This document shows positions 1-16,145 of a stretch of 16,145 nucleotides of DNA, in pieces. The notes beneath the pieces were generated by a model. It was not told where the DNA came from. It made no database searches and worked only from the letters and a program-made list of their open reading frames with translations. The translations under genes and the position numbers were made by a program. Every line of letters begins with the position of its first letter. The stretch's first letter is position 1. This DNA is from Pseudomonadota bacterium (GTDB lineage: Bacteria > Bdellovibrionota > FAC87 > UBA2466): the NCBI GenBank assembly GCA_043767805.1, contig JAYUGC010000044.1, forward strand, positions 1-16,145, written 5' to 3'.

Positions 1-1
1 T

Positions 2-898
2 CTCACCCCCGAGCAGCAAAGAAAGCTCGAAGGCGATTTCAATGCGGCCATTCAGGCCGCCCAGCAGAATCAGTATGAGAGTGCGGTCGAGTATCTGCGC
101 CGCATCCACTCGGTCTTGCCCTACTATAAGAACTCTCTCGAGCTCCAAGACCAGTACCTGAAGATCGTCAAAGATCGCCAGGTCGTGGACGCGCAAAAGC
201 GCGCGAAAGACGACGAGAAGCAAGACTTGCAGCTCTATCTCGAAGAAGGCTTGGACTACTTGAAGGGTGGCGACTTTGAGCGCGCCGCCGAAGCGTTCAA
301 CTCCGCCATCGTCATCGACCCGGCGAATCCCACAGCCATCCGGGGCCTCAAGGCCGCCGAGTTCAAGGTGAAGAGCCTCGACGAGATCCCGGCTGAGAAA
401 GACGACGAGCAGGAGAAGCGCAAAGTCGTGAGCGAGCTCTTTCAGCGCGCCGTTTCCGCTTTCACCAACAAGAGTTACCAGGAAGCCATCGATACGGCGG
501 AGAAGATCCGTAAAATCGAGCTTCGCGGCGATACCCAGTATCTAAACGAAGCGAAGCAGATCATCGATCGCGCCCGCATGCTCCAAAAAGAAGAGTTCGA
601 GCCTTTCCTCATCCAAGCGAAGGAAAAATACGCCGAAGGGGATTACAACGCGTCTCGCGATCTTTGCGAAGAGATGCTTAAACGCGACGGCTCTTACGAC
701 GAGGCCATCGAGCTACTCACGAAATCGAAGAAACAGCTCTATCGTCTCGCTAAAGAGGCTTACACGTACGGTTACATCCTGGAGAGCATGAACCGTATCG
801 AAGAAGCGAAGCAGTATTGGAACCGGGCGAAGAACTACGTGCGCCCCGGCGATGAGTACTACTCGAAGATTACGAAGAAGCTCGACTCTTACCAGTAA
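2..898 (+). CDS. Tetratricopeptide-repeat (TPR) protein, 5'-truncated by window edge
   Basis: The frame is open from base 2 (LTPEQQRKLEGDFNAAIQAA...) to TAA at 896-898, so the ORF-track start at 116 is internal. Several TPR-like helix pairs are present, e.g. EEGLDYLKGGDFERAAEAFNSAIVIDPAN, AKEKYAEGDYNASRDLCEEML and YGYILESMNRIEEAKQYWNRA. Confidence 0.85.
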   Translation, partial: LTPEQQRKLEGDFNAAIQAAQQNQYESAVEYLRRIHSVLPYYKNSLELQDQYLKIVKDRQVVDAQKRAKDDEKQDLQLYLEEGLDYLKGGDFERAAEAFNSAIVIDPANPTAIRGLKAAEFKVKSLDEIPAEKDDEQEKRKVVSELFQRAVSAFTNKSYQEAIDTAEKIRKIELRGDTQYLNEAKQIIDRARMLQKEEFEPFLIQAKEKYAEGDYNASRDLCEEMLKRDGSYDEAIELLTKSKKQLYRLAKEAYTYGYILESMNRIEEAKQYWNRAKNYVRPGDEYYSKITKKLDSYQ

Positions 899-1973
899 GA
901 CTCAAGGCGCAGAGCCCTGAGCAGCCCGCCAAGAGAAGCCCCATCTCTCCGAGTCCCCAATTCAAAGACAGGAAGGCTCCGTAAGCCAGCGTGCCCGTGA
1001 GGGCCATGAGGCCGTACGCAATGGAGACTGCTCCCGCTCCCGGGAAGGTTTCGCCGAGCCAATCGAGCAGCGAAAGCGCGAGAAACTCGTAGAAGAAAGC
1101 GGCCGCAACGACGAGTAAGAGACCAGCCAGGCGATCTTCCGTGGGAAGAAAGAAGTAACCCATCGCCATGAAGAGTAAGCAAAGCACGACGGCGACGCCG
1201 AAGGGAAGGGCCGCGCCCTTCTTGCTTCTGAGCTCACTCCAAAACAGAGATTTCCCCGCGGTCGCGAGGCCGAAGGCGAGGCTGCCGTAAGCGATGGGCG
1301 CGAGCGTCGTTCCCACGTCGAACGCGGCCAGCGGATCGGCCGTACCCAAGTACTTGGAAAGCATCTGGGTCAAAATCTGCACGCAGAGAGTAAGCCCAAC
1401 GAGACAAAGCGCCGCCCAAGCCGCGCCCCAGCCCAAATGCGATTTTTTCGACGAGTCGGTGCCCCGTTCGGCGGGAGTGAGCTTTCCGGCGGCCACGAGA
1501 TCGAGCGCTCCGGCCACGCCAAAGGCGAGGGCCGCAATGGGTAAGACGGCTTCGAGTCCGACGCTACCGAGGCGTTGAGCGCCGAGAAGCCCCAAGGTGT
1601 AACCCAACGAGTGCGCGAGCTCTACCCAGGGAAGACGGCCTTCCCGCCCGGCCGCGAGGTCGCTTCGAAAGGCGCGAGACACGAAGCTACAGCTGAACTG
1701 CAGGCAAAGCAGAGCGAAGGCGATTCTCTTATCCCCTCGAAGCGCCCAGGTAAGCGAGAGGGTGAACGCCGCTGAGGCGAGCGTCAGGAAGCCACCTACT
1801 CTCGCGATGCGCTTTCTGAAATTCAAGATGAGGCCGAGAGAAAGGGTCGAGCCGACCAGAAAGGCGAGGATGGAGTCACTGCCGGGACCGAAGGCGAACA
1901 TGCCTTTCGTGAGTAGGGCACTCGAGGCCAACGCGCCCAAAAAGTTCGCCGCGACTAGGAGTTTGAGCAACAC
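870..1973 (-). CDS. Polytopic membrane protein, divergent MFS-like transporter (candidate exporter for the mcc-like locus)
   Basis: 367 aa and very hydrophobic, with about 11-12 TM-like segments split into two halves by a polar loop (KLTPAERGTDSSKKSH). The GTG start lies 9 nt after the upstream gene's stop, suggesting co-transcription. The 3' end overlaps the convergent TPR gene by 29 bp. Confidence 0.65.
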   Translation of the reverse strand: MLLKLLVAANFLGALASSALLTKGMFAFGPGSDSILAFLVGSTLSLGLILNFRKRIARVGGFLTLASAAFTLSLTWALRGDKRIAFALLCLQFSCSFVSRAFRSDLAAGREGRLPWVELAHSLGYTLGLLGAQRLGSVGLEAVLPIAALAFGVAGALDLVAAGKLTPAERGTDSSKKSHLGWGAAWAALCLVGLTLCVQILTQMLSKYLGTADPLAAFDVGTTLAPIAYGSLAFGLATAGKSLFWSELRSKKGAALPFGVAVVLCLLFMAMGYFFLPTEDRLAGLLLVVAAAFFYEFLALSLLDWLGETFPGAGAVSIAYGLMALTGTLAYGAFLSLNWGLGEMGLLLAGCSGLCALSLTGKSRASS

Positions 1974-1982
1974 GGCTAAACC

Positions 1983-3512
1983 TTACTCCGGGAGGCAGGC
2001 GGAAAGCACCGCATACTTGAACGCCTCCTCACCTTCCACGATCACCTGATAGGGGTAATCCGTGGGCGGGCTCTTAACCTCAAAGCCCCGCGCGGAAAGA
2101 AAGCGGGCCAGGGACTCCAGCTCGAACTTGATGATGGAATAGAGCAGGATGCGCTCGCCTTTCGGAATCACCTGCTTGCCGTCCCAGGTGGTGAGCCGGT
2201 GTTTCAGCGTGTAATAGAAGCGGTACACCTGGCCGCGGATGCCTTGGGGGCTCGAGTAATCTTGCGCCGGGATGATGCTCTTGAACTCTTCGGCTTCGGC
2301 GTCGTAGAGAAACTCGCGATTCTTCTCGAGCGGAATGGGATTACCTTCGTCGTCCGTGGAAATGAGAAGCTCCAAGTCGTGCAAAAGATGCCGGGGAGTT
2401 TCCAGCGTGAACGGATCGAGCGTGTACTTTTCTTCGATGGGCGCGCCGTCTTCCTTGGGGCCTTTTCTCCGAAGTACCGAAGCGCCTACCAGGAAAGCGA
2501 GCGGTCTCGCGGTGCTGAAAGCTTCCTTCACGGAAACGAAGAAATCCCATTCGTGGTTCTCGTAATTGCCGATGCAATTGCCGAGAAACGTACAGACGGT
2601 GGGCGCGGGCTTGAAGAAGCCTTCTCCCATTTTCATTCTCGCCTGAGGCAGAATGGATTTCAGACGATAGAGATCGCCAATCACGGGGCAATACTTGAGA
2701 CGTCCCGTGCGCAGATCATCGGGAAAGCGTTCCTGAATGAGCTTCGAGTGGCTCATGAGGAGAATGTCGCTCGAATCGATGGCGAGGTACTCGATCTGCA
2801 AATTGCCTTTGCGCTTGAGTAAGCGTCTCAGAATTTCCGATTCGCCGAGACCTTCGCCGGGGGCGAGGGAAACGAGACAGATGCGGCCTTCGGTGGCGGC
2901 TTCGAAAAGCGTTTCCGGAATGCCATACGCGTCCATGGCTTCCGCTTCATAAATCTTTTTGTCGGCAGCGGTCTTGGTGGAAAAGCTGAGCCACCAGGCG
3001 GCCGCACGGTAGGTGCTATAGAGGCAAGCGAAGGGAAGGCCGCCGCCATCACGGACCAATTCGCGGGCAATGGCGCGCGGATCTTGAAGTCCCGCGCTTT
3101 CTTCGGCCACTCCCACGAGTCTTCCACCGACACTTGCTAACGGCTCGGCGGAGCCATCCGTATCCACTAATTCCATCTTCGACTCGCGGCCGACTTTGAG
3201 CGTCTTCAGCCGGAAGCGGACTTCGCTGCGGGGCAGCGTTTTGGAGAGCTCAGAGAGCGCTACCCGGAGCGTCGGAACCGGTAGAATGCCTCCGCCTTTG
3301 GTGGCTTTCTGAGGGGAGCGCACGGCTTTGCGCTTACGGATGATCTCGTTTATATCCCCATAACTAGCTGGATTTCCTCTTAAATCGAGGAGGGCTAGAA
3401 AGACCACTGAGCGGACCGTGGCGTTGTCGAGTTTCAGGGTATCGCGGAAGTCGAGAGCGCGGTCGCCCAGCCACTTCTGATATGCCGCCCCATCTATGGA
3501 CCACGTTTCCAA
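1983..3512 (-). CDS. Putative N-terminal winged-helix DNA-binding domain fused to an EgtD/EasF-like (Methyltransf_33) SAM-dependent methyltransferase domain
   Basis: C-terminal motifs are collinear with the EgtD family: LPFACLY (cf. LPPKYFY), LVSLAPGEG (cf. LIELGSG), YLAIDSS (cf. YVPIDIS), VIGDL, FLGNCIGNY (cf. FLGSTIGNF), FLVG. The N-terminal ~120 aa has a wHTH-like pattern (VFLALLDLRGNPASYGDINEII...TLRVALSELSKTL followed by a beta wing). TTG start preceded by an AAGGAAGG SD. Confidence 0.7.
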   Translation of the reverse strand: METWSIDGAAYQKWLGDRALDFRDTLKLDNATVRSVVFLALLDLRGNPASYGDINEIIRKRKAVRSPQKATKGGGILPVPTLRVALSELSKTLPRSEVRFRLKTLKVGRESKMELVDTDGSAEPLASVGGRLVGVAEESAGLQDPRAIARELVRDGGGLPFACLYSTYRAAAWWLSFSTKTAADKKIYEAEAMDAYGIPETLFEAATEGRICLVSLAPGEGLGESEILRRLLKRKGNLQIEYLAIDSSDILLMSHSKLIQERFPDDLRTGRLKYCPVIGDLYRLKSILPQARMKMGEGFFKPAPTVCTFLGNCIGNYENHEWDFFVSVKEAFSTARPLAFLVGASVLRRKGPKEDGAPIEEKYTLDPFTLETPRHLLHDLELLISTDDEGNPIPLEKNREFLYDAEAEEFKSIIPAQDYSSPQGIRGQVYRFYYTLKHRLTTWDGKQVIPKGERILLYSIIKFELESLARFLSARGFEVKSPPTDYPYQVIVEGEEAFKYAVLSACLPE

Positions 3513-3621
3513 AGTCTCTAGCCTTCCTTAAAACCACGCCGCCGCGGGCGCGTCTTCTTTATACCTGGCTTTGCCCGGGGTTACCAGGCACGAGGATACA
3601 TATATTCCGTATTTATTCATA

Positions 3622-3637
3622 TTGCATATGTATGCAA
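3622..3637. promoter_or_regulatory. Palindromic operator candidate TTGCATA-TG-TATGCAA in the divergent promoter region
   Basis: Perfect 7-bp inverted repeat with a 2-nt spacer inside an AT-rich island between the divergent genes. GCATATGT is present at 3624-3631 and again at 3682-3689. Confidence 0.55.
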
Positions 3638-3734
3638 CGTTTGTTATCTCTAAAGCAACTGATATGAAAGTCGGGCCGAGAGCATATGTCGGTTTTGGAA
3701 TTCTTCAACGGGACGAAACGCAAGGGGACGCAAC

Positions 3735-3758
3735 ATGAACGATCAGAGCTGGAACTAG
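3735..3758 (+). CDS. mccA: Microcin C-like precursor heptapeptide MNDQSWN
   Basis: ATG AAC GAT CAG AGC TGG AAC TAG with SD AAGGGGA at 3722-3728. It is 7 aa with a C-terminal Asn, like E. coli MccA (MRTGNAN), and lies 23 nt upstream of the mccB-like start. Confidence 0.88.
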   Translation: MNDQSWN

Positions 3759-3781
3759 AGAACGCCCAGTCCGGAGAGAGT

Positions 3782-4852
3782 GTGACGCCGTCCCCACGCA
3801 CGGGGCAATGGATCCTTTCTCCCTATGTCCGAGCCGGCCTGGATGGCGGCATCCTTTTCCTCGGGTTCGGCTCCCTGCAAAAGCAGGTGACCGATAGGCG
3901 GCGCCAGGAGCTGCTCCTCTCCACCTCGCACTTCTGGATGATTCCCTCGACCGTGAATGAGGCGCATGACTATCTCGTGAAACGTGCCGGCGCTTCCGAA
4001 GCTGAGGCCAAAGAGACCATCGATTTTCTTTTGCTGAACCGTTACCTCATTCGGCCCGACGCTTTTAAGTCGACCGATCGGTATGGGCGGCATGCTTTGT
4101 TCTACGCGCTTGCCGGTGCGGATCCTCAAATCGTTCAGGGAAAACTCGCGGCGAGCCACGTGGTCGTTCTTGGATGCGGCGGCATAGGCAATCAGATCGC
4201 CTGTGCCCTTGCCGCGGCGGGCGTGGGTAAGCTCACTCTCATCGATGAGGAGCCAGTCGAGATTTCTACGCTTACCCGACAGTTCGTTTTCGCGGAGAGC
4301 GATCTGGGACAGCCGCGCACGGAAACTTTGCGCCGTGAGCTCTCGCGCAGGGCTTCACAGACGGTGGTCGACATCGTGGACACACCGCTTCGAAAAGACG
4401 AGGACTTCGCGAGTATCCCCGACTGCGATTTGATTGTGGTCTCGGCGGATTCGGGTGGGCTCATGCCGCGTTTGAACGCGCACGCCGTCCGCCGCAAGAT
4501 TGCGTACGTGGATGTGGGCTTCGTGCAGGATGTGGCGGTGTGGGGACCGTTTGTGATTCCCGGCCGTACGGGCTGTCACGCTTGTCATTCGCTCGTTGCG
4601 ACGGAGCCCAAGCCCGGTGATTTGGCGTGGAGCCTCATCCGAGAGATCAACGGCCGCTACCAAGCGCCCGCGTTCGGCGCGGTGAACATGGCGTCCGCCT
4701 CTCATGCTTCGCTTGATTGTCTTCGTTACTTGGGAGGCTTCGGCCAAATCCAATCGCTCAACCAGCGCGTCGGCATCTGGACCCACGACCTGCACATCGA
4801 AACCCAGCCATGTCCCCGCAACCCAGCCTGCTCCGTCTGCTCGTTATCTTAA
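3782..4852 (+). CDS. mccB: MccB-like ThiF/E1-family peptide nucleotidyltransferase (microcin C synthetase homolog)
   Basis: Collinear with E. coli MccB along its whole length: WILSPYVR (cf. YILGRYVK), RYGRHALFY..GADPQIVQGKL, VVVLGCGGIGN, LTRQ, VVSAD, GFVQDVAVWGPFVIPGRTGCHAC, PAFGAVN, SLNQRVGIW, RNPACSVC. Both Zn-binding CxxC motifs are kept. The GTG at 3782 with GGAG SD (3773-3776) gives 356 aa, close to MccB size; the ORF-track start at 3686 would overlap mccA. Confidence 0.9.
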   Translation: MTPSPRTGQWILSPYVRAGLDGGILFLGFGSLQKQVTDRRRQELLLSTSHFWMIPSTVNEAHDYLVKRAGASEAEAKETIDFLLLNRYLIRPDAFKSTDRYGRHALFYALAGADPQIVQGKLAASHVVVLGCGGIGNQIACALAAAGVGKLTLIDEEPVEISTLTRQFVFAESDLGQPRTETLRRELSRRASQTVVDIVDTPLRKDEDFASIPDCDLIVVSADSGGLMPRLNAHAVRRKIAYVDVGFVQDVAVWGPFVIPGRTGCHACHSLVATEPKPGDLAWSLIREINGRYQAPAFGAVNMASASHASLDCLRYLGGFGQIQSLNQRVGIWTHDLHIETQPCPRNPACSVCSLS

Positions 4853-4876
4853 AAGTACTAACTATCTTTTAAGAGA

Positions 4877-6325
4877 CTAGTCGAGGGAGATCCAGACCGA
4901 CTTTACTTGCGTGTAGAGCTCGATCGCGTACTTGCCGAGCTCGCGGCCAAAGCCGCTTTGCTTGAAGCCGCCGAAGGGCGAGGCCGCATCGAAGCAGTTA
5001 AAGCAGTTCACCCAAACGGTGCCGGCTTTGACTTGCTTCGCGAGACGGTGCGCTTTGCCGATGTCGCGCGTCCAGATGCCGGCCGAGAGACCGAACATCG
5101 TGTCGTTGGCCTGACGGACGAGATCTTCGTGGCTCTTGAACGAAATCGCAGACACCACGGGTCCGAAAATTTCTTCGCGGGCAATCGTCATGTCGTTGGT
5201 GACGCCTTCGAACACCGTGGGTTTCAAGAAGTAACCCTTCTCACGAGCCTTCATGCCGCCAGTGACGACTTTCGCGCCTTCCGCTTTGCCTTTTTCGATG
5301 TACCCCAAGATCTTATGGAACTGCTCGGAGGACACCTGCGCGCCCATGCGCGTCTTCGGGTCCATCGGATCGCCGACGACGATCTTTTCCGCGTTGGTTT
5401 TCAGTTTCGCGAGGAACTCGTCGTGCGCGCTTTCTTCGATGAAGAGACGCGAGCCGGCGCAGCAAACTTCGCCTTGGTTGAAGAAGATACCTCGCATGGC
5501 GCCCTGTACGGCCGCATCGAGATCGGCATCGGCGAATACGATGTTCGGGGCTTTACCGCCAAGTTCCAAAGACACACGTTTGAGAGAGAGAGACGCGAGA
5601 CGCATCACTTCTTTGCCGACTTCGGTCGAGCCGGTGAAGGCGACCTTGTCGACTTCGGGATGAGTCGCGAGCGCGGCGCCCGCCGTGGGACCAAAACCGG
5701 GAACGACGTTCAGCACCCCGGGAGGAAGGCCGGCTTCCTGAAAGAGCTCAGCCAGGCGCAAAGCAGAGAGAGGCGTTTGTTCAGCCGGCTTCAAGACGAC
5801 CGTGCAACCGGTCGCAATCGCAGGTCCTAGCTTCCACGCCGCCATGAGGAGCGGGAAGTTCCAGGGAATGATTTGGCCGACCACGCCCGCGGGTTCCCGC
5901 AACGTGTAGTTAAAAAAGTTTCCGTTCACGGGGATGGTGTCGCCGTGAATCTTGTCGGCAAGGCCCGCGTAGTACTCGAAGGTCTCGATGGCGAGCGGGA
6001 GATCCGCGTTCATCGTCTCGTAGATGGGCTTACCGTTATTTAAGGTCTCGAGCTCGGCAAACTCCGTTTTGTGTTTTTCGAGAAGAGCGGCAACGCGGTT
6101 CAGGATGCGGCCGCGCTCGCGGGCAGACATTTTCGGCCAGGCGCCCGACTCGAAAGCGCGGCGGGCGGAGCGGGCGGCGAGGTCGATATCGGCTTTGTCG
6201 CCTTCGGCGCACGTGGCCAGGACGGTTTCCGTCGCGGGGTTGAAAACCTCGAAGGTTTTGCCGCTGCGCGCGTCGCACCATTCGCCATTGATGAAAAGCT
6301 TACCATTCTTAACTTCCTGCGCCAT
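4877..6325 (-). CDS. NAD(P)-dependent aldehyde dehydrogenase
   Basis: Motifs [32 protein letters not shown], catalytic Cys in [19 protein letters not shown] and [13 protein letters not shown]. Confidence 0.97.
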
Positions 6326-6339
6326 TGTCTCGACCCCCT

Positions 6340-6466
6340 GCCTGTTAACATTAATGGAGAAGGCCCAAGAGCCTTACCGGCTGGGCTTCTCCGACATTCA
6401 TTCGAATCGTCCTAACTTAGTGATCTCAGGGAAACCCCGTCAATAGCGGCTTTTGGCCTGTTAACA
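6340..6466. promoter_or_regulatory. Divergent promoter region with two GCCTGTTAACA boxes, a stem-loop and a candidate sigma70 promoter for the ALDH gene
   Basis: GCCTGTTAACA occurs at 6340-6350 and 6456-6466 (core palindrome TGTTAACA). Hairpin GGAGAAGGCCC...GGGCTTCTCC at 6356-6392. On the minus strand, TTGACG (6443-6438)-18 nt-TAAGTT. Confidence 0.45.
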
Positions 6467-6566
6467 AGCATTAACGGAAGGCGCGTGCCATTCGATCCCA
6501 CTTGAATCGAAGTAGGTAATCTTGGATATATACCCCCGCTTTTGCCAATCCTCTTTGGAGCCCCTC

Positions 6567-7091
6567 ATGAAAGCTAAATCCCTGCTTTTTTTGACGGTTA
6601 TTGCTGTGCTCGTTGGAAGTTGCGGGCTCAACCCGTTTCCGCCCGTCTCCGGCCCGGGCAATCCGATCACGGGGGGCCAGAAGGCCAAGCTAGTCGTCTT
6701 TGGGGGGGAATGGTGCGGTCAGTGCAAGGGGGACTTACCCTTTTTGCAAAGCTCCCTTCGGCAGCGGCTGGGCGCGGCGGCTAACGATGTTTCGGTGGAG
6801 CTTTGGGTGTCCACGGGCAAGACCCCGAGCGCTCCTCCCTACGTGGGTGGCCCCGAGTACTACCGCGATTTGCTGAAGTTAAATGCGAAGGCCGTCATGG
6901 ATGGCGAGCCCAACAAAAAGCCGGTTCGCTGGCCTAAATTCGTCGAGCTTTTTCCGAACGTCCGCAGAGAGCTTCCCGCCGCTGTCCTTTTTAGGGCGGA
7001 CGGGACCATCTACAAAAAGTTTCCGCCCGGACAAGACACGTTCAATCCCGCAGATATTGTTGCAACCGTCGCCGAAGTTCTGAATAAATAG
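6567..7091 (+). CDS. Thioredoxin-fold lipoprotein (WCGQC)
   Basis: ATG at 6567 with a GGAG SD. Signal peptide and lipobox MKAKSLLFLTVIAVLVGS-C, active site FGGEWCGQC, and a cis-Pro-like ELPAAVLF motif. Confidence 0.8.
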   Translation: MKAKSLLFLTVIAVLVGSCGLNPFPPVSGPGNPITGGQKAKLVVFGGEWCGQCKGDLPFLQSSLRQRLGAAANDVSVELWVSTGKTPSAPPYVGGPEYYRDLLKLNAKAVMDGEPNKKPVRWPKFVELFPNVRRELPAAVLFRADGTIYKKFPPGQDTFNPADIVATVAEVLNK

Positions 7092-7100
7092 GAGTTACCC

Positions 7101-7598
7101 ATGTTTCGTCCTTGGATAATTCTAGGCTCATTACTGTGCTCGTTCGCGTTCGGTAAAACAGCTCCGCTGTTTCATGCGGAGGCTTTGGGCGGCAAGAACG
7201 TATCGCTCGCGGAAACACTGAAGCCCAATCGCGGTGTACTCATTTGCTTCTGGGCCAGCTGGTGCACGCCGTGTATCGAGGAATTGAAGCATGTGGGGGA
7301 GTACGTGAAGGCGCACCCTGAGTTCCCGCTCGATGTGGTGACGGTGAACGTCGACACTTCGGAGACTTCCTCGGATGTCGCGCCCACGGTAAAGCTCTAC
7401 GGAATCAACTTTCCCGTGGTGCTCGATCCGAATCACGAGATCTTCGCCAAGTATCAGTCCGCGAAACAGCTTCCCTTTTCGGTTCTAGTGAATGGCCAAG
7501 GGCAAATGGAAAAAACCTTTCAAGGGTATCAGCCTGACCTTTTCACGCAGATTGACGTTGCACTAAAGGGGAACTCGGATGCAAGCCAGAAGAACTAG
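7101..7598 (+). CDS. TlpA/ResA-family thiol-disulfide oxidoreductase
   Basis: Signal peptide, FWASWCTPCIEEL, VVTVNVD, FPVVLD and LPFSVLVN motifs; AGGAG SD. Confidence 0.92.
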   Translation: MFRPWIILGSLLCSFAFGKTAPLFHAEALGGKNVSLAETLKPNRGVLICFWASWCTPCIEELKHVGEYVKAHPEFPLDVVTVNVDTSETSSDVAPTVKLYGINFPVVLDPNHEIFAKYQSAKQLPFSVLVNGQGQMEKTFQGYQPDLFTQIDVALKGNSDASQKN

Positions 7599-9063
7599 CA
7601 TTCTGTTTTGCGCTCTGATGTCGTTTTCCGCTCACGGCGCCGTCCTGGAAGGCCCGGCCTCGGAAGCGACGGTGGCCATCGCCGGTCACACGCTCGTTTT
7701 TAGCCGCCACGATCAACAAGACGTCACCGCCCCTCACCAAGATCTCATGTTGCACGAGACGACGGTGAGAACGGGGTACCGTCAGTATGGGCTTGGCGTC
7801 GAGTTCACGAGCCAGCTGCCTTTCTCGACGCAATCGGGAAACAACAAGCCTTTCACTTTAGAGAAGAAATACCTCACCGCCGATTGGGACAAGTGGAAGC
7901 TCGACCTCGGCGATAGTCACCTGGAGCTGGGTAAGGGTCTTGCGCTGTCTCTGTATCGCGACCCGGTCTTCGGCATCGACAATACTTTAGAAGGCGCTTC
8001 GGCTCGCTACTCTTCGAACGGCATGAAAGCCGGGCTTTTCGCGGGCCGCTTGAACGCGCTTCGTGTCCCGGTGGCTTTGAATCCCGTCGGCTACCCGATT
8101 CTCAATCGCCAGGTCTTCCTCGGTGGCGGCGACATCAAGGGCAAAGTGCTGCCCTCAATGACCGTGGGCGGACACTATCTTTTCGCCGCGAATCGTCCCG
8201 ATAACGGGCCGGGCGTCGATCGACGCTGGCATACGGTGGGCGCCTCGGTTTCCCGCGAAGGCGCGAATGACGGCGTCGATGCTTATCTCGAGAGCAATGT
8301 GCTTCTCACCCAGCGTGTCGGCACCGTCCGCAACGAGAGCCTGCCGAACGGTTTTGGAACGTATGCGTCTTTGAGCTACGTGCCGGCTCCGTGGAAGTTT
8401 CGGATCGAAGGTAAGGATTATCGCGATTACCGCTTCGAGTTCCGCCGCCCCCCGACTTTGGAAGAAGATATCGTCCAGACCATCAACACCCAAGACGTCT
8501 CGGCGGCGAAGATGTCAGCGGAGTATCGTTTTCTCGAAGCACGGGCTTTCACGCGGGCGTCTTATTTGTTCGGCGAAGATCGCGTGAAAAAGAGCCCCAT
8601 CCACCACACCGTTTTGTCGGGTGGGTTTAAGGGCCCCGGAAAAACTTCTTGGGAGATGAACGCTGGTTATCGCTACATGCCTCAAGTGGCCGATCTCACG
8701 CACGCCGGTATCAAGTCGAAGGTGCCCACCTTTGAAGGGCAAAGTATGGAAGTGGGCTTGCGCCGGGTATTCAACCGTACCGTTGTCGGCCAGAGCGTCA
8801 CGCGCGACGATAAGAACATCCTCGACCTGACTTACAATTTCTCGGCGAAGTTCAATCTCGGCGCGGGTGTCGAGTTCGTACCCACCAATACCGAAGAGGT
8901 AGGCAAGCGCTTCTTGAGTGCCTCCGCGACGGTGAAGCTAGGCGCTTTCCTCGCCAAAGCCTTCGTCGGTACGACGAGTGGCGGCACACTCTGCTCGGGC
9001 GGCGTTTGTCGTCAGGTGCTCCCGTTCTCGGGTGGCGCGCTCGAGTCCACTTACTCCTTCTAG
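7579..9063 (+). CDS. DUF6029-like outer-membrane beta-barrel protein
   Basis: Signal peptide, amphipathic beta strands and C-terminal Phe (STYSF). Contains LGKGLALSLYRDPVFGIDNTLEG and a C-terminal GGTLCSGGVCRQV motif that I recall as typical of DUF6029, which usually sits beside a TlpA gene. Confidence 0.75.
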   Translation: MQARRTSILFCALMSFSAHGAVLEGPASEATVAIAGHTLVFSRHDQQDVTAPHQDLMLHETTVRTGYRQYGLGVEFTSQLPFSTQSGNNKPFTLEKKYLTADWDKWKLDLGDSHLELGKGLALSLYRDPVFGIDNTLEGASARYSSNGMKAGLFAGRLNALRVPVALNPVGYPILNRQVFLGGGDIKGKVLPSMTVGGHYLFAANRPDNGPGVDRRWHTVGASVSREGANDGVDAYLESNVLLTQRVGTVRNESLPNGFGTYASLSYVPAPWKFRIEGKDYRDYRFEFRRPPTLEEDIVQTINTQDVSAAKMSAEYRFLEARAFTRASYLFGEDRVKKSPIHHTVLSGGFKGPGKTSWEMNAGYRYMPQVADLTHAGIKSKVPTFEGQSMEVGLRRVFNRTVVGQSVTRDDKNILDLTYNFSAKFNLGAGVEFVPTNTEEVGKRFLSASATVKLGAFLAKAFVGTTSGGTLCSGGVCRQVLPFSGGALESTYSF

Positions 9064-9085
9064 GGCTTAGTGGTAGGCTCATCTC

Positions 9086-9577
9086 ATGAGCCGCTATTTT
9101 TTGCTTTTTTTCCTTTCGTTTCCAGCCTTCGGGGCGGACGTCTCCACGTTAAAAACCAACGGTGATTTGGACGCCGCCGTGAAATATTGCGTTAAGAATT
9201 TTCCCAAGGGAGCGACTTCCTCGCAGGAGGGTTTCGAGGAGTGCGTTCGCTCGGCACTGGCGACGTATTTCAATGCCGTGGTGAAGCTCACCTGGGCGAC
9301 TGATCCTAAGACGCCGCTCGTAGCGGCGGCCGCCGCGCCCACCAATACGCCGGTGCCCACGCCCGCGATCGATCGCGCGAAGGAAGAAGCGCGCGCCAAG
9401 GAACAATTTAAGATCCTCGTGAAGTCGGTCACGTGTCAGCGTTGTCACGTCGGTCTAAATGCCTCGCAGTATACGCTCTCGCAAATGCACGCGGTGCTGA
9501 CTACGCCGTCGCATCAGGAACATTTGGGCCCCAAGGATCAAGAGCTCATTAGAAAGCTTGGGACGATGGTCCAGTGA
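9086..9577 (+). CDS. Secreted protein with a single heme c-binding motif (putative c-type cytochrome)
   Basis: Signal peptide ending PAFG-A, CQRCH motif, downstream Met/His candidate ligands, and a Pro/Ala-rich linker. Confidence 0.6.
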   Translation: MSRYFLLFFLSFPAFGADVSTLKTNGDLDAAVKYCVKNFPKGATSSQEGFEECVRSALATYFNAVVKLTWATDPKTPLVAAAAAPTNTPVPTPAIDRAKEEARAKEQFKILVKSVTCQRCHVGLNASQYTLSQMHAVLTTPSHQEHLGPKDQELIRKLGTMVQ

Positions 9578-10026
9578 TGATGACTTATTCCGTTCGGCGG
9601 GCGACTCGGGACGACAAGGAGGCGTGGGTCGGTTTGCGCTCGTGCCTTTGGCCGGACGCTCCTGCCGCCGATCACGCGGCGGATGGAGAGACGATTTGGG
9701 AAAAGTATCTTGAAGCGGCGGTCTTTCTCGCGCTCGACCAGACCGGAAAAGCGGTGGGTTTCGCGGAAGTGTTTTTGCGCGGCTTTGCGAGCGGCTGCGA
9801 CACGAGTCCGGTCGTGTTTTTAGAGGGCATCTGGGTGAACCCCGTCGCGCGCGGAAAAGGCGCCGGCCGAAAGCTCGTCGAAGCGTGCGCGGGGTGGGGG
9901 CGCGAAGTCGGCTGCAAAGAGCTCGGCTCCGGCGCGCTCCTCGACAACAAAGCGAGCCACGTCGCTCACAAAGCCTGGGGCTTTGAGGAGACCGAGCGAG
10001 TGATCTACTACCGAATGAAGCTTTAG
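9574..10026 (+). CDS. GNAT acetyltransferase, AAC(6')-Ic/Iy-like family
   Basis: Motifs WVGLRSCLWP, GFAEV.LR...GCDTSPVVFLEGIWV.P.ARGKG.GRKL, GCKELGS.ALLDN.ASH..HKAWGFEETERVIYY. Translationally coupled to the upstream gene (GTGA overlap). Confidence 0.88.
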   Translation: MMMTYSVRRATRDDKEAWVGLRSCLWPDAPAADHAADGETIWEKYLEAAVFLALDQTGKAVGFAEVFLRGFASGCDTSPVVFLEGIWVNPVARGKGAGRKLVEACAGWGREVGCKELGSGALLDNKASHVAHKAWGFEETERVIYYRMKL

Positions 10027-11079
10027 TTACTTCAGCGACTGATTGAACTTCTTCAGGAAGTCCGGACCCGGATCGAGATCTTTCTCCATCAGCGCGTAGA
10101 GCGCCTCGTCCGGCATCTGTCCGATGTCGGAAAGGGTCGGCTGGTCCGCCTTGTAATAGAGCAGACCAGTGAGAAGCTCTTTCGTTTTCTTGCACTCGTC
10201 GAGAGCCTTGAACGCCGACATCTTGCTAGTCGGGTCATAATCCTTCGTGAGCGGCTTGATCGTGAGGGTCGAGCCGTCATGGAGCGTGATGCTCTGGGAC
10301 TCGCCTTCTTTCGTCTCGATCGCGATTTCGTTGAAGAAGGGAACGAAGCCGAGCTCTTGCATCGGGGTTTCATGCTCTTTCACGAAGTCGTAGCTCTTCG
10401 TCGATCCTTCGTGGTTGTTGAAGGTGACGCAGGGGCTGATGATGTCCAGGACCGCGATGCCTTTGTGGGCATGGGCGGCTTTGAGAAGCGCGACGAGTTG
10501 TTTGCGATCGCCCGAGAAGGAGCGGGCCACGAAGGTGGCGCCCAATTCAATCGCGACGGCGGCGCAATCCATGACCGGGTACGGGTTCGGCGCGCCTTTT
10601 TTGGCGAGCGAGCCCTGATCCGCAGTGGCCGAGAACTGACCCTTGGTCAAACCGTAGGTGCCGTTGTTCTCGATGATGTAGACCATGTCGACGTTACGGC
10701 GCACGACGTGGCAGAACTGGCCCATGCCGATGCTCGCCGTATCGCCGTCACCGCTGATGCCGATGGCCGAAAGCGTGATGTTGGCGAGCTTCGCGCCTTG
10801 CGCGACCGACGGCATGCGGCCGTGGACGCTGTTGAATCCGTGCGACCGATCCAGGAAGTAGGTCGGGGTCTTCGAGCTACAGCCGATGCCGGAGAACTTC
10901 ATCACTTCGTACGGCTGAACTCCCAGCTCGTAGTACGCCTGGATGATGGCGTTGGTGATGGAGTCATGTCCGCACCCCTTACAAAGGGTCGAGGGCTTAC
11001 CCGTGTAATCCGTACGGGGGAGGCCCAGGCGGTTGCAATTTGCGGCCGGTGCTGCGGGTGTCGTCGTTGGGGTAGACAT
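10027..11079 (-). CDS. korB: 2-oxoacid:ferredoxin oxidoreductase beta subunit
   Basis: LCKGCGH, SGIGCSSK, HGR, TPP-binding GDGD...NN motif, YGLTKGQFS and SPCVTFN. Confidence 0.93.
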   Translation of the reverse strand: MSTPTTTPAAPAANCNRLGLPRTDYTGKPSTLCKGCGHDSITNAIIQAYYELGVQPYEVMKFSGIGCSSKTPTYFLDRSHGFNSVHGRMPSVAQGAKLANITLSAIGISGDGDTASIGMGQFCHVVRRNVDMVYIIENNGTYGLTKGQFSATADQGSLAKKGAPNPYPVMDCAAVAIELGATFVARSFSGDRKQLVALLKAAHAHKGIAVLDIISPCVTFNNHEGSTKSYDFVKEHETPMQELGFVPFFNEIAIETKEGESQSITLHDGSTLTIKPLTKDYDPTSKMSAFKALDECKKTKELLTGLLYYKADQPTLSDIGQMPDEALYALMEKDLDPGPDFLKKFNQSLK

Positions 11080-11081
11080 GA

Positions 11082-12863
11082 TTAAGCTCCCAATTCTTTC
11101 TTAAGTTCCCGTTCCACAAGATCCGAGGACAGGGGGAATCCGCCGTAGTAAGTGAGCGAGCGCATCTTGGAGTTGTAGCCGGGAAGGTCCCACTCGAGCA
11201 GGGCGCGCATCTGTTTGTCGCGGTTTTGTTCGACCACGATAACTTTATCACAGCCCTTGATGAACTCTTCGACTTCGGACGAGAACGGATAAGCGCGCAG
11301 GCGCATGTACTTCACGTTCTTGTTCTGGATGCGATCCATGGCCTCGATGACCGCGGAGTCCGACGTGCCGTAGGCGATGATGCCGATCTTGGCGCCGGGA
11401 CTGCCGTGCATGACGGGCTTCGGAACGTGCTTCTTCGCCGTGTGCCACTTGCGGAGCAAGCGGTCGACGTTACGGGTGTACGCTTCCGGGCGCTCGGTGT
11501 AGCGCGCGAACTCATCGTGACCCGAGCCGCGAGTGAAGTAGCCGGCGCGGATGTCCGGGTTGCCGGGAAGGGTGCGGTACGGGATGCCGTCGCCGTCGAC
11601 GTCATTGTATCGTCCCCAGCCGTTCAACTTGTCGTCTTTGGCTTGGAGGACTTTACCGCGGTCGTATTGCGGCTTTTTGTACTCGAAATCGTCGTCAATC
11701 CAGTTGTTCATGCCGAGATCGAGATCGCTCATCACGAAGACGGGCGTCTGGAAGCGCTCGGACAGGTTGAAGGCATCGTTGGCCATCTCGAAGCACTCTT
11801 TGGGAGTGGAGGGGATGACGAGAATGTGTTTCGTGTCGCCATGGCCCGAGCCCGCGCACATGCGATAGTCGCCTTGTTGGGTGCGCGTGGGGAGACCCGT
11901 CGAGGGGCCGACGCGCTGGATGTTCCAGATGACGGCCGGCACTTCGGCGTAATAAGCGAGGCTCAAGAACTCCTGCATGAGCGAGATTCCGGGGCCGGAG
12001 GTGGAGGTCATCGCCCGGGCTCCCGCCCAGCCGGCGCCGATCACCATGCCGATGGCCGCGAGCTCGTCTTCCGCCTGAACGATGGCGTAGTTGAGCTTTC
12101 CGTCTTTACGGACGCGCGTTTTCTTGAGGTAGCCTTCCATCGATTCCGCGAGAGAGCTCGACGGAGTGATGGGGTACCAGGCGACGACCGTGCAACCGGC
12201 GTAAACGGAGCCGAGCGCGCCGGCGGCATTGCCTTCGATGAAAATTTTATTGTCGTTGAGGTCGGCTTTCGCGAACGTGAAACGATCCTTCTTTTCGAAG
12301 TTCGCTTTCGCGTAGTCGATTCCGATTTGGAGCGCTTCCATGTTGGCGTCGATGGCGGACTGCTTCGACTTGAACATGTCGCGGATGACGCCTTTGAGAA
12401 CTTCTTCGTCCAGGTCGTAGAGGTGCTTCATCACTCCGACGTAGAAGAGATTCTTAAGTAGTGTTCGGAGCTTGGCGTTGGTAATTTTCTTCGACAGTTC
12501 CTCTACGGGAAGCGCGTACATGATCATGCCAGGCTTGATCTGCTCCGGCGTGAACTTGATGATGTCCGAGTTGTAGAGAATCGTGGAGCCGGCGCGCATT
12601 TCGCCGATGTCCTGGGCTCCGGTGTCCTTGTTCATGAGAACGGCGATGTCGTCGTGCTCGCGCAAGTTTTGGTATCCCTTCGGGCTTACCCGAATTTGGA
12701 ACCAGGTCGGAAGGCCCTGGATATTCGACGGAAACATGTTCTTGCCGCAGACGCCGACGCCCATCCGGAACAGTGTTTTGTAGAGGATGTTGTTGGAAGA
12801 TTGGCTGCCGGTACCGTTGACGGTGGCAACGCGGAAACTGAAATCGTTAATTAGTTTGTCCAT
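11082..12863 (-). CDS. korA: 2-oxoacid:ferredoxin oxidoreductase alpha subunit (fused gamma domain)
   Basis: NGTGSQS, YPITPSS, QAEDELAAIG, TSGPGISLM and QRVGPSTGLPTRTQQGD motifs. Confidence 0.93.
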   Translation of the reverse strand: MDKLINDFSFRVATVNGTGSQSSNNILYKTLFRMGVGVCGKNMFPSNIQGLPTWFQIRVSPKGYQNLREHDDIAVLMNKDTGAQDIGEMRAGSTILYNSDIIKFTPEQIKPGMIMYALPVEELSKKITNAKLRTLLKNLFYVGVMKHLYDLDEEVLKGVIRDMFKSKQSAIDANMEALQIGIDYAKANFEKKDRFTFAKADLNDNKIFIEGNAAGALGSVYAGCTVVAWYPITPSSSLAESMEGYLKKTRVRKDGKLNYAIVQAEDELAAIGMVIGAGWAGARAMTSTSGPGISLMQEFLSLAYYAEVPAVIWNIQRVGPSTGLPTRTQQGDYRMCAGSGHGDTKHILVIPSTPKECFEMANDAFNLSERFQTPVFVMSDLDLGMNNWIDDDFEYKKPQYDRGKVLQAKDDKLNGWGRYNDVDGDGIPYRTLPGNPDIRAGYFTRGSGHDEFARYTERPEAYTRNVDRLLRKWHTAKKHVPKPVMHGSPGAKIGIIAYGTSDSAVIEAMDRIQNKNVKYMRLRAYPFSSEVEEFIKGCDKVIVVEQNRDKQMRALLEWDLPGYNSKMRSLTYYGGFPLSSDLVERELKKELGA

Positions 12864-12921
12864 GGGACTGGCAAGGCTCCTTCGGTAGAGGACTCGTAAC
12901 CGGTGGCACTAACGGGTTCGC

Positions 12922-12949
12922 ATCTTAGGGCCTTGCCGGTAGGTGTCAA
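12922..12949 (-). promoter_or_regulatory. Sigma70-type promoter for korAB
   Basis: On the minus strand, TTGACA (12949-12944)-16 nt-TAAGAT (12927-12922), about 60 nt upstream of the korA ATG. Confidence 0.6.
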
Positions 12950-13016
12950 TCGCCAAAACTAGCCTCTATCTATACTGAATGTCTGGGCTATCGACAAGGA
13001 ACGGGGACCCGTAACT

Positions 13017-13220
13017 TTAGCCCTGCCTGTGGTCCTCGAGGGCCTTTTGGAGCTCGTTGAGATGGCTAATGAGCTTCTCGCGGGCGGTCTTTTCCTTATA
13101 GAGGTCGCAGCGGTTCTCAAACTCGCCGAGGCGGCTCGCCGGAAAATAGATCTCATCGAAAACCTAAGTGAGCGGCTTTCTTACCGAAGCGCTTTCGATC
13201 GAAAAAAGACCGGACGACAT
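13017..13220 (-). pseudogene. Possible degraded gene remnant
   Basis: The minus-strand frame reads MSSGLFSIESASVRKPLT*VFDEIYFPASRLGEFENRCDLYKEKTAREKLISHLNELQKALEDHRQG*. The part after the in-frame TAG (13166-13164) has host-like GC3-rich codons and a helical, protein-like composition. Confidence 0.3.
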
Positions 13221-13449
13221 CCTAATGAATCGCGAGAGGTTTCAAATATCTCCTGCCCGTCCAGGACCAGTGTAAGGGGCCAGGTATTTGGCGGTTGGCC
13301 TGGATCGTTTCGGCGAGGCCTGCCCTGCATGGCAATGACCTTATGCGCCACGTTTAAGTGAGGTGAACTTAGGAGGTTAAGGCACTGGAGAAAATTTACC
13401 TGACTTGTGGGACCCTGCCTGTCATGGATGGGGAAACGGAGGTCCTCTA

Positions 13450-13779
13450 ATGAAGACTGCATTCTTTGGTTTCGTGCTGGCTTTGGCTCCCCTCTCGGCG
13501 TTCGCTTCCACGGCGGATTGCGGAGTGCCGACGGCGACGTCGGTCAGAAACACTTTCTCGACCAGCGCTCTCGCGAGCATCGCGGAGAAGGGCGGCGTGG
13601 TTCGCGTGTTTTCCTCGACCCGTTACTATTCGACGTCGAACCTTTCGACGATCTCCAAAGCGGCGGCGACCGGCACGAAGGGCGGAAAGCTCGTTCTGTG
13701 CGTTGACGACGATTACTATTCGTCGGGCAATTTGAGCACAATCGCGGGCGCTGGCGGCGAAGTCGTCATCCTCAACTAG
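13450..13779 (+). CDS. Small secreted protein with three internal repeats
   Basis: ATG at 13450 with a GGAGG SD and signal peptide ending SAFA-S. Repeats: FSTSALASIAEKGGVVRV / YYSTSNLSTISK...KGGKLVL / YYSSGNLSTIAGAGGEVVI. Confidence 0.75.
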   Translation: MKTAFFGFVLALAPLSAFASTADCGVPTATSVRNTFSTSALASIAEKGGVVRVFSSTRYYSTSNLSTISKAAATGTKGGKLVLCVDDDYYSSGNLSTIAGAGGEVVILN

Positions 13780-13786
13780 AGGAAGT

Positions 13787-13816
13787 TTGACAAGCCCCGG
13801 CAGATTGCCTTAATTT
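13787..13816 (+). promoter_or_regulatory. Sigma70-type promoter for tRNA-Asp
   Basis: TTGACA (13787-13792)-18 nt-TAATTT (13811-13816), about 25 nt upstream of the tRNA. Confidence 0.55.
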
Positions 13817-13840
13817 GCCGAGTCTTCGAGAGTTTATCGG

Positions 13841-13917
13841 GGGGTGGTAGTTCAGTTGGTTAGAACGCCTGCCTGTCACGTAGGAGGTCGCGGGTTCGAG
13901 TCCCGTCCGCCCCGCCA
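13841..13917 (+). tRNA. tRNA-Asp (GTC)
   Basis: 77-nt cloverleaf: acceptor stem GGGGTGG/CCGCCCC, D arm AGTTCAGTTGGTTAGAAC, anticodon arm CCTGC-CTGTCAC-GTAGG, T arm GCGGGTTCGAGTCCCGT, discriminator G and encoded CCA. Confidence 0.98.
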
Positions 13918-13925
13918 TTTACTTT

Positions 13926-15248
13926 CTAAGATCGCGTTTTCACTAATCTTAAAAAATTTGGATCAGAGCTTGGGGGACATTGGGGGACAGGCGCACTGCG
14001 TTCCTGTCCAAAATTCCCCGCAACGCTGTCCCCCGGGGGGACAGCATCCAACGCATTTTTCGTGAGCACCCCATTGAGGGCGTCCGCGATTTTGTGCTTC
14101 GATGCGTTTGTCTGAGTGACGTATCTCAGCGTTACATTCGGTGAAGAATGATCGAGGTGTTTCGAGACTGCGTAAAAATCGCCCGTCGCCTCGTTGGCCA
14201 GAGTTGCCGAGGTTTTCCTCAGCATATGGGTTCCACGAACATTCTTGATGCCCAATCTCTCCAGCGCCCGGTTGTAGGCTTTCGCCACCGTTTGCCGATT
14301 CATGGGCTTTCCGTTGTTGTGGAAAACAAAGGGCACATTGGGGTTTCGGATCTTTTCGAGTCTCTTCAACTCCTCTACCAAGAGTTGCGGCATCACTAGC
14401 ACCCGAACTTTCCCATTCTTTGGTCTCTCCTTCACCCGGGGTTCCCAGGTGATTTGATCCCAATCAATGGTGCGTTCGATACGAATGATCCGATTCTTCA
14501 GATCCAGAGCCTCCCAGGTCATCCCCGCCAATTCTCCAATTCTTAACCCCAAACAAAACTGTGCTAGGGCCATCGAAGAGAAGATCGGGCTTTTTGACTT
14601 CTTGAGATCCTGCAAGAACAGCGACAACTCTTCTTGGCTCAAGCTCTGAACGGGAGCTTGTGCCTTTTTAGCGATGTCCGCTGCCCTATAGTGTTCATCA
14701 AGAATCGGGATGAGGTAACTTGGGTCGATCCGCTTCCGGTAGAAATTGAGGATCACTTTGAGAAGGTTCAGTTCCTTTTCAAAGGTGTGCCTCGGTCCCC
14801 CTTTCGGGTAACTCTTCACCCAAAACGAGATCAACGCATCAATGAGTGAAGTGTCGATCTCCTCAACTTTAGTACGCGTCAAGAAATCCAGATTTGGAAG
14901 TCGCTTTTCGTATGTCTGTTGAGTGCTTCGTTCGAGTTGCAGAAAGTGGAATGGTTTCCACCGTTCGACAAGCTCTCCGAAAGTTAGCCGTCCATCACTG
15001 CGATGGATCATGTTCCGGGGAGCGTTGTTACCTATTGGGGCCTTTTCAATTTCACCTTGGCGAAATCGAAGCGCATCTTCGAGACTATCGAAAACGGCTT
15101 GCTCCTTTCGGGAGATTCCGTTTTCGACAATTCGCCTCATGGCTCTGTACTTACCCGTTTCTCTCCATTTTTTTGTTTGGCCATCAAACTCCAGTCTTTT
15201 GGAAATTCCTGGATAGTTTCTGACCGGCTGTTCTTTACGTGTGATCAT
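13926..15248 (-). CDS. int: Tyrosine recombinase / phage-type integrase
   Basis: Complete catalytic set: GLRIGE (R), PKNG (K), HMLRK (HxxR), HLDHSS (H), TLRY (Y). N-terminal arm-binding-like and core-binding regions are present. Confidence 0.95.
   Translation of the reverse strand: MITRKEQPVRNYPGISKRLEFDGQTKKWRETGKYRAMRRIVENGISRKEQAVFDSLEDALRFRQGEIEKAPIGNNAPRNMIHRSDGRLTFGELVERWKPFHFLQLERSTQQTYEKRLPNLDFLTRTKVEEIDTSLIDALISFWVKSYPKGGPRHTFEKELNLLKVILNFYRKRIDPSYLIPILDEHYRAADIAKKAQAPVQSLSQEELSLFLQDLKKSKSPIFSSMALAQFCLGLRIGELAGMTWEALDLKNRIIRIERTIDWDQITWEPRVKERPKNGKVRVLVMPQLLVEELKRLEKIRNPNVPFVFHNNGKPMNRQTVAKAYNRALERLGIKNVRGTHMLRKTSATLANEATGDFYAVSKHLDHSSPNVTLRYVTQTNASKHKIADALNGVLTKNALDAVPPGDSVAGNFGQERSAPVPQCPPSSDPNFLRLVKTRS
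13970..14045. repeat. Four GGGGGACA boxes (candidate integrase arm-type sites)
   Basis: Tandem TTGGGGGACA at 13970-13979 and 13980-13989, plus the inverted pair GCTGTCCCCC-G-GGGGGACAGC at 14025-14045. Confidence 0.65.
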
Positions 15249-15496
15249 CTAGTGCCTCCTTTTTGGAGCCACTCAGCGATCTTCACTGGTGAGAAACGAA
15301 CCGATCGCCCTACTTTGGAGTAGGGGATCTTGTTGCCCGACATTAGCTTGTAGACGTGGCGAACGGAGACGGAAAGTTCCCGCGCCACATCGTCCACCGA
15401 CCATACCAACTTTTCAAAGACCGGAGCCCGAGGATTCAAGGGCTTATCGATAGAAGAGATACTACATATAGGGATGACATTTGGCAATTTATTCAT
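15245..15496 (-). CDS. xis: Excisionase-family helix-turn-helix protein
   Basis: WSVDDVARELSVSVRHVYKLMSGNKIPYSKVGRSVRFSPVKIAEWL fits the HTH_17/MerR-like Xis pattern. It overlaps the int start by 4 nt. Confidence 0.88.
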   Translation of the reverse strand: MNKLPNVIPICSISSIDKPLNPRAPVFEKLVWSVDDVARELSVSVRHVYKLMSGNKIPYSKVGRSVRFSPVKIAEWLQKGGTR

Positions 15497-15570
15497 GGCG
15501 TTAATCCGGCGGTAAGTGTTTGATTTCAGGCGGGAAATTTCCGAAGAAAAACTTAATAAATTCTGCTATT

Positions 15571-15590
15571 ATAGTATCATCTGATACTAT
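15571..15590. promoter_or_regulatory. 20-bp palindrome ATAGTATCA-TC-TGATACTAT (operator candidate)
   Basis: Perfect 9-bp arms in the AT-rich xis/fic divergent spacer, 6 nt before the fic ATG, overlapping -10-like TATTAT/TATAGT hexamers. Confidence 0.65.
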
Positions 15591-15596
15591 CAATTT

Positions 15597-16145
15597 ATGT
15601 CGAATAAACCGATCTTCTCGATAACGTCCAACATGCTCCTTCGGTGCACCGAGATCACCCAATTGCTAGGTCGTTACGAAGGGCTGATGAGTCCCCGCCC
15701 CCAGCCTTTGCTGCGTCGGCAAAATCGAATCCGCACCATCCGGGACAGTCTGGCGATTGAGGGAAACCGGCTTACGCTCGACCAAGTGAGCGCCATTTTC
15801 GATGGAAAAAAAGTCTTAGGCCCGTTGAGAGAGATCCTGGAAGTCACGAACGCGATCAAAGTCTACGAGAAAGCTCCCTTCTTTGATCCTTCGTCGTCCA
15901 AGGCCCTGCGAAAGGCGCACGGGATTTTGATGAAGGGGCTCGTCGAAGACGCAGGGCAATGGCGGGCAACCGATGTCGGAATTTTGAAGGGCTCGAAAGT
16001 GTCCCACCTTGCTCCCCCCGCAAGACTCGTGGCGGGACTCATGGAAGATCTTTTTCTGTATCTGAAGAACGAGAAGGCTATTCACGCGCTCATCAAGTCC
16101 AGCATCTTTCACTACGAGCTTGAGTTCATCCATCCGTTTTCGGAC
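15597..16145 (+). CDS. Fic-family protein (AMPylase), 3'-truncated by window edge; absent from the ORF track
   Basis: Manual translation is open for 183 codons: MSNKPIFSITSNMLLRCTEITQLLGRYEG...RIRTIRDSLAIEGNRLTLDQV...AGQWR...HYELEFIHPFSD. It ends at the start of the Fic motif HPFxDGNGR and includes the inhibitory motif SLAIEGN. Confidence 0.93.
   Translation, partial: MSNKPIFSITSNMLLRCTEITQLLGRYEGLMSPRPQPLLRRQNRIRTIRDSLAIEGNRLTLDQVSAIFDGKKVLGPLREILEVTNAIKVYEKAPFFDPSSSKALRKAHGILMKGLVEDAGQWRATDVGILKGSKVSHLAPPARLVAGLMEDLFLYLKNEKAIHALIKSSIFHYELEFIHPFSD

Follow-up and report, generated by a model that had tools for sequence, protein, structure and literature searches.

The window, the whole 16,145-nt stretch of DNA that we analyzed, contains two gene sets placed back to back that are probably separate units: a minimal mccAB pair of the microcin C (McC) type and an autonomous operon encoding a methyltransferase (MT509) and a membrane protein (MEM367). 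The locus represents McC-like genes in Bdellovibrionota with a variant gene organization, and it extends McC-type peptide-nucleotide genes to this phylum.

The four genes lie between unrelated convergent genes, as a preliminary description of this DNA had stated with coordinates that needed only small corrections. A TPR protein gene (positions 2–898, plus strand) is convergent with MEM367, and an aldehyde dehydrogenase gene (4877–6325, minus strand) is convergent with mccB; both are outside the two units and syntenic only in the sister species. A GNAT gene is present at 9574–10026, 4.7 kb away.

Microcin C-type precursor and synthetase genes

The mccA gene (3735–3758, plus strand) consists of seven codons, whose confirmed translation is MNDQSWN, followed by the stop codon TAG, and is preceded by the ribosome-binding site AAGGGGA located 6 nt upstream. 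In the sister species (locus L003), the peptide is unchanged although MccB is only 74% identical; 23 of 24 nucleotides of mccA are the same, the one difference is a TAA stop codon in place of TAG, and the sequence beyond it has diverged. Near-invariance of mccA and its ribosome-binding site at the nucleotide level between diverged flanks indicates purifying selection. According to section 6 of PMC6495379, precursor genes of the MccB clade typically have seven codons, and a seven-residue M...N peptide is a hallmark of the major clade; Table S1 of the same source includes the Nocardiopsis peptides MNDDGSN and MNDDGNN, which are similar to MNDQSWN. An M-x5-N heptapeptide gene with a Shine-Dalgarno (SD)-like site was also found upstream of the MccB homologue at 7 of the 16 related metagenome loci examined (L037, L038, and L040–L044). 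The plus-strand micro-ORF that had been taken for a genuine precursor gene thus has an identical counterpart in the sister species and similar ones at related loci.

The mccB ORF (3686–4852, plus strand) encodes 388 amino acids from the ATG at 3686, with a peptide-clamp region at the N terminus and, as adenylation domain, a ThiF domain containing two CxxC pairs. An alternative in-frame start, GTG at 3782 with GGAGAG at 3773–3778 as the SD sequence, would give a protein of 356 amino acids. The Pfam ThiF match (E = 3.7e-34) spans residues 147–383, and the alignment to E. coli MccB (3h5n) is full length, from query residues 11–355 to chain residues 6–350 (E = 1.4e-63), covering both clamp and ThiF domain, as expected from the earlier claim of a full-length MccB homologue on the plus strand. 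The runner-up PDB families, MoeB and E1 enzymes, matched at E = 2e-16 or worse. Among 25 MccB homologues, there is no variation at C266 and C269 and almost none at C351 and C354, and the GCGGIGN nucleotide-binding glycine loop (G132-C-G-G-I-G137) and the residues of the R/D/Q motif are conserved; the zinc cysteines align with those of E. coli MccB. The Nocardiopsis MccBs are 46%–48% identical to that of the window. Judging by sequence, mccA and mccB are a real microcin C-type pair.

By analogy with the E. coli enzyme, the ribosome would make formyl-MNDQSWN from mccA, the N-terminal clamp of MccB would bind the peptide, and the C-terminal Asn would be activated with a nucleoside triphosphate, giving a succinimide and then a peptidyl-nucleotide with an N-P bond. 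The latter could act as a Trojan horse from which an inhibitor of aspartyl-tRNA synthetase is released. For this unit, homology and the conservation of residues and of the precursor gene are observations; we infer the reaction chemistry, which nucleotide is used, and the target.

It is very unlikely that the MccB-like enzyme makes a different product, either a cyclized or thioester peptide or an intracellular signaling molecule, instead of an exported antibiotic. ThiF-like RiPP enzymes do catalyze varied reactions, as exemplified in PMC12150305 by PaaA, GrcB, EnfB, and the Trp-linked IndF, a Trp adjoins the terminal Asn in MNDQSWN, and the four genes include no canonical exporter, but the RiPP enzymes named are described there as using leader-containing precursors and having low sequence similarity to MccB. 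Moreover, the PaaA match (E = 1.1e-10) covers 92 residues, against the full-length match to MccB at 1.4e-63, and the seven-residue M...N precursor is typical of the major MccB clade (PMC6495379). Nothing tested speaks for the peptide-nucleotide signaling circuit offered in the preliminary description as another reading.

It appears highly improbable that mccAB is nonfunctional, left over from a transferred cluster after the loss of exporter and immunity genes and yielding no product. Although no homologue of MccC, MccE, MccF, or MccH is adjacent and the genes beside mccB differ between the two species (two extra ORFs separate mccB from the aldehyde dehydrogenase gene in L003 and are absent from the window), the MccB ORFs are intact in three species at 74%–77% identity, with catalytic and zinc residues conserved, and mccA with its ribosome-binding site is near-invariant while the flanks have diverged.

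Comparison with known mcc clusters

Like the mccABCDE and mccF genes of E. coli (MccA MRTGNAN; structures 3h5n and 3h5a), the window has an Asn-ending heptapeptide gene with a strong ribosome-binding site and a full-length MccB gene directly downstream. Unlike in E. coli, MccC, MccD, MccE, and MccF are not recognizable, mccA is located inside a 5' extension of mccB, and the pair is chromosomal and belongs to Bdellovibrionota. Searches with Pfam and NCBIfam profiles revealed none of the MccC-, MccD-, MccE-, MccF-, MccH-, or MccS-type families in the four genes, so the reported lack of recognizable tailoring and immunity genes of these types is correct for them. An MccC-type MFS exporter next to mccAB was likewise not found, as neither MFS_1 nor any other transporter family was matched in the four genes, although PMC4010828 names such an exporter as the third member of minimal mccABC. 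The minimal clusters of H. pylori, S. thermophilus, and L. johnsonii (PMC4010828) and the predicted Nocardiopsis heptapeptide clusters share the heptapeptide/MccB core and the lack of aminopropyl tailoring genes with the window; in contrast to minimal mccABC, the window is missing the MccC-type exporter, and the sole nearby gene with a transporter fold is part of a different conserved operon. Exporters identified by Pfam beside other MccB homologues were of the MFS_1 family at L038, L043, and L045 and of the ABC type at L042. An mccAB pair without the exporter of the supposed minimal set makes export and producer survival a testable question.

Precursor gene nested in the 5' end of mccB

The leader and 5' extension of the mccB ORF (3686–3734, plus strand) run into mccA, which is in the +1 frame relative to mccB. 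This segment is nearly identical in the window and L003, while the DNA just upstream of the ATG has diverged, and mccA has an offset of 49 nt from this ATG in each of them. The ATG and the beginning of the protein, MSVLEFFN, are conserved in three species, which share MSVLEFFN.TKRKG..HERSELEL followed by in-frame linkers of 17, 16, and 18 residues. Two of the three species are devoid of a canonical in-frame mccB start downstream of mccA: L003 has no start-like codon from codon 22 to codon 60, and the linker of P0020 contains no M, V, or L. The window has a usable GTG with an SD sequence after mccA, and nesting is therefore obligatory only in the sister species.

In E. coli, the excess of peptide over enzyme comes from a terminator between mccA and mccB. 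The window has no terminator between these genes, and the one terminator-like site, inside mccB, is at chance level and is not conserved. A strong mccA ribosome-binding site within a poorly initiated mccB frame could instead produce a large excess of peptide over enzyme; if true, an mccA gene placed out of frame in the 5' end of mccB would be a new means to set the peptide-to-enzyme ratio. No nested precursor arrangement was found among the related loci examined, and word searches of PMC4010828 (for "overlap") and PMC12250964 (for "overlap" and "nested") yielded no description of an overlapping or nested precursor.

Distribution and origin of mccAB

Of 401 genomes of the phylum, 8 had an MccB match at E <= 1e-20; a single one of these belongs to the family of the window, and this genome is of the same genus. 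In the MccB tree, placement in which had been proposed as a check, the window and two sister sequences formed a clade (support 100/100) adjoining Planctomycetota P0023/L037 (83/77), and a 99/98 branch separated them from the other Bdellovibrionota group, which is of the ThiF-plus-MFS kind. Since mccAB occurs in a single genus of the family and its nearest relative in the tree is a Planctomycetota/metagenome MccB, the phylogeny suggests that the pair was most likely acquired horizontally. Table S1 of PMC6495379 showed no Bdellovibrio entry, and a full-text literature search for "microcin C" with "Bdellovibrio" returned only an unrelated paper.

The methyltransferase-transporter operon

MT509 (1983–3512, minus strand) encodes a protein of 509 amino acids with a SAM methyltransferase domain of the EgtD fold (Methyltransf_33-like) at residues ~140–509. 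The Pfam family Methyltransf_33 (PF10017) matched residues 212–344 only (profile positions 64–177 of 304), scoring 33 bits where the cut-off is 23, and MT509 was the only PF10017 match of the genome. The score against the NCBIfam EgtD equivalog TIGR03438 was 22.7 bits, far below the cut-off of 290.9, and neither MT509 nor its family profile had a sequence match to any PDB chain. In a Foldseek search with the predicted model (pLDDT 80.6), EgtD entries took ranks 1–14 (E = 1.5e-9); in a separate structural comparison, EgtD 4uy5 was the best of 48,161 chains for residues 139–509 (Z 18.3, rmsd 3.5, 285 aligned residues; the next row had Z 16.3). The profile match and the predicted fold agree with the earlier assignment to EgtD-type methyltransferases. 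EgtD, the histidine N-alpha-methyltransferase of ergothioneine synthesis (4uy5, 4pio), is thus the best structural match, but its identity to MT509 is only 13%–16%. Unlike EgtD, MT509 has an extra N-terminal domain of ~120 residues and is paired with a transporter rather than with ergothioneine genes.

The predicted topology of residues 1–117, namely helices at 33–44, 51–61, and 79–95 followed by strands at 100–107 and 110–117 (pLDDT about 70–90), is what suggests a winged-helix-like domain. No Pfam winged-helix match was obtained at E <= 0.1 in nine members of the MT509 family, and the Atlas scores for this domain (0.80–0.84) were in the chance range. Residues 18–509 were spanned only by O-methyltransferases with N-terminal dimerization domains, at rmsd 17–20. 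The family is small, with 18 clusters in one search and 66 representatives at E <= 1e-30 among 1.84 billion.

MEM367 (870–1973, minus strand), starting 9 nt after the MT509 stop codon and forming an operon with it, encodes a 12-helix membrane protein of 367 amino acids with a predicted MFS fold. No Pfam or NCBIfam family was found at E <= 0.01 in MEM367, and five other members of its family gave no profile match of the MFS type either. Its AlphaFold model (pLDDT 89.7, pTM 0.89) contains 12 helices, six on each side of the loop 164–181, and all listed entries among the 193 Foldseek matches at E <= 0.001 were MFS transporters, including VMAT1/2, with TM-scores of 0.57–0.71. The description of this protein as MFS-like therefore holds for its predicted structure and not for membership in a sequence-profile family, while the two-gene unit divergent from mccAB was confirmed.

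MT509-MEM367 is a rare, unnamed, conserved methyltransferase-transporter module whose transporter is atypical for the MFS fold. As the predicted structures suggest, its most likely role is methylation of a small amine or amino acid-like compound and transport of the substrate or product across the membrane.

Relationship between the two units

A tblastn match to MEM367 was present in 19 of the 20 MT509 genome loci, which span Bdellovibrionota, Legionellaceae, Coxiellaceae, and Acidobacteriota, and in 16 of them it was directly downstream on the same strand. Only one of these 20 loci, that of the sister species, had an MccB match. Within the phylum, 7 of the 401 genomes have MT509, all of them in family f1; five same-family genomes with the module (G091, G125, G143, G179, and G203) are outside the eight MccB positives; for G179 and G203, the absence of MccB is deduced solely from the list of eight positives, which does not include them. 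None of five module-bearing genomes of other phyla had a full-length MccB match, the best one (E = 1.4e-15, residues 107–278) corresponding to the generic ThiF core. Conversely, neither MT509 nor MEM367 was found at any of 80 metagenome loci retrieved in a search with MccB; many of these loci are short or generic ThiF matches, and about 11 full-length loci are informative. The module is therefore not specific to mcc systems, as other Bdellovibrionota, along with Legionellales and Acidobacteriota, carry it in the absence of MccB. The preliminary description had presented the four genes as one dedicated system and had named missing linkage elsewhere of the methyltransferase fusion and transporter to mccB as part of the grounds for rejecting this; such linkage was absent outside one genus, and the proposal was not supported.

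The divergent region between MT509 and the mccB ORF is 173 nt long and conserved between the window and L003. It is AT-rich, with a GC content of 0.36 over 3590–3680 versus 0.567 for the window, and includes an element at 3596–3640, also conserved in L003, with the inverted repeat ATACATAT/ATATGTAT in the divergent promoter region; the MT509 strand reads AAATACGGAATATATGTAT. Of the AT-rich palindromic spacer noted previously, the base composition was confirmed, and the palindrome is at chance level, an arm at least as long as the 8-nt arms (3596–3603 and 3626–3633) occurring in 41 of 300 shuffles. Words resembling AAATACG[GT]A...ATG.AT, a pattern chosen post hoc, are located 57–100 nt upstream of the MT509 homologues at L006 and L008, both without mccAB; this recurrence indicates that the AT-rich motif belongs to the module's own promoter.

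These data make it unlikely that the four genes are one McC-type system in which MEM367 replaces MccC as the exporter, MT509 tailors the peptide-nucleotide or protects its producer, and a shared divergent promoter region controls both sides. Such a system would fit the recruitment of varied accessory genes by mcc clusters (PMC12250964) and the MFS fold of MEM367, MccC being an MFS pump, but 19 of 20 loci and ten further genomes have the module in the absence of MccB, none of the loci retrieved with MccB contains it, its upstream motif also occurs where mccAB is missing, and profile comparison showed no similarity between MEM367 and the MFS_1 neighbors of MccB homologues (hhalign probability 0.5%). 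Adjacency in one genus is insufficient to define a new four-gene system.

Two separate units, with MT509-MEM367 as the older, autonomous operon, therefore remain the probable arrangement. Two observations weigh against it and on the side of a single system: the module and mccAB are kept together with the conserved 173-nt region in both examinable species of the genus, as a functional link would also have it, and no other export or immunity candidate is recognizable in the four genes or the window, while MEM367 has a transporter fold. A McC producer needs export and usually self-immunity. Immunity genes of the mcc type are also reported to stand alone in genomes without mcc clusters (PMC4010828, PMC12250964), and absent linkage elsewhere is thus compatible with an immunity role here; MT509-MEM367 may have been co-opted in this genus to provide export or immunity.

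A more specific and rather doubtful version is that MT509-MEM367 is an unrecognized module conferring resistance or immunity to aminoacyl-nucleotide antibiotics of the McC type, mostly standing alone like MccE, MccF, and MccH homologues, beside which mccAB was captured in this genus. In the processed warhead, MT509 would then methylate the free alpha-amine, the group that MccE acetylates, MEM367 would pump the compound out, mccAB and the module would share the divergent control region, and with the module at hand neither MccC nor a classical immunity gene would be needed. The C-terminal GNAT domain of MccE, which provides self-immunity by acetylating the alpha-amine of processed McC, differs from MT509 in fold and chemistry and is an analogy only; EgtD-type enzymes also modify alpha-amino groups, and action of MT509 on aminoacyl-nucleotides is hypothetical. 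N-methylated aminoacyl-sulfamoyladenosines were reported to give no effective inhibition of their synthetases (PMC3817062).

Organization of the locus

The window comprises an entire contig of 16,145 bp and belongs to a 4.5-Mb genome. The four-gene observation of the preliminary description was confirmed: mccA, the MccB open reading frame (ORF), MT509 and MEM367 span positions 870–4852 between convergent flanking genes, a TPR gene (2–898, + strand) and an aldehyde dehydrogenase gene (4877–6325, −). On the minus strand, the gene for the methyltransferase MT509 (509 aa, 1983–3512) stops 9 nt ahead of the start of the gene for the membrane protein MEM367 (367 aa, 870–1973). A 173-nt spacer separates MT509 from the MccB ORF (388 aa, 3686–4852, +), and the mccA mini-gene (MNDQSWN*, 3735–3758, +) is preceded, 6 nt upstream, by AAGGGGA.

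Identity of mccA and MccB

The mccA gene and its synthetase are real and form a microcin C-type pair, as had been proposed. The MccB ORF contains a ThiF domain (E 3.7e-34) and aligns end to end with the E. coli MccB structures (E 1.4e-63, query residues 11–355 to chain residues 6–350), while MoeB, ThiF, E1 enzymes and PaaA gave E-values of 2e-16 or worse. The E1-E2 models of PADLOC matched MccB through the ThiF core only. Across 25 aligned homologues, the four cysteines, the glycine loop and a number of Arg/Asp/Gln positions were invariant or nearly so. MccB of the sister-species locus L003 is 74% identical, and its heptapeptide is the same; the mccA DNA differs by a single change of TAG to TAA, and the sequence after the stop codon is weakly alignable.

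Co-occurrence of MccB homologues with an Asn-terminal micro-ORF had been put forward as a check. Among 16 metagenome loci in which the MccB match was long, seven had an M-x5-N heptapeptide ORF with a Shine-Dalgarno-like site just upstream of MccB (MDDEASN, MDTTGNN, MNTDGAN twice, MNTTGGN, MISSACN and the E. coli peptide MRTGNAN). The remaining loci contained longer Asn-ended ORFs, except one with no such ORF. This heptapeptide mini-gene pattern has been published for the major MccB clade (PMC6495379); Table S1 of that paper lists MNDDGSN and MNDDGNN in Nocardiopsis and holds no Bdellovibrio entry. The identity of the window MccB to Nocardiopsis MccBs is 46%–48%, and to a protein of a Planctomycetota MAG, 48%. 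Longer ORFs are also present upstream of distant MccB-like genes with 28%–29% identity in two metagenome loci (L049, 2476–2589; L051, 2836–2961). They are built of repeated Asn-ended units, e.g. ...NRTMIMNRTMIMNRTMIMN, and may be multi-core precursors.

Nesting of mccA in the mccB reading frame

Conservation between the window and L003 begins exactly at the ATG at 3686, spans mccA and ends at its stop codon. The MccB N-terminus MSVLEFFN.TKRKG..HERSELEL is common to three species; the linker that follows varies in length (17, 16 or 18 residues) and keeps the frame. In L003, no start-like codon was found between codons 22 and 60 of the mccB frame, and the linker of the homologue P0020 contains no Met, Val or Leu; therefore, MccB must start upstream of mccA in these two cases. 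There, mccA is then in the +1 frame within the mccB ORF. The window offers an extra mccB start, GTG at 3782 behind GGAGAG; some of the MccB searches and the alignment of 25 homologues were begun at 3779, one codon earlier, with no effect on the results. At the other loci inspected, the mini-gene precedes the first start codon of the MccB ORF as called.

The peptide-to-enzyme ratio could be set by strong initiation at mccA within an mccB frame that is itself initiated weakly. In E. coli, this ratio is set by a ribosome-controlled terminator (PMC4231749). A search for an E. coli-like terminator between mccA and mccB returned one terminator-like site, at 3841–3854 inside mccB; this number is within chance (0.6 ± 0.9 expected), the hairpin is not kept in L003, and the candidate was rejected. 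The same scan revealed no promoter-like site.

Relationship of MT509 and MEM367 to mccAB

The decisive test was whether the methyltransferase-transporter module accompanies mccAB elsewhere, and outside this genus it is not part of the mcc system. Twenty MT509 genome loci were taken from Bdellovibrionota, Legionellaceae, Coxiellaceae and Acidobacteriota. MEM367 had a tblastn match in 19 of them, and the remaining contig ends too early; MEM367 was directly downstream of MT509 on the same strand in 16 loci and elsewhere in the locus in three Acidobacteriota loci. MccB was matched in only one of the 20 loci, that of the sister species, with at least 3.5 kb of DNA present on the divergent side in 16 of the 19 others. 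Conversely, neither MT509 nor MEM367 was found in the 80 metagenome loci retrieved by the MccB search, about 11 of which carry a full-length MccB. Among the 401 genomes of the phylum sample, MT509 occurs in seven, all of one family, and five of these (G091, G125, G143, G179 and G203) are outside the eight MccB-positive genomes. Five module-bearing genomes of other phyla yielded ThiF-core matches only (best E 1.4e-15, residues 107–278). Accessory genes near MccB homologues, as assigned by Pfam, encode MFS_1 proteins (L038, L043, L045), a HIT protein (L041) and an ABC ATPase (L042).

The module is thus an autonomous, uncharacterized methyltransferase-transporter unit beside mccAB, and we consider it probable that the locus consists of two units side by side. 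Of the original interpretation, the microcin C-type mccAB pair stands; the module as a dedicated part does not, as it is autonomous elsewhere. That all four genes form one system is unlikely, and this reading survives solely as a local co-option. A specific form of co-option, in which MT509 would protect the cell via the alpha-amine of the warhead, is chemically plausible by analogy. Enzymes of the EgtD type target alpha-amino groups. Protection by MccE relies on acetylation of processed McC at its alpha-amine (PMC12250964), and N-methylated aminoacyl-sulfamoyladenosines are described as not effectively inhibiting their synthetases (PMC3817062). Stand-alone mccE and mccF homologues exist (PMC4010828), and if the module confers immunity, its stand-alone occurrence would parallel theirs. 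Overall, the original interpretation is supported in part, and the locus represents a new McC-like member whose organization is variant. Comparable architectures might be present in the cluster maps of PMC4010828 (Fig. 1) and PMC12250964 (Fig. 4).

Several neighbors of these genes were recorded in other genomes. Four Bdellovibrionota loci lacking mccAB have, at the site that mccAB takes in the window, a histidine-kinase-type gene (HATPase_c) upstream of the MT509 homologue and divergent from it (L004, 445–1203; L005, 4933–6888; L007, 4790–6508; L008, 7100–7843). Acidobacteriota modules (L013, 4697–9497; L020, 6820–11529; L019, 2–4693) include a large SIR2_2 and TPR protein matching PADLOC SIR2 models, and their membrane protein is placed differently; L013 and L020 also encode a second MT509 paralogue of 378–380 aa lacking the N-terminal domain. 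L003 contains two additional ORFs of 192 and 313 aa (2347–3874) between the aldehyde dehydrogenase gene and the 3' end of mccB. They were rejected as lost accessory genes, having no Pfam family and no match in the window's genome.

Predicted structures of MT509 and MEM367

MT509 had been described as a wHTH-methyltransferase fusion. The methyltransferase part held: a partial Methyltransf_33 match scored 33 bits (cut-off 23), the protein fell short of the EgtD equivalog cut-off, and EgtD was the top structural match (Foldseek E 1.5e-9; Z 18.3, rmsd 3.5 and 285 aligned residues by VIA). No sequence-level match to solved structures was found with either the single protein or the family profile. 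The model (pLDDT 80.6) starts with a helical N-terminal domain that closes with a beta-hairpin and continues through a disordered linker into a Rossmann-type domain with a beta-rich C-terminal lid. The N-terminal domain lacked a family match: Pfam returned nothing at E ≤ 0.1 for the first 130 residues of nine family members, and the best ESM Atlas scores for residues 1–125 (0.80–0.84) were in the chance range. Its winged-helix-like nature, suggested by the model, is unproven. The MT509 family is small, with 18 clusters in one search and 127, 88 and 66 representatives in a larger one at E ≤ 1e-3, 1e-10 and 1e-30, respectively.

MEM367 had no sequence family. Its model contains 12 helices (pLDDT 89.7), and since every Foldseek match listed was an MFS transporter, its assignment as MFS-like holds at the fold level. 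The MEM367 family showed no profile similarity to the MFS neighbors of MccB homologues (hhalign probability 0.5%). PADLOC defence-system models matched neither MT509 nor MEM367, and a literature search gave no papers connecting an EgtD-like methyltransferase with an MFS transporter.

The shared spacer

The spacer was previously presented as AT-rich and palindromic. Its AT-richness is evident (GC 0.36 over 3590–3680), and its core is kept in the sister species; the 8-nt inverted repeat is within chance, the arm length being reached in 41 of 300 shuffles, and was rejected as a special operator. In L006 and L008, both without mccAB, words like AAATACG[GT]A...ATG.AT (window 3596–3640) occur 57–100 nt ahead of MT509. 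The element thus seems to belong to the promoter of the module itself, with mccAB now beside it. The word, which precedes MT509 homologues in five loci (background, 0.13 per kb), is regarded as a candidate operator for the module; the enrichment is suggestive at most since the pattern was chosen post hoc.

Distribution and phylogeny of MccB

MccB was matched at E ≤ 1e-20 in eight of the 401 genomes; a single one belongs to the same family, and to the same genus. In a 41-row tree, the window MccB shares a clade with its two sister sequences (100/100). The neighbor of this clade is a pair of Planctomycetota and L037 sequences (83/77, not strongly supported, in a tree lacking the E. coli-type row L044 and carrying long-branch and composition warnings). 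A 99/98 branch splits the window clade from the other Bdellovibrionota ThiF-like group adjoining MFS_1 genes. Patchy distribution and tree position together are the pattern expected of horizontal acquisition.

The Bdellovibrionota ThiF-like gene of L025, L027, L028 and L029 (genomes G131, G249, G372 and G027) is distinct, about 30% identical, and falls into a clade of its own in the tree. An MFS_1 gene adjoins it in all four loci, and a gene of 365–377 aa without assignment comes after it in L025, L027 and L028.

Other features of the window

A GNAT acetyltransferase gene (9574–10026) lies 4.7 kb from mccB with unrelated genes in between, and its likeness to MccE is unsupported; it adjoins two genes for 2-oxoacid:ferredoxin oxidoreductase subunits (10027–12863). 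No RNA runs were listed for 3300–4900; the six runs listed were DNA from sediment metagenomes, and three of these may represent the source sample. The sole match of the Rfam scan was a tRNA. The tRNA-Asp gene (13841–13917, +) is directly followed by a tyrosine-recombinase integrase gene (13926–15248, −), an HTH_17 excisionase-like gene (15245–15496, −) and a Fic/DOC gene truncated at the contig end (15597–16145, +). The region 13841–16145 resembles an integrative element with tRNA-Asp as its insertion site.

Follow-up and report, generated by a model that had tools for sequence, protein, structure and literature searches.

The window analysed here is a stretch of 16,145 nucleotides, positions 1 to 16,145 of contig JAYUGC010000044.1, from a bacterium of the lineage Bdellovibrionota. 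Positions 1983..3512 on its reverse strand encode a protein of 509 amino acids, here called MT509, in which a winged-helix-like N-terminus is joined to an EgtD-like methyltransferase. The gene begins with a TTG codon, just 5' of which lies the Shine-Dalgarno-like stretch AAGGAAGG, and ends with a stop codon at 1983-1985. Three parts may be distinguished, all on the reverse strand: a basic N-terminal domain of predicted winged-helix topology (3159..3512, residues 1-118), a poorly conserved linker (3090..3158, residues 119-141) with pLDDT < 50 over residues 120-141, and an EgtD/Methyltransf_33-type domain (1986..3089, residues 142-509), composed of a Rossmann core and a substrate-binding half. 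The next gene on the same strand (870..1973) encodes an orphan polytopic membrane protein of 367 amino acids that is conserved in related loci; 9 nt separate it from the MT509 stop codon, which is itself overlapped by a GGAG.

On the other side, MT509 is separated from divergently oriented microcin C-like genes by an intergenic region of 222 nt (3513..3734), which is conserved in the closest related locus (L001). The first of these genes is an mccA-like heptapeptide ORF on the forward strand (3735..3758; seven codons, MNDQSWN, with Asn last), which lies outside the conserved module described below. The second is an mccB homologue on the same strand (3782..4852), the likely start of which is a GTG at 3782 preceded by GGAGAGA, within an ORF that is open from 3686.

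The ORF at 1983..3512 is a real gene, judging from its homologues. At E <= 0.001, 17 other proteins are related to MT509, and all but one of them span 94-100% of the query, with identities of 40-83%. The family is nevertheless small, with 127 representatives in 1.84 billion proteins, and no description of the family or of its architecture was found in the literature searched, where the matches to PF10017 were mostly Plasmodium papers. For the comparisons below, 20 related loci were drawn from Bdellovibrionota, Legionellaceae/Coxiellaceae, and Acidobacteriota, i.e., from three phyla.

The C-terminal part of MT509 is a full-length, very divergent EgtD/Methyltransf_33-type domain. The Pfam profile PF10017 reaches 33 bits (cut-off 23), its match being limited to residues 212-344, which correspond to 114 positions (64-177) of the 304 in the profile. 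When the profile of the MT509 family was compared by hhalign with a profile built from seven ordinary Methyltransf_33 proteins, the alignment covered residues 156-482 (probability 99.4%, E 2.2e-21). The AlphaFold model of MT509 (pLDDT 81) was compared with the PDB by Foldseek, and the ten best matches were all EgtD chains (E 1.4e-9 to 1e-8), with TM scores of 0.50-0.64 (target) and identities of 14-16%. The Methyltransf_33-like domain of the original prediction is therefore borne out by the Pfam match, the profile comparison, and the structural search that had been suggested as a check. At the level of sequence, searches of the PDB returned no match at E <= 1 with the family profile, only a chance match (E 1.3) with the C-terminal 370 residues of MT509, and no match with the protein P0118.

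The loop SLAPGEG (2850..2870, reverse strand; residues 215-221), which had been singled out as a variant SAM loop, corresponds to E84-L-G-S-G-T-S90 of EgtD in a chained alignment and can be regarded as a mildly altered motif I. Ala217 takes the place of the first glycine, as an alanine does in all 20 family members. A217 and G219 align with EgtD G86 and G88, and the pattern A217-x-G219-E-G221, together with D246 and D280, is kept in 18-20 of the 20 members. The two aspartates fall on EgtD D113 and D141, which by the general pattern of class I enzymes are the ribose and the adenine acid, respectively.

On the substrate side, the chained alignments place Y165, W174, and N316 of MT509 at EgtD Y39, F47, and N166, and each of the three, like D246 and D280, is identical in 19-20 of the 20 members. 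N316 closes the motif GNCIGN (2565..2582, reverse strand; residues 311-316), which is invariant in the family apart from position 314 (I, L, or M). As described in one study of EgtD (PMC8593015), Asn166 binds the alpha-amino group of the substrate and Y39 and F47 are also substrate contacts, while Y56, Y206, and S284 bind the carboxylate and E282 and T213 the imidazole. The profile alignment is gapped at these last five positions, and their equivalents in MT509 are not confidently mapped. The family also has invariant motifs of its own, including TPRHL and VYRFYY.

MT509 should not be taken as an ordinary EgtD; that reading was rejected because of both the equivalog score and the gene context. 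The EgtD equivalog model TIGR03438 gives 22.7 bits on MT509, far under its cut-off of 290.9, which does not fit the ordinary histidine trimethylase that the original prediction had set against its own proposals. That prediction's remark that neither egtB nor egtC is nearby holds among the Pfam-scanned ORFs of the window, where egtE and egtA were likewise not found, and 100 ORFs flanking the homologues in the 20 related loci include none of the four.

The N-terminus has the predicted topology of a winged helix, with weak statistical support for the fold. Secondary structure assigned by DSSP in two models comprises helices at residues 8-22, 33-43, 51-61, and 79-96, a beta residue at 49, and a hairpin formed by 100-107 and 110-117, which gives the order H-b-H-H-b-b; a separate model of the domain has a pLDDT of 81.6. 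The core is basic in all 19 members compared, with net charges from +1 to +13 (+10 and a pI of 11.0 in MT509), and Arg83 in the third helix is invariant in the family. The architecture of a basic wHTH-like N-terminus joined to a Methyltransf_33-like domain had been read correctly. The suggested comparison with known structures was less clear for this part: the topology is predicted, whereas the PDB search with the N-terminal model gave no match at E <= 0.001, the best being an ArsR protein (6j0e_B, E 0.057, TM 0.43). The nearest folds listed are mostly DNA-binding winged-helix regulators (ArsR, MarR-type, PadR, Fur, and the OmpR-type SaeR), and the same list also holds the N-terminal dimerisation domains of plant O-methyltransferases. 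Pfam HTH families matched this domain in none of 19 members, and the best score in an Atlas features search was 0.80.

These data bear on an alternative that is rather unlikely but deserves serious weight, namely that the enzyme and its partner act as proposed below, while the winged helix contacts protein and not DNA, serving to form a dimer or to dock MT509 on the membrane partner. The preponderance of DNA-binding regulators among the nearest folds argues against it, although chains of caffeic acid and isoflavone O-methyltransferases (4pgh, 4pgg, 6i5z, 6iwt, and 1zga) are also near (E 0.29-0.57). The lack of Pfam HTH matches would suit a contact module, as would the long loop between helices 2 and 3, which in MT509 occupies residues 62-78, the turns of classical HTH domains being short; the basic insert at these residues is confined to the MT509 subclade. 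The domain also appears dispensable, being absent from the natural fusion protein P0053 and from short Acidobacteriota paralogues of 378-380 amino acids. Against this stand the basic core in every member, the invariant arginine of the third helix, and the clade-specific palindromic repeats that lie upstream of MT509-type genes.

In the window, the intergenic region upstream of MT509 contains the palindrome TTGCATA-tg-TATGCAA (3622..3637), a candidate operator, the copy of which in L001 has one mismatch. The word TATGCA has 11 occurrences in 1.5 kb of upstream DNA, spread over six of seven Bdellovibrionota-type sequences, compared with 13 in 101 kb of background. For AGAACGTTCT (at most two mismatches allowed), 15 copies lie in 3.5 kb of upstream DNA, spread over nine of ten gammaproteobacterial loci, compared with 58 in 127.8 kb of other sequence. 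Both enrichments are inflated by the AT-rich composition of intergenic DNA, because the background is mostly coding DNA. These words go with the methyltransferase gene regardless of its divergent neighbour. Seven of the ten gammaproteobacterial loci have a small divergent gene whose product is HTH-like by eye, and such products could be the real binders of the gammaproteobacterial repeats; searches of these small genes with Pfam and NCBIfam returned no family. A sigma-70 promoter scan of positions 800-4000 found no sites.

The conserved companion of the methyltransferase gene is the membrane gene. It was found in 19 of the 20 related loci, the twentieth of which ends 384 nt beyond the methyltransferase gene, and in 16 of the 19 loci carrying both it lies immediately downstream on the same strand. 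The protein has 8-12 hydrophobic segments and looks like a transporter. In a language-model search, MFS_1 was the annotation of 21 of the 30 nearest clusters (scores 0.96-0.97), which is a lead and not an alignment. No Pfam family, MFS_1 included, matched 17 members at E <= 10; a profile search of the PDB matched no solved transporter; a 6+6 repeat was not detectable when the N-terminal half was compared with the C-terminal half (0.4%); and no NCBIfam model matched either the membrane partner or P0053.

The fusion P0053 (824 amino acids), which has no winged helix, carries the membrane domain first: the stretch from residue 12 to 394 aligns with the membrane protein (E 2e-11), and that from 426 to 796 with residues 122-481 of MT509 (E 2e-41). 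A search for more fusions with P0053 returned only P0053 itself, i.e., one sequence on one contig. The best reading of these observations is that MT509 and the membrane protein form a small, previously undescribed two-gene unit, separate from the neighbouring microcin C-like genes.

Given its obligatory pairing with a polytopic membrane protein, to which it is fused once, the methyltransferase might also act on a membrane lipid head group with an amino-acid-like amine (for example, that of an aminolipid, or a head group of the serine or ornithine type). The lipid would then be presented or flipped by the membrane protein. Bacteria are known to N-methylate lipid head groups by means of the SAM enzymes BtaB, OlsG, and PmtA, and the conserved amine-binding Asn and EgtD-pocket aromatics of the family would be compatible with such a substrate. 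This seems highly unlikely to us, as no sequence feature points to a lipid, lipid-synthesis genes are not conserved among the flanking ORFs, and the searches gave no similarity to the three enzymes named.

The microcin context seen in the original prediction is real. The product of the mccB neighbour matches MccB in the PDB with E 1.7e-63 over query residues 42-386 and, by this alignment, is a true MccB homologue, with the MNDQSWN ORF beside it; L001 encodes the same peptide and keeps the divergent mccA-mccB arrangement. The association does not extend further. By tblastn, an MccB homologue is present in one of the 20 related loci, 17 of which include at least 3 kb on the side matching the mccB position, and Pfam ThiF occurs among 100 neighbours of the related loci in L001 only. 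Other Bdellovibrionota-type loci have a histidine kinase at the mccB position. Because of this comparison, with MccB in a single locus and the membrane partner in 19, the reading of MT509 as a dedicated mcc gene was rejected, and MT509 is probably not part of the pathway of the adjoining mccA-mccB pair. Membership in a tRNA-Asp island was rejected as well, because the island starts about 10 kb away, beyond the tRNA.

It may still be asked whether the pair serves the adjoining system in this lineage, by N-methylation of an aspartyl-nucleotide or by tailoring of the peptide, with the membrane protein exporting the product instead of MccC. The genuine mccA-mccB pair is divergently adjacent across a common intergenic region, L001 keeps this order, and no MccC-, MccE-, or MccF-type gene adjoins mccB in the window, where the sole GNAT gene lies about 4.7 kb away and is AAC(6')-like. 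According to PMC4010828, the minimal microcin C cluster requires mccABC, and acetylation by MccE is an immunity chemistry on the alpha-amine, to which the alpha-amine chemistry suggested by the mapping of N316 to N166 would be a parallel. We regard this role as very improbable all the same, considering the rarity of MccB, the histidine kinase at its position, and the occurrence of the candidate operator words upstream of homologues that lack mcc genes. Profile comparisons by hhalign, made against single-sequence templates and hence of limited sensitivity, gave probabilities of 0.24% for the methyltransferase with E. coli MccD and 0.09% for the membrane partner with E. coli MccC. The original prediction had offered three roles for MT509. 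The first, self-immunity by N-methylation of the processed Asp-nucleotide, and the second, methylation of the Trp-containing peptide or a fragment of it, are both disfavoured by the distribution of MccB and of the membrane gene and by the MccC and MccD comparisons. The third, a regulatory role through the winged helix, is plausible for the gene's own operon and not as a function dedicated to mcc.

A further view, which we consider a long shot, is that the two genes make up a widespread cassette that stands on its own and confers resistance to Trojan-horse antibiotics of the aminoacyl-nucleotide kind, and that a two-gene mccA-mccB producer has settled beside it in this lineage. Once the aminoacyl-adenylate mimic is released, its alpha-amine would be methylated by the EgtD-like enzyme, much as MccE acetylates its target. 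Removal of the product from the cell would fall to the membrane partner, and induction of the operon to the winged helix. The producer would then use the cassette for both immunity and export, in replacement of MccC, MccE, and MccF. In non-producers, homologues of MccE and MccF are as a rule orphan immunity genes, and the absence of mccB elsewhere is therefore compatible with this view.

The remaining neighbours raise the question of a conflict or signalling system, in which an adenosine-containing signal would be sensed or produced by the SAM-binding domain, nucleic acid recognised by the winged helix, and the effector role taken by the membrane protein. All three Acidobacteriota loci have a SIR2_2-TPR gene that separates the membrane gene from the methyltransferase genes and runs in the direction of the former, and its product matches PADLOC models of pAgo-associated SIR2 (E 2.6e-21); such a gene inside the cluster fits better with a conflict system than with a metabolic module. 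The module is also patchily scattered across three phyla, its neighbours vary and are in part mobile (RhuM, TraI, HNH, and AAA_14/PDC-S01), and four distant Methyltransf_33 relatives (P0102, P0121, P0122, and P0124) are fused to TIR_2, CAP12-PCTIR_TIR, or protein kinase domains. The TIR fusions, however, are no nearer to the MT509 family (E 1e-5 to 1e-9) than ordinary EgtD-like proteins are. PADLOC matched neither MT509, nor a short paralogue, nor the membrane protein at E <= 0.1, and its matches among 95 neighbours were mostly generic helicases, ATPases, or kinases. Moreover, the catalytic-type motifs are strictly conserved, and known signalling defence effectors are short, unlike a protein with so many membrane segments. 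Taken together, the conflict reading appears improbable.

The explanation that we tentatively favour, at somewhat less than an even chance, is a membrane-coupled module of a SAM-dependent N-methyltransferase and a transporter, with an amino-acid-like amine as substrate and a winged helix that autoregulates the operon. MT509 would be the cytoplasmic enzyme of the conserved two-gene module, and the second gene would supply the orphan transporter-like membrane protein. The C-terminal 370 residues would bind SAM and transfer methyl to the amino group of a small molecule that resembles an amino acid. The enzyme may act at the inner face of the membrane, where its partner would move the substrate or the methylated product across. 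The basic winged helix would be an accessory regulatory head, most likely binding the palindromic repeats at the promoter of its own operon, which by analogy would make MT509 an enzyme-repressor of the BirA/PutA type. The adjacency to mccA-mccB would then be a trait of this lineage only and would say nothing about the function of the module.

EgtD-family enzymes are soluble makers of amino-acid betaines. Here the EgtD fold is tied to a membrane protein outside the known families, to which it is fused once, and is headed by a domain of DNA-binding type. Should the module produce and transport a methylated amine, this would point to an as yet undescribed metabolite in bacteria that include predators (Bdellovibrionota) and lineages of intracellular amoeba parasites (Legionellaceae and Coxiellaceae); if the regulatory part is also true, it would be a new example of an enzyme regulating its own genes. 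For work on microcins, the locus is a caution, as the gene adjoining this mccA-mccB pair probably lies outside the pathway.

Several known systems may be compared with the module. The microcin C proteins MccC (MFS exporter), MccD (SAM-dependent transferase), and MccE (GNAT immunity protein) come to mind because the pair adjoins mccA-mccB, and an amine-modifying enzyme with a membrane protein could in principle provide immunity and export; the pair differs in having no profile similarity to MccC or MccD and in not being accompanied by MccB in 19 of the 20 related loci. In NCBI annotation practice, fused MFS/spermidine-synthase-like proteins are recognised, and they resemble P0053 in having an MFS-like membrane domain first, followed by a domain of the class I methyltransferase fold. 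P0053 is distinct in its EgtD-type catalytic domain and in matching no NCBIfam model.

Plant-type O-methyltransferases, in which an N-terminal winged-helix-like domain builds the dimer, share with MT509 the placement of such a domain ahead of a class I methyltransferase. They belong to another methyltransferase subfamily, and the fold matches are weak, at the E-values given above; the N-terminal domain of MT509 is further set apart by its strongly basic character and by the disordered linker that follows it. With EgtD itself (PF10017; TIGR03438), MT509 shares the fold, homology over the whole domain, the ribose and adenine acids, the pattern G-x-x-x-G-N with the amine-binding Asn, and the equivalents of Y39 and F47. 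It differs from EgtD in its low identity, in the alanine of motif I, in its own invariant motifs, in the additional N-terminal winged helix, in the obligatory membrane partner, and in having no egtB, egtC, or egtE nearby.

The enzyme-repressors known as trigger enzymes, such as BirA, PutA, and NadR, have no sequence or fold relation to MT509, and the likeness lies in the combination of a DNA-binding-type head with a metabolic enzyme. PutA alternates between the membrane and its operator, and by analogy it may offer a parallel for a membrane-coupled MT509 with palindromes in its promoter region.

The gene at 1983-3512 on the minus strand encodes MT509, a protein of 509 residues with a TTG start. 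In a word-indexed search of 5.8 billion proteins at E ≤ 0.001, it recovered itself plus 17 further proteins; 16 of these show 94-100% query coverage and 40-83% identity, and the remaining one is a 399-aa fragment. The ORF is a real gene. A family profile built from 17 proteins and run against a database of one representative per 50% cluster (~15 billion proteins) matched 127 proteins at E ≤ 0.001, 88 at ≤ 1e-10 and 66 at ≤ 1e-30, and the family is therefore small. Among the best 40 of the 127 matches, the N-terminal domain is kept in 35 (alignment beginning within profile positions 1-33), four begin at or after position 54, and one is ambiguous.

The AlphaFold model of MT509 (17-sequence alignment; mean pLDDT 81, pTM 0.66) falls into three parts. 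Residues 1-118 form an N-terminal domain, residues 120-141 have pLDDT below 50 and are also poorly conserved in the alignment, and a large C-terminal domain follows after residue 141. The last is a distant methyltransferase of the EgtD type, as the original prediction of a Methyltransf_33-like domain had it. Pfam PF10017 scores above its cut-off, on residues 212-344 only (profile positions 64-177 of 304). In the family profile search no solved structure was found by sequence, and the ten best Foldseek matches are all EgtD chains (E 1.4e-9 to 1e-8, target TM 0.50-0.64, 14-16% identity), followed by glycine N-methyltransferase, AzeJ and other class I enzymes. The family profile was also compared with that of seven ordinary Methyltransf_33 proteins of ~320 aa, checked beforehand by Pfam and against EgtD structures (E 7.6e-14); the match (99.4%, E 2.2e-21) spans residues 156-482, and therefore the whole EgtD domain is present. 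MT509 does not appear to be the ordinary histidine trimethylase that the original prediction had set against its own reading, because the NCBIfam EgtD equivalog model scores it at 22.7 bits where the cut-off is 290.9, and the gene context is not that of EgtD either.

Residue equivalences were derived from chained alignments, from the family through the ordinary relatives to the EgtD chains. S215, A217, G219, D246 and D280 correspond to EgtD E84, G86, G88, D113 and D141, and Y165, W174 and N316 to Y39, F47 and N166, respectively. The adenosine- and amine-binding positions are conserved: across 20 aligned family members, drawn from three phyla, A217, D246, Y165, W174 and N316 are identical in all and D280 in 19. 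In EgtD, as described in PMC8593015, Asn166 forms a hydrogen bond to the alpha-amino group of the substrate, Tyr39 and Phe47 are pocket-lining residues, and the substrate carboxylate is held by Tyr56, Tyr206 and Ser284. Equivalents of the carboxylate residues could not be assigned in MT509, as gaps interrupt the profile alignment around residues 357-385, and taking Y363 as the counterpart of Tyr206 is only a guess. A lipid as the methylated substrate is regarded as very unlikely. The SAM loop (SLAPGEG, residues 215-221) had been called a variant, and this holds for the replacement of the first Gly by Ala and for the loss of the leading acid; the acidic residue within the loop is common to ordinary relatives (e.g. 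LGCGDG), and the variation overall is mild.

The N-terminal domain was predicted to be basic and wHTH-like. Its secondary structure agrees between the full-length model and that of the domain alone (19 sequences; pLDDT 81.6, pTM 0.78), with helices 8-22, 33-43, 51-61 and 79-96, a strand of one residue (49), and a hairpin formed by 100-107 and 110-117, a topology that in these models is of the winged-helix class. All of 19 members share a basic core (residues 30-118 and equivalents; net charge +1 to +13), the third helix has an invariant arginine, R83, and a basic insert (residues 62-78) is peculiar to the subclade of MT509. No Pfam family is found in the 19 members, and no PDB entry matches the domain model at E ≤ 0.001, the best being an ArsR repressor (E 0.057, TM 0.43). 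Among the matches listed, most are winged-helix proteins, including the DNA binders ArsR, MarR-type AbfR, YodB, PadR, Fur and CzrA, a Cdc6/Orc1 winged helix, FOXO3a and the SaeR DNA-binding domain. The predicted fold class is thus supported qualitatively, and DNA binding is putative. Plant O-methyltransferase N-terminal dimerisation domains are likewise among the listed matches, and the main internal rival, that the winged helix contacts protein and not DNA, is considered rather unlikely.

A GTDB scan of one genome per species yielded 20 loci with an MT509 homologue, from Bdellovibrionota-type MAGs, Legionellaceae/Coxiellaceae and other Gammaproteobacteria, and Acidobacteriota (Pyrinomonadaceae). 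The enzyme has an obligatory membrane partner, a 367-aa protein whose gene (870-1973, minus strand) starts 9 nt past the MT509 stop codon. Partner homologues occur in 19/20 loci, directly downstream on the same strand in 16, and in the sole exception, L019, the sequence breaks off 384 nt past the methyltransferase gene. No other conserved neighbour was found among 100 flanking ORFs of the 20 loci. The partner has 8-12 hydrophobic segments and conserved polar residues (R100, R103, D158, T195, Q199, E296). Its family comprises 77 database clusters, named 'hypothetical protein' wherever the source gives a name; there is no Pfam match at E ≤ 10 in 17 members, no solved relative by profile search, and no detectable internal repeat. 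A language-model search gives MFS_1 in 21 of the 30 nearest clusters (scores 0.96-0.97), a lead toward the MFS transporters rather than an alignment with them. In the protein database the product is a shorter, 343-aa version (P0211), which fits initiation at Met25, 24 codons downstream. GTG 1973 is the better start, because alignments with homologues reach back to residue 3 and Asn10 hardly varies.

The two proteins are fused once, in the 824-aa database protein P0053, a singleton from one 37.9-kb contig. Its residues 12-394 match the partner (E 2e-11) and residues 426-796 the methyltransferase from MT509 residue 122 onward (E 2e-41). This fusion speaks for joint action of the two and for a cytoplasmic C-terminus of the partner; as P0053 has no winged helix, that domain is dispensable for the core function.

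Divergent from MT509 lie an mccA-like ORF of seven codons (3735-3758, plus strand; MNDQSWN, ending in Asn and preceded by AAGGGGA) and an mccB homologue (3782-4852, plus strand; likely start GTG 3782 after GGAGAGA). L001, the locus closest to the window, encodes the identical heptapeptide at about 4960-4985 on its minus strand, there followed by another stop codon. The mccB product matches PDB MccB chains over residues 42-386 (E 1.7e-63), including the N-terminal peptide-binding part, and is by sequence a true MccB. According to PMC4010828, mccABC is the minimal arrangement of a microcin C cluster, MccC is an MFS exporter, MccE and MccF are immunity proteins, and the Yersinia cluster contains methylase domains. 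No MccC-, MccD-, MccE- or MccF-type gene lies beside the window mccB. Given a true MccB without flanking MccC, MccE or MccF, the proposal that MT509 acts on mcc products was reasonable. However, tblastn found an MccB homologue in one of the 20 loci only (L001), with at least 3 kb available on the relevant side in 17, and profile comparison with the E. coli plasmid MccC7-H22 proteins gave 0.09% for the partner and MccC and 0.24% for MT509 and MccD. These results count against the proposal, and service of MT509 and its partner to the mcc system is regarded as very unlikely. The module of these two genes is older than the mcc genes and independent of them; in this lineage mccA-mccB occupies the position where relatives carry a histidine kinase. 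Such kinases neighbour the module in L002-L006, all five of them Bdellovibrionota-type loci, and in four they are divergent and upstream. L001 has two extra uncharacterised ORFs (192 and 313 aa) between mccB and an aldehyde dehydrogenase gene, which are absent from the window.

The 222-nt intergenic region contains the palindrome TTGCATA-tg-TATGCAA (3622-3637), present in L001 with one mismatch. Upstream words were counted against a background of mostly coding DNA, whose composition inflates such ratios. For TATGCA the counts are 11 in 1,505 nt (220 nt upstream of each gene, 6/7 Bdellovibrionota-type sequences) and 13 in the other 101 kb; for AGAACGTTCT (≤ 2 mismatches) they are 15 in 3.5 kb of upstream DNA (present in 9/10 gammaproteobacterial loci) and 58 in 127.8 kb elsewhere; and the 7-mer AACGTTC is 37-fold enriched upstream in gammaproteobacterial loci relative to the rest of the loci. 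The TATGCA enrichment holds with either neighbour, mccA-mccB or histidine kinase, and AGAACGTTCT is not enriched in other clades. Words of the type AAGAAC(G/A)TTC, in one to three close copies per region plus half-sites, are found in the 300-350 nt upstream in L007, L008, L009, L010, L012, L015, L016, L019 and L020.

Small genes of no known family lie upstream in the gammaproteobacterial loci, divergent in 7/10, and their products might bind these repeats. They form a 140-163 aa family (L008 2636-3106, L009 4642-5112, L016 7124-7570, L020 5064-5486, L014 7041-7532) and a 93-94 aa family (L010 3990-4274, L015 7438-7719); none matched a Pfam or NCBIfam family, and their C-terminal parts look HTH-like by eye. 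The winged helix is favoured as the putative binder because the repeats persist in L007, L012 and L019, whose neighbours differ; it is the one DNA-binding-type domain common to all repeat-bearing loci.

The Acidobacteriota clusters (L011 3116-9497; L017 20-4693; L018 6820-12938) bear on a conflict or signalling role. In all three, an embedded gene for a SIR2_2-TPR protein (649-673 aa; E 2.6e-21 to PADLOC pAgo-associated SIR2 models) adjoins the membrane gene in the same direction. In at least two (L011, L018), a paralogue of 378-380 aa without the winged helix precedes the long methyltransferase copy. Distant Methyltransf_33 relatives (P0102, P0121, P0122, P0124) carry fused TIR_2, CAP12-PCTIR_TIR or protein kinase domains, which suggests that the EgtD fold serves also in conflict or signalling proteins. 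Such a role for the module itself is considered improbable.

A package of amine methylation, transport and operon control is tentatively proposed. MT509 would bind SAM and, at the membrane, methylate an amino-acid-like molecule on its amino group; the partner would move the substrate or product across the membrane, and the winged helix may repress or activate the operon through the upstream palindromes, by analogy with BirA or PutA.

Elsewhere in the window, tRNA-Asp (13841-13917), a tyrosine integrase (13926-15248, minus strand), an HTH_17 excisionase-like ORF (15245-15496, minus strand) and a Fic-domain gene running past the window end (15597-16145) probably mark the edge of an integrated element (13841-16145), where the GC content drops to 0.48-0.50. 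Four plus-strand genes (6522-9577) encode, in order, an uncharacterised 189-aa protein with CxxC, a member of the AhpC/TSA-redoxin type, a 494-aa DUF6029 protein and an uncharacterised protein of 163 aa, and may be an envelope thiol-redox cluster. A GNAT acetyltransferase (9574-10026, plus strand; 135.3 bits to the AAC(6') group E model, just below the cut-off of 140) resembles aminoglycoside 6'-N-acetyltransferases rather than MccE. Long ORFs antisense to or overlapping well-supported genes (2199-2822, 4907-5830, 10279-11085 and 11226-12461, plus strand; 9455-10195, minus strand) probably stay open by chance in GC-rich DNA.

No description of the MT509 architecture or of its pairing with the partner was found in the literature covered, which lies largely outside the subscription journals. 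MT509 sets a known fold within an architecture that is new and conserved, and its partner belongs to no known family. It shares the Methyltransf_33 superfamily with EgtD and differs from EgtD proper in both score and context. Compared with microcin C systems, the neighbouring pair is minimal, consisting of an mccA-like heptapeptide and a full-length MccB homologue.

Follow-up and report, generated by a model that had tools for sequence, protein, structure and literature searches.

A microcin C-like locus with a seven-codon precursor gene, probably nested out of frame within mccB, in a Pseudobdellovibrionaceae-type genome

Introduction

The locus described here raises two linked questions: whether a seven-codon reading frame preceding the core of an MccB-like enzyme is a genuine precursor gene for that enzyme, and whether the gene for the enzyme begins after this short frame or runs across it. 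MccB requires a C-terminal Asn in its peptide substrate, the length of the precursor is conserved at seven residues and a strong Shine-Dalgarno (SD) sequence is typical of the precursor gene, as described in the available text of two earlier studies (PMC6495379, PMC4010828). The initial annotation of the locus reported an SD and the codons for MNDQSWN plus stop in a frame other than that of mccB, followed by a GGAG motif and a GTG start, and the sequence reads exactly so. It further proposed that the micro-ORF is an MccA-type precursor gene lying beside a true MccB, and that gene calls starting at 3686 swallow it because the mccB ORF is over-extended.

The window is the whole stretch of DNA analysed, 16,145 bases, and constitutes one entire contig of a 4.52-Mb genome in 204 contigs. 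Orthologs were compared through one further DNA locus, L001 (encoding protein P0003), which belongs to an uncultured Pseudobdellovibrionaceae metagenome-assembled genome (MAG) placed in the same genus as the window's genome, and through a protein-only ortholog, P0002, alongside the window's own 388-aa protein (P0001); the ortholog conservation given below is drawn from a very small number of lineages, of which P0002 and P0003 are apparently sisters. Features of the locus are collected in Table 1.

Table 1. Features of the mcc locus and its divergent neighbours, in window coordinates
Feature	Position	Strand	Basis
MFS-fold membrane protein, 367 aa	870..1973	-	AF2 pLDDT 84.4, Foldseek
509-aa protein with Methyltransf_33 (EgtD-like SAM methyltransferase) domain	1983..3512	-	Pfam 4.3e-08
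AT-rich conserved block with inverted repeat TTGCATA (3622-3628)/TATGCAA (3631-3637)	3606..3639	.	32/34 bases identical to L001, flanks diverge
Long mccB frame, 388 aa (356 aa from GTG 3782); core from about residue 41 (base 3806)	3686..4852	+	phmmer, Pfam, AF2
ATG of long mccB frame and next 22 bases (codons MSVLEFFN + G)	3686..3710	+	Identical in L001; no SD upstream
SD AAGGGGA of mccA	3722..3728	+	Six-base spacer to ATG 3735
Very probable mccA, seven-codon precursor gene MNDQSWN + TAG	3735..3758	+	Sequence, L001 identity, family scan, shuffles
Variable linker from mccA to MccB core, in frame with 3686; GGAG 3773-3776, GTG 3782-3784	3759..3808	+	Lengths vary by whole codons

Identity of the enzyme

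On sequence grounds, the ORF at 3686-4852 is a full-length MccB homolog. A phmmer search against the PDB matched it to MccB (3h5n/6om4; E = 1.7e-63, 218 bits) with residues 42-386 aligned to positions 3-347 of 348, and the N-terminal peptide clamp is therefore included, with MoeB, ThiF and E1 enzymes scoring about 1e-16 or weaker in the same search and PaaA giving a partial match (E = 1.3e-10, residues 125-216). The ORF also matched Pfam ThiF at 3.7e-34. An AF2 model of the 388-aa form (66 homologs) had a mean pLDDT of 90.5 and exceeded 95 from residue 41, and the N-terminal extension (about residues 1-38) received values of 42-49, with no predicted fold and no docking. Throughout the 66-homolog alignment, the GCGGIG loop (G163, G165, G168) was invariant, as were C297, C300, C382 and C385, which we take to be the MccB metal site.

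A very probable heptapeptide precursor gene

Direct reading of positions 3735-3758 gives ATG AAC GAT CAG AGC TGG AAC TAG, encoding MNDQSWN and a stop, in the +1 frame relative to the long ORF. The encoded peptide is acidic, lacks basic residues and carries Trp at position 6. No other seven-codon ATG...Asn-stop ORF occurs on either strand of the window, for which 200 mononucleotide shuffles gave a mean chance expectation of 0.315 per whole window. The micro-ORF lies upstream of the first conserved MccB residue, at a distance of 51-74 bases. Its SD motif, AAGGGGA, also precedes the window gene at 7579-9063 at the same distance.

The initial annotation had named an Asn-ending micro-ORF at the same position in orthologs as a test of its proposal, and such an ORF is present in the single orthologous DNA locus (1/1), with the P0002 protein consistent with it. 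The SD, the ATG and all seven mccA codons are present in L001, the codons base-identical; bases 3734-3757 are the same in both loci, the stop changes from TAG to TAA, and AAGGGG is kept, displaced by one base via substitutions at unchanged length. By comparison, the mccB cores of the window and L001 share 69.9% nucleotide identity overall and 47.8% at third positions, and the longest run of identical codons in the 347-codon core is five. P0002 (77% identity) retains HERSELEL, the translation of the overlap in the mccB frame, with differing residues on either side.

Across the wider family, an Asn-ending heptapeptide ORF accompanies mccB in 35 of the 42 related loci. The upstream scan covered the 37 loci that include the mccB 5' end, within 400 bases upstream on the mccB strand, and detected a seven-codon ATG...Asn-stop ORF with an SD upstream of mccB on the same strand in 14 of them; peptides found in this arrangement include MDDEASN, MNTDTSN, MNTISKN and MNGFSSN. 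A further 21 loci, all actinobacterial, encode M/VN[DG]DG[NSD]N downstream of mccB on the opposite strand, matching peptides in Table S1 of PMC6495379. The other seven comprise truncated loci (L026, L032, L039, L040, L042), one with a 47-codon Asn-ending ORF (L035) and one without a pattern match (L037). Taken with the MccB homology, the L001 comparison and the shuffles, these family loci back the proposal of an MccA-type precursor beside a true MccB, and we regard 3735-3758 as very likely to be a genuine mccA.

Additional material was sought among public sequence data. The searched metagenome contigs yielded a C-terminal fragment at 60% identity (L043) as their sole match, and a protein search found no shorter, N-terminal MccB protein fragments. 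Sequencing runs containing the sequence were DNA only, from sediment metagenomes; contigs from three of these runs held no variant information over 3686-3810, one contig ending at the ATG.

Where mccB begins

As the initial annotation anticipated, a gene call from 3686 engulfs the micro-ORF, and the public protein collection holds exactly this 388-aa call (P0001). Whether the call is wrong is a separate matter. An upstream ATG is common to all three orthologs. No run of identical codons in the 347-codon core is as long as the one shared by the window and L001 at 3686-3710. The linker that joins mccA to the MccB core measures 17 residues in P0001, 16 in P0002 and 18 in P0003, and the frame is open in all three, with no stops. 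From the mccA stop to the conserved Trp, L001 contains no in-frame ATG, GTG, TTG, CTG or ATN, and the P0002 protein lacks Met, Val, Leu and Ile between the overlap region and the MccB core; MccB in these two lineages must therefore start upstream of mccA. Judged from these sequences, mccA is probably nested, in this clade, within mccB at codons 17-25 and in the +1 frame, and translation of the long mccB frame across the clade appears reasonably likely.

The strongest alternative accepts mccA as real and treats the long ORF as an annotation artefact, with MccB made solely from GTG 3782 and 3686-3781 serving as an untranslated leader that is open by chance. It is not unusual for some 32 codons to remain open by chance, and several observations favour such a leader. 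The GTG lies in frame with the long ORF in a GGAG-N5-GTG arrangement (3773-3784), the GGAG standing at -9, whereas ATG 3686 lacks the SD that most genes in the window possess. In all 13 outgroup loci with an upstream mccA, a canonical mccB start follows it and is separated from the first conserved strand by 3-21 bases (126 in L025). No more than two residues precede the aligned position in E. coli MccB, and disorder is predicted for the extension. Against this, however, stand the missing start-capable codons in L001 and P0002, the same ATG and 25 identical bases in the window and L001, linker lengths that differ by whole codons, and the GGAG-GTG pair itself, which occurs in the window and is absent from L001. 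Weighing these, we consider a leader with an exclusively proximal start a tentative reading, doubtful although seriously to be entertained.

The claim of an over-extended call is thus not supported for the clade as a whole, two of the three orthologs lacking any start after mccA and the upstream ATG with its 25 bases being conserved, but it may hold for the strain represented by the window, where GTG 3782 has a GGAG and ATG 3686 has no SD. In this strain, use of ATG 3686 is only slightly favoured on the sequence evidence, and GTG 3782 may also, or alternatively, act as the mccB start. The apparent sisterhood of P0002 and P0003 means that loss of the proximal start may have been a single event.

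Genomic context, export and immunity

Nothing resembling the accessory genes of other mcc operons accompanies the pair. The 3' end of mccB lies 24 bases from a convergent aldehyde dehydrogenase gene, and in L001 two unrelated genes are inserted at the position downstream of mccB; neither the window nor L001 has mccC (MFS), GNAT or HIT genes following mccB. In the outgroup, all 13 loci have an MFS_1 ORF after mccB on the same strand, scoring above the Pfam cut-off in 11 and below it in L020 and L033; an Acetyltransf_3 GNAT is present in six of the 13 and a HIT protein in three. These genes correspond to MccC and to MccE-like or MccH-like immunity functions, according to the roles given in the available text of PMC4010828 and PMC7157772. 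No self-immunity gene (MccE GNAT, MccF peptidase or MccH HIT) was found adjacent to mccB in the window, the nearest GNAT being an AAC(6')-like gene at 9574-10026, 4.7 kb away. A search of the window's own genome with a single MccC query (from L034), run without a positive control, found no homolog.

Two genes, encoding the 509-aa and 367-aa proteins, are transcribed divergently from mccA-mccB across a shared intergenic region. The 509-aa protein had no PDB sequence match. For the 367-aa protein, assignment to the MFS draws on the ESM Atlas, its AF2 model and Foldseek, whose listed PDB hits were all MFS or SLC-type transporters (TM 0.55-0.70). No Pfam match (relaxed settings included) or PDB sequence match was obtained for this protein, and its comparison with an MccC homolog showed no similarity (E = 1.6). 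Homologs of the 509-aa protein were found in seven other family genomes, each beside a homolog of the membrane protein (that of G008 cut at a contig end), and the five of these genomes with full-length 509-aa homologs outside the window's genus gave only weak ThiF/MoeB-type matches when searched for MccB. MccB itself was present in two of 34 family genomes, both of one genus. Because the pair occurs without MccB in relatives, it is not mcc-specific, which weakens the candidacy of these genes for mcc tailoring and export. The 509-aa gene is probably not part of the mcc module, and mccA-mccB appears to have been acquired as a unit of two genes next to the 509-aa/MFS pair. On the predicted structure, a role for the 367-aa MFS protein as exporter is possible, by co-option alone.

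This bare arrangement could also mean that mccA-mccB survives, cryptic or in decay, from a once larger mcc operon and yields no exported antibiotic, a reading compatible with mccA being genuine by descent. The MFS_1, GNAT and HIT genes of the outgroup, missing from the window and L001, and the confinement of MccB to two of 34 family genomes would fit such decay. However, three lineages (73-77% identity) have an intact mccB that retains every invariant residue, mccA and its SD are perfectly kept, an MFS-fold protein is encoded divergently from the shared conserved intergenic block, and immunity may come from GNAT or HIT enzymes of general function encoded at other sites in the genome. We judge decay to a remnant improbable.

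Comparison with known systems

By its enzyme, the form of its precursor and the conservation of both, the locus is, at the level of sequence, a member of the microcin C-like family. It shares with E. coli microcin C7 (mccABCDEF, MccA MRTGNAN) a seven-codon, Asn-ending precursor with a strong SD upstream of mccB on the same strand, and its MccB shares with the E. coli enzyme (3H5N/6OM4) the peptide clamp, the Gly-rich loop and the four-Cys site, although similarity between the two proteins is modest (phmmer 218 bits). Unlike the E. coli cluster, the window has no mccC, D, E or F and encodes an acidic peptide whose sixth residue is Trp; in E. coli an intergenic terminator hairpin separates mccA from mccB, according to the available text of PMC4231749, whereas in the window mccA falls within the extended reading frame of mccB.

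The MccB proteins of Nocardiopsis, Thermobifida and Murinocardiopsis are among the closer relatives from beyond the window's clade (44-49% identity). The peptides of these clusters as listed by Zukher et al. (2019, PMC6495379), such as MNDDGNN and MNGDGSN, resemble MNDQSWN in their M-N-D/G start and in being acidic and non-basic. In these clusters, in contrast to the window, mccA lies downstream on the opposite strand, followed by a GC-rich hairpin, and the hosts are Actinomycetota rather than a Pseudobdellovibrionaceae-type MAG. Table S1 of the same paper includes acidic, non-basic heptapeptides such as MNDDGNN and MDTVTTN. The initial annotation had taken the acidity of the peptide as a sign of a different uptake transporter or target range, and this suggestion is weaker than it was stated to be, since such heptapeptides are already published. 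Trp does not occur among the 7-8-mers of Table S1, and neither MNDQSWN nor Bdellovibrio-type organisms appear in that table.

A seven-codon Asn-ending ORF followed by mccB is likewise found in the minimal mccABC operons of H. pylori, S. thermophilus, L. johnsonii and Bartonella, as described in the available text of Bantysh et al. (2014, PMC4010828), and in Chlamydiae, Oligoflexales and Planctomycetota loci. All of these continue with an MFS exporter, often with a GNAT or HIT gene, whereas the window's cluster ends after mccB. The locus therefore falls short of a minimal mccABC operon, having no exporter or immunity gene in the operon, and it also lacks a hairpin after mccA. The latter is a trait of many microcin C-like members and not a strict definition, its role in the mccA:mccB ratio having been shown for E. 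coli; no compact hairpin follows mccA in the window or L001, and in nine of the 13 outgroup loci a stem of 8 bp or more directly follows the stop.

A pantocin-type system was also considered. Like MccB, the pantocin A enzyme PaaA is of the ThiF/E1-like type, binds peptide through its N-terminal domain and has a small ribosomal peptide as its substrate, but it acts within a 30-residue precursor, according to the available text of PMC4010828, whereas the window's precursor is a heptapeptide with a terminal Asn. This difference and the weak, partial PaaA match speak against a PaaA/pantocin-type system.

Proposed function and significance

By analogy with characterised microcin C systems, formyl-MNDQSWN would bind the clamp of the adjacent MccB as substrate, and MccB would use two NTPs to activate the C-terminal Asn, which would cyclise to a succinimide and be attacked again. 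The product, a 'Trojan horse' antibiotic, would be a peptidyl-(iso)asparaginyl/aspartamide nucleotide with an N-P bond which, upon uptake and peptidase processing in a target cell, would release a non-hydrolysable aspartyl-adenylate analogue blocking AspRS. The nucleotide is most likely AMP, since this MccB falls in the heptapeptide-associated group; published cytidylating MccB enzymes belong to the long-precursor clade. In the proposed arrangement, the mccB frame would run from the conserved ATG 3686 across mccA, and the bare mccA-mccB pair would operate with no dedicated exporter or immunity gene in its operon. Taken as a whole, this account, in which a real mccA supplies the MccB substrate from within the clade's genuine long mccB frame as a bare pair, is moderately favoured.

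Through this locus the microcin C family gains a lineage of Bdellovibrionota type and a further peptide, MNDQSWN, which is new and the only Trp-containing heptamer relative to the table published in 2019. The locus also provides another case of gene callers missing seven-codon mccA genes. The overlapping-frame layout is its most interesting aspect, probable but unproven. If the nesting is true, the locus would represent a compact, testable overlap of two frames serving substrate and enzyme, and an alternative answer to the setting of the MccA:MccB ratio, which E. coli solves by a ribosome-controlled terminator. The available portions of the microcin C literature, including PMC6495379, PMC4010828, PMC12250964, PMC4231749 and PMC7157772, yielded no description of an mccA overlapping mccB. 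The absent export and immunity genes raise the further question of whether the compound acts intracellularly, leaves the cell through a co-opted MFS pump or is never made.

Conserved blocks and regulatory signals

The window and L001 agree at every base of two blocks, 3686-3710 and 3734-3757, all synonymous sites included, which on the sequence comparison is more than coding in a single frame requires. A speculative possibility is that the strong-SD start of mccA competes with the SD-less start of mccB and so sets a large substrate:enzyme ratio, in place of the intergenic terminator of E. coli, with the two blocks acting as a switch at the level of RNA or the ribosome; the locus would then be the first case of a RiPP precursor nested out of frame in the gene for its own enzyme, although we hold this combination to be rather unlikely. 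The conserved open frame around the micro-ORF, and the retention of all synonymous sites beyond the needs of peptide coding alone, might instead reflect selection on the MccB N-terminus (HERSELEL) or on an RNA element, with the micro-ORF not being a gene, but this is very improbable, as the flanking MccB-frame residues vary freely in an extension predicted to be disordered, the conserved stretch is exactly the SD, ATG, five codons, Asn and stop, the change from TAG to TAA preserves the stop, the same type of ORF recurs in 35 of 42 related loci, and an RNA element is unsupported by folding and by Rfam. RNAalifold proposed a pairing of 3686-3710 with 3734-3757, which was rejected, as it showed no covariation, single-sequence z-scores were 0.44 and 0.07, shuffled sequences folded just as well and the helix is missing from the L001 MFE structure; bases 3300-5000 gave no Rfam match at E<=1. 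As a separate observation on the upstream block, 3686-3710 encodes MSVLEFFN, eight residues with Met first and Asn last and no stop following.

A terminator-like site at 3841-3854 was rejected as it is not conserved in L001, and a simple scan for the sigma-70 consensus found no promoter-like site. Judging from its sequence conservation, the AT-rich block at 3606-3639 is a candidate shared promoter or operator of the divergent genes.

The 5' end of mccB and the divergent intergenic region

Codons 1-8 of the long mccB reading frame (window 3686-3709) specify MSVLEFFN, a sequence that begins with Met, ends with Asn and is as long as MccA precursors of the less common 8-residue type. Every base of these codons is the same in L001, the orthologous locus of an uncultured Pseudobdellovibrionaceae MAG from the same genus, and no stop codon directly follows them in the window. 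MSVLEFFN could be the relic of a second precursor that was fused to mccB through loss of its stop, or else a coincidence.

In the local minimum free energy fold, window positions 3773-3780 (GGAGAGAG), which contain the Shine-Dalgarno sequence of the alternative start GTG 3782, pair with positions 3816-3823 (CTTTCTCC) within mccB. This pairing was specific to the window and did not occur in L001. Upstream, the AT-rich block of the divergent intergenic region (see table) holds an inverted repeat (3622-3637; TTGCATA/TATGCAA); in L001, its two arms do not match perfectly. The block looks like an operator or promoter common to both divergent units.

Features of the window outside the mcc genes
Feature	Position	Strand	Remarks
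Conserved gene pair	870-3512	-	also in 7 further genomes within the family (L047-L053)
AT-rich block (34 bases)	3606-3639		divergent intergenic region; 32/34 bases identical to L001
GNAT gene	9574-10026		4.7 kb from mccB
Tyrosine recombinase gene	13926-15248	-	
Fic-domain gene	from 15597		

Variant precursor and mccB arrangements in related loci

Among the related loci, a Bdellovibrionales MAG (L035; MccB 34% identical) carried a 47-codon ORF (~5815-5958) upstream of mccB in place of the heptapeptide ORF. With MNFAASN at its N-terminus and Asn as its last residue, this ORF may be a long-type precursor. In Parachlamydiaceae HS-T3 (L029, 6094-7146), the mccB region is divided between two ORFs in succession (6094-6735, then 6748-7146), pointing to a stop or frameshift in this copy.

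In 21 actinobacterial loci (among L003-L028, L038 and L041; Nocardiopsis, Thermobifida and Murinocardiopsis), an MNDDGNN-type heptapeptide gene was located on the opposite strand, ~0.6 kb downstream of mccB, and was followed in most cases by a GC-rich hairpin, an arrangement in which mccA and mccB are convergent and transcribed separately.

Neighboring genes and the right end of the window

The conserved gene pair encodes, in order, a protein of 509 aa (EgtD-like Methyltransf_33 domain) and a divergent MFS-fold transporter, for which no Pfam match was detected; in the seven other genomes, the pair occurs independently of MccB. The GNAT scored 135.3 bits against the NCBIfam AAC(6') group E aminoglycoside acetyltransferase entry, slightly below the 140-bit cut-off. 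Across the stretch with the recombinase and Fic-domain genes (13926-16145), GC content drops from ~0.57 to 0.49, and the stretch may represent the edge of an integrated element.

Follow-up and report, generated by a model that had tools for sequence, protein, structure and literature searches.

The window analysed here, a stretch of 16,145 nucleotides from a Pseudobdellovibrionaceae-like genome, carries what is, as read from its sequence, a genuine but atypical microcin C-type locus made up of mccA and mccB (Table 1). The long ORF matches Pfam ThiF (3.7e-34) and aligns in HMMER with Escherichia coli MccB (3h5a/3h5n) over query residues 42-386 at 34% identity (E=1.7e-63, about 2e-63), while the top Foldseek matches of an AF2 model of the 388-aa protein (pLDDT 88.2) are all E. 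coli MccB (6om4_B: TMt 0.93, rmsd 2.2, 347 columns). By homology and predicted fold, the product is an MccB homolog, as the initial annotation had proposed, and thus a relative of the synthetase of microcin C, a peptide-nucleotide antibiotic. Like the E. coli enzyme (3H5A, 3H5N, 6OM4), it fuses an N-terminal peptide clamp (RRE) to a ThiF/E1-type adenylation domain with a Cys4 zinc site (C297, C300, C382, C385), and it retains the Gly loop (GxGGxG, residues 163-168, with G163, G165, G166 and G168), the ribose Asp (D187), the Arg finger (R135), R198-Q199 and S253-A254-D255; the earlier statement that the Gly loop, RQ, SAD and both Cys pairs are intact is thus borne out.

Table 1. Positions of the genes and sequence elements of the mccAB locus in the window
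Feature	Position	Strand	Basis or remark
Palindrome TTGCATA-TG-TATGCAA	3622..3637	none	AT-rich divergent promoter region, conserved
mccB, long ORF, 388 aa + stop	3686..4852	+	Pfam ThiF, PDB MccB, AF2, Foldseek
N-terminal extension, 41 codons	3686..3808	+	Clade-only; holds mccA in the +1 frame
Shine-Dalgarno-like AAGGGGA	3721..3727	+	7 nt upstream of the mccA ATG; read from sequence
mccA candidate, 7-codon ORF MNDQSWN + stop TAG, C-terminal Asn	3735..3758	+	ORF search; conservation in L001
Alternative mccB start, GTG	3782	+	GGAGAGAG upstream at 3773-3780; sequence
Peptide-clamp (RRE) domain, residues 42-130	3809..4075	+	Aligns to E. coli MccB 3-91; pLDDT 93-97
ThiF/E1-like adenylation domain, residues 131-388, Cys4 zinc site	4076..4849	+	Pfam, HMMER, Foldseek
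Motif segment, residues 186-225, IDEEPVEISTLTRQFVFAESDLGQPRTETLRRELSRRASQ	4241..4360	+	Holds E189 (4250-4252), T195 (4268-4270), R211 (4316-4318)
D255, equivalent of E. coli Asp214 (Mg2+ ligand)	4448..4450	+	Kept here; SAD shifted to SDS in P0003 and P0004
D276-V-G-F279	4511..4522	+	F279 in place of catalytic Tyr239; D276 new throughout the clade

As in E. coli microcin C7, a 7-residue, Asn-ending candidate precursor is encoded just upstream. Among the 5-70-codon ORFs of 3400-3950, both strands included, MNDQSWN alone ends in Asn, and it is the sole 7-codon ATG ORF ending in Asn both in the window and in the 13,033-base L001, which comes from a sister genome of the same genus and in which 21 of the 21 coding bases are identical (the stop is TAA there, TAG here); at the place of the Shine-Dalgarno-like element, L001 reads AAAGGGGA. 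In its position, -74 to -51 nt relative to the codon of residue 42, the ORF matches the 7-codon ORFs of 20 of the 46 relatives' loci. Heptapeptides with an N-terminal Met and a C-terminal Asn are the rule for microcin C precursors in the available text of PMC6495379, and the locus resembles the minimal mccABC clusters described in the accessible parts of PMC4010828 and PMC6495379 in its M-x5-N heptapeptide, its strong ribosome-binding site and the placement of both 50-160 nt before the MccB domain. The second precursor residue, moreover, is often N or D in the fetched loci (MNTISKN, MNFIVRN, MDHIFCN).

Unlike in E. coli MccB, however, the long reading frame has a 5' extension that encloses mccA out of frame. 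Other homologs begin 2-12 residues before the equivalent of residue 42; from the mccA stop up to the RRE domain, L001 offers no ATG, GTG or TTG in frame. Residues 1-5 and 8-30 of the extension are modelled with pLDDT below 50, and at the DNA level its codons 1-24 have a pS of 0.18, compared with 0.63 gene-wide, and codons 25-41 a pN/pS of about 0.86.

A second departure from the known clusters concerns export, since no mccC, D, E or F accompanies the two genes, in contrast to E. coli, and 24 nt after mccB a convergent aldehyde dehydrogenase gene is met. An MccC-like ORF was sought within 3 kb of mccB and found neither in the window nor in L001, as opposed to 18 of 20 heptapeptide loci of relatives; of 14 ORFs downstream of relatives' mccB, 13 are MFS_1; a profile of 13 MccC proteins, run against the rest of the genome, gave weak partial MFS matches only (best 42 bits). 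Minimal mccABC clusters combine an MFS exporter right after mccB with canonical catalytic residues, and the present locus has neither. P0072, located 1.7 kb away, is MFS-like by Atlas alone (score 0.97) and serves as a lead only; it, or an MFS protein elsewhere in the genome, might export the product. As members of the cluster, both P0072 (as exporter) and the adjoining P0071 (as an MccD-like tailoring gene) were nevertheless rejected. Among 19 other P0071 loci, a P0072-like gene lies directly downstream in 15 and MccB in 0, and among the other fetched MccB loci, L001 is the sole one with P0071/P0072 within 4 kb of the MccB gene. No tailoring enzyme is linked to mccB, since the methyltransferase-like neighbour is part of a separate module of two genes.

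The adenylation site itself is clearly unlike that of the rest of the family. The initial annotation had listed D>E, N>T, K>R and N>A relative to E. coli MccB, and the HMMER alignment, in which the E. coli sequence reads as quoted there, places them at D148>E189, N154>T195, K170>R211 and N182>A223. Over 200 aligned family members, the first three are rare: position 189 is D in 190/194, with E only in the window's protein and P0005, position 195 is N in 189/195, with T only in the window's protein, and position 211 is K in 196/199, with R only in the window's protein and P0005. The fourth is not, for position 223 is N in 149/196 and A in 11/196, which makes N>A unremarkable. To the list must be added a change that had gone unmentioned, F279, which aligns with E. 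coli Tyr239 in a column that is Y in 188/193 members. Of the canonical phosphate/Mg2+/catalytic set (E. coli D148, N154, R157, K170, D214, Y239), R198 and D255 are thus retained, while the E. coli residues D148, N154, K170 and Y239 have given way to E, T, R and F (D189E, N195T, K211R, Y279F). In the E1/ThiF superfamily as a whole, MoeB and the ubiquitin E1s included, few residues vary as little as the Asn, Lys, Asp and Tyr at issue here; by homology, residues 189 and 195 would make the contacts of their counterparts. The available parts of PMC12596934 and PMC13139853 describe the changed residues as phosphate/Mg contacts of ThiF/MoeB-type enzymes, and the former names Asp214 as a Mg2+ ligand in E. 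coli MccB and both Tyr239 and Asp214 as critical for the successive adenylations, which are diminished when either is mutated.

Is this a peculiarity of one strain? The protein belongs to a clade of four known members that are 73-87% identical (two of them known from short Logan contigs, and P0005 incomplete at the N-terminal end), and the topology ((P0001,P0005),(P0003,P0004)) received SH-aLRT values of 94 and 98 in a quick tree, in which the clade stem, at 0.57, is not long relative to the median tip of 0.73. Every one of the four has its own combination of 2-4 such changes, none of the catalytic ones being common to them all. Among 27 near-invariant columns (at least 93% conserved outside the clade), at least nine independent replacements, always conservative and in favour of the residue nearest in chemistry, fall within seven, namely those of E. 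coli D148, N154, L155, R157, K170, D214 and Y239, all catalytic, where the incoming residues are E, T/S, F, K, R, a one-residue shift of the Asp, and F, respectively. At the same time the Gly loop, the ribose Asp, the Arg finger and the zinc cysteines are fixed across the clade, and R135, E192, Q199 and S253 are kept. Beside the site lie the novelties N276D, P257G, Q170 and C173, shared clade-wide; at position 276, where the usual residue is N, D occurs in 1/189 others.

The rest of the family behaves differently. Of its 178 members, 117 have no deviation and 39 have one, as against 2-4 in clade members; among 232 non-clade pairs of 65-90% identity, 192 differ at no near-invariant column and 40 at one, whereas 4-7 differences separate the five cross pairs of the clade; and in a leave-one-group-out control the clade varies in 7/27 columns and four other groups of comparable depth in 0/27, 2/25, 0/27 and 0/27, these control pairs and groups being few, mostly Nocardiopsis, and having contributed to the definition of the conserved columns. 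The substitutions are thus not strain drift, since they affect sites of one kind in every member of the clade. Close homologs are indeed canonical at some of the deviant positions, as strain-specific drift would have it, but each is itself non-canonical at others. What does not survive is the notion of a 'coordinated' change towards one new state, given the different combinations and the lack of a catalytic change common to the four. Taken together, the pattern shows that in this clade the triphosphate/Mg2+/catalytic residues are held less tightly than elsewhere in the family but are still under constraint.

Selection on the gene can be gauged from the comparison with L001, where mccB has a dN/dS of 0.16 and the neighbouring genes 0.09-0.16; the value comes from a single pair whose dS (1.37) is saturated, DNA being available for two members only, the search of the order having yielded just the same-genus genome as a source of further clade DNA. 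Within the ThiF domain, pN is raised in residues 184-226 (0.35 versus 0.16 for the remainder; Fisher p=3e-5). By this comparison mccB is under purifying selection, and both the ratio and the homolog alignment argue, in line with the initial annotation, against strain-specific drift; the proposal that random decay is not at work also holds, the changes being too concentrated and too conservative. Would an erosion still in its beginnings, in which the pair drifts towards pseudogenisation after the loss of mccC and the catalytic changes are the first hits, serve as well? The missing exporter, the raised pN in the motif segment and the restriction of mccAB to 2 of the 38 genomes of the order, both of the same genus, are what such early decay of an orphaned locus would leave behind. 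The frames, however, are intact in all four sequences, the dN/dS is no worse than that of the neighbours, mccA is identical between genomes that have reached saturation at synonymous positions (dS about 1.4), and the changes spare every structural column and are never radical; we regard this explanation as quite improbable.

That the site is clearly unlike the rest of the family had suggested an altered nucleotide or cofactor specificity, with the E/T/R set making it suited to CTP, GTP, a dNTP or another phosphoryl donor. That members of this very family may differ in their choice of nucleotide is known, for the available text of PMC12596934 describes CTP-preferring MccB enzymes in Bacillus amyloliquefaciens and Yersinia pseudotuberculosis, the CTP users carrying a methyltransferase-like domain fused at the C-terminus and acting on long precursors (19 and 42 aa). 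But the residues changed here are those described in the available sources as phosphate/Mg contacts of ThiF/MoeB-type enzymes and not base contacts, the Gly-rich loop and D187 are invariant in the clade, and a new specificity predicts one shared new state, which the four members do not have. Furthermore, six MccB-methyltransferase fusions, which form a separate branch in the quick tree and are likened to the CTP users by architecture alone, retain the canonical D, N, R, K and D. An altered base specificity thus finds no support, because proteins with the architecture of CTP users keep the canonical residues, and a shift in nucleotide or donor preference seems decidedly unlikely.

It is conceivable instead that adenylation has been lost altogether and that the protein, with its fold, dimer, clamp, MccA binding and possibly nucleotide binding preserved, acts as a peptide-binding or regulatory scaffold. 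Each clade member lacks two or more residues that the family hardly ever loses otherwise, Y239 and/or D214, called critical in the available part of PMC12596934, are altered in three of the four, no exporter or immunity gene adjoins, and inactive E1-like partners are known. One of these is yeast Tcd1, an E1/ThiF fold that likewise has replaced phosphate-binding residues; according to the accessible text of PMC13139853, however, it suffered a radical Arg-to-Thr loss and works with an active paralog. The present replacements, unlike that of Tcd1, are conservative; none of the at least nine resembles the 6-11 radical changes each (e.g. D>A/T, N>F/D, K>S) of the truly degenerate-looking P0119, P0116 and P0156. 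The genome contains one other ThiF-family match, on another contig, and no second MccB-like gene that could be the active partner, so that neither the radical ligand loss nor the paralog usual for an inactive E1-like pseudo-enzyme is seen. R135, E192, Q199 and S253 are kept, and MccA strictly retains both its C-terminal Asn and its length of seven residues, features relevant to the chemistry alone. A pseudo-enzyme is accordingly an unlikely reading.

Could the chemistry merely be cut short? Purely conjecturally, the enzyme would carry out the first adenylation only and release a peptide ending in a C-terminal succinimide or isoAsn, with no peptide-nucleotide formed. Such a reaction would suit the F279 or the shifted Asp found in three of the four members and the reduced successive adenylations reported for Tyr239 and Asp214 mutants (available text of PMC12596934), but P0005 has both Y and SAD intact and yet carries other changes, and no tailoring enzyme is linked; truncated chemistry is very improbable.

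On balance, we lean towards a selected, re-tuned and probably slower adenylyltransferase in a locus that has no usual exporter gene. By homology, the peptide-clamp domain would bind the heptapeptide MNDQSWN, and the ThiF-type site would activate its C-terminal Asn with ATP, the reaction passing via a succinimide to a peptidyl-nucleotide phosphoramidate. The enzyme probably still binds a ribonucleotide and still turns over; that it would do so more slowly we infer from the usual effects of K>R, D>E, N>T and Y>F at phosphate sites, although N276D, P257G, Q170 and C173 could compensate fully for the changed catalytic residues. The loss of the exporter may be linked to this attenuation, as judged from a single lineage (n=1). 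A bolder scenario, doubtful though conceivable, is that of a changed-function MccB lineage in relatives of predatory bacteria, in which the rebuilt phosphate/Mg2+ centre, including D276, the nested mccA and the absent exporter would belong together; its product would not be a secreted microcin, but either a different compound (for instance a succinimide-ended peptide or a conjugate derived from another phosphoryl donor) or a slow-release aspartyl-adenylate mimic acting in producer or prey.

What, then, is the purpose of a peptide-nucleotide in such an organism? This question is raised by two features that are odd for microcin C, a precursor gene inside the long frame of its synthetase and the lack of an exporter. 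The clade as such offers a natural experiment in which near-equivalent exchanges under selection show the tunable parts of an adenylation site, and it supplies ready-made variants both to enzymologists and for the engineering of MccB as a C-terminal ligation tool. Should full activity with ATP emerge, all this would shrink to a curiosity of sequence tolerance.

As for occurrence and setting, a metagenome scan for relatives of the clade yielded only a 67-residue C-terminal fragment of 60% identity, and contigs of two runs, compared with the locus, gave identical pieces only and no variants. Four DNA sequencing runs carry the locus, all from one sediment-metagenome study and with no RNA run among those listed. 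By GC, no signature of recent transfer is apparent around mccAB (0.57-0.59, like the flanks). A scan of 3400-5000 revealed no consensus promoter, sigma-70 included, nor did it place a terminator in the stretch from mccA to the RRE domain. In a leader RNA fold based on two sequences, too few to judge, a helix 3657-3664/3687-3694 would occlude the ATG at 3686. The palindromic block in the divergent promoter region is kept in L001 with 2 changes.

The product of the long ORF (P0001 hereafter) is a ThiF-family protein (Pfam 3.7e-34), and retranslation of its motif segment reproduces exactly the reading given in the initial annotation. Its best solved relatives are by far the E. coli MccB chains (E about 2e-63, query residues 42-386), the match to MoeB being far weaker (2.4e-16), and an AlphaFold2 model made with 55 homologs as input (mean pLDDT 88.2) agrees with MccB structures at a TM-score of 0.93 (target-normalised) and an rmsd of about 2.2 A. 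Alignment and superposition therefore identify P0001 as an MccB homolog; the same alignment contains all the motifs previously listed as intact and bears out the E. coli text quoted with them. The window holds a real MccB fold accompanied by its own heptapeptide gene, mccA, which is the sole Asn-ending ORF of 5-70 codons on either strand of the 550 nt around the gene start. Among 7-codon ORFs that start with ATG and have Asn as last residue, it is unique across the window, and likewise in L001, the 13,033-base locus of a sister genome.

Features of the window
Feature	Position	Strand	Details
Two-gene module P0071-P0072	870-3512	-	509 and 367 aa
Perfect palindrome	3622-3637		TTGCATA-TG-TATGCAA
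Predicted helix	3657-3664		paired with the ATG 3686 region
mccB, long frame (P0001)	3686-4852	+	388 aa
First 8 codons of long frame	3686-3709		MSVLEFFN
mccA candidate	3735-3758		7 codons, MNDQSWN; AAGGGGA 7 nt upstream
Possible normal mccB start	3782		GTG, preceded by GGAGAGAG
Motif segment of mccB	4241-4360	+	residues 186-225
GNAT protein gene	9574-10026	+	
Two oxidoreductase subunit genes	10027-12863	-	POR_N/POR, TPP_enzyme_C (Pfam)
Stretch of lower GC	13841-16145		GC 0.49-0.50
tRNA-Asp gene	13841-13917		
Tyrosine integrase	13926-15248	-	
Excisionase-like gene	15245-15496	-	HTH_17
Fic-domain gene	15597 onward		

How unusual are the altered residues? In a family alignment of 200 sequences (55 from a word-indexed search plus the best 150 cluster representatives from an exhaustive search, overlaps removed), three of the four substitutions first reported, D>E, N>T and K>R, are indeed rare, whereas the fourth, N>A, carries no weight because alanine is already found at that position in other members; a further change, at the equivalent of Tyr239, had been overlooked. 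The Asn of E1 structures is a phosphate contact. In ThiF, MoeB and Tcd the equivalent Lys serves beta-phosphate and charge stabilisation, the Arg contacts phosphates and the Asp binds Mg2+ (PMC13139853 and PMC12355090), and Tyr239, together with the Mg2+ ligand Asp214, is described as critical to both successive adenylations (PMC12596934). That the chemistry halts at the succinimide is a rather remote reading, the least probable of those weighed here.

Catalytic-site residues of P0001 (E. coli numbering = query minus 41 along the motif stretch)
P0001	E. coli MccB	Family states
E189	D148	D in 190/194; E restricted to P0001 and P0005
T195	N154	N in 189/195; T restricted to P0001
R198	R157	
R211	K170	K in 196/199; R restricted to P0001 and P0005
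A223	N182	N in 149/196; A in 11
D255	D214	
F279 (farther along)	Y239	Y in 188/193; F in P0001

Only three close relatives were found in the searched databases, all others being at most 49% identical: P0003 (75% identical, on a 1.2-kb Logan contig), P0004 (73%, encoded at L001 in a Pseudobdellovibrionaceae MAG) and P0005 (81%, truncated at the N-terminus). A quick ML tree recovers the four as a monophyletic group (SH-aLRT 100), resolved as ((P0001,P0005),(P0003,P0004)); its stem of 0.57 is not a long one, given a median tip of 0.73. Among 27 columns that are at least 93% conserved outside this clade, 20 are kept by it without exception, including the Gly loop, D187, R135, E192, Q199, S253, the GP motif and all four Cys; the clade varies at the other seven (189, 195, 196, 198, 211, 255 and 279). 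P0001 carries D189E, N195T, K211R and Y279F; P0005 has D189E, L196F, R198K and K211R; P0003 has N195S and SAD to SDS, and P0004 adds Y279F to the same two. At least nine events are needed on the tree, none of them on the clade stem, with N195 and Y279 each changed twice, and each event is the most conservative replacement possible. By comparison, of 178 family members with adequate coverage, 117 match all 27 columns and 39 depart from them at a single one. Non-clade pairs at 65-90% identity (n=232) differ at no column in 192 cases and at one in 40, whereas the five cross pairs of the clade differ at 4-7 (the closest clade pair at one); when columns were re-derived leaving each group out, the clade again varied at 7/27, against 0/27, 2/25, 0/27 and 0/27 in four other groups of similar depth, these control pairs and groups being few, mostly Nocardiopsis and non-independent. 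Strain-specific drift is set aside, since all four members deviate at conserved columns: in this lineage the turnover is specific to phosphate, Mg and catalytic residues, and it is both repeated and conservative. Only P0119, P0116 and P0156, elsewhere in the family, appear truly degenerate, with 6-11 radical changes each at conserved columns, and these look like true pseudo-enzymes or enzymes of new function.

Against L001, mccB has a dN/dS of 0.16 (neighbouring genes 0.10 and 0.16, aldehyde dehydrogenase 0.09), read with the caveat that dS, at about 1.4, is saturated; the gene is under purifying selection. Elsewhere in the family no other part of the protein is as conserved as segment 184-226. 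Between P0001 and L001 this segment has a pN of 0.35, and the remainder of the ThiF domain one of 0.16 (Fisher p=3e-5). Together these values indicate a maintained gene in which the catalytic segment outpaces the scaffold. Clade-wide novelties beside the active site (N276D, with D in 1/189 others, P257G, Q170 and C173) might compensate for the catalytic changes. We lean towards an active site that still binds a ribonucleotide and works, yet has been re-tuned and is probably slower. A pseudo-enzyme is unlikely, and early decay of the locus is less likely again. Has the choice of NTP changed instead? This is about as improbable as decay, as the changed residues are of the wrong kind to support it, the clade has no common new state, and six MccB-methyltransferase fusions have canonical sites. 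The initial annotation stands, and is extended, in what it observed, and is only partly supported in how it interpreted this, altered nucleotide specificity being among the parts that lack support. The locus is of moderate interest to RiPP and E1 enzymologists, and of more should its chemistry or biology prove different.

MNDQSWN, opening with Met and closing with Asn, follows the rule published for heptapeptide precursors (PMC6495379 and PMC4010828). Its 21 coding bases are all identical in L001; the stop differs (TAG vs TAA), a change that is non-synonymous in the mccB frame. Of 64 fetched loci of relatives, 46 were scanned (partial matches and a duplicate of L001 excluded), and 20 have a 7-codon M-x5-N ORF 50-160 nt before the codon for residue 42, the first of the peptide-clamp domain. 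Two of these share the offset of the window's mccA (-74 to -51); the 26 without one are mostly Nocardiopsis and allies. The MccB-like genes of the latter (L009-L038; 45-48% identity, canonical catalytic residues) lack both an upstream 7-codon Asn-ending ORF and, within 3 kb, any MccC-like gene; the precursor of their enzymes is probably a different and longer one.

In heptapeptide relatives, an MFS transporter is the ORF directly after mccB in 13 of 14 cases examined, and 18 of 20 loci carry an MccC-like ORF no more than 3 kb away (of the remaining two, one is truncated by the end of its contig), as scored with a profile built from 13 of the very transporters counted. The window's mccB has no adjoining exporter gene: 24 nt separate its end from a convergent aldehyde dehydrogenase gene. 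L001 likewise lacks an MccC-like ORF, and elsewhere in both genomes the profile gave only weak, partial MFS matches. Exporter loss may have favoured or permitted the catalytic-site change. Within the order, 2 of 38 genomes, both of the same genus, carry the mccAB locus. In L001, two additional ORFs of 313 and 192 aa without a Pfam match (9160-10687, minus strand), absent from the window, separate mccB from aldehyde dehydrogenase.

Because the long frame starts 41 codons before the peptide-clamp domain, mccA lies inside mccB, in the +1 frame. In L001, no in-frame ATG, GTG or TTG occurs from the mccA stop to the domain, and M, V and L are likewise absent from the same stretch of the P0003 protein, which leaves the upstream ATG as what seems, from these sequences, to be the mccB start in both. 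Codons 1-24 have a pS of 0.18 against 0.63 gene-wide, pointing to overlapping constraint, and codons 25-41, with a pN/pS of about 0.86, are unconstrained; residues 1-30 are modelled at pLDDT <50. The first eight codons are identical to L001 at 24/24 bases despite saturated synonymous sites elsewhere in mccB, and P0003 shares the residues. This layout might not yet be in print: a literature search found no paper combining microcin C, mccB and Bdellovibrio, and the word 'overlap' is absent from the available text of two mcc surveys (PMC6495379, PMC4010828).

Divergent from mccB lie P0071, in which an N-terminal domain is joined to an EgtD-like SAM methyltransferase fold, and the MFS-like membrane protein P0072. 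Considered as part of the mcc locus, they were rejected as a separate module: a P0072-like gene is directly downstream at 15 of 19 other P0071 loci, and MccB at none. This conserved module (L072-L090) is hosted by MAGs of Bdellovibrionota, Legionellaceae, Coxiellaceae and Acidobacteriota. The palindrome, in an AT-rich, strongly conserved block between the divergent genes (2 changes in L001), may be an operator. The gene for the GNAT protein is roughly 4.7 kb away from mccB; with 135.3 bits, the protein falls just short of the 140-bit cut-off of the NCBIfam aminoglycoside 6'-N-acetyltransferase group E model. The adjacent 2-oxoacid:ferredoxin oxidoreductase genes belong to ordinary metabolism, and the low-GC stretch at the window's end is probably an element integrated at tRNA-Asp.
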